A stretch of DNA of 64,000 nt, from positions 18,528,001-18,592,000 of the forward strand of contig CP086569.2 in NCBI GenBank assembly GCA_009914755.4, in the 5' to 3' direction. The notes beneath the pieces were generated by a model. That model did not search any database and was not told where the DNA came from. It saw only the letters and a list, made by a program, of their open reading frames with translations. The translations under genes and the position numbers were made by a program. Numbering within the stretch: the first letter of the stretch is position 1; each line of letters starts with the position of its first letter. The stretch comes from the human T2T-CHM13v2.0 reference genome, Homo sapiens. Positions 1 to 64,000 of this stretch are shown here, one piece after another.

Positions 1-15988: not shown

Positions 15989-16293
15989 TTTTTTTTTTTT
16001 TTTTTTTTTTGAGACAGAGTCTCACACAGTCACCCAGGAGTGGAGTGCAGTGGCAGGATCTCGGCTCACTGCAAGCTCAGCCTCCTGGGTTCACGCCATT
16101 TTTCTGCCTCAGCTTCCTGAGTAGCTGGGACTACATGTGCGTGCCACCACATCCGGGTAATTTTTTTGTGTTTTTATTAGAGATGGGGTTTCACCGTGTT
16201 AGCAAGGATGGTCTCGATCTCCTGACCTCATGATTCACCCACTTCGGCCTCCAAAAGTGCTGGGGTTACAGGTGTGAGCCACTGTGACCGGCC
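15989..16293 (-). mobile_element. Alu SINE
   Basis: A 22-nt T-run followed by gagacagagtctcacacagtcacccaggagtggagtgcagtggcaggatctcggctcactgcaagctc ... ggttacaggtgtgagccactgtgaccggccc. Confidence 0.9.
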
Positions 16294-18017
16294 CTTCTTT
16301 CTTTAATATTAAGGAAAGTCTTGAGAAAGAGACACAACATTTCCAGACCTGGTAAGAAGATAAATGCTGGGAGACTCCAGGATTAATGACAGAGTCAAAG
16401 ATCTGAGGAGATAAATTGAGGAACAGAAAACCCATATCTATATTTAAAATAACAACTACCAAGTGACTTAAACACATCAGTTGGAAAAATGGAAATAAAA
16501 GGAAAAATATGTTTTTATTGTGCCCACAGACATGAGATTGTCAGAAAATTAAAAGAATGTTAATATCCAGGGGAGGCTGGGTTCAGAGAAGCAGCTTTAT
16601 TCAGGGACTGTTGATGACAATGTACTTGCCACAGACCTTGTGGAAAGTCATCTGCCTGTAGCTTTGGAAATTTTACATATGTATATCATTTTACCCAGTA
16701 ATCACTTTCCTGGCAATCTACCATTAATACATATCATGTTCCAAATTGTGTCCCTTCTCCCAAATTTATATGTTGCTATTCTAAAATTTATATGTTGACA
16801 TTCTAAGGCATATATAATATAATTAGCCTCAAATTGTGAGTGAGTGTGTGTTTGGACATATCGCTTTTAAAGAGGTGACTATGATTAAGTAAGTTCAGTA
16901 AAGTGAACCCTAACCTAACATGACTGGAGTCCTTTCAAAAAGAGTAAAGACGCAGAGGCTCAAGAGAAGACACTCTGAAAACAGAAATAGAAGGTGGTCG
17001 ATTAATCTCAAGTAGAAATATGCATTAGAGAAACCACTTCAGCCAATAGCTTGTTGTTCAATTTCTAGCCTCCAGAATTATGAGAAACTCAGTTTCCATT
17101 GAGATCTTCAGTACACGGTACTAGATTATGGAAGCCCAAGCAAACTGTTCCAGCCAATCATGACACACAGATAAATTTTCTTCATTACAGCTAAAATGAA
17201 AATAGAATGTTATCATGGCAGGCTCCACCAGCATTGAAAGGCTAAGCCACTCTGCGAAATTACCTTCTTGTATAGAACATTACGAAGACATGTGAAGGCA
17301 CAGCTTCTACCCTGATGGGCTACAGGGATGAGTTCTCTGAGGTGCCACATTGCAGGCAAATGAAGGGAACAAAGTAACCTCTTTTTCACGTAACCTCTTC
17401 CCTATTTTTGTGTGAAAACCTTCTTAGTAATAGTGGTGGCTTTTAAGTATTGGAGAAAGTCTGGCAATACAGTGAAGCTGCCTGCTACAGAAGATACCTG
17501 GGCTAAATAGTTAATACAATACAAACTATAGCAACATGAATAAATACAGTCCAGTGTAAAGTAAAAACAACACAAAGGCCTCCTCTGGTATTTCTACAAG
17601 TACGTGAACAGGGACTTTACACCTAACCAAGTTGCCATTGGGACTAATGAAAGCCAGATTTTTGGCTGCAGAACTTTGGGTCACTCTGAGAAAAAAGCTC
17701 TAAGACAGAGCCCAGAGACAGTCCATATTTGGGTCTGGGTTTTGGACCCATCCTGGCATTGTCAGGCCCCAGTCTGTAGAGACTGCCATGTGCCTGCTCT
17801 CACCATAGCTCACTGGGCCCTGCTTGGTGGTATGGTGAACCTGCCCCTTGTCCAAGGAGATGGGGACTTGAACTCATCAAACAGCTGCTCATTGATTTTG
17901 ATACAGCTCTATAAAGAGAATGCCCAGCAGCCAAGCCAAGCCAAAAAAAAAAAAAAATGTTAATGGTCTCCCTTGTTTTTACCACAAGGTGACATCCCCA
18001 TTAGAAATTCTGCTCCC

Positions 18018-18312
18018 GCCTGGGTGCGGTGCCTTATGCCTGTAATTCCAGCAGCTTGGGAGGCTGAGGCAGGTGGATCATGAGGTCAGGAGATCGAGAC
18101 CATCCTGGCTAACATGGTGAAACCCCGTCTCTACTGAAAAAAAAAAATTAGCTGAATTTGGTGGCAGGAGACTGTAGTCCCAGCTACTCGGGAGGCTGAG
18201 GCAGGGGAACAACGTGAACCCAGGAAGAGAGTTTGCAGTGAGCAGAGATTGAGCCACTGCACTCCAGCCTGGGTGACAGAGTGAGATTCTGTCTCAAAAA
18301 AAAAAAAAAAAA
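18018..18312 (+). mobile_element. Alu SINE
   Basis: gcctgggtgcggtgccttatgcctgtaattccagcagcttgggaggctgaggcaggtggatcatgaggtcaggagatcgagacc ... tctcaaaaaaaaaaaaaaaaa. Confidence 0.9.
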
Positions 18313-19257
18313 TTATGCTCCCCAGATCAGACACATAGGAGCATCTTCATAGATCCCCAGTGCATGAAGAAACCAGAGGACAGCTGAAGACCTTGAGATT
18401 CACATCTGAGTAGACACACTTGCTCTCCAACACTCAACTATTTATTCAACCAGCCATGACCTGGGTTTGAACATGACGGACTCACCAGAGTTCCAAAGCC
18501 TGACAACCTGCACCTGTCAGGAAAAGCCACCTCCTTTCCTGTTCCCCCTGAAACACATGGTTATGGTGGGCCAGATGGGGTTTCCCAGATTAGATGACAA
18601 GAGAGGCCTGGCATGGACAGACCTGCCCTGGACTACACTGCAGTTCCTGTGGGTGCCTCTTGCCAAATGGGCACAGGTATCAAGGATGTGGGCTCAGCCA
18701 ACATCTGTATTATTTGAAAAGGCTCTCAACTTTGGACCTTTCTAAGGTAACAGCTTAGGAATATCACCACGAAATAAGAACATAGTGTTCTCTTAAGCAT
18801 ATCCCATGAAATGAGCTAGGTACAGGGCTGTCTCTAGAGTGTGGATGTCTAGTTTTCAAAGTTCTAAATTCTATCAGGTTCTGTCACAAGAGGAGTGTGT
18901 TAGTTCTTCAAGGTTCCATCATCCCCTGAGCCCTTTTCTTCTATAAATGTATGCAAAGTCTCTGCACAGCTGCTGATTACTCACCTTCCTATCCCGTGTC
19001 AACTCTTCATCTGTACACAGTTATGCAAACACAAGCCCCTTACCCCATGAAAACATCTAAATACAGCCAGGGCCCCAGGTTTGAGGGAAAAGAGCTGGAT
19101 TAGAACATTCTTTTTCTTCTCATTTCTGTGATCATAAAAAAACCACTGTGTTTCAAGTCTCCCCAGCCCTGAAATATATGCACATTGGGGATTCTGCTAG
19201 CATCGGCTTCCAAGCAATTTCTTTGAATATATAGGAGGTAGAGTGAATAAAATTCAG

Positions 19258-19496
19258 TTAGGTGCAGTGGCTCATGCCTGTAATCCCAGCACATTAGGAG
19301 GCCAAGGCAGGTGGATCGACTTAAGGCCAAGAGTTCGAGACAAGCCTTGGCAAACATGGCAAAAATTCAGGAGGCTGGGGTCAGTGAGTCGCTTCAACCA
19401 GAGAGGCAGAGGTTGCAGTAAGCCGAGAATGTGCCACAGCACTCCAGCCTAGGTGATAGAGCAAGATCCTGTCTCAAAATAACAATAATAATAAGC
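19258..19496 (+). mobile_element. Alu SINE with an internal deletion
   Basis: ttaggtgcagtggctcatgcctgtaatcccagcacattaggaggccaaggcaggtggatcgacttaaggccaagagttcgagac ... cactccagcctaggtgatagagcaagatcctgtctcaaaataacaataataataagc. Confidence 0.8.
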
Positions 19497-19508
19497 ATGA
19501 TAAAAAGA

Positions 19509-19640
19509 TTAGCTAGGTGTGGTGGTGCATGCCAGTACTCCCAGCTACTCAGGAGTCTGAGATAAGGAGAAGATCACTTGAAGCCTGAAAAATTGAGGCA
19601 GCAGTCAGTCATGACCCACTCTAACCTGGGCAATCCTGTG
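19509..19640 (+). mobile_element. Alu right-arm fragment
   Basis: ttagctaggtgtggtggtgcatgccagtactcccagctactcaggagtctgagataaggagaagatcacttgaagcctg. Confidence 0.7.
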
Positions 19641-19724
19641 AGAAAGAGAGAAAAGAAAGAAGGAAAGAAGGAAAGAGAAAGAAAGAAAGAAAGAAGAGAG
19701 AAAGAGAGAAAGAAAGAAAGAAAC
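19641..19724. repeat. (GAAA)n/(GA)n polypurine microsatellite. It produces the KKERK... ORF artefacts.
   Basis: gaaaagaaagaaggaaagaaggaaagagaaagaaagaaagaaagaagagagaaagagagaaagaaagaaagaaac. Confidence 0.9.
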
Positions 19725-19730
19725 AAATGC

Positions 19731-20033
<303 letters not shown>

Positions 20034-20082
20034 TCATATTGGATCTGCCCATTTGTCAACTCCGAGATCTATATTTTCCATC

Positions 20083-20367
20083 TTTTTTTTTTTTTTTTTT
20101 TGAGATTGAGTCTCCCTGTGTCACCCAGGCTGGAGTGCATTGGTGCAAGCTCCTCTGCCTCACAAGTTCAAGTGATTTTCCTGCTTCAACCACCTGAGCA
20201 TGTGGGACTACAGGAGTGCGCCACCAAGCCTAGCTAATTTTGTATTTTTGGTAAAGACGAGGTTTCACCATATTGGTCAGGCTAGTCTCAAACACCTGAC
20301 TATAAGATCCACATGCCTCGGCCTCCAAAAGTGCTGGGATTAGAGGAGTGAGCCACCATGCCTGGCC
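20083..20367 (-). mobile_element. Alu SINE
   Basis: T-run, then gagattgagtctccctgtgtcacccaggctggagtgcattggtgcaagctcctctgcctcacaagttcaagtgattttcctgc ... gattagaggagtgagccaccatgcctggcc. Confidence 0.9.
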
Positions 20368-20372
20368 TCATC

Positions 20373-20603
20373 TTTTTTTTTTTTTTTTTTTTTTTTTGAG
20401 ACAGGGTATCACTCTGTCATCCAGGCCAGAGTGCTGTGGTTCGAATTAGGCTCGCTGCTACCTCCACCTCCCAGGCTCAAGTGATTCTTGTGCCTCAGCT
20501 TCTCTGAGTGTCTGGGATCACAGATGCATGCCACCATTTCCGGCTGATATTTGCATTTTTAGTAGAGATGAATGGGGTTTAGCCATGTTGGCCAGGCTTG
20601 TCC
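20373..20603 (-). mobile_element. Alu SINE, truncated at the Alu 5' end. It is the first of three head-to-tail minus-strand Alus.
   Basis: A 25-nt T-run, then gagacagggtatcactctgtcatccaggccagagtgctgtggttcgaattaggctcgctgctacctccacctcccaggctcaag ... gccatgttggccaggcttgtcc. Confidence 0.85.
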
Positions 20604-20633
20604 ACTCATCCTGTTTTCTTTTTTTTAAATTCA

Positions 20634-20947
<314 letters not shown>

Positions 20948-21129
20948 CACCACCAGCCCCACTCATCTTTAAGATGACAATACTGTACAGTAGTTTCAGA
21001 AAACAGGGTGCACTTACCGAATCCTACACACGTTCCTTCCTTGTTGGGTTTGTGTAATTTTGGTCACCAGTCAAGGAGATACACCTTCCCCCACCTTTTT
21101 CTTTTATTTGTTTCTTTCTTTATTTTAAT

Positions 21130-21185
21130 CCTCCTGCCTTGGCCTCCCTAAGTGCTGGGATTACTGGGGTGAGCCACCATGCCCA
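21130..21185 (-). mobile_element. Short Alu fragment
   Basis: cctcctgccttggcctccctaagtgctgggattactggggtgagccaccatgccc. Confidence 0.7.
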
Positions 21186-21257
21186 TCTGTCCTAAAGACA
21201 TATCCATTGAAAGTAAGAAATAGAGAGGTCCTTTCAGTCATGTGATTTATTGATTGA

Positions 21258-21524
21258 TTCAGAGACAGTGTCTCATTCTGTCACCCTGGCTGGAGTGCAG
21301 TGGTGCCATCAAAGCTCATGCACTGCAGCCTGGACACACCTTATTTCAAGTGATCCTTCCTCCTCAGACTCCAGAGTAGAGTAACTGGGACCACAGGCAC
21401 GCGCCACTGTGCCCAGATTATTTTTAAATTTGTTCTACAGACAGAGTCTCATCACTTCATTGCAATCCTCCTGTCCCAGAGTCTCAGAGTGCTGGAATGA
21501 TGGGCATGAGCCACTTTGCCTGGC
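21258..21524 (-). mobile_element. Alu SINE
   Basis: cagagacagtgtctcattctgtcaccctggctggagtgcagtggtgccatcaaagctcatgcactgcagcc ... gaatgatgggcatgagccactttgcctggcc. Confidence 0.85.
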
Positions 21525-21562
21525 CTCCTGGTAATCACTCACAACCACGACATGTGTTCTGA

Positions 21563-21716
21563 TTTTTTTTCTTTCTTTTCTTTTCTTTCTCTCTCTTTCT
21601 TTCTTTCCTTCCTTCCTTCCTTCCTTCCTTCCTTCCTTCCTTCCTTCCTTCCTTCCTTCATTTCTTCCTCTCTTTCTTTCTTTCTTTCTTTCTTTCTTCT
21701 CTTTCTTCTTTTTTTG
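21563..21716. repeat. (TTTC)n/(TTCC)n polypyrimidine microsatellite of ~150 bp
   Basis: ttttttttctttcttttcttttctttctctctctttctttctttccttccttccttcc... This is the source of the FLPSFLPSF and KKERKKERK ORF artefacts (21516..21737+, 21435..21764-). Confidence 0.95.
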
Positions 21717-22159
21717 ATGGAGTCTTGCTCTGTGTGAGGCGAGGAGCATCACCTTGGAAGCCACAGCACCGCATTACAAAGCCCCATTCACATGCACAAA
21801 GCTTTATTCCCTTCCTGAATTCCTAGCTGGTGACTTCTATGGCTTCAGGCTTCTCTCCATTCAGAAGCTTTTGCAGGAGCCACCCCACCCAAAGCCTGGG
21901 GTGTGGGATGGAGCTAGAAAGTCAGTCTCCCACCTTTTCTAGCTTGGCCACAACATCCTCTGTCCCCCACCGCTTGCTCACCCTTTGAGATCCCCGGCCT
22001 CCATCACCTTGGAGGCTGACCTCTTACTTTACTTTATGTCTTTCTTCCTTTCTTGGGCTTGAGTAGGGGGTGTAGAGGTGAGAGTGTGTGCGGGGAGGGA
22101 TGTGTGTGATGAGGACATAGGGGAGTGTCCTAAGGGTCGATTTACTCTCATGCTTCTTT

Positions 22160-22455
22160 TATCACCATCACCGTAGATGAAACCAACAATAAACTAAACA
22201 CGGTGTGTTCTCATCTGTAAGTGGGAACTACATAATGAGAACATGTGGGCAGAAAGAGGGCGACCAGAGACACGGGACCTTACTTGAGGGAGGAGGAATG
22301 GTAGGAGAGATAGTTTCAGATTAAAACACAAAAACTGTCCGGTATTGCGCTGAGTACCCAGGTGATGAAATAATCTGCACTCTGAACCCCCCAGTCAGAA
22401 GTTACCTATATGACAATCTTGCACATGTATGCTTCAACAAGAAATAAAATTTGAG
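22160..22455 (+). mobile_element. L1 3'-UTR terminal fragment. The insertion is heavily 5'-truncated.
   Basis: gtgttctcatctgtaagtgggaactacataatgagaacatgtgggcagaaagag...cttgcacatgtatgcttcaacaagaaataaaatttg parallels the L1 3' end ttctcactcataggtgggaattgaacaatgagaacacatggacacagg...ctgcacatgtaccctagaacttaaagtataataaa. Confidence 0.6.
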
Positions 22456-22659
22456 AAAGAGAGAGAGAGAAACAAAACGAAACACCACCTCCTTGACCTG
22501 AGGCAGGGGGTACCGGCCTTATAGGGGACATTCAGTGGCAATGCAAGAAAGCCACAGTTAGCCCCATGGAATATATTCTGCCACTTAAGGGATCAGAAAC
22601 TGCAAACAACTGTAGGTTCTAAAGGGGAAAAGGGAAGGAAGGCAGGGGATTATTTCAGT

Positions 22660-22945
22660 CTTTTTTTCTGAGACTGAGTCTCTTGCTCTGCTGCCCAGTC
22701 TGGGGTGCATTGGCACTATCTTGGCTCACTGCAACCTCTGCCTCCTGGGTTCCAGCAATTCCCATGCTTCAGCCTTCAGTAGCTGGGATTACAGATGCAC
22801 ACAGCCACGACAGGCTAATTTTTGTATTTTTAGTAGAGACGGGGTTTTGCCATGGTGGCTAAGCTGGTCTCGAACTCCTAACTTCAAGTCTCCTGGCCCT
22901 CCCAGAGTGCTGGCATGACAGGCGTGAGCCACCGAGATTTCAGCC
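22660..22945 (-). mobile_element. Alu SINE
   Basis: tttttttctgagactgagtctcttgctctgctgcccagtctggggtgcattggcactatcttggctcactgcaacctctgcctcc ... ggcatgacaggcgtgagccaccgagatttcagcc. Confidence 0.9.
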
Positions 22946-23792
22946 TTTAAAAGTGTATGTTCTGCCGCCTTTCACTGCAGCCCTTATGTTCTGAATGGTG
23001 TGTCATTTCTGCTATAGGTTGACTCCCTTAGTCCCCTCTCCCCGTTATTACTCAGTTAAGTAAGTTAGTTTTGTTTTTTGTCTTCTTGGCTTTTAGACGG
23101 TGCTGTCACCACAGCTGTTGTCGGTGGCTAGCAGACCGTGTGTCATCCCAAGTCAGATGCACGGAATCCCACTGGGAGGGGAGAAAAGGATAGGGGTATC
23201 TGGAGACTTTTGCCTTGGGAGACTGTCATTTTTCACCGCTCACAAAAACATGGGAGCAGGGAGAGTGCTTTGCCTTCCACCCTCTGAAGTTTCATCTGAA
23301 ACCTCAACTCGTCAGAGGCAGAAGAATAAAAGAATAGGCAGATATGTTTCTGGGACCTGTCTTCATGGGAGTCTACAGAACGAAGGCCCCAAGAGGATGG
23401 GGAAATTGTCCGTGTATATGCTTGAATTCCACAGGGTGTGTTTTGTTCGACTGTAGGTCCTGAGACTCCCGTTCTGGGGAGGGCCCTGCACCTTCCACGA
23501 AAGGAAGGAGTGCCATGTTTAGAGAGGATGAGAGAAATCTAGACAGACAGGCATTGCTGGGCTTCCCCACTCGGTGTATGATTTTGGGAGGTAGAGGCCA
23601 GGTCTGCACTTGGATGGAAGGGGCATGTTCAGGCTTTTCCCCCTGTCTCTTGTGGAGTCTACATCTCGTATTTCCCTGACAAACTCCTCAATTTAAAAAT
23701 TAACGGTGAAACAAAATCTGACCTAGTGAAACCACCTGTGAAGGCAATGAGAAAGAAAGCTCATTATTGTGGCATAAAACTCTATACACATG

Positions 23793-24066
23793 GTGGGGCA
23801 CGGTGGCTGATGCCTGTAATCCTAGCACGTCGGGAGGCCGAGGTGGGCGGATCACCTGAGGTCGGAGTTCGAAACCAGCCAGACCCACATGGAGAAAACG
23901 TGCTTGTACTAAAAATAAAAAATTAACGGCGCGTGGTGGCATATGCCTATAATCCCAGGAACTCAGGAGGCTGAGGCAGGAAAATCGGTTGAACCTGGGA
24001 GGCAGAGGTTGCAGTGAGCCCAGGTTGTGCCACTACACTGTAGCCTGGGCAACAAGAGCGAAACTC
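23793..24066 (+). mobile_element. Alu SINE that retains unusually many CpG dinucleotides and has no A-tail. It abuts the CpG island directly.
   Basis: ggggcacggtggctgatgcctgtaatcctagcacgtcgggaggccgaggtgggcggatcacctgaggtcggagttcgaaaccagcc...aattaacggcgcgtggtgg...gaaaatcggttgaacc...caacaagagcgaaactc, followed immediately by ttgagtgatttc with no poly-A. Confidence 0.85.
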
Positions 24067-25400
24067 TTGAGTGATTTCTAGTAAATGGCACTGTATCGCC
24101 GCCAGGCTAATACGGCGGTGATGTTCTCGTGGAGAGACACTGTGGGGAGTGATGTGTAGTGTGCGGACTCCGATCTTAGAGGTCGTATGTGGATGCTCTG
24201 GGATTCACTGAACTAAATTTTTGAATGATTCACGACAGAGAGGACTTTGCGGAACACGACTGAGAAATGGGTACTTCAGGAGTGAAAACTGGCCTGAGGA
24301 CAGGAGGGAATTTGGTGTAAGCTGTCCTCTCTGGGAAATCCATGCTGTGTCTGGTAGCGTGGATTTCACGGACTTTGTTCCATTGTGACAGGTATTTGCC
24401 ACTCTGAGGTCGTGGGTCTGGAGTATACCCTGAAACGCTATGGACTGGACTTCTGCCTTAGATAGGTCCCACCTCCAGCCCTAGCCTCCATCCGCACACC
24501 CGTGCCCCCGTGGTCCTCTTTTCTCTCTGGGGGAATGGAAGTTCCAGAAGATCCCATGGGCAGAAACGTAGGCTGTGTCCTCTGTGGGGCTCTGGTCGCT
24601 AGTCGTGGGAATTGCCTGGGAGTTCTCCCTGGGCCCGGAAACGACCTGATGTGAGAGGGATCTGGAAGAGGCCAGTGACTGGGGTGTGCCTCTTCCGCAC
24701 TCCATCCCCAACCTCCACCCTGACACAGAAAGACGCATTATTCGTTTCTTTTCCGTGCCGACTGACACTTGCAAGCATCGGTTGTCTTCGGGCATCACCT
24801 AGCGGCCACTGTTATTGAAAGTCGAGGTGGCACGGAGGGACGTCTGGCCGACTTCACAGAGCCTGGGGCCACTGGCTTCTCTCCCTCTCTTCTGGAGGCC
24901 CGTCACTCTCTCCCTTCTTCCTAGGGAACCTCCGACCTGGCGGGGTCCCTGTTGTTCTTTTCTCAGCATATTATTTTGCTTCACCTGTTGGTTTCTTTAA
25001 TGCTCATAGGCTCTTCCATTTTGGCTTTATGTACGGTCACTTTAATTTTTAAGTCGCCGCCCGGACCCCCAAGCCCTTTTACCTTAATTTAGTGTTAGTT
25101 AGGTGGGTTTTCCCCAACCCCCTCATCTCCTACCACTGTGCTTGGAAACGTTCGAGAGTCACCAGGGTGTGCCTCCCTCTTCTCTCCCCTTCCCCCACCG
25201 CTCGCTGGTGATCTCATTCCCACCAGGCTGACATTTGCATTGGTGGTCGTCAGGCCTCACTCATTGGCCACAGTTTTTAAAGATGGGGGCGGCACTGTCC
25301 CACTTCCCGAGAGGCAGCTTGGGCCGATGGGATAGAGCTTGACCCGTGTGGACAAGCGGACAGGCAGGCGGGACCGACTGCAGTTATGAGTTTTTTCCCC
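24067..25400. promoter_or_regulatory. CpG island of ~1.3 kb with Sp1-type GC boxes and no ORF. It is a candidate promoter or unmethylated regulatory block of unknown target.
   Basis: CG dinucleotides are dense here and sparse elsewhere: atcgccgccaggctaatacggcggtg, gtgcggactccgatc, gcggaacacgac, ccgcacacccgtgcccccgtgg, gctagtcgtgg, cccggaaacgacc, ccgtgccgac, catcggttgtcttcggg, tagcggcc, gtcgaggtggcacggagggacgtctggccgac, ctccgacctggcgggg, gtcgccgcccggaccc, gaaacgttcgagag, ccgctcgctgg, gatgggggcggcac, ggcaggcgggaccgactg. By eye I count about 50 CpG in ~1350 bp against roughly 1 per 100 bp in the flanks. Confidence 0.6.
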
Positions 25401-25987
25401 CATTGTTCCTCAGGCCTCTCTCCCTAGGAAAGTTCCATCCTGGCTGGGTCTTAATCACCTTTTATCAAGATTTTTTTTTTTTTTTTTAATTTTCTCCTCC
25501 CTCAGGCCAGCATATTTTCAAAATGGGAAGGGCGTCACCGCTCTACCCTGGGCCTTATTAGTATGTGCCCAAAATAGAACCGCTTTCTACAAAGCATTTT
25601 GCTGGTTTAAGATTTCCAGAGACAATGCTTTGGCCCTTGTTTGCTTGCTTGTTTTGTTTTGTTTGTGTTTTTTTTCTTTTTCGTATTTATTTATTTTCCG
25701 CTGAAGTAGAATTCACCAATTTTTAGGAAGATGTATATTTTCCCAAGGACATATTAGCCGCTGTTTTCTTCTGTTGTTAACTAGCACTTTTGTGAATCTC
25801 TCAACGTATAGTGAGAGCCAGTTGATGTAAACTATAGTTCATAACATCTTACTTTCTAAAAATCTGCAAGTGAGTGTTGCTGCTGCCGCTGTTCTTTTTG
25901 ATGTTCTTGTTTTCAATCATATTCTGGCCACTGTTTATGGCATCAGAGCATTATACAATACATGTAATTATTTCTTGAGTACCCCAT

Positions 25988-26392
25988 TCCTCTTCCTCTC
26001 TCTCTCCCTCTCTGTCTCTGTCTCTCTCTCTGTCTCTCTCACTCTGTCTCTTTCCTTGTCTATCTTTCTCTCCATCTATCTCTCCGTCTCTCTCTGTTTC
26101 TGTCTCTCTCTTCCTGTCTCTGTTTCTCTCAGTCTGTCTCTCTGTCCTCTGTCATTCTTTCTTTATCCATGTCTCTCTCTCTGTCTCTCTTTCTGTCTGT
26201 GTCTCTCTCTGTCAGTCTCTTTCCCTGTCTGTCCATCTGTCTCTCTCTTTCTTTCTCTATGTCTTTCCTTTTTCTCTTTCCTTTCTTTGTGTCTCTGTCT
26301 CTCTCTGTCTGTCTCTGTCTGCCTCTCTCACTTTCTCTCTCTCTCTGTAACTTTCTTTCTCTGTCCTATTCTTCCCTCCCTGTCTTTTTTCT
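25988..26392. repeat. Polypyrimidine (CT-rich, TCTCTG/TCTC-type) tract of ~400 bp on the plus strand, with polypurine on the minus strand. It is mirror-repeat rich and capable of H-DNA.
   Basis: ctcttcctctctctctccctctctgtctctgtctctctctctgtctctctcactctgtctctttccttgtctatctttctctccatctatctctccgtctctctctgtttctgtctctc... It is the source of the LSLSLSVSV ORF artefacts 25870..26409 and 26169..26399. Confidence 0.95.
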
Positions 26393-27702
26393 ACTATAGG
26401 CTCGGGTAGATCTAATCTATTACCAAGGCTGAATTATTAACTGTAGAACTCCCAGATCTGATTTCCATACAGAAAACTACAGAACTGGAGAGTTCATTTC
26501 TGGGCTTGGATATCTCATGGATATTACACACTAATAAAAAGGCAACCTTAAAATCTGGGTTTGCTTTTCCCTTGCCTCGGCTGTGACCCAGACTTACTGT
26601 CTCAATAAATCGTACCTCTGTTCACCTAGGATGCTAGGAGGGTTTTCTCAATCTGTATCCCCTGTGTCCTAAACAACTCGTGACCAAGCTCTGTCCATTC
26701 TTTCTAAAATATATATCTCCAAATACTTCTCTCAATTTCCAGAAGTCCCACGGCCCCTTGTGGAACCACTGGCTCTTTGGAAAACCTCCCAGAAGTGGTT
26801 TCAGCTTCTCGGATAGGAGGTGTAAGCCTGCTGAGAACTTTCCTTCCCAGGATTCTGTGTGAACAAAAGTGCCTCTGCTGGGAACTGTGATCCTGGAGAC
26901 CATGCTTGCTAGTGCTGAATGATTCTCTGGAAGGATGCATGGGACTCCACAAAGCTGACCACCCCCAAATAGGTCAAATACATACCTCTACATTGGCCTG
27001 CTGCCTCCACCATACATCCCTCTCACTGTCACCATCGGCATCCTTGTGAGCTTGCCCAAGGCACCCACTCCAGGGAAACCCCTGGGAGGGCGGCCTTCCT
27101 CTGCTTAAGTCCAACGTGATGGCAAACTCCACTTACATCATCTCCACTGCACTGTGAAGATGTGGAGAGTAGGGTAGAGAGGACAGCAGGAGGTGAGACG
27201 TCCTGGCAGGTGATGAGTTCCCTAGACTTTGACCAACCCAACCACGTCCCATGTCTCCAGCACATGCCGGACACCGCCATTCTCTCCCCTCCTCTGTCCA
27301 CAGTACCCCCCACCAGCATACACGCTGGAGGTTACAAAACCACACGGTATGAGTAGAGCCTGACACGCTCCTTATGTGAGTGTCTGGATCATCGTTCATC
27401 TGCGGCTGCATGCTAGGAAACAGATTCTCCCATTTTTATTGAATGGAGCGAGAGCCCATTTCAGGAGGAGTTCTGCAGAGAGCCTAATTATCCCGCATGC
27501 GTGGCTACAGGCTAGAAGTGCATATCGCTTCTTAAGTGCAGGGGATTCCTTAGGCTGTCAGGTTTGTGTGACTACCTCTCAAACCCTTCCTTGAGGCCAT
27601 AAAATATTTTCAACCCCACCCCACAACATTTCCCTGCGTGCTCAATATATCCTGTCAATAGACCTGGGCATGACGCTTTGAGTTAAACACATTCATTGGC
27701 TT

Positions 27703-27980
27703 TGTTTGTTTGTTTGTTTCTGAGATGGAGTCTCACTCTGTCCCCCAGGCTGGAGTTACAGTGGCTCCGCCTTTCAGGTTCAAGTGATTCTCCTGCCTCA
27801 GCCTCCTGAGTAGCTAGGATTACAGGCATGCACCACCACACCCAACTAATTTTTGTAATTTTAGTAGAGATGGGGTTTCACCATGTTGGCTAGGCGGGTC
27901 TCACAATCCTGACCTCGTGATCTGCCTGCCTTAGCCTCCCAAAGTGCTGGGATGACAGGCATGAGCCACAGTCCATGGCC
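27703..27980 (-). mobile_element. Alu SINE
   Basis: tttgtttgtttgtttctgagatggagtctcactctgtcccccaggctggagttacagtggctccgcctttcaggttcaagtgattctcctgcc ... ctgggatgacaggcatgagccacagtccatggcc. Confidence 0.9.
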
Positions 27981-28546
27981 ACCTTCATTGGTTTTAAATG
28001 GAGATTCAAGATTCAAGCCACACCTCATTCTATGCCACAGAATGAGTTCTTTATCATACCGACTCCGGAAAGGCCGGCCCCTTGTCATCCATTTCCAACA
28101 AAGAGTCACCTCATGTTTGGAAAATGGATCCACTTTCAAGTTCAGTAGATGCATGTGGCATGTAGGACGAGGGATTGTTCCTTCTGACTTGGTCTGCACA
28201 GTGGAGCCTAGGGCTAGAACTCAGTGAGGACCGATGGCTCCTTCTACCCTGGATTCCATCGACCCCACCCTGGAACACAGGCCTTGGCAGATCCTGGCCC
28301 TTCCTGGCCCTTAAGACACTGTCAGAAACATTGCTCCAAATGACTGTGGCTTGTGCCTCTAACAGAAACATTTGAAATCTATCCTCTAAACGTGGCCACC
28401 TAAAACCACAGAAGTGCAGGACATTCGGCCACCATCCACCTCCCCGCTTTAGGGAAAGAATGCTGAAAGTCTCTTGTTGATTCTCCCTTGATTTGAGTTC
28501 TTTGTGGGCATGTGGTCAAGTTGTAATGAGACCAGATGTATTAAGT

Positions 28547-28805
28547 CAGGCCGGATGCAGTGGGTAACACCTGCAACCTTAGCACTTTGGGAGGCTGAGG
28601 AGGTAGGCATGCTTTAGCGCAGGAGATCGAGTCAAGTCTTGGAAAACACAGCCAAAACCCGAAGTGCATTCCTGTGTGGTCCCAGCTACTCAGGAGGCCA
28701 AAGTGGAAGACTCACTTAAGCCTGGGGAGGTTGGTGCTGCAGTCAGCCATAATGGTGTCACTGCACTGCAGCCTGGGTGACAGAGTGAGACTCTGTCACA
28801 AACAG
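28547..28805 (+). mobile_element. Old diverged Alu
   Basis: caggccggatgcagtgggtaacacctgcaaccttagcactttgggaggctgaggaggtaggcatgc...gtggtcccagctactcaggaggccaaagtggaagactcacttaagcctggggaggttggtgctgcagtcagccataatggtgtcactgcactgcagcctgggtgacagagtgagactctgtcac. Confidence 0.75.
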
Positions 28806-28937
28806 ACAGTCGGACGGAGACCAGCTGTATTATGTTCTTCTCAGGGTAGGAAGCAAAAATAAGATAATACAGCATTTAAGTTTTTATTTTAAATTTTAAT
28901 CTATTTATTTATTAATTTTGAGTCAAGGTTATGAAAC

Positions 28938-29064
28938 CAGCTATTTTTGTATTTTTCTACAGAGGAGGTTTCATCGTATTGCTAAGGCTGTTCTGGATTG
29001 CCTGGGATCAAGGGATCCATGTGCCCTCAGGATCCCAAAGTGCAGGGATGACAGGCATGAACCA
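28938..29064 (-). mobile_element. Alu fragment
   Basis: tttttgtatttttctacagaggaggtttcatcgtattgctaaggctgttctggattgcctgggatcaagggatccatgtgccctcaggatcccaaagtgcagggatgacaggcatgaacc. Confidence 0.7.
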
Positions 29065-29750
29065 GTTCCCCTGAACACACTGTTTTGTTTGTTTGTTTGT
29101 TTTGTTTTGTTTTTTCCCTTTTTCAATCACTTGTCTTCATGAGAGTTTCACCGCAGAGTGTTTGGCTGGCTTGTTTAAATTCAATCTAAATAGAAATTGA
29201 AGATATCAGCATCTGGTGTTTTGGACTCTGAGGTGACAATCCCCTTGGGCTGTCTATCATAGGACCGTACACATAATGAGTAAAAACAGTAACATTTACA
29301 ATAGGTAATTTTGTTTTACAGAAATACACGGTTGCACCCAAATGATTCTTTTAAAAATTGTCTTAGCCTTGGTGGGTGTGCCAGTGATTCTTTTAGTTTG
29401 GACCTTGACTGAGAATTTCCAGTTGGTCTCTCATTTCTGATTGGAAATTCCAGATGATCTGATGGTTAGGGACTTAAGCTATGTCTTCCAGGGACACTGG
29501 CTGATTTGTTGTGGGGACCACCTAGGAGATTACTGCTATTGGATATCACCTAGCAGACACTTACTCTGAAAACTGAGGCCTCAAGGAGGAGGGCCGCTCA
29601 GGCTGCCTGCACACAGCCTGAGGCAACTATGTCTTCTTCATTGCCCCTGGCATGCCCCCACTTCCAAGTTCCTCCCTCCATTGTTGCCTAGCAATTTGCC
29701 ACACTGACGACTGGGACTGATTGTTCTTTATTCACATATAAAAAATATAG

Positions 29751-30726
<976 letters not shown>

Positions 30727-31767
30727 CAGACTAATATCGTGGGATATTCGGTTTTTCACTACAGGCGGCAATGGGCTCCGAAATGTTCCCTCATAGATTC
30801 TACAATAAGAGTGTTTCCAACCTGCTGAATCAACAGAAAAGTTTAACTCTGTGATATGAATCCATGCATCACAAAGCCGTTTCCCAGATACTTTGTTTAT
30901 ATTTTTTATCATGGGAAATTCTGTTTTTCCCTATAGGCCTTGATGGGCTCTGGAATGTCCCATTGTAGATACTACCAGAAGAATTTTTCAAACGTACTGA
31001 ATCAAAGGAAAGGTTTACCTCTGTGAGATGAATCCACACATTGTTAAGTGCTTTCACAGACAGCTTGTTTCTTGTTTTTATTGCGGGATACTCAGTTTTT
31101 CCCTATAGGCTCTAATGGGCTCCAAAATGTCCCTTCATGGATTCTACAAAGAAATAGTGTTTCCAACCTGCTGAATCAAAAGGAAGGCTTACCTCTGTGA
31201 GATGAATGGACACTTCATAAAACAATTTCGCAGATACCTTGTTTCTAGTTACTGTCATGGAATATTCGATTTTTCATTATAAGCCTCAATGGTTACCAAA
31301 ATGTCCCCTTCATAGATTCTAAAAAAGATGTGTTTCCAACCTGCTGAATCAAAAGAAAAGTTCAACTCTGTGAAATAAATCCATACATCCCAAAGATGCT
31401 TCACAGATAGCTTGTATCTGTTTTTTATCTCCAGATATTCAGTTTTTTCACAATAGGCCTTAATGGGCTCTGAAATGTCCCATTATATATTCTACAAAAA
31501 GGGTGTTTCCAGTGTGCTAAATCTAAAGAAAGGTTTATCTCTGTTAAATGAATCCACATATCACAATGAGGCTTCACAGGTAGATTGTTTCTCATTTTTA
31601 TTGAGGGATATTCATTTTTTTTCAATAGACTTCATGGGCTCTAAAATGTCCTTTCTTAGGCTCTACTAAAAGAGGTTTCCAACCTGCTGAATCAAAAGAA
31701 AGGTCCATCTCTGTGAGATGAATGCACACATCACACAAAGGTTTCACAGATAGCTTGTTTCTAGATT

Positions 31768-32049
31768 CTTTTTTGAGACGTAGTTTTGCTCTTATTGACT
31801 AGGTTAAAGTGTAATGGTGCGATCTCTGCTCACTGAAACCTTCACCTACAGGAGGTTTAAGCAATTCTCCTGCCTCAGCCTCCCGAATAGCTGGGATTAG
31901 AAATATGCACCACAATGCCCAGAGCAATTTGTATCTTTAGCAGAGACAAGCTTTCTTCATGTTGGTCAGGCTGGTCTCAAATTCCAGACCTCAGGTGAGT
32001 TACCCTCATAAAGTGCTGGGATTACAGGTTTTAGCCACAGTACCTGCCC
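31768..32049 (-). mobile_element. Diverged Alu inside alpha satellite
   Basis: ttttttgagacgtagttttgctcttattgactaggttaaagtgtaatggtgcgatctctgctcactgaaaccttcacc ... gctgggattacaggttttagccacagtacctgccc. Confidence 0.8.
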
Positions 32050-32476
32050 TTGCTTCTAGTTTTTATTGTGAGATATTCAGTTTTTCATAATAGGTCTCAG
32101 TGGGTTTCAATATGTCCCTTCAGAGATTCTACTTAAAGGGTTTTTCCAACCTGTGGAATCAAGAGAGAAGTTTAACTCTGTGATATCAATCCAAATATGA
32201 TATAGGTATTTCACAGATAGCTTGATCTAGTTTTCATAGCAGGATATTCAGTTTTTCACTGTAGGTCTTAATTGGCTCTGAGATGTCCCTTTGCAGATTC
32301 TACAAAAAGAGTGTTTTGAACTGGCTGAATCAAAAGAAAGGCTTAACTGTGTGACATGAATCATACATGTCACACATCATAAAGCGGTTTCACAGATATC
32401 TGCTTGCTAGTCTTTATTGTGGGATATTCAATTTTTCACTGTAGGCTTCAATGGGCTCCAAAATGTCTCTTAGTAG

Positions 32477-32780
<304 letters not shown>

Positions 32781-35700
32781 TGTCCCTTAATAGATTGTAA
32801 AAAAAGGAGGGTTTCCAACCTGCTGAATCAAAGAAAGGCTTAACTCTGTTAGATGAACTCACACAATGCCAAGTGGTTTCCCAGATAAGTTGTTTCTAGT
32901 TTTTATCACGTGATATTCTGTTTTTCACTATATTCCTTGATGGGCCCAGAAATGTCCTTTGTACATTCCACAAGAGGAGTGCTTGCAGAATCAAAATAAA
33001 TTTTTAACTCCATAACGTGAATCCACACATAGCAAAGCAGTTTTAGAGACACCTTGTTTCCAGTTTTTATCATTTAGTTTTTCACTATATGCCTCAATGG
33101 GCTCCAAAATGTCCCATTGTAGATTCTAGAAAGAGAGTGTTTCCAACATGTTGAATCAAAAGTAAGTTTTAACTCTGTGCAATAATAGCATACAACATAA
33201 AACAATTCAACAGAAAGTTTGTTTCATGTTTTTGTCACAGAATATTTGTTTTTTCACTATAGGCCTCACTGGGAATTGAAATGCCCCTTTGCAGATTCTA
33301 CACAATGAGGGTTTCCAACCAGACGAATCAAAAGAAAGCTTTAACTCTGTGAGCTGAATCTACACACCACAAAGTGGTTTCACAGATAGCTTCTTTCTAG
33401 TTTTTATTGTGGGATATTCGGTTTTTCACTGTAGGCCTTATGGGCTCCAATATTTTCTTTCAAAGATTCTGCGAAAAGATTTTTTCCACCCAGCTGAATC
33501 AGAAGAAAGTTCAACTCCATGAGCCAAATACACACACACAAGGCAGTTTCACAAATGACTTCTTTGTAGTTTGTACCACAGGATATTCGGTGTTTCACTA
33601 TAGGCCTCATAAAGCTCTGAAATGTCCGTTCATAAATTCCATACATAGAGTGGTTTCAACCTGCTGAAGCAAAATAAATGTTTATCTCAGTGAAATGAAT
33701 CTGCACATCGCAAAGTGGTTTTACAGTTGGATTCTTTCTAGTTTTTTTCGAAGGATATTCCATTTTTCTCTATAGGCCTCAATGGGATACGAAATGTCCC
33801 TTTGTAGATTCTTCAAAAAGAGGGTTTCCAATATGCTGAATCAAAGGAAAGTTTTAGCTCTTTAAAATGAATTGACACATCAGAAAGCAGAGAGCTTCTT
33901 TCTAGTTTTTATCGTGGGATATCTCAATATAGGCATCAGTGGGCTCTGAAATGTTCCTTAGAAGATTCTAGAAAAAGAGTCTTTTCCACCTGCTGAATCA
34001 AAAGAAAAGTTTAATTTTTTGAAGCCACCCCTTCCAAAGTGGTTTAACAGATAATAACTTTCTAGTTTTCATTGCAGTATATTCGGTTTTTTAATATAGG
34101 CCTTAGTGGGCTGCAAAATGGCTCTCATAGGCTCTGGAAAAAGAATGTTACCAAGCTGCTGAATCAAAAGCAGGATTTCACTCTTGGAGATGAACTCACA
34201 GATTGCAAAGCAGTTTCACAGATAGCTTCTTTCTAGTTTGTATTGTGGGATATTCAGTTTTTCACTAGAGGCCTTACTGCACCTTGAAATATGTCTTGGC
34301 AGATTCTATGAAAAGAGTGTTTACAAACTGCTGATTCAAAAGAAAGGTTTAACTCTCTGAGCTGAAACCACACATTACAAAGCAGTTTCACAGATAGTTA
34401 TTTTTTCTAGTTTTTATAGCATGATATTCAGTTTTTCACTGTAAGTGTCAAGGCCCTCCGAAATGTCCCTTTGGAGACTGTACAAAACAAGTGTTTCAAA
34501 AACTGCTGAACGAAAAGTAAGGTTTAATTCTGTGAGCAGAATACACACGTCACAAAGCATTATCACAGATAGCTTCTTTCTAGGTTTTATGGTGGGATAT
34601 TAGATTTTTTACTATAGGCCTCAGAGAGGTGTGAAATATCCCTTCACAGATTCTACAAAAAAAGGAGTTTCTAACCTGCTGAATCAAAAGATAAGTTTAA
34701 CTTTGTCAGCTGAACCCACATCTCACAAAGCGGATTCACACATAGTATCTTTCCCATTATTATGGCTGGACATTTGAGGTTTTACTATAAGTTTCAGTGG
34801 GCTGAGAAATGTCCCATTGCAGATTCTACAAAAATAGTGTTCCAACCTGCTGAAACAAAAGAAAGGTTTAATTATGTGAGCTGAATCCACAAATCACAAA
34901 ACAATTTCAGATACTTCTTTCTAGTTTTTGTGACTGAATATTGGGTTTTGCACAATAAGCCTCAGTGGGCTTCAAATTTTCCCTTCACAGATTCTACAAA
35001 CCAAATGTTTCAAACATGGTTAATTAAAAAGTAAGTTTAAACTCTGAGCTGAATAGAGAAATAGGAAAGCAGTTTGACAGAGAGCTTCTTTCTCTTTTTT
35101 ATTGCTGGAAATTTTTTTCTCATTGTAAGTCTCACTGTACTCAAAATGTCCCTTCACAGATTCTACAAAAAAGAGAACTTGCAAACTGCTGATTCAAAAG
35201 TAAAGCTTAACTCTGTGAGCTGTTTGCACATATGACAAAGCATTTTCACAGATAGCTTCTTTCTAATTTTTATCTATTAAAATTCCATGTTTCACTATAG
35301 GCCTTACTGTGCCAGGAAATGTCCCTTTGCAGATTCTACAAAAAGAGTGTTTCCAAACTGCTGAATCAGAAGAAACGTTTGAATCTGTGAGATGAATCCA
35401 CACATCACAAAGCAGTTTCACATATAGTTTCTTTCTAGTCTTTAATCAAGAAATATTCGGTTTTTCACTATAGGTCAAAATGATCTCTGAAATGTAGCTT
35501 CATGGATCCTACAAAAGAGTGTTTTCAAACTCCCAAATCAAAAGAAAGTTTTAACCCTGTGAGCTGAATGCCCACATCACAAGGCAGTTTCACAGATGTT
35601 TCTTGCTAGTTTTTATCAAGGGATATTCTGTTTTTCACTGTGGGTCTTAATGACCTTCAAAATGATGCTTTGCCAATTCTACAAAAACAGTCTTTCCAAT

Positions 35701-38700
35701 CTGCTTAATCAAAAGAAAGGTTTCATCCTGCAAGATGAAACCACACATCACAAAGCAGTTCTACAGATACCTTTTTTCCAGTTTTTATTGTGGGATATTC
35801 TGATTTTCACTGTAGACCTCACTGTGTTCCAAAATGTCCCTTTGTAGATTCTTCAGACTGTTTCCAAATAGCTGAATAAAAGTAAGGTTAGCACTGTAAG
35901 CTGAATACACACAGAGCAAAGAAGCTTCACAGATAGCTTCTTTCTAGTTTTTATTACAGGATAATTAGTTTTTCCCTAGAGAACTCAGTTAACTTTGTAC
36001 TGTCTCTTTACAGATTCTACAAAAAGAGTTTCCATCCTATGGAATCAAAAAAAGCTGAATCAAAAGAAAGCTGAATGGACTCATCACAAAGCAGTTTCAC
36101 AGATAGATTTTTGTAGATTTATCATGGGATATGCATTTTTTTCACCATAGGCCTCACTGAACTGCAAAATCTCCCTTTGCTGATTGTACAAAAAGTGTGT
36201 TTCCAAACTTCTTAGTAAAAGAAAAGTTTAAATCTGTGAGCTGAATGTACACACCATAAAGCAGTTTCCCAGATAGCTTTTTTCTAGTTTTTATCACAGG
36301 ATATTAGGTTATTCAATAAAGACCTCAGGGGCTTCTGAAACGTTTCTTCACATATTCTACATAAAGAGTGCTTCAAAACTATTGAATCAAATAAAAAAGC
36401 TTAAGTGTGTGAGGTGAATCCACAAATCACAAAGCAGTTTCACAGATAGCTTCTTTCTAAATTGTATTGTGAGATATTTGACATTTACTATAGGTCTCAG
36501 TGAGGTGTGATATGTCCCTTGGTTGATTCCACAAAAAACTGTTTCTAGCCTACTGAATCAAAGACAGGTTTAACTTTGTCAGCTGAATTCACAACTCAAA
36601 AAGCAAATTCACAGACAGTATCTTTCCCATTTTTATGGCTTGATATTCTGTGTTTCACTATAGGCCTCAGCGGGCTGAGAAAATTCCTTAATAGATTCTA
36701 CAAAAATAGTGTTTACAACATGCCTAATCAAAAGAAAGGTTTCAGTCTCTGAGCTGAATCCACACATCACAAATCAGTTTTCTATATAGCTTCTTTCTAG
36801 TCTTTATCAAAGGATATTCAGTTTTTCACTATAGGCCTCAATGCCTTTTGAAATGTTCTGACACACAATCTACAAAAAGAACGTTTCCAAACTGCTGAAT
36901 CAAAAGTAAGGCTTAACTCTGTAAGCTGAATGCATACATCACAAAACAGTTTCACAAACAGCTTCTTTCTAGTTTTTATTTCAAGATATTCAGTTTTTCA
37001 CTACAGGCCTCAGTGGGCTCAGAAATGTCCCTTCACAGATTCTACAAAAAGAGTGTTTCCAAACTGCTGAATCCAAAGTAAGGTTTAACTCTGTGAAGTG
37101 CATACAGACGTCACAAAACAGGTTCACAGCTAGCTCCTTTCTTGTTTTTATTTCAGGATATTTTGTTTTTCACTTAAGCCCTCAGTGCCCTTTAAATTCT
37201 CCCTTCAGAGATTCTGCAAAAAGGGTGTTTTTAAACTGTTGAATCAAAAGAAAGGATTAACTCTGTAAGCCAAATGCAGACATCACAAAGCAGTTTCACA
37301 GATAGCTTCTTTTGAGTTTTTGTCATGGGATATTTCCAAACTGATGAATCAAAAGAAAGGTTTCATTCTGTGAGCTGAATCCACACATCACATAGCAGTT
37401 TCACAGATACTTTCTTTCTAGTTTTTATCATGAGATATTCGGTTTTTTACTGTAAGCCTCAATCCCCTCCAAAATTTCCATTTGCATATTCTACAAAAAG
37501 AGCCATTCCAATCTGCTGAATCAAAAGTAAGTTTTAACTCTGTGAGCTGAAGGTACACATCAGAAAGCAGTTTCACAGATAGCTTCTTTCTAGTTTTATC
37601 ATGGGATATTCTGTTTTTCACTACAGGTCTCAGTGGACTGAAATGTCCCCTGGCTGATTCCGCAATAAGGGTGTTTCCAAACTGCTTAATCAAAAGAAAG
37701 GTTCAACCCTGAAAGCTGAATCCACACATGAGAAAGCAGTTTCACAGATTTACAGTTTCACAGTTCCACAGTTTCTCATTTTCATTTTAGGATATATATT
37801 TTTTTCATATATTTGGTGCCTCAGTGGGCACCAAAATGTTTCTTTGCAGATACTATAAGAGGAATATTTTGAAACTGTTGAGTCAAACGTTACATTGAAA
37901 AATGCGAACTGAATGTGTATGTCACAAAGCAGTTTCACAGATAGCTTCTTTCTAGATGTTATTTTGGGATATTCAGTTTTTCACTATAGGCCTCAGTGAG
38001 GTCTGCAGTGTCACTTTGCAGATTCTACAAAAAGAGTGTTTCCAAACTGCTGAATCAAAATTAAGGTTGAAATCTTTGACATTAATGTACACATCACAAA
38101 GCAGTTTCACAAATAGCTTCTTCCCAGTTTTTATTTTGTGATCTGTTTTTCACTGTAGGACTTACTGTACCCCAAAATGTCGCTTTGTAGATTCTAGAAA
38201 AAGTGTTTCCAGTCTGCTGAATCAAAAGAAAGGTTTCACTCTGTGAACTGAATGCACACATCACAAAGAAGTTTGGTGGGTAGATTCTTTCTAGGATATT
38301 TTATTTTGTGATATTCAGTTTTTCACTTTTAGGACTCAGTGGGCTCTGAAATGTCCCTTTGCAGATTCTACAAAAAGAGTGTTTCAAAACTACTGAATCA
38401 AAAGTAAGGTTTAACTCTGTGAACTGCATGCACATGTCACAAAACACGTTCACAAATATCTTCTTTCTTGTTTTTATTTCAGGATACTTGGTTTTTCACT
38501 ACAGGGCTCTGTGGTCTCTAAATTGTTTCTTCACAGACTCTATAAAGAAGCTGTTTAAAAACATCTGATTCAAAAGGAAGATTCAACTTTGTGAACTGAA
38601 TGCACACATCAAAAGCAGTTTCACAAATATCTTCTTTCTAGGTTTTATCCAGAGATATTCAGGTTTTCACTATATGCCCCAAAGAGCTCCAAAACCCTTT

Positions 38701-39846
38701 GCAGATTCTACAAAAAGTGTGTTTCCAACCTGCTGAATCAAACAAAAGATTTCACTCTACGAGCTGAATGCATGCATCACAAAGAAGTTTCAAAGATAGC
38801 TTCTTCTAGGTTTTCATTGTGGTATATTCGGTTTTTCACTATAGGCCTCAATGCCCTCCAAATTGTCCCTTTGCAAATACTACAAAAAAGAGTGTTTCCA
38901 ACTTGCTGAATCAAAGGACAGGATTACCTCTGTGATCTGAATTCGCACGTCACAAGGTAGTTTCATGGATAGGTTTTTCTGTAGTTTTTGTCGTGGGATA
39001 TTCAGTTTTTCACTATATGCCTCAGTGCATTCCCAAATGTCCCTTTGCAGATTCTACACAATGAGGGTTTCCAAACTGCTGAATTAAAAGAAAGGTTTAA
39101 CTCTATGAGCTGAATCCACACATCACAAAGCAGTTTCACAGAAAGCTTCTTTCTAGTTTTTATCAGAAGATTTTTGGTTTTTCACTATAGGCCTCAATAC
39201 CCTCATAAATGTGCCTTCTCAGATTCTACAAAAAGAGTGCTTCCAAACTTCTGAATTAAAAAAAGAGAAAGGTTTCACTCTACGAGTTTAATGCACAAAT
39301 CACAAAACAGTTTCATTGACAGCTTCTTTCTAGTTTTTATCATGGGATATAGTGTTTTTCAGTACAGGCCTTCTGGGCCTTGAAATATCCTTTCACAGAT
39401 CCTACAAAAAGTGTGTTTTCAAATTGTTGAATCAAATGTAATGCTGTACACCACGAACTGAAAGCACACAACACAAAGGAGTTTCGCAGATAGTATCTTT
39501 CAAATTTTTATTTTGGGATATTCCATTTCTCACTATTTGCCTCAGTGGGCTCCTAAGTGTCGCTTCACAGATTCTACCAAAAGAGTGTTTCCAAACTGCT
39601 GAATCAGAAGTAAGGTTTAATTATCTGAGCAGAATTTATACATCACAAAGCAGTTTCACAAGTAGCTTCTTACTAGTTATTTTGGGATATTCTGTTTTTC
39701 ACTGTAGGCCTTACTATGCCTCAAAATGTCATTTTATAGGTACTGTAAAAAGAGGGTTTCCAATCTGCTGAATCAAAATAAAGGTTTCACTCTGTGAGCT
39801 GAACGCACACATCACAAAGGAGCTTCACAGATAGATTCTTTCTAGA

Positions 39847-40134
39847 TTTTTTTTATGAGATGGAGTCTCACTCTGTCAACCAGGCTGGGGTGCAGAGGCT
39901 GGATCTTGGCACACTGCAACTTCTGCCACCCTGGTTCAAGTGATTCTCCAGCCTCAACGTACCAAGTAGCTGAGATTTAGGCTCCTGTCACTGTGCCCAG
40001 CTAATTTTTGTTTTTATACTAGTGACGGGGTTTCACCATCTTGGCCAGGCTTGTCTTGTACTCCTGACCTCGTGATCCACCCACACAGCATCCCACAATG
40101 CTAGGACTAGGGGCATAAGCCACGATGCGCAGTC
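39847..40134 (-). mobile_element. Alu inside alpha satellite
   Basis: ttttttttatgagatggagtctcactctgtcaaccaggctggggtgcagaggctggatcttggcacactgcaac ... gctaggactaggggcataagccacgatgcgcagtc. Confidence 0.9.
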
Positions 40135-41971
40135 AATTATTTTTCTAGTTTTAATAGTGGCATATTCATTTTTTCAGTATAGACCTCAATGCCCTTTGAA
40201 ATATCCCTTCACCGATTCTAGACAAAGAGTGTTCCCAAACTTTTGAATCAAAAGTTAAATTTAACTCTGTGAGCTGGATGCACACATCACAAAGCAATTT
40301 CACAAGTAACTTCTTACTAGTTTTTATTTTGAGATATTCTGTTTTTCACTGTAGGCCTTACTGCACCCCAAAATATCACTTTGTAGATTCTACAAAAAGG
40401 ATGTTTCCAATCTGCTGAATCAAAACAAAGGCTTAATTCTGTGAGCTGAATGCACACATCACAAAGCAGTTTCACAGATAGCTTGTTACTAGTTTTTATC
40501 CCGGGCTTTTCGGTTTTTCACTGTGGATCTCAATATACTCCAAAGTGTCTCTTGGTAGAGTTTAAAAATCAGTGTTTCCAAACTGCTGAATGAAAACAAT
40601 GGTTTAGCTCTGTGAGCTGAATGCACACATCACAAATCAGATTCAGAGATAACTTCTTTATAGTTTTTATTGTGAGATAATTGGTTTTTCACTATAGGCT
40701 TTACTGCACTCTGAAATGTCTCCTGCAGATTCTACAAAAAGAGTGTTTCCAAACTGCTGAATGAAAAAAAAAGGTTTAAATCTGTAAACTGAATCCATAC
40801 CTCACAAAGCAGTTTTACAGAGAGTTTCTTTCAATTGTTTATCAAGGAATATTTGATGCTTCACTATAGACTTCAATGCCCTCCCAAATGTCCCTTTGCT
40901 GAATCTACAAAAGGAGTGTTTCCAAACTGCTGAATCAATGGTAAGGTTTAACCCTGTGAGCTGAATGCACATATCAGAAAGAAGTTCTATGACAACTTCT
41001 CTCTACTTTTTGTTTAGGGATATTCGTTTTTTTGCTATAGGCCTTAATGCACTTTGAAATGTACCTTTGCAGATTCTACAAAAGAGTGTTTCCAAACAGC
41101 TGAATCAATGGGAAGGTTTAACTCTGAGCTGAATGCATACATCACAAAGCAGTTTTACAGATAACTTCTTTCCAGTTTTTGTCTGGGCATATTTGGTGTT
41201 TCATTATAGGCCTTGCTGTTCTCTGAATTGCCCCTCACAGATTCTACAAAAAGAGTGTTTCCAACCTGCAGAATCAAAAGATAGGTTTAACTCTGTGAGT
41301 TGAATGCACATATCACAAAACAATTACACAGATTTCTTCTTCGTAGTTTTTATCACAGAATATTCAGCTTTTCACTATAGGACTTACTGTGCACTGAAAT
41401 GTCCCTTCACTGATTCTACAAAAAGAGTGTTTCAAAACTGCTGAGTCAAAAAAACAGTTTAATTTTGTGAGCTGAATCGACACTTCATAATTCAGTTTCA
41501 CAGATAGCTACTTTCTAGATTTTATCACAAGATAGTCAAAATTTTTCCTATTTGCATGGTGGGCTCTGAAATGTCTGTTCTAGATTCTATAAAAGAGTGT
41601 TTCCCTACTGTGGAATAAAAAGAAAGGTTTAACTCTGTGAGCTGAATGCAGACACCACAAAGCAGTTTCACAGATAGCTTCTTTCTGGACTTTGTCACAA
41701 GATATTTTGTTTTTCACTATAGGGCATAGCAGGCTCTGAAATATCCCTTCATACAATCCACAAAAAGAGTAATTCCAAACTGCTGAATCAAAAGAAAGGT
41801 TTAACTCTGTGAGCTAAATCCACACAATACAAATAAGTTACACTGACAGCTATTTTCTGTTGTTTTTATTGTGGGATATTCTGTTACCACCATACGTCTT
41901 AACTGTGCTCTAAAGTATCTCTTTGCATAATCTACAAAAAGAGTTTTTCCATCTGCTGAATCAATAGAAAG

Positions 41972-41973
<2 letters not shown>

Positions 41974-42004
<31 letters not shown>

Positions 42005-42119
42005 AGATGGATTATTGCTCTGTCACCCAGGCTGGAGTGCAGTGGTGCAATCTCGGCTCACCACAAGCTCTGCTTCACAGGTTCATGCCATTCTCCTCCC
42101 CCAGTCTCCCAAGTAGCTG
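41974..42119 (-). mobile_element. Truncated Alu, right arm plus a 32-nt poly-T only. It sits exactly at the switch between satellite monomer families A and B.
   Basis: A T32 run, then gagatggattattgctctgtcacccaggctggagtgcagtggtgcaatctcggctcaccacaagctctgcttcacaggttcatgccattctcctcccccagtctcccaagtagctg, after which a type-B satellite monomer follows directly. Confidence 0.85.
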
Positions 42120-42861
42120 TTTTTCCCCTTAGGCCTCAGTGGCTCTCAAATGTCCCAGAGTGTTTCCAACCTGCTGAATCAGAAAAAGGTTTAACTCTGT
42201 GAGATGAATCCATACATCACATAGCAGTTTCAAGGATAGCTTCTCTCTAGTTTTTGTCTCAGGATATTCAGTTTTTCCCCATGAGCCACAGTGGGCTTCC
42301 AAATGCCCTTTTGCAATTTCTTCAAAAAGAGTTGTCTCCAACCTGCTGAAACAAAAGAAAGTTTTACCTCTGTGAGATAAATTTACACATCACAAAGCAG
42401 TTTCACAGAGAGATCCTTTCCAGTTTTTACCCCGGGATATTTGACTTTTCCCGATAGGCCTGAATGGAATCCCAAATGCCCCTTAGCAGATTCCTCAAAC
42501 CGAGTGTTTTCAAACTGCCGAATCAAAATAAATTTTTAACCCTGTGAGATTAATTAAAACATCACACAGCAGTTTCACAGAAAGCTACTTTCTAGTTTTT
42601 CTGGGGATATTCTGATTTTCCCCTTAGGCCTCAATGGACTGCCTAATGTCCATTTGCAGATTCTCCACAAAGAGCATTTCCAACCTGCTGAATCCACATA
42701 AAGTTTTAACTTTGTGAGTTGAATACACACATCACAAAGTAGTTACACAGGCAGCTTCTTTCTTGTTTTTATCTGGGGATATTGAGTTTTTCCCAAAAGG
42801 CCTCAGTGGACTTACAAAAGTTCCTTTGCAGATTCTCCAAGGAGATTGTTTCCAACTTGCT
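42120..42861 (-). repeat. Alpha satellite of monomer family B, in the same reverse orientation
   Basis: ..ttttccccatgagccacagtgggcttccaaatgcccttttgcaatttcttcaaaaagagttgtctccaacctgctgaaacaaaagaaagttttacctctgtgagataaatttacacatcacaaagcagtttcacag.. It differs from domain A in three respects: ttcccc vs ttcact, ctccaaa vs ctacaaa, and gagatgaatcca vs gagctgaatgca. Confidence 0.9.
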
Positions 42862-45800
42862 GAACCATGAGCATGAAATGTTCCTCCATTTGTTTGTGTC
42901 CTCTTTCATTTCTTTGAGCAGTGCTTTGTTGTTCTCCTTGAAGAGGTCCTTCATGTCCCCTGGAAGTTGGATTCCTAGGTATTTTATCCTCCTTGAAGCA
43001 ATTGTGAATGGGGGTTCACTCATGTTTTGCCTCTCTGTTTGTCTGTTATTGGTGTATAGGAATGCTTGTGATTTTTGCCCTTTGATTTTGTATCCTGAGA
43101 CTTTGCTGAAGTTGCTTATCTGCTTAAGGAGATTTTGGGTTGGGACAGTGGAGATTTCTAAGTATAAAATCATGTGATCTGCAAAGAGGGACAATTTGAC
43201 TTCCTCATTTCCTAATTGAATACCCTTTATTTCTTTCCCCTGCCTGATTGTTCTAGCCAGAACTTCCAACACTATATTGAATAGGAGTGGTAAGAGGGTA
43301 TCCCTGCCTTGGGCCAGTTTTCAAAGTGAATGCTTCCAGTTTTTGCCCACTCAATAGGATATTAGCTGTGGGTTTGTCATAAATAGCTCTTATTATTTTG
43401 AGATATGTCCCATCAATACCTAGTTTATTGAGAATTTTTAGCATGAAGGGCTGTTGAAATTTGTGAAAAGTCTATTCTGCATATATTGAGACAATAATGT
43501 GGTTTTTGTCTTTGGTTCTCTTTATATGATGGATTACGTTTATTGATTCCCATATGATGAACAGCCTTGCCTCCCAGGGATGAAGCCAACTGGATTGTGC
43601 AGGATAAGCTTTTTGATGTGCCGCTGGATTCGGTTTGGCAGTATTTTATTGAGGATTATTGCTTCAATATTCATCAGGGATATTGGTCTAAAATTCTCTT
43701 TTTTTGTTATGTCTCTGCCAGGCTTTGGTATCAGGATGATGCTGGCTTCATAAAATGAGTTAGGGAGGATTCCCTCTTTTCGTATTGATTGGAATAGTTT
43801 CAGAAAGAATGGTATCAGCTCCTCTTTGTACCTTTGGTAGAATTCAGCTGTGAATCCGTCTGGTCCTGCACTTTTTTTGTTAGTAGGCTACTAATTATCG
43901 TCTCCATTTCAGAGCCTCTTATTGGTCTATTCAGGGATTCAACGTCTCCCTGGTTTAGTCTTGGGAAGGTTTATTGCCTATATTCGATTCTTCTCTTTTC
44001 TTCTGTATTAGTCTTGCTAGTGGTCTATCAATTTTGTTGATCTTTCCAAAAAAACCAGCTCCTGGATTCATTTATTTTTGAAGGGGTTTTTTTTAACGTC
44101 TCTATCTCCTTCAGTTGTGTTCTGATCTTAGTTATTTCTCAACTTCTGCTAGCTTTTGAATGTGTTTGTTCTTGATTCTCTAGTTCTTTTAATTGTGATG
44201 TTAGGCTGTCAATTTTAGGTCTTTCCTGCTTTCTCTTGTGGGATTTGGTGCTATAAATTTCCCTCTGCACACTGCTTTAAATGTGTCCCAGAGGTTCTAG
44301 TATGTTTAGTCTTTGTTCTGTTTGGTTTCAAAGAACATCTTTATCTCTGCCTTCATTTCATTATTTACCCAGCAGTCATTCAGGAGCAGGTTGTTCAATA
44401 TCCATGTAGTTGTGTGGTTTTGAGTGTGTTTCTTAATCCTGAGTTCTAATTTGATTGCATTTTCATCAGAGAGAGAGATTGTTATAATATCTGTTCTTTT
44501 ACATTTGCTTAGGAGTGCTTTACTTCCAACTATGTGGTCAATTTTGGAATAAGTGTGATGTGGTGCTGAGAAGAATGTATATTGTTTTGATTTGGGGTGG
44601 AGAGTTCTGTAGATGTCTACTAGGTCCACTTGGTCCACAGCTGAGTTGAAGTCCTGGTTATCCTTGTTAAGTTTCTGTCTTGTTGCTCTGTCTATTTTTG
44701 ACAGTGGGGTGTTACTGTCTCCCGTTATTATTGTGTGGGATTCTAAGTCTCTTTGTAGTCTCTAAGAACTTGCCTTATGAATCTGGTTGCTTCTGTATTG
44801 GATGCATATGTATTTAGGATAGTTAGCTCTTCTTGATGAATTGATCACTTTACCATTATGTAATGGCCTTCTTTGTCTCTTTTGATCTTTGTTGGTTTAA
44901 AGTCTGTTTTATCAGAGACTAGGATTGAAAACCCTGCTTTTTGTTTGTTTGTTTTCCATTTGCTTGGTAGGTCTTCCTCCGTCCGGTTATTTTGAGCCAA
45001 TGTGTGTCTCTGCATATGAGATGGATCTCCTGAATACAACACACTGATGGGTCTTGACACTATTCAATTTGCCAGTCTGTCTTTTAATTGGGGCATTTAG
45101 CCCATTTATATTGATGGTTAATATTGTTATGTCTGAATTTGATACTGTCATTAGTATGTTAGCTGGTTATTTTTGCTCGTTAGTTGATGCAGTCTCTTCC
45201 TAGTATTGATGGTCTACAGTTTAGCATGTTTTTGCAGTGGCTGTTACTGTTTGTTCCTTTTCATTATTAGTGCTTCCTTCAGGAGCTCTTGTAGGGCAGG
45301 CCTGGTGGTGACAAAATCTCTTAGCATTTGCTTGTCTGTAAAGGATTTTATTTCTCCTTCACTTATGAAGCTTAGTTTGGCTGGATATGAAATTCTGGAT
45401 TGAAAATTCTTTCCTTTAAGAATGTTGAATATAGGCCCCCATTCTCTTTGGCTTGTAGAGTTTCTGCCAAGAGATCAGCTGTTGGTCTGATGGACTTCCC
45501 TTTGTGGGAAACCCAACTTTTCTCTCTGGCTTCCCTTAACATTTTTTCCTTCATTTCAGCCTTGGTGAATCTGACAATTATGTGTCTTGTGTTTGCTCTT
45601 CTTGAGGAATATCTTTACAGCATTCTCCCTATTTCCTGAATTTGAATGTTGGTCTGCCTTGCTAGATTGGGGAAGTTGTCCCAGAAAATATCCTGCCTAG
45701 TGTTTTCAAACTTGGTTCCATTCTCCCTGTCACTTTCAGGTACACTAATCAGATGTAGATTTGGTCTTTTTTCATAGTCCCGTATTTCTTGGAGGCTTTA

Positions 45801-47270
45801 TTTGTTTCTTTTTACTCTTTATTTTCTAAACTTCTGTTCTTGCATTGTTTCATTAATTTTATCTTCTATCACTGATATGCTTTCTTCCATTTGATTGAAT
45901 CAGCTTTTGAAGCTTGTGCACGAATCACATAGTTCTCGTGCCATGGTTTTCAGCTCCATCAGGTCATTTAAGGTCTTCTCTATGCTGTTTATTCTAGTTA
46001 GCCAATCGTCTAATCTTTATTCTAAGTTTTAACTTCATTGCAATGTGTTCAAACATCCTTCTTTAGCTCGGAAAATTTGTTATTACCAATCTTCTGAAGC
46101 CTACTTCTGTCAACTCATCAAAGTCATTCTCCCTCCAGCTTTGTTCTGTTGCTGAGGAGGAGCTTGTTTTCCTTTGGAGGAGAAAAGACACTGATTTTTA
46201 GAATTTTCAGCTTCTTTGCTCTGGTTTCTGCCCATCTTTGTGGTTTTATCTACCTTTGGTTTTTGATGATGGTGAACTTCAGATGGGGCTTTGGCATGGA
46301 TGTTCTTTTTGTTGATGTTGATGCTATTCCTTTCTGTTTGTTAGTTTTCCTTCTAAAAGCCAGGGCCCTCAGCTTCAGCTCTGTTGGCCTTTGCTGGAAG
46401 TCTACTCCAGGTCCTCTTTGTCTGGGTATCACCAGTGGTGGCTGTAGAAGAGCAAATACTGCACAAAAAGAAATGTTGCTGCCTGATCTTTCCTCTGGAA
46501 GCTTCGTCTTAGAGGGGCACCCAGCTGTATGAGGTGTCAGTCAGCCCCTACTGGGAGTTGTCTCTCAGTTAGGCTACTTGGGGGTCAGGGAATGACTTGA
46601 GGAGGTAGTCTGTCCATTCTCAGATCCCAAACTTCATGCTGGAAGAACCACTACTCTCTTCAAGGCTGTCACACAGGGACTTATGTCTGCAGAAGTTTCT
46701 GCTGCCTTTTGTTCAGCTATATCCTGCCCCCAGTGGTGGAGTCCACAGTAGCAGGCAGGCCTCATTGAGCTGTGATGGGCCCCACCCAGTTTGAAGTTCC
46801 CAGCTGCTTTGTTTACCTACTGAAGCCTCAGCAATGGTGTATACCACTCCCTCAGCCTTGCAGTTGCCTTGCAGCTTGATCTTGGACTGCTGTGTTAGCA
46901 GTGAGCAAAGCTCTGTGGGTGTCAGACCCTCTGAGCCAGGAATGGAATGTAATTTCCTGTTGTGCCATTTGCTAAGACTGTTGGAAAAGTGCAGTATTAG
47001 GATGGGAGTGTCCTGATTTTTCAGTACCATCTGTCATGTCTTCCCTTGGCTAGGAAAGGGAATTTTGCGACCCCCTGTGCTTCCCAGGTGAGGCAATGTC
47101 CCACCCTTCTTCAGCTCACACTCCATGGGCTGCACCCACTGTCCAAAAGGCCCCAGAGAGATGAACCCAGTACCTCAGATGGAAATGTAGATATTACCTG
47201 TCTTCTGTGTCACTCTGGGAACTGTAGACTGGACCTGTTCCTATTCGGCCATCTTGGATCACTCCCTCAC
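42862..47270 (-). mobile_element. L1 (L1PA-type, fairly close to L1HS) with a complete 5' UTR start but truncated inside ORF2, after the reverse-transcriptase FADDM region at roughly aa 780. It consists of 5'UTR, ORF1 and about two thirds of ORF2. All reading frames are broken.
   Basis: ORF 42769..43272(-) reads [97 protein letters not shown], which is the L1 ORF2 reverse-transcriptase domain. ORF 44306..44638(-) carries ..[40 protein letters not shown]..; ORF 44845..45060(-) carries the endonuclease domain; ORF 45372..45554(-) carries the ORF1 C-terminus. Positions 47200-47270 are the reverse complement of the L1 5' start ggaggagccaagatggccgaataggaacag. Confidence 0.92.
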
Positions 47271-48368
47271 TTCTTTCTAGTTTTTAAATGGAGATGTTTC
47301 GTTTCTCCCCATATGCCTCAAAGGGCTCCCAAATGTTTTATTGCACATTCTCCTAAAAGAGGGTTTTCAACCTGCTGAATCAACAGAAAGCTTTAACTCT
47401 GTGGAATGAATCCACAAGTCACAAAACAGTTTCACAAATAGCTTCTTTCTAGTTTTTATCTCTTGAAATTATGTTTTTCTGCATAAAACTCAAAGGTCTC
47501 CCAAATATGCCTTCACAGATTCTCCAAAAACAGTGTTCCCAACCTGCTGAATAAAAAGGAAATTTTAATTCTGTGACATGAATCCAAATATCAGAAAGCA
47601 GTTTCACAGATAGCTTCTTTATAATTTTCACCTGGGGATATTCAGTTTCTCCCCAAGGACTCAATGGGCTCAAAAAGTCCCTTTGGAGATTCATTAAAAA
47701 GAGTGTTTACAACTTACTGAATCAAAAGGAAGGTTTAACTCTTTGAGATCAATCCAAATATTACAAAGCAGTTTCACAGATAGCTTCTTTCTAGTTTCTA
47801 TCTGAGGATACTTTGTTTTTCACTTATGCTTCAGTGAGCTCCAATATGTGCCTTTGCAGATTCCACAAAAAGAGTGTTTACAACCTGCTGAATGAAAAGA
47901 AAGGTTTAACTCTGTTAGATGAATCTACACATCAGAAAGTAGTTTTACAGAGAGATTCTAGTTTTTTTCTGAAGATATTTGTTTTTTTTCCCAGAGGCTT
48001 CAATGGCCTTCCAAATGTCTTTTTGCAGATTTTCCAAAAACAGTGTTTCTAACTTCTGAATCAAAAGGCAGCTTTAACCCTGTGAGATAAACCCCGATAT
48101 CACAAGGCAGTTTCACAGATAGCTACTTTCTAGTTTTTTTCTGGAGATATTCAGTTTTTCCTCATAGGCCTCAGTGCACTCTCAAATGTTTCATTGCAGA
48201 TTCTCCAAAAAGAGTGTTTCAAACCTGCTGAATCAAAAGAAAGTTTTATCTCTGTGAGGTGAATCCACACATCATAAAACAGTTCCACGGATAGCTTCTT
48301 TCTAGTTTTTACCTATGAATATAATGTTTTTCCCCATAGGTTTCAGCAGACTCCAAAATTTTCCTTCA
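47271..48368 (-). repeat. Alpha satellite family B, a segment between the L1 and the HERV fragment
   Basis: ..tttctagtttttaaatggagatgtttcgtttctccccatatgcctcaaagggctcccaaatgttttattgcacattctcctaaaagagggttttcaacctgctgaatcaacagaaagctttaactctgtggaatgaatccacaagtcacaaaacagtttcacaaatagcttc.. Confidence 0.9.
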
Positions 48369-50336
48369 CGGATCACTTTCTTGACTTGATAATCCAAAGT
48401 GGCCTTTTGAGCTGTGTCTTGCAAAAGGGTGACAAAATCTGGATAAAGCTCTCTTGGAGCCTGTTGAACTGAGTTAGAAGAAGGGTAAGTAGTACCAGGG
48501 TCATGAACTTTTTCGAGGCTCTTAGGCATATATTTCTGAGATGATCAACAGCTTCAACACCCATTACCATTGGTTGATTTCCAGTACCTCATGCCTGTCC
48601 AATTCCAAGCAATTGATCAGATGTGATATTAATGGGAGGTTAGGCTTGAGCATTTCTGCATGCCTGATTTGTTGCTTCATCCATCCACCAGGTTTTAAAT
48701 TACAGAAATTGAGAGAGGGACAGGGTTGATCAGGCTAATGACTTCTAATCCATATTAAATGTTGGTTATAAGCCACAGATTGTAATAAGGAATGAACATA
48801 GGAGAATTTGGTCCATATTGTCCAATTGATTGCTTTAAGTCTTTTAATATTTTAAGAGGAAACAGCTCCCAGTGTGCTTGAGCATGTTCTCTGGCCTCCT
48901 CCCTGAATCATAATTTGTATTTGGGTTGGCTTGGAGCATTCCTTTACCATAATTAACTGGTGGACAAGCCGCGATCATTCTCTCACTGTAATTGGCTGTT
49001 GGGCAAGCCTGAAGCTTCCCTTCACCATAGTTAATGGTGGGACATGCAACATTTAGAGTAGTAAGCCACATCTCAGGCTCCCTTTCCAAAAATTCATAAG
49101 GCTGAGGCAGGGGTGGCCATTCCAGGCCTTCCCTTAAAGGCACAGTAGGTGGTACTGTTTCTGCAGTAGTTGGAACTGTTCCTTTCTTAATTTTTTGGAG
49201 GTTAGCATATATAGCTTCCCATTTCTCCCCCTTTTTAAACCTAGACTGTGATGGTTCACTTTGCTGATCATCAGACTTCTGATTATTAAACTTTTCTACG
49301 TCATCCTGAAACTCCTACTCCTTCCTCCTCAGTGAGGAAGCACTTCAGTGCTGTTTTAGTTGCCAACCACACAGACCAAGTGGAGAAAGGAATGTTGTGG
49401 CTCTCTTGCTGTGCTGGTTTTAAGTCTGAACCAACCTTATACCAATCTTTTATATTCCTGGTGCCATATTCTGGGAACCAAGGAGAATACTCTTCTATGA
49501 GATGGAACAAAGATGTGAGATTTCAGGTACTCACAATTGTCCCACTGTGACACAATAACTGTGGCACCAGGCTTAAGTAATTAGTAAACTTACTTTCAGC
49601 CTGATCCATATTTTCCTGAGGTTACCATGGAATTCTCCATAGATCCTGAAGTAAAAACGTACGTGGGTGTCCTTTGTCAGTCACGCTCCACTTTCCATGC
49701 TCTGGCATTTCTTCACTGGATTATTTGTAGATATTACAGGGATACCTGCGTTGGGTGCCAGATATTGGGGAAACCAGCCCCGCACTACCCAGTGGGTACA
49801 CTGACTCTGGTGGAGAAAAAAGAGTTAGACAGAATAAGTGTTTAAAATGTGGGTCTAGGGGACTGGAGCATTGAAGGTTTGCTCACAGCCCAGAGCTCTC
49901 AGGCTCCACACAATCTATTGATATACAGGCTGTTCTTACAGCAGATGAGAGGGGGAGCAAGGAATGAAGAAAAGGATTAATCAGTGAAGGAGATCTTGTG
50001 AGTCATTTGATAAGACTACAGCAGTGGTGATTTCTATGTATTTCCTTGTGGAGAGGAGTGTGTCTAAACTACTTAAGATCTTTAACTTATTGGGACTGAA
50101 ACAGGTGGGAGCAGGTTTTAGGAGAAGCCCAGATGTTTGACTATACTCCACTGCTTCAAGGGAGTATTATCTCCCTGAGAAAACTGTGGAATGCTGCTGA
50201 GTGGTTATGCTCTAGAGGCATAAAAACCTGAAGGTAATAAGGAGACGTTTTTCCTCAGAGGCCACCCATGGCTTTCCATGGGTGTCTCACACAGGGAAGA
50301 CCAACACAACTGGCACCCCAGAAACTCTCTTTCCCA
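48369..50336 (-). mobile_element. HERV-K-like (HML-family betaretroviral) provirus fragment. The 5' LTR runs ~49763-50336, the Lys-type PBS ~49745-49762, the leader follows, and gag runs from the ATG at ~49609 down to 48369. It is truncated within the gag capsid region at the satellite junction, and gag carries stops.
   Basis: The minus-strand translation reads MDQAESKFTNYLSLVPQLLCHSGTIVST*..SLFHLIEEYSPWFPEYGTRNIKDWYKVGSDLKPAQQESHNIPFSTWSVWLATKTALKCFLTEEEGVGVS, against HERV-K gag MGQTKSKIKSKYASYLSFIKILLKRGGVKVSTKNLIKLFQIIEQFCPWFPEQGTLDLKDWKRIGKELKQAG..IIPLTVWNDWAIIKAALEPFQTEEDSVSVS. The proline/tyrosine repeat PTINYGEGKLQA/PTANYSERMIAA/PPVNYGKGMLQA corresponds to HERV-K QPPVAYQYWPPAELQY.. The motif ..LRNICLRA..DPGTTYPSSNSVQQAPRELYPDFVTLLQDTAQK corresponds to VRAICLRAWEKIQDPGSTCPSFNTVRQGSKEPYPDFVARLQDVAQK. 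The reverse complement of 49745-49762 is tggcacccaacgcagg, close to the tRNA-Lys PBS tggcgcccaacgtgggg. The LTR starts tgtggg (reverse complement of cccaca at 50331-50336). Confidence 0.85.
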
Positions 50337-53300
50337 CATTTCCAACCAGATAAATCAAAAGAAAGTTTTAACTTTGTGAGACAAATCCACACATCAGAAA
50401 GCAATTTCACAGACAGTTTCTTTCTAATTTTTTGCTGGGGATGTTGGGTTTTTCCACATAGGCCTGAATGGACTCCCAAATGTCCCTATGCAGATTCTCC
50501 AAAAAGAGTGTTTTTAATCTGCTGAATCCAAAGAAAGGTTTAACTCTGTGAGATAAATCCACACATGAACAAAAGCAGTTTCACAGATAGCTTCTTTCTA
50601 GTTTTTACCTGAGGATATTTGTTTTTTTCTCAGTAGACCTTAATGGGCTGCCAAAAATCCCTTCATAGATTCTCCAAAAACAGTGTTTTTAACCTGCTGA
50701 ATCGAAAGAAAGATTTGACTCTATGAGATGAATCCACACATCACAAAGCTGTTGCACAGATTCTTTCTAGTTTTTCCTGTGGAAATTCAGTTTCTTCTCA
50801 TGGGCCTCAATGGGCTCCCAAAAATCCCTTTGCAGATTCTCCAAAAAGAGGGTTTCCAACTTGCTAAATCTAAAGAAACGTTTAATTCAGTAAGATGAAT
50901 CCACACATCATAAAGAAGTTTCATAGAAAGTTTTTTCTAGTTTTTACCTGGGGATATTGGGTTTTTCCCTGTATGCCTCAATGGGCTCCAAATGTCCCTT
51001 TGCAAATTTTCCAAAAAGATTTTTTCCAACCTGTTGAATCAAAGAAAACGCCTAACTCTGTGAGAAGAATCGACAAACCACAAAGTAGTTTTACAGATAG
51101 CTTCTTTCTGGTTTTTACCTGACAATATTTGGTTTTTCACATTGGCCTCAATGGGCTTCCAAACGTCCCTTTGCAGATCCTCCATAAAGAGTGTTTCAAC
51201 CTGCTGAGTCAAAAAACAGGTTTATCTCTATGAGATGAATCCACACATGGCAAAGCAGTTTCACAGATACCTTCTTTCTAGTTTTTTACCTAGGGATTTT
51301 TGGATTTTCCCCATAGGCTTCAATGGGCTCACAAATATCCCTTAGCAGAATCTCTAAAAAAGAGTGTTTCCAAACTGCTGAATCAAAGGAAACTTTTAAC
51401 CCTGTGAGATGAATCTACACATCACAAATGAGTTTCACAGACAGCTTTTTTCTTGTTTTTACCTGGGAATATTCAGTTTTTCCACATGGGCCTCAATGGG
51501 CTCCTAAATATCCCTTTGCATATACTCCAACAAGACATTTTCTTTTCTTTTTTTTTTTTTTTTGGAGGTGGAGTCTTGCTCTGTCACCCAGGCTGGAGTG
51601 CAGTGGTGCAATTTCCCACTCACTGCAAGCTCCACCTCCTGGTTACATGCCATTCTCCTGCCTCAGACTCCCAAGTAGCTGGGACTACAGGCACCCACCA
51701 CTATTTCTGGCTAAAATTTTTGTATTTTTATTAGAGATGGGGTGTCACCATGTTATCCAGGACTGTGTCGATCTCCTGACCTTGTGATCCACCTGCCTCA
51801 GCCTCCCAAAGTCCTGGGATTAGAGGCATGAGCCACCCCACCTGGCTGAGATTTTCTAACTTGCTGAATCAAAAGAAAGGTTTAATTCTGAGATGAATCC
51901 ACAAATCACAAAGCAGTTTCACACATAGCTTCTTTCAAGTTTTTACCTGAGAACATTCTGACTTTCCCCATGATCTTTAATGGGATCTAAAATGTCGCTT
52001 CACAGATTCTCCAAAAAAAAAAAAAAAAAAAAAAAAAAGTGTTTTCAACCTGTCCAATCAAAAGAAAGGATTAACTCTGTTTGCTGAATCTGCAAATCAC
52101 AAAGCAGTTTCACAGACAGCTTCTTTCTAGTTTTTATCATTGGATATTCCATTTTTCCCCATTGGCCTCAATGGACTTCCAAATGTCCCTTCACAGATAC
52201 TCCAAAAAGAGTGTTTCCAACCTGCTGAATCCAAAGAAAGTTTTAACTCTGTGAGATGAATCCACATATCACAAGGTTGTTTGACAGACAGCTTGTTTTG
52301 TTTCTACCTGGGTACATTCTGTTTTTCCACATGGGCCCCTAGGGCTCCTAAGTGTCCCTTTGTGGATTCCCCAAAAAGAGTGTTTCCATCCTGCTGAATC
52401 AAAAGAAAGTTTTAACTCTGTTAGATGAATCCACACATCACAAAGCAGTTTCATAGATACCTTCCTTCGAGTTTTTGCCTGGGGATATTTTGTTTTTCTC
52501 CATGGGCCTGAATGAGCTCCCAAATATCCCTTCGTAGATTCTCCAAAAAACATGTTTCCAACCTGCTGAATCAAAAGAAAGATTTAACTCTGTGAGATGA
52601 TCCACACCTCATGAAGCCGTTTCTCATACATCTTATTTCCAATTTTTATCTGTGATATTCAGTTTTTCCTCTAGGCTTCAATGGGGTTCCAAATGTCCCT
52701 AAACAGATTTCCCAAAAAGAGTGTTTCCAACCTGCTGAATAGAAAGGACGTTTTACCTCTGTTAAATGAATCCACACATCACAAAGTAGTTTTACAGATA
52801 TTCTTCCTAGTATTTACCTAGGGATATTCAGTTTTTCCCCATAAGATTCAATGGGCTCCCGAATGTTCCATTGTAGATTCTCCAGAAAGAGTGTCTTTTA
52901 CCTGCTGACTCAAAAGAAATGTTTATCTCTGTGAGATGAATCCACACATCACAAAGCAGGTTCTTTGATAGCTTTTTTCTATTTTTTACCTGGGGATATT
53001 GTGTTTTTCCCCATAATCTTCAATGGGTTCCCAAAGTCTCTTCTCAGATTCTCAAAAAGAGTGTTTCCAAATTGCTGAATTGAAAGAAACGTTTAACACT
53101 GAGAAATGAAGCACACATCACAAAGCAGTCATACTGATAGCTTCTTTCTAGTTGTTACCTGGGTATATTTTGTTTTTCCCCATGGGTCTCACTGTGCTTC
53201 CAAATTTTCTTTTACACATTCTCCAAAAAAAACTGCTTCCAACCTGCTGAATCAGAAGAAACGTCTAACTCTGCAAGATGACTCCACACATCACAAAGCA

Positions 53301-56300
53301 GTTTCACAGATATATTATTTCTAGGTTTGGGGAGGCATTGGGGTTTTCCTTATAGGCCTCTATGGGCTCCCAAATGTCTTTTCACAGATTCTCCGGAAAG
53401 CATGATTCCAACATCCTGAATCAAAAGAAATGTTTAACTCTGTGAAATGAATCCACATCAAATAAGGCAGTTTCACAGATACTTTCTTTCTAGTTTTTAC
53501 CTAAGGATATGCAGTTTTTCCCTTCACAGATTGCTCAAAAAGAGCATTTCCAATCTTTTGAATCAAAAGAAATGTTTCACTCTGTGAGATGAATCCACAC
53601 ATCATAAAGCAGTTTCACAGATAACTTCTTTCTAGTTTTTACCTACAGATATTCAGTTTTTCCCTGTTGGCCTCAATGGTCTTCCAAATGTCCCTTTGGG
53701 AATTTTCCAAAAAATGGGTGTCCAACCTGCTGAATCAAAAGAAATATTTAATTCTGTGAGATGAATCCAGACATCACAAAGCAGTTTCACAGACAGCTTC
53801 TTTCTAGTTTTTTCCTGGGGATATTCTGTTTTTCCCCATTGGCCTCAAAAGTCTCCAAAATGTTCCTTTGCAGATTCTCCAAAAATAATGTTTCCCACCT
53901 ACTGAATCAAAGCAAAATTTAACACTGTGAGATGAATCCACACAACATAAAGCAATTTCACAGGTAGATTCTTTCTAGCTTATATCTGCGGATATTCGAT
54001 TATTTATCTTAAGCCTCAAAGCGTTCCCAAATGTCCCCTCACAGGTCTCCCGAAAGAGTGTTTTCAACTTGCGGAGTTAAAGAAAGGTTTACCTCTGTGA
54101 GATGAATCCACACATCACAACACAGTTTCATATATAGCTTCTTTCCAATTTTGATATGGGGATATTTTGCTTTTACTCTAGGCTTCAATGGGCTTTCAAA
54201 TATCCCATCACAGATTCTCCAAATACAGTGTTTTTTAACTGCTGAATCAAAAGAAAGGTTTAACTCTGTGAGATCAATCTGTACATCACAAAGCAGTTTC
54301 ACCTACATTTCTTTTCCAATTTTTATCTGGGGATACGTAGTTTTTCACCTAGGCCTCAATGGGCTACCAAATGTTGCTTCACAGATCCTCCAAAAAGATT
54401 GTTTCCAATCCTATGAATCAAAAGGAAGATTTAACTATTTAGATGAATCCACACATCACAAAGCAGTTTCACAGATAGCTTCTTTCCAGTTTTTTTTTTT
54501 CTGAAGATATTCAGTTTTTCCCCATAGGCCTCAAAGGACTCCAAAATGTCCCTTCACTGATTCTCCAAAAAGAATGTTTCCAACCTGCTGTATCAAAGTA
54601 AGGTTTAACACTGTGAGATGAGTCTGCACATCACAAAGCAGTTTCACAGACAGCTACTTTCTAGTCCTCTAATGGGACATATTCATTTGGACCCCACAGG
54701 CCTAGATGAGCTTCCAAGTGTTCCATTGCACATTCCCCAAAAAGAGTGTTTCCAACCTGCTCAATCAAAAGAAATATTTAATTCTGTGAGATGAAACCAC
54801 ATATTACAAAGCAGTACACAGATAGCTTCTTTTTAGTTTTTACATGGTGACATTCAATTTATCCCCATGGGCCACAATGGTCTCCCAAATGTCCTTTTGC
54901 AGATTCTCCCAAAAGAGTTTTTCCAACCTGCTGGATCAGAAGTGTTTAATTCTGTGCAATGAATCCTAATGTCACAAAAAAAAAATCTTCACAGGAAGTT
55001 TCTTTCAAATTTTACCTGGAAATACTGTTTTTTTTTTTTCTCCTTATAGGTCTGAAACGGCTCCCAAATATCCCTTCACAGATCCTCCAGAGTGTTTCCA
55101 ACTTCCTGAATCAAAGGAAACATTTAACACTGCGAGATGAATCAACAAACTACAAAGCTGTTATACAGATAGCTTCTTTCCAGTTTTTACCTGGATACAT
55201 TCAGTTTTATTCTTGAGCCTCAATGGGCTCCCAACTCTCTCTTTGTATATTCTTCAAAAACAGTGATTTCAACCTGCTGAATCAAAAGAAAAGTTTAACT
55301 CTGTGAGATAATCCACACATCAAAAAGCAGTTTCACAGATAGTTTCTTTCTAGTATTTTACTGGGGGTACTCCTTCTAGTATTTTACTGGGGGTACTCCT
55401 TATTTCCACATGGGAAGCAATGGGCTCCAAAACGTCCCTTCACTGATTCTCCAGAAAGACTGCTTTCAACTGCTGAATCAAAAGAAAGTTTTAACTCTGT
55501 GAGATGAACCCACACATCAAAAAGAAATTTCACAGATAGATTCTTTCTTTTTCTGGCAATATTCAGTTACTTTCCATAGGCCCCAAAGGGCTCCCAAATG
55601 TCCCCCAGCACATTCTTCACAAAGAGAGTTTCCAACCTACTGAATCAAAATAAAGGTTTAACTCTGTGAGATGAATCCACATATCACAAAGCAGTTTCAT
55701 AGATAGCTTCTTTCTAGTTTTTAACTGGGAATTTTTTTTATTGGTCTCAATTGGCTCCAAAACGTCCTTTTGAGATTCTACCAAAAAAGTGTTTCCAACC
55801 TGCTGAATAAAGGGAAACGTTTAACTCTGTGAGGTGAATCCAAAAACTACAAAGCTGTTATACATATAGCTTCTTTCTAGGTTTTACATTGAGATGTTGT
55901 ACTTTTCACATTGGCCTCAATGGGCTCCCAAAAGTTTCTTTGCAGAACCCCCAAAAGAGCATTTCCAACCTGCTTAATCAAAAACAAACAAACAAAAGGT
56001 TTAACTCAGTGAGGTGAATGCACATTTCACAAAGCAGTTTCACAGATTGCTTCTTTCTAGTTTTTATCTGGTGATATTTGCTTTTTCACCATAGTCCTCA
56101 ATGAGATCCCAAATGTCCCTTTGCATATTCAACAAAGAGACTCTTTCCAATTGCTGAATGAAAAGAATGGCCTATCTCTGTGAGATGAATCCACACATCA
56201 TAAAGCAGTTACACAGATAGCTTCTCTTTAATTTTACCTGTGGATATTTTTTCCTATGTGCTTCATTGGGCTCCCAAATGTCCCTCTGCAGATTCTCCAA

Positions 56301-59300
56301 AAGGAGTGTTTCCAACCTGCTGAATCAAAAGGAAAGTTTAGCTCTGTGAGATGAATCCACACATCACAAAGCAGTTTCACAGATAGTTTATTTCTAGTTT
56401 TTACCTGAGGATATTAGGTTTTTCTTCATAGGCCTCAAGGGCCTTCCAAATGACCTTTCACAGACTGCCCAAAAAGAGTGTTTCCAATCTGCTGAATCAA
56501 AAGAAAGGTTTAACTCTTTGAGATGAACGCACATATCAAAAAGCAGTTTCACACATTGCTTCTTTTTAGTTTTTACTTGGCCATATTCATTTATTTAACA
56601 TGGCTGCAGTGGTCTCCCAAATGTCCCTTTGCAGCTTCTAGAAAAAGGGTATTTCCAACCTGCTGATTCAAAAGAAAAGTTTGTCTCTGCAATACTAACT
56701 CATGCATCACAGAGTAGTTTCACAGATAGATTCTTTCTAGTTTTCATCTGGATGTATTCCATTTTCTTCATAGGCCTGAATGGGATCCAAAATGTCCCTT
56801 CACAGATTTTACAAAAAGACTGATTGCAACCTGTGAAATGAAAAAAAAAAAAAAAGGTTTAACTATGGGAGATGAATGCACACATCCAAAAGCAGTTTCC
56901 CAGATAGCTTCTTTCCAGTTTTCCCCTAGGGATATTTGTTTTTTCCCTTAGTCCACAATTGGCTCCCAAATGTCCCTATGCAGATTCTCCAAAAAGAATG
57001 TTTCCAAACTGCTGAGTCAAAAGAAAGTTTCATCACTGTGAGATCAATCCACACATCACAAAGCAGTTTCACAGATAGCTTCTTTCTAGTTTTTCCCTGG
57101 AGGTATTCTGTTTTTCCACATTGGTCTCAATAGGATCTCAAATGTCTCTTGGCAAATTTTCCAAAATGAGTGTTTCCAACCTTTAAAATCAAAAGAAAGG
57201 TTTATCTCAGTGAGATTAATTGAGACATCACAAAGTAGTTTCACAGATAGCTTCTTTCTACTTTTTACCTGGGGATATTCAGTTATTCTGCATAGACCTC
57301 AATGGGTTTACAAATATCCTCTCACAGATTCTTAAAAAAAAGTTTCCAACGTGCTGAATCAAAGGAAGGTTTATCACTGTAAGATGAATCCACACATCAC
57401 AAAGCAGTTTCACGGATAGCTTCTTTATATTTTTTATCTGGGAATATTTGATTTGTTCCCTTGGGCTAAAATGGGCTCCCAAATGTTGGTTCAGACATTC
57501 TACAAAAACAGTTTTTCCAACCGGTGGAATCAAAAGAAACGTTTGAATCTGTGATATGAATCCACATATCACAAAGCAGTTACACAGAAAGCCTCTCTCT
57601 AGTTTTTACCTGGAAATATTCAGGTTTTCCACAGGAGCCTCCATGGGCTCCCAAATGTCTCCTGCAGATTCTCCAAAAAGAGTGTTTTCAACCTGCTGAA
57701 TCAAAAGAAAGGTTTAACCCTGTGAGATGAATCCTTGCAACACAGAGCATTTTCACAGATATCTTCTTCCTAATTTTTGTCTGGAAATATTCCTTTCTCT
57801 TCATATGCATGAAGGGGATCACAAATGTCCCTTTGCAGATTCACCAGAAAGAGTGATTGCAACCCGCTGAATCAAAAGAAAAGTTTACCTTTGTGAGATG
57901 AATGCACACAACACAAAACAGTTCCCCAGATAGCTTCTTTCTAGTTTTTACCTGGGGATATTCTGTTATTCCCCTAGGCCACAGTGGTCTCCCAAATGTC
58001 CCTTTGTAGATTCTCCCAAAATGTGTTTCCAACCTGCTGAATCAAAACAAAACGTTTAACTCTGTGAGATGAAACCACACATCACCAAGCAGTTGCACAA
58101 ATAGCTTCTTTCTAGTTTTTGCCTGTGGATATTTTGTTTTTATCCCTTTGGCATCAATGGACTCCCAAATATCCCTTTGTAGGTCTCCAGGAAGAGTGTT
58201 TCCATCCTGTTGAATCAAAAGAATCGTTTAACTCTGTAAGTTGAACCCACATATCACAAAGCAGTTTCACAGATAGCCTATTTCGAGTTTTTATCAGGAG
58301 ATATTTGGTGTATCTCCATGGACCTCAAAAGGCTTCCTAGAGTCCCTTTGCAGATTGTCCAAAAAGAATGTTTTGAACCTGCTGAATCTAAGAAAGTTTA
58401 ACCCTGTGAGAAGAATCCACACATCAGAAAGCAGTTTCACATGCAGCTTCTTCCCAGTATTTATTCTGGGTATTTGATTTTTTCCCTAGGCCTCAATAGG
58501 CTCCCAAATGTCCCTTAGCAGATTCTCTAAAAAGAGTGTTTCCAACCTGCTGCATCATAAGAAAGGTTTACCACTGTGAGTTGAATCCAAACATCACAAA
58601 GCAGTCTCACAGATAGCTCCTTTCCAGTTTTTATCTAAGGATATTTGTTTTTTTCTGCCTATGCCTCAAAGAGATCCCAAATGACCCTTCACACATACTC
58701 CAGAAAGAGAGTTTTCAACCTGCTGAATCAAAAGAATATTTAAACTCTGTGAGATGAATCCACACATCACAAAGCAGTTTCACAGATAGCTTCTTTCTAG
58801 TTTTTACCTGGGATTATTTGTTTTTTCCCCATAGACCTCAATGAACTCCCAAATGTCCCTTTGTAGATTCTCCAATAAGAATGTTTCCAAGCTGTTGAAT
58901 CAAAAGAAAGGTTTAACTCTGTGAGATGAATCCACAAGTCACAAGGCAGTTTCACAGATAGCTTCTTTCTAGTTTTTATCTGGGGATATGTATTTTTTCC
59001 CCTTGGGACTCACTGAGATCACAAATTTCCTTTGCAGATCTTCCAGAAAGACAGTTTCCAACCTGCTGAATCAAAGGAAACGTTTACCTCTCTTAGATGA
59101 ATCCACACATCACAAAGCAATTTCACAGATAGCTTCCTTCTAGTTTTTACCTGGAGATTTTTTTTTTTTTCTTACAGACCTCAATGGGCTCCCAAATGTC
59201 CCTTCAGAGATTCTCCAAGGAGAGTGTCTTTAACCTGCTGAATCAAAGGAAACGTTTGCCTCTGTGAGATGAATCCACAAAATACAAGGCTGTTATACAG

Positions 59301-62300
59301 ATAGCATCTTTCTAGATGTTACTAGGGGATATTCCTTTTCTTTTTTTTTTTCTCATTGTCCTCAATGGGCTCCTGAATGTCACTTCACAAATCCTCCAAA
59401 AGAAGTGTTTCCAAACTGCTGAAACTAAAGAAAGGGTTAACTCTGTGAGATGAATCCATAAATCACATAGCTGTTTCATGGACATTTTCTTTCTAGTTTT
59501 CACCAAGGAACATTCCACTCCCATGGGCTTCACCGAGATCCCAAATATTTTTTGGCAGATTCTCCAAAAAGGGAGTTTCCAACCTGCTGAATCAAAAGCA
59601 ATGTTTAACTCTGTGAGATGAATACAGGCATCACAAAGCAGTTTCACAGATAGCTTCTTTCTAGTTTTTTTTTTTTTTTCTGGGGATATTCAGTTTTTTT
59701 GCATGGGCCACAACTGGCTGTCAAAAGTCCCCTGGCAGATTCTCCAAAAAGAGTTGTTCCAACTGGCTGAATAAAAAGAAAAGTTTACCTCTATGAGATG
59801 AATCCAGACAACACAAAGTGTTTCACAGACAGCTAGCTTCTTTCTATTTTTTATCTGGGGATATTCCATATTTTCCCATGGGCCACAGTGGGCTCCCAAA
59901 TGTCCTTTCACTGATTCTTCTAAAGAGTGTTTTCAACCTACTGAATATAAAGAAATATTTAACTCTGTGAGATGAATCCACACATCACAAAGCAGTATCA
60001 CAGGTAGCTTTTTTCTAGTTTTATTTGGGGATAATTTTTTTCATGAGCATCAATGGACTCCCAATTATGCCTTAGCAGATTCTACAAAAACAGTGTTTCC
60101 ATCCAGCAGAAATAAAAAAAGGGTTAAACTCCGTGAGATGAACCCACACATCACAAAGCAGTTTTATGGACAGCATTTTTCTAGTTTTTATCAAGAGATA
60201 TTCTGTTTTTCCCCATGGGCCTCAATGGGCTCCCAAATATCACCTTGAAGATTCTTCCTAAAGAGTTTTTTCAACTGCTGAATTAAAAGAAACGTTTAAC
60301 TCTGTGAGATGAATGCATATGACACTGAGCAGTTTCACACATAGTTTCTATATAGTTTTTTCCTGGGGACATTCTGTTTTTTCCCCATAGCCCACAATGA
60401 GGTCCAAAATGTCCCTTCACCTATTCTCCAAAAAGAGTGTTTCAACCTGTTGTAACAAAAGGAAGGTTTAAGTTTGTCAGATGAATCCACACATCACAAA
60501 GCAGTTTCACAGAGAGCTTCTTTCTAATTTTACTTGGGGATATTCGTTTTTTTCTGATATGCCTCAATGGGCTCACAAATATGCCCTGGCAGATTCTCCA
60601 AAAAGAGTATTTCCAAGATACTGAATCAAAAGAAAGATTTCACTTTGTGAGGTGAATCCATGCATCACAAAGCAGTTTCACGGATATATTCTAGTTTTTA
60701 CCCTGAGATATTTAGTTTTTTCCCCATGGGCCTCAATGGTTTCCAAAATTTATCTTTGTAAATTTTCCAAGAGGAGTGTTTCCAACCTGCTGAATCAAAA
60801 GAAAGGTTTAACTCTGTGAGATGAATCCATACATCTCAAAGGCATTTCACAGATAGCATCTTTCTAGTTTTTGTCTGGAAATATTCAGTTTCTTTGATAG
60901 AGCATCAATAGGTTCCAAAATGTCCCTTCTCAGATTCTACATGCTGAATAAAAGGAAAGGTTTATTCATTTGAGATGAATCCGCAATCACAAAGCAGTTT
61001 TACAGTAACCTTCTTCCTAGTTTTTGTCTGTGGATATTCTGTTTTTCCTCATGGGCCTCACTTGGCTCCCAAATGTCCCTTTGCATATTCATCAAAAAGA
61101 GTGTTTCTAACCTGCTGAATAGGAAAAAAACGTTCAAACCTTTGAGATGAATCCACAAATTGCAAAGAAGTTTTACACATAGCCTGTTTCTAGTTTTAAT
61201 CTAAGAATATTTGAAATTTTCCATGGGCCTCAATGGGTTCTTGAATGTCCCTTTGGAGATTCTCCAAAAAAAGTGTCTTGAACCTGCTGAATCAAAAGAA
61301 AGATTTAACTCTGTGAGATAAATCCATACATCACAAACCAGTTTTACAGATAGCTTATTTGTGGGTTTTACAGGAAATATTCAGTTTTTTTGCATGGGTC
61401 CCACTGGGCTTCCAAATGTCCCTTTGCAGTTTCTCCAAAAAGGGTGTTTCCAATCTACTGAATCAAAAGAAAGGGTTAACACTGTGAGATGAATCTACAC
61501 ATCACAAAGCAGTTTCACAGAGAGCATCTTTCTAGTTTTTACTGTGAAATATTTAATTTTTCCCCATAGGCCTCAATGGGCTCCCAAATTTCCCTTCACA
61601 GATTCTCCAAAAAAAGTGTTTCCAAAGTGCTGTATCAAAAGAGAAATATAACACTATGAGATGAATCCACAGCTCACAAAGCAGTTTCACATATAGCTTC
61701 TTTCTAGTATTTTTCTGGGGATATTGAATTTTCCCCCCTGGGCCTTGATGAACTGCCAAATAAATGTCTCTTCAGGCATTCTTAAAGAAGAGTCTTTCCC
61801 ACCTGGTAAATCAAAAAAAAAAAAAAAACATTGAACTCTGTGAGATAAATCGGGACTTCCCAAAGCTGTTTCACAGATAGCTACTTTCTAGGTTTTACAT
61901 GCAGTTATTCAGTTTTTCCTCATGGGCCTCAATGGGCTACCAAATGTCCAGTTGCAGATTCACCAAAAAGAGTGTTTCTAACCTGCTGCATCAAAACAAG
62001 GTTCAAAGCTTTTAGATGAATCCACACATTGCAAAGCATTTTTCCGGATAGCTTGTTTCTAGTTTTGATCTAAATGTATTCCGTTTTTTTTCCCATGGGC
62101 CTCAATGGGATCCAAAATGTCCCTTTGCAGATTCTCCAAAAAAAAGTGTTTCCAACCTGATGAATCAAAAGTAATGTTTAACTCTGTGAGTTTAATCCTC
62201 ACTTCAAAAAGCAATTTCACAGATTTTTTTCTGTTTTTTACACAAGTTTACTGGGTTTTTCCCTGTGGGCCTCAATGGGTTCCCAACAGTCCCTTCACAG

Positions 62301-63073
62301 ATTCTCCAAAAAGAGTTTTTCCAACCTGCTGAATCAAAAGAAAGGTTTAATTCTCTGAGATGAATCCATACATTGCAAAGCAGTTTCACAGATAGCTTCT
62401 TTCTAGTTTTTACTTGAGATTTTTGTTTTTTTCCCAGTGGGCCTCAATGAACTCTCAAATGTCCCTTCCAGATTTTCCAAAGAGTATTGAAGCCTGCTGA
62501 ATCAAAAGAAAAATATAACTCTGTGAGATGAATCCACCCAGCACAAAGCAGTTTCACAGATAGCTTCTTATTTGTACATGGGGATATTTCTTTTTTCCCA
62601 TGGGCCACAATGGGCTACCAAATGTTTGTTGGTAGATTGTCCAAAAAGAGTGTTTGCAACCTGCTGAAACAAAAGAAATATTCAACACTGTGAGATGAAC
62701 CCACACATCACAAAGCAGTTTAACCGATATATTGTTTCTAGTTTTTGCCTGGAGATATTCAGTTTTTCTCCATGTGCCTCAAGGGGCATCAAAATGTCCT
62801 TTGCAGATGCTCAAAAAAGATTGTTTCCAACTTGCTGTATTAAAGGAAAGTTTTATCTCTGTAAGATGAATCCACACATCAGAAATCAGTTTCACATATA
62901 CTTTTTTTTCTGATTTTTACCTGGGAATATTTGGTTTTCCCCCAAAGGCCTCAATGGGGTCCCAAATATAAATTCACAGATTCTCCAAAAGGAGTGTTTC
63001 CAACCTACTGAATCAAAACAAAGATTTAGCTCTGTGAGATTAATCGATACATCACAAATCAGTTGGCCAATCC
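50337..63073 (-). repeat. Alpha satellite family B, the main block of ~12.7 kb (~74 monomers). It contains one Alu (51546-51847) and several monomer-internal homopolymer expansions.
   Basis: Repeating ..ctggggatattcagtttttccccataggcctcaatgggctcccaaatgtccctttgcagattctccaaaaagagtgtttccaacctgctgaatcaaaagaaaggtttaactctgtgagatgaatccacacatcacaaagcagtttcacagatagcttctttctagtttttac.. Confidence 0.95.
51546..51847 (-). mobile_element. Alu inside alpha satellite
   Basis: cttttctttttttttttttttttggaggtggagtcttgctctgtcacccaggctggagtgcagtggtgcaatttcccactcactgcaagctccacc ... ctgggattagaggcatgagccaccccacctggc. Confidence 0.9.
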
Positions 63074-64000
63074 AATTGGATAGACATGGTATAAAATACT
63101 TAAAATTTCCAGATTTGATCCAAATTTAATTGTAGTTCCTTTAAACTGGTTTAAAGTTCAAGCCACCTTTCAACATTCCATTCTGTGGAAAATTCACTTG
63201 GTTGATTTCATTGGTATTATTGACAATCATTATCCAAAGAACAAATTGTTTGATTTTATAAAACTTACGTCTTCAGTGGTCCCTTGATTAAGCAAAAATC
63301 AGCCCATTCCTGGGGCCATCACAGTGTTCACTAATGGCTCCAGCAATGCAAATGCTGGTTATATAGGTCCTACAGACAAGCTTATTTCTACCCCTTATAC
63401 CACTACTCGAGAGGCAGAGTTAATTGCTGTAATTGTTGTCTTATAGGATTTCCCCAAGCCTTTAAATATTGTCTCTGATTCCATTTAACGTGGGAAAGAG
63501 GATATGCTTGTGTTTCACCAGGAGATCATCAAACGAAAACCACAGGGAAAAGACGTCAATGTCAGAGACCACACTTAGATGTGGTAAGATCTGTGTCAAC
63601 TCCTTAGAAGCTGGCACACTAAATCACAATGGGTCTGATTCAATCCCCCCAATGACAACGGAGACCCATCTAACTAATTACACTTCGAATTACCTTTATT
63701 TTTCTCCTTACAAACCTAAAAATCTTACCATTTCTGTTGGCCTAAAAATAACATCCCTCTGTTCTTTTCTTCCTCCTTCAGCACTAAATCTTGCTTACAG
63801 TAGGTTTTACTGAATCATTCTCCCCCTTATACTTTCTGTCTCACTAGTTTCCTCACACACTGATTTACCTGCTACACAAAATTATTCTTACTGGGCTTAT
63901 GTGCCTTTTCCTCCACTTGTTTGACCTCTCACCTGGACGGATGCTCCTGCAGAAATCTACACTAATGATAGTGTGTGGATGACTGCAGCTACAGATGACA
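63074..64000 (+). mobile_element. HERV-K-like pol-env fragment. It comprises the RT C-terminus and RNase H (~63074-63500) and then the env N-terminus (~63560 to the window end). It begins abruptly at the satellite edge and continues past the window. There is no room for integrase between RNase H and env, so I infer an internal deletion.
   Basis: The translation reads ..IDNHYPKNKLFDFIKLTSSVVP.LSKNQPIPGAITVFTNGSSNANAGYIGPTDKLISTPYTTTREAELIAVIVVL*DFPKPLNIVSDS, against HERV-K pol ..[56 protein letters not shown]. At the 3' end the translation reads ..[43 protein letters not shown], against HERV-K env ..[43 protein letters not shown]. Confidence 0.8.

What the first reader, a model, noticed from the sequence alone, without database searches (positions are those of the whole stretch)
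41900..42200. Two alpha-satellite monomer families switch exactly at a truncated Alu
Up to 41973 every monomer carries the family-A diagnostic positions (gattctacaaaaag, ccaaactgctgaatc, gtgagctgaatgcacacatc, tttttcactatagg). From 42120 onward every monomer carries the family-B states (gattctccaaaaag, ccaacctgctgaatc, gtgagatgaatccacacatc, tttttccccatagg). The 146 bp between them is an Alu right arm plus a 32-nt poly-T with no left arm. Two satellite domains have therefore been juxtaposed at or within an Alu. This could be an Alu-mediated rearrangement or deletion breakpoint, or a layer boundary of the pericentromeric satellite.
Basis: seen in the sequence. Interest (0 to 1): 0.6.

Follow-up and report, generated by a model that had tools for sequence, protein, structure and literature searches.

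The report
Satellite family border at a broken Alu
Two old, decayed alpha-satellite families of a primate pericentromere do switch exactly at a half-missing Alu, but this is an ordinary deletion or rearrangement scar at a border between dead centromere layers, not a new kind of element.

Summary
I cut the satellite (30735-63066) into 150 monomers, all on the + strand. Unsupervised methods place the one strong family change between the monomers starting at 41745 and 42157. k-means with k=2 splits them 60 left / 82 right with no error. The change-point pseudo-F is 15.98, against at most 3.35 in 200 permutations.

The 146 bp in between are a T30 tail (41974-42003) and 116 nt of a minus-strand Alu (42004-42119). 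The Alu matches AluY-lineage consensus positions 166-282, so its first ~165 nt are missing.

The tail side looks like a normal L1-driven insertion into a left-family monomer at a CTTT/A site. The other side joins Alu position 166 directly to column 137/138 of a right-family monomer. There is no target-site duplication, the monomer phase jumps from column ~58 to 137, and microhomology is 1 nt. Four other Alus in the same satellite are near-full-length (consensus starts at positions 2-15), have 10-15 nt duplications and keep the phase.

Both families are monomeric, about 172 bp, free of CENP-B boxes and about 25% diverged, like the known 'ancient' layers.

The most likely history is a non-homologous deletion after insertion that removed the Alu 5' part and the original border. 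An insertion-coupled deletion or a larger rearrangement cannot be excluded. Low novelty and low interest.

The parts
30735..34290 (+). Outer satellite zone ('F'): monomeric alpha satellite of a third type (16A, 35C, 70A, 76C, 144A, 146T), partly intermixed with L-like monomers from about 32950. Carries two near-full-length (consensus from positions 12 and 15) minus-strand Alus.
   Evidence: (secondary change-point 34125/34295, pseudo-F 3.96 vs permutation maximum 2.32)
34295..41973 (+). The last, partial monomer (41921-41973) covers model columns 3-56.
41974..42003 (-). T30 run, the poly(A) tail of the minus-strand Alu. The first 2-3 T may be satellite columns 56-58. The site reads GAAAGTCTTT/(A), an L1-endonuclease-like CTTT/A site where the satellite consensus has GGTTT/AAC.
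   Evidence: site hallmarks as described in PMC4229983
42004..42119 (-). Alu body, 116 nt, consensus positions 166-282 only (AluY/Sc-lineage states AATGGCRTGAACC and GGAGCTTG). The left arm, the linker and about 30 nt of the right arm are missing. 18 of 115 mismatches to AluY, 9 of them at CpG sites.
42119..42120 (.). Non-canonical junction: Alu position 166 joined to satellite column 137/138. 1 nt (G) of microhomology, no target-site duplication, phase gap of 79 + n x ~172 nt.
42120..42867 (+). The first monomer has an 18-nt internal deletion (columns 4-21) at 42156/42157. The block ends at column ~45 against an internally cut L1.
42868..47269 (-). L1 with a natural 5' end at 47269 but cut inside ORF2 at 42868. 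This is a second non-canonical junction. The satellite phase goes from ~45 to 106 across it, but the family stays R.
   Evidence: (RVT_1, Transposase_22)
47270..63066 (+). Rest of the R-family monomeric array. It is interrupted by an ERV gag fragment (48357-50338, minus strand) and a full-length Alu (51558-51846). There is no significant internal family change.
39850..40123 (-). Control: a near-full-length Alu (consensus from position 12) in the L family with a target-site duplication and preserved monomer phase (satellite ends at column 125 and resumes at 108). The Alus at 31769-32038, 32496-32771 and 51558-51846 behave the same way.

Best explanation
The window holds the outer, dead layers of a catarrhine pericentromere. 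At least three families of diverged, monomeric, CENP-B-box-free alpha satellite lie one after another on one strand. The L/R border at 41973-42120 is a deletion scar.

Step 1 (shown by anatomy): an AluY/Sc-lineage element inserted by ordinary L1-driven target-primed reverse transcription into an L-family monomer, at the CTTT/A site at columns 56-59, with its tail to the left.

Step 2 (inferred): a later non-homologous deletion (end joining, 1 nt of microhomology) removed four things. These were the Alu's first ~165 nt, its right-hand target-site duplication, the rest of the L array and the original L-to-R transition. The loss in satellite is at least 79 nt, or 79 + n x 172. Alu position 166 was thereby fused to column 137/138 of an R-family monomer.

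On this reading the Alu is a bystander that happens to mark the breakpoint. The two families existed and had stopped homogenising long before. The element has no function. It records how dead centromere layers shrink.
For: - The switch is real and sits exactly at the Alu.
- The Alu is truncated at consensus position 166 and has an intact T30 tail.
- There is no target-site duplication, against 10-15 nt duplications for the four other Alus in the satellite.
- The phase jumps from column ~58 to 137, while the controls keep phase.
- All 150 monomers share one strand, so the arrangement fits a simple co-linear deletion.
- Breakpoints inside transposable elements that retrotransposition cannot produce are common in this window. 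They are an L1 cut in ORF2 at 42868, an ERV cut in gag at 48357, an ERV pol fragment starting at 63067 and an L1 ORF1 cut at 30733.
- Both families are old: pairwise distance 0.25-0.26, 172 bp, no higher-order period, no CENP-B box. This matches the published 'ancient' monomeric layers (identity 0.71-0.73, 172 bp, type A; PMC2729386).
- Published work describes the flanks of centromeres as shrinking and accumulating transposable elements (10.1101/2021.07.12.452052).
- The Alu's non-CpG divergence (~9.5%) is similar to that of the near-full-length Alus in both domains (7.6-14.5%). The satellite was therefore already inert when these Alus arrived.
Against: - Nothing in the sequence separates a deletion after insertion from one made during insertion. 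Both leave a 5'-truncated Alu, an endonuclease-type tail junction and no duplication.
- The size of the loss is unknown, so a larger rearrangement cannot be ruled out.
- No orthologous or allelic sequence could be obtained.
- Assignment of L and R to named suprachromosomal families was not possible.
Confidence: 0.5

Rival explanations
1. Insertion-coupled deletion (Alu retrotransposition-mediated deletion). First-strand nicking and priming took place at the CTTT/A site in the L monomer. The incomplete cDNA (reaching Alu position 166) was then ligated to a distant downstream break in R satellite. The intervening DNA was lost in the same event, so no target-site duplication was ever made.
For: - 5' truncation, an intact long tail, an endonuclease-type site, no duplication and 1 nt of microhomology.
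- The same hallmarks are reported for 5'-truncated SVA elements at deletion breakpoints: CTTT/A sites, long poly-T and loss of target DNA (PMC4229983).
Against: - From my own knowledge, such events are a very small fraction of Alu insertions.
- The same window has at least three or four element/satellite junctions that must be post-insertional. Ordinary deletion is therefore the locally common process.
- No feature specific to the coupled mechanism is present.
Confidence: 0.22
2. Juxtaposition by a larger rearrangement. The R block, or the whole R array, was brought next to the L array with one breakpoint in the Alu. Possible routes are duplicative transposition, interchromosomal exchange, or a replication-based event with templated insertion. 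On this reading L and R were never neighbouring layers.
For: - The first R block (42120-42867) is bounded on both sides by internally cut elements, the Alu at 42119 and the L1 at 42868. This fits a patchwork.
- The satellite array also begins at an internally cut L1.
- The three family consensuses are equidistant (12-13 differences), not a graded series.
Against: - The strand is the same for all monomers.
- The R family is homogeneous across the other junctions, with no significant split.
- There are no high-identity duplicated segments in the window.
- A co-linear deletion needs fewer events.
Confidence: 0.2
3. Assembly artefact: a false join of two satellite contigs at an Alu.
For: Satellite-rich regions are prone to misassembly. 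No read-level data are available here.
Against: - A false join through a repeat would run through homologous Alu sequence and give a complete Alu. It would not give a truncated Alu abutting satellite with a phase break.
- The monomers are ~25% diverged, so the region is effectively unique sequence.
Confidence: 0.03
4. One of four canonical repeat structures: Alu-Alu homologous recombination, an ordinary TSD-flanked insertion inside one monomer, a free right Alu monomer, or a chimeric retrocopy (L1 5' part, satellite, Alu 3' part and poly-A, 41974-47269) made by template switching or read-through.
For: The composite 41974-47269 has a natural L1 5' end at one extreme and a tail at an endonuclease-type site at the other.
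Against: - There is no chimeric full-length Alu and no partner Alu.
- There is no duplication flanking either the Alu or the composite. The left flank ...AAAGTCTTT and the right flank TTCTTTCTAG... share only 5 nt, the phase runs from 58 to 106, and the right flank is R type.
- The fragment starts 30 nt inside the right arm and carries AluY/Sc-lineage states, so it is not a fossil right monomer.
Confidence: 0.02

Closest known systems
Layers of dead monomeric alpha satellite flanking primate centromeres (Schueler et al.; Shepelev et al. 2009, PMC2729386; Altemose et al., 10.1101/2021.07.12.452052)
   Same: - Compact domains of distinct monomer types that do not mix.
- Abrupt borders.
- 172-bp, pure A-type, monomeric arrangement.
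- About 25% intra-array divergence.
- Riddled with L1, Alu and ERV insertions.
   Different: - Named family (H3, H4, V1 or SF7+) could not be assigned.
- The published descriptions I read do not discuss borders made by a breakpoint inside an Alu ('Alu' occurs 0 times in PMC2729386 and its supplements).
- Here the border is demonstrably a secondary junction, not the original edge of an expansion.
Retrotransposon insertion-associated deletions (Alu/L1/SVA; e.g. SVA cases in PMC4229983; Alu cases, Callinan et al. 2005, from memory)
   Same: A 5'-truncated element, a long poly-T/A tail at a CTTT/A-type site, no target-site duplication, and loss of target DNA on the 5' side of the element.
   Different: The pre-insertion allele is unknown, so the coupling of insertion and deletion is unproven. 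An ordinary later deletion explains the same anatomy.
Alu recombination-mediated deletion (Alu-Alu non-allelic homologous recombination)
   Same: An Alu sits at a deletion breakpoint.
   Different: That mechanism leaves one complete chimeric Alu. Here the Alu is cut at position 166 and joined to non-homologous satellite.

Membership tests
Distinct alpha-satellite layers (criteria of Shepelev et al. 2009) | Monomers of the two domains form separate groups | tested here: met
   k-means k=2 gives a perfect 60/82 split. PCoA axis 1 changes sign at the Alu. Leave-one-out classification is right for 148 of 150. L and R consensuses differ at 12 of 168 columns.
Distinct alpha-satellite layers (criteria of Shepelev et al. 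2009) | Compact residence: each type occupies its own array without interspersion | tested here: met
   No R-type monomer lies left of the Alu within 6 kb, and no L-type monomer lies to its right. The change-point falls at the Alu. The F/L transition further left is fuzzier.
Distinct alpha-satellite layers (criteria of Shepelev et al. 2009) | Structural test and mixing test: consensus matches a named monomer type and mixes with that layer on other chromosomes | not testable with these tools
   No reference consensus or HMM was available. A text search for the motifs found nothing. Only indirect fit could be shown: 172 bp, type A, monomeric, identity about 0.75 against published 0.71-0.73 for H4/H3.
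Old/ancient pure A-type alpha satellite | No CENP-B box; no higher-order repeat | tested here: met
   0 matches to YTTCGTTGGAARCGGGA with up to 3 mismatches. Distance does not drop at any lag from 1 to 8 monomers. No self-match of 150 bp or more exceeds about 81% identity.
Dimeric Alu element | Left arm, A-rich linker, right arm and poly(A) | tested here: not met
   Only consensus positions 166-282 plus the tail are present. It is a fragment of a dimeric Alu of the Y/Sc lineage, not a complete element.
Canonical L1-mediated (TPRT) insertion | Poly(A) tail at a TTTT/A-like nick site | tested here: met
   T30 follows GAAAGTCTTT, where the satellite consensus has GGTTT/AAC.
Canonical L1-mediated (TPRT) insertion | Flanking target-site duplication and uninterrupted target sequence | tested here: not met
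   The best flank match is 8 nt and is only the T run. The four control Alus have 10-15 nt duplications. The phase jumps from column 58 to 137.
Retrotransposition-mediated deletion | Element lacks a target-site duplication and replaces DNA that is present in the pre-insertion allele | not testable with these tools
   The absence of a duplication is shown. The pre-insertion allele could not be obtained.
Alu-Alu recombination-mediated deletion | Single chimeric full-length Alu at the junction | tested here: not met
   The Alu is truncated and abuts satellite.

The most novel reading that the evidence does not exclude
The junction was made in one step by an Alu insertion-coupled deletion that excised the border region between two ancient centromere layers. 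That would make L1-driven retrotransposition a direct agent of the shrinkage of dead centromere arrays, not only a passive marker of their age.
Probability: 0.2. Interest if true: 0.3.

Novelty: already known. Interest (0 to 1): 0.15.

Why it matters
It matters little beyond annotation.

- The locus is a clean, well-controlled example of how the abrupt borders between dead alpha-satellite layers can be secondary deletion or rearrangement scars. They need not be the original edges of satellite expansions. Anyone using layer order, size or border sharpness to reconstruct centromere history should keep this in mind.
- The truncated-Alu/satellite junction is a unique sequence tag inside otherwise repetitive DNA. 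It could serve as a mapping or phylogenetic marker: its presence or absence in apes and Old World monkeys would date the event.

Tried and rejected
External comparison (all empty):
- Exact look-ups of junction-spanning ORFs in public assemblies found nothing.
- Exact junction 22- and 32-mers were absent from metagenome contigs and from prokaryote genome contigs.
- No comparison with other haplotypes or species was therefore possible.

Naming the families:
- A full-text search for the diagnostic motifs found no paper.

Other checks:
- An Rfam scan of 41800-42300 gave only a sub-threshold mir-3135 hit inside the Alu (22 bits against a gathering score of 80). I treat this as Alu-derived noise.
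- Average-linkage clustering on raw distances only peeled off outlier monomers and was uninformative. PCoA, k-means and profile methods were used instead.
- There is no dimeric or higher-order periodicity and there are no high-identity duplications.

Explanations considered and rejected:
- Free right Alu monomer.
- Endonuclease-independent capture. A tail and a CTTT/A site are present.
- Chimeric retrocopy or L1 read-through spanning 41974-47269. There is no duplication, and the phase and family differ at 47270.
- An inversion linking the two ERV fragments. The satellite between them is not inverted.

Full report
**Context.** The window is primate pericentromeric DNA.
- Bases 1-30700 are Alu-rich non-satellite sequence.
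- From 30735 to 63066, Tandem Repeats Finder reports arrays with a 169-172 bp period and only 65-77% matches.
- An nhmmer model built from the window itself cuts this stretch into 150 monomers or fragments, all on the + strand. This orientation is the reverse complement of the usual alpha-satellite orientation.
- Distance does not fall at any lag from 1 to 8 monomers.
- No self-match of 150 bp or more exceeds about 81% identity.
- There is no CENP-B box within 3 mismatches.
- The satellite is therefore diverged, monomeric and purely A-type.

**Checking the observation.** I aligned all monomers to the 168-column model and compared the two sides of the Alu.

| Column | State | Left of Alu | Right of Alu |
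|---|---|---|---|
| 16 | A | 87% | 9% |
| 35 | A | 56% | 9% |
| 70 | C | 75% | 1% |
| 76 | G | 46% | 7% |
| 144 | A | 90% | 10% |
| 146 | T | 94% | 12% |

Columns 123, 125/126, 157 and 166 also differ.

Methods that do not use position find the same border:
- The first principal coordinate is negative for every monomer up to 41745 and positive for every monomer from 42157.
- k-means with two clusters separates 60 left from 82 right monomers without error.
- A PERMANOVA change-point scan peaks between the monomers starting at 41745 and 42157. Pseudo-F is 15.98, and the largest value in 200 permutations is 3.35.
- Leave-one-out profile classification is right for 148 of 150. Both errors lie more than 6 kb left of the Alu.
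- In a nearest-neighbour 'mixing' test, no right-side monomer votes for the wrong side, and only 1 of the 43 monomers in 34295-41973 does.

1. Exact copies of the quoted motifs are a minority, because monomers are about 25% diverged.
2. The left side is not uniform. 30735-34290 is a third type with B-like states at columns 35, 70 and 76.
   - It has a weaker and fuzzier transition to the L type between about 32950 and 34290, inside uninterrupted satellite.
   - The three consensus sequences differ from each other at 12-13 of 168 columns.
3. The T run is 30 nt.
4. The Alu piece begins at consensus position 166. It therefore lacks the left arm, the linker and about 30 nt of the right arm.

**Anatomy of the junction.**

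*Tail side (left).*
- The last L monomer ends at column ~54-56 (...AATAGAAAGTC). The T30 run follows it.
- The satellite consensus here is GGTTT/AAC, and the actual site reads CTTT/(A). With the long tail, this is the expected footprint of L1-endonuclease nicking and target-primed reverse transcription. The same hallmarks are described in PMC4229983.
- The Alu body (42004-42119, minus strand) aligns without gaps to AluY positions 166-280.
- An alignment with six near-full-length Alus from this window shows the same truncation independently of my memory.

*5' side (right).*
- Alu position 166 (...AGTAGCTG) is followed directly by TTTTTCCCCTTAGG, which is column 138 of an R-type monomer. One G could belong to either side.
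- There is no target-site duplication. The best flank match is 8 nt and is only the T run.
- The phase jump means that 79 + n x ~172 nt of satellite are missing.

*Controls.* The four other Alus in the satellite (31769-32038, 32496-32771, 39850-40123, 51558-51846) are all minus-strand and near-full-length, with consensus starts at positions 2 to 15. They have decayed 10-15 nt duplications and preserved monomer phase. The focal Alu is the exception, and it is the only one at a family switch.

**Surroundings.** Internally cut elements abutting satellite are common in this window:
- An L1 on the minus strand has a natural 5' end at 47269. It is cut in ORF2 at 42868, and the satellite phase goes from ~45 to 106 across it.
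- An ERVK-like fragment on the minus strand has a natural LTR end at 50338 but is cut in gag at 48357.
- An ERV pol-like sequence starts abruptly at 63067, at satellite column 97.
- The satellite array begins at 30734 against an L1 cut in ORF1.

Retrotransposition cannot produce a 3'-truncated L1 or an internally cut provirus. Post-insertional deletion or rearrangement has therefore acted repeatedly here. Across these other junctions the satellite family stays R, with no significant change-point. Only the Alu junction coincides with a family change.

**Interpretation.**
- By period (mode 172 bp), pure A type, monomeric arrangement and mean pairwise identity of about 0.74-0.79, L and R resemble the 'ancient' monomeric layers of Shepelev et al. 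Those layers are H3/H4: 172 bp, type A, identity 0.73/0.71, and abrupt borders (PMC2729386).
- The T2T centromere study reports 17-26% intra-array divergence in monomeric layers. [quoted passage not shown]
- The Alus in both domains have 7.6-14.5% non-CpG divergence. Both arrays had therefore stopped homogenising before those insertions.
- The most economical history has two steps. First, a normal Alu insertion into an L monomer. Second, a later non-homologous deletion with one end in the Alu and the other in R satellite. The deletion removed the Alu 5' part, the right-hand duplication and the original L/R transition.
- I give this history about 0.5.
- The same anatomy would result if the deletion was made during insertion (about 0.22). 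It would also result if a larger rearrangement brought R next to L (about 0.2).
- These options can be separated only by orthologous or allelic sequence, and none could be retrieved.
- Alu-Alu homologous recombination, a simple insertion, a free right monomer, endonuclease-independent capture and a chimeric retrocopy spanning 41974-47269 are each contradicted by a tested feature.
- An assembly misjoin is unlikely, because it would pass through homologous Alu sequence and leave a complete Alu.

**Comparison with what is known, and verdict.** This is an instance of two well-described things. One is an abrupt border between dead alpha-satellite layers. The other is a truncated retroelement at a non-homologous breakpoint. 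I found no earlier description of this particular junction, but nothing about it departs from known kinds. Interest is low.

Noticed in passing
window 42860-42875 (junction 42867/42868) and 42868-47269: A minus-strand L1 has a natural 5' UTR end at 47269 but is cut inside ORF2 (after ...NISCSW) and joined to R-satellite column ~45. A 3'-truncated L1 cannot arise by retrotransposition, so this is a second deletion or rearrangement scar, 750 bp from the Alu junction.
   Followed up: partly
window 48357-50338: An ERVK-like fragment on the minus strand with Gag_p10 and Gag_p24_C Pfam hits. It has a natural LTR terminus at 50338 (reverse complement starts TGTGGGAAAG) but is cut in gag at 48357 against satellite column ~168.
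   Followed up: partly
window 63067-64000: The satellite stops at column 97. A plus-strand ERV pol/RNase H-like sequence then starts mid-gene. I identified it by eye only and did not test it against Pfam. Its relation to the gag fragment at 48357-50338 is unclear. A simple inversion is excluded, because the satellite between them is not inverted.
   Followed up: no
window 30060-30734: The satellite array begins directly against an internally cut plus-strand L1 ORF1 (...KGKPIRL), at satellite column ~121. The outer edge of the array is therefore also a non-canonical junction.
   Followed up: no
window 32950-34295: There is a second, weaker family transition (F to L; columns 8, 35, 70, 92, 109) inside uninterrupted satellite. 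L-like and F-like monomers are interleaved over about 1.3 kb. This contrasts with the knife-edge switch at the Alu.
   Followed up: partly
window 31769-32038, 32496-32771, 39850-40123, 41974-42119, 51558-51846, 42868-47269, 48357-50338: All five Alus, the L1 and the gag-bearing ERV inside the satellite are on the minus strand. For the Alus, this fits the T-runs followed by A on the + strand of the monomer. Two of them share the same site, CTAGTTTTT/A at columns ~117-121. I ran no statistics on this.
   Followed up: no
window 52013-52038: An A26 run inside an R monomer expands the monomer's own CAAAAAG run. It shows that homopolymer slippage occurs here, so the T30 Alu tail may not have its original length.
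   Followed up: yes
window 42156/42157: The first R monomer after the Alu has an 18-nt internal deletion (columns 4-21).
   Followed up: yes
window 25996-26346, 21564-21715, 19641-19727: Long simple repeats lie in the non-satellite part: (CT)n of about 350 bp, (TTTC)n and (AGAA)n.
   Followed up: no
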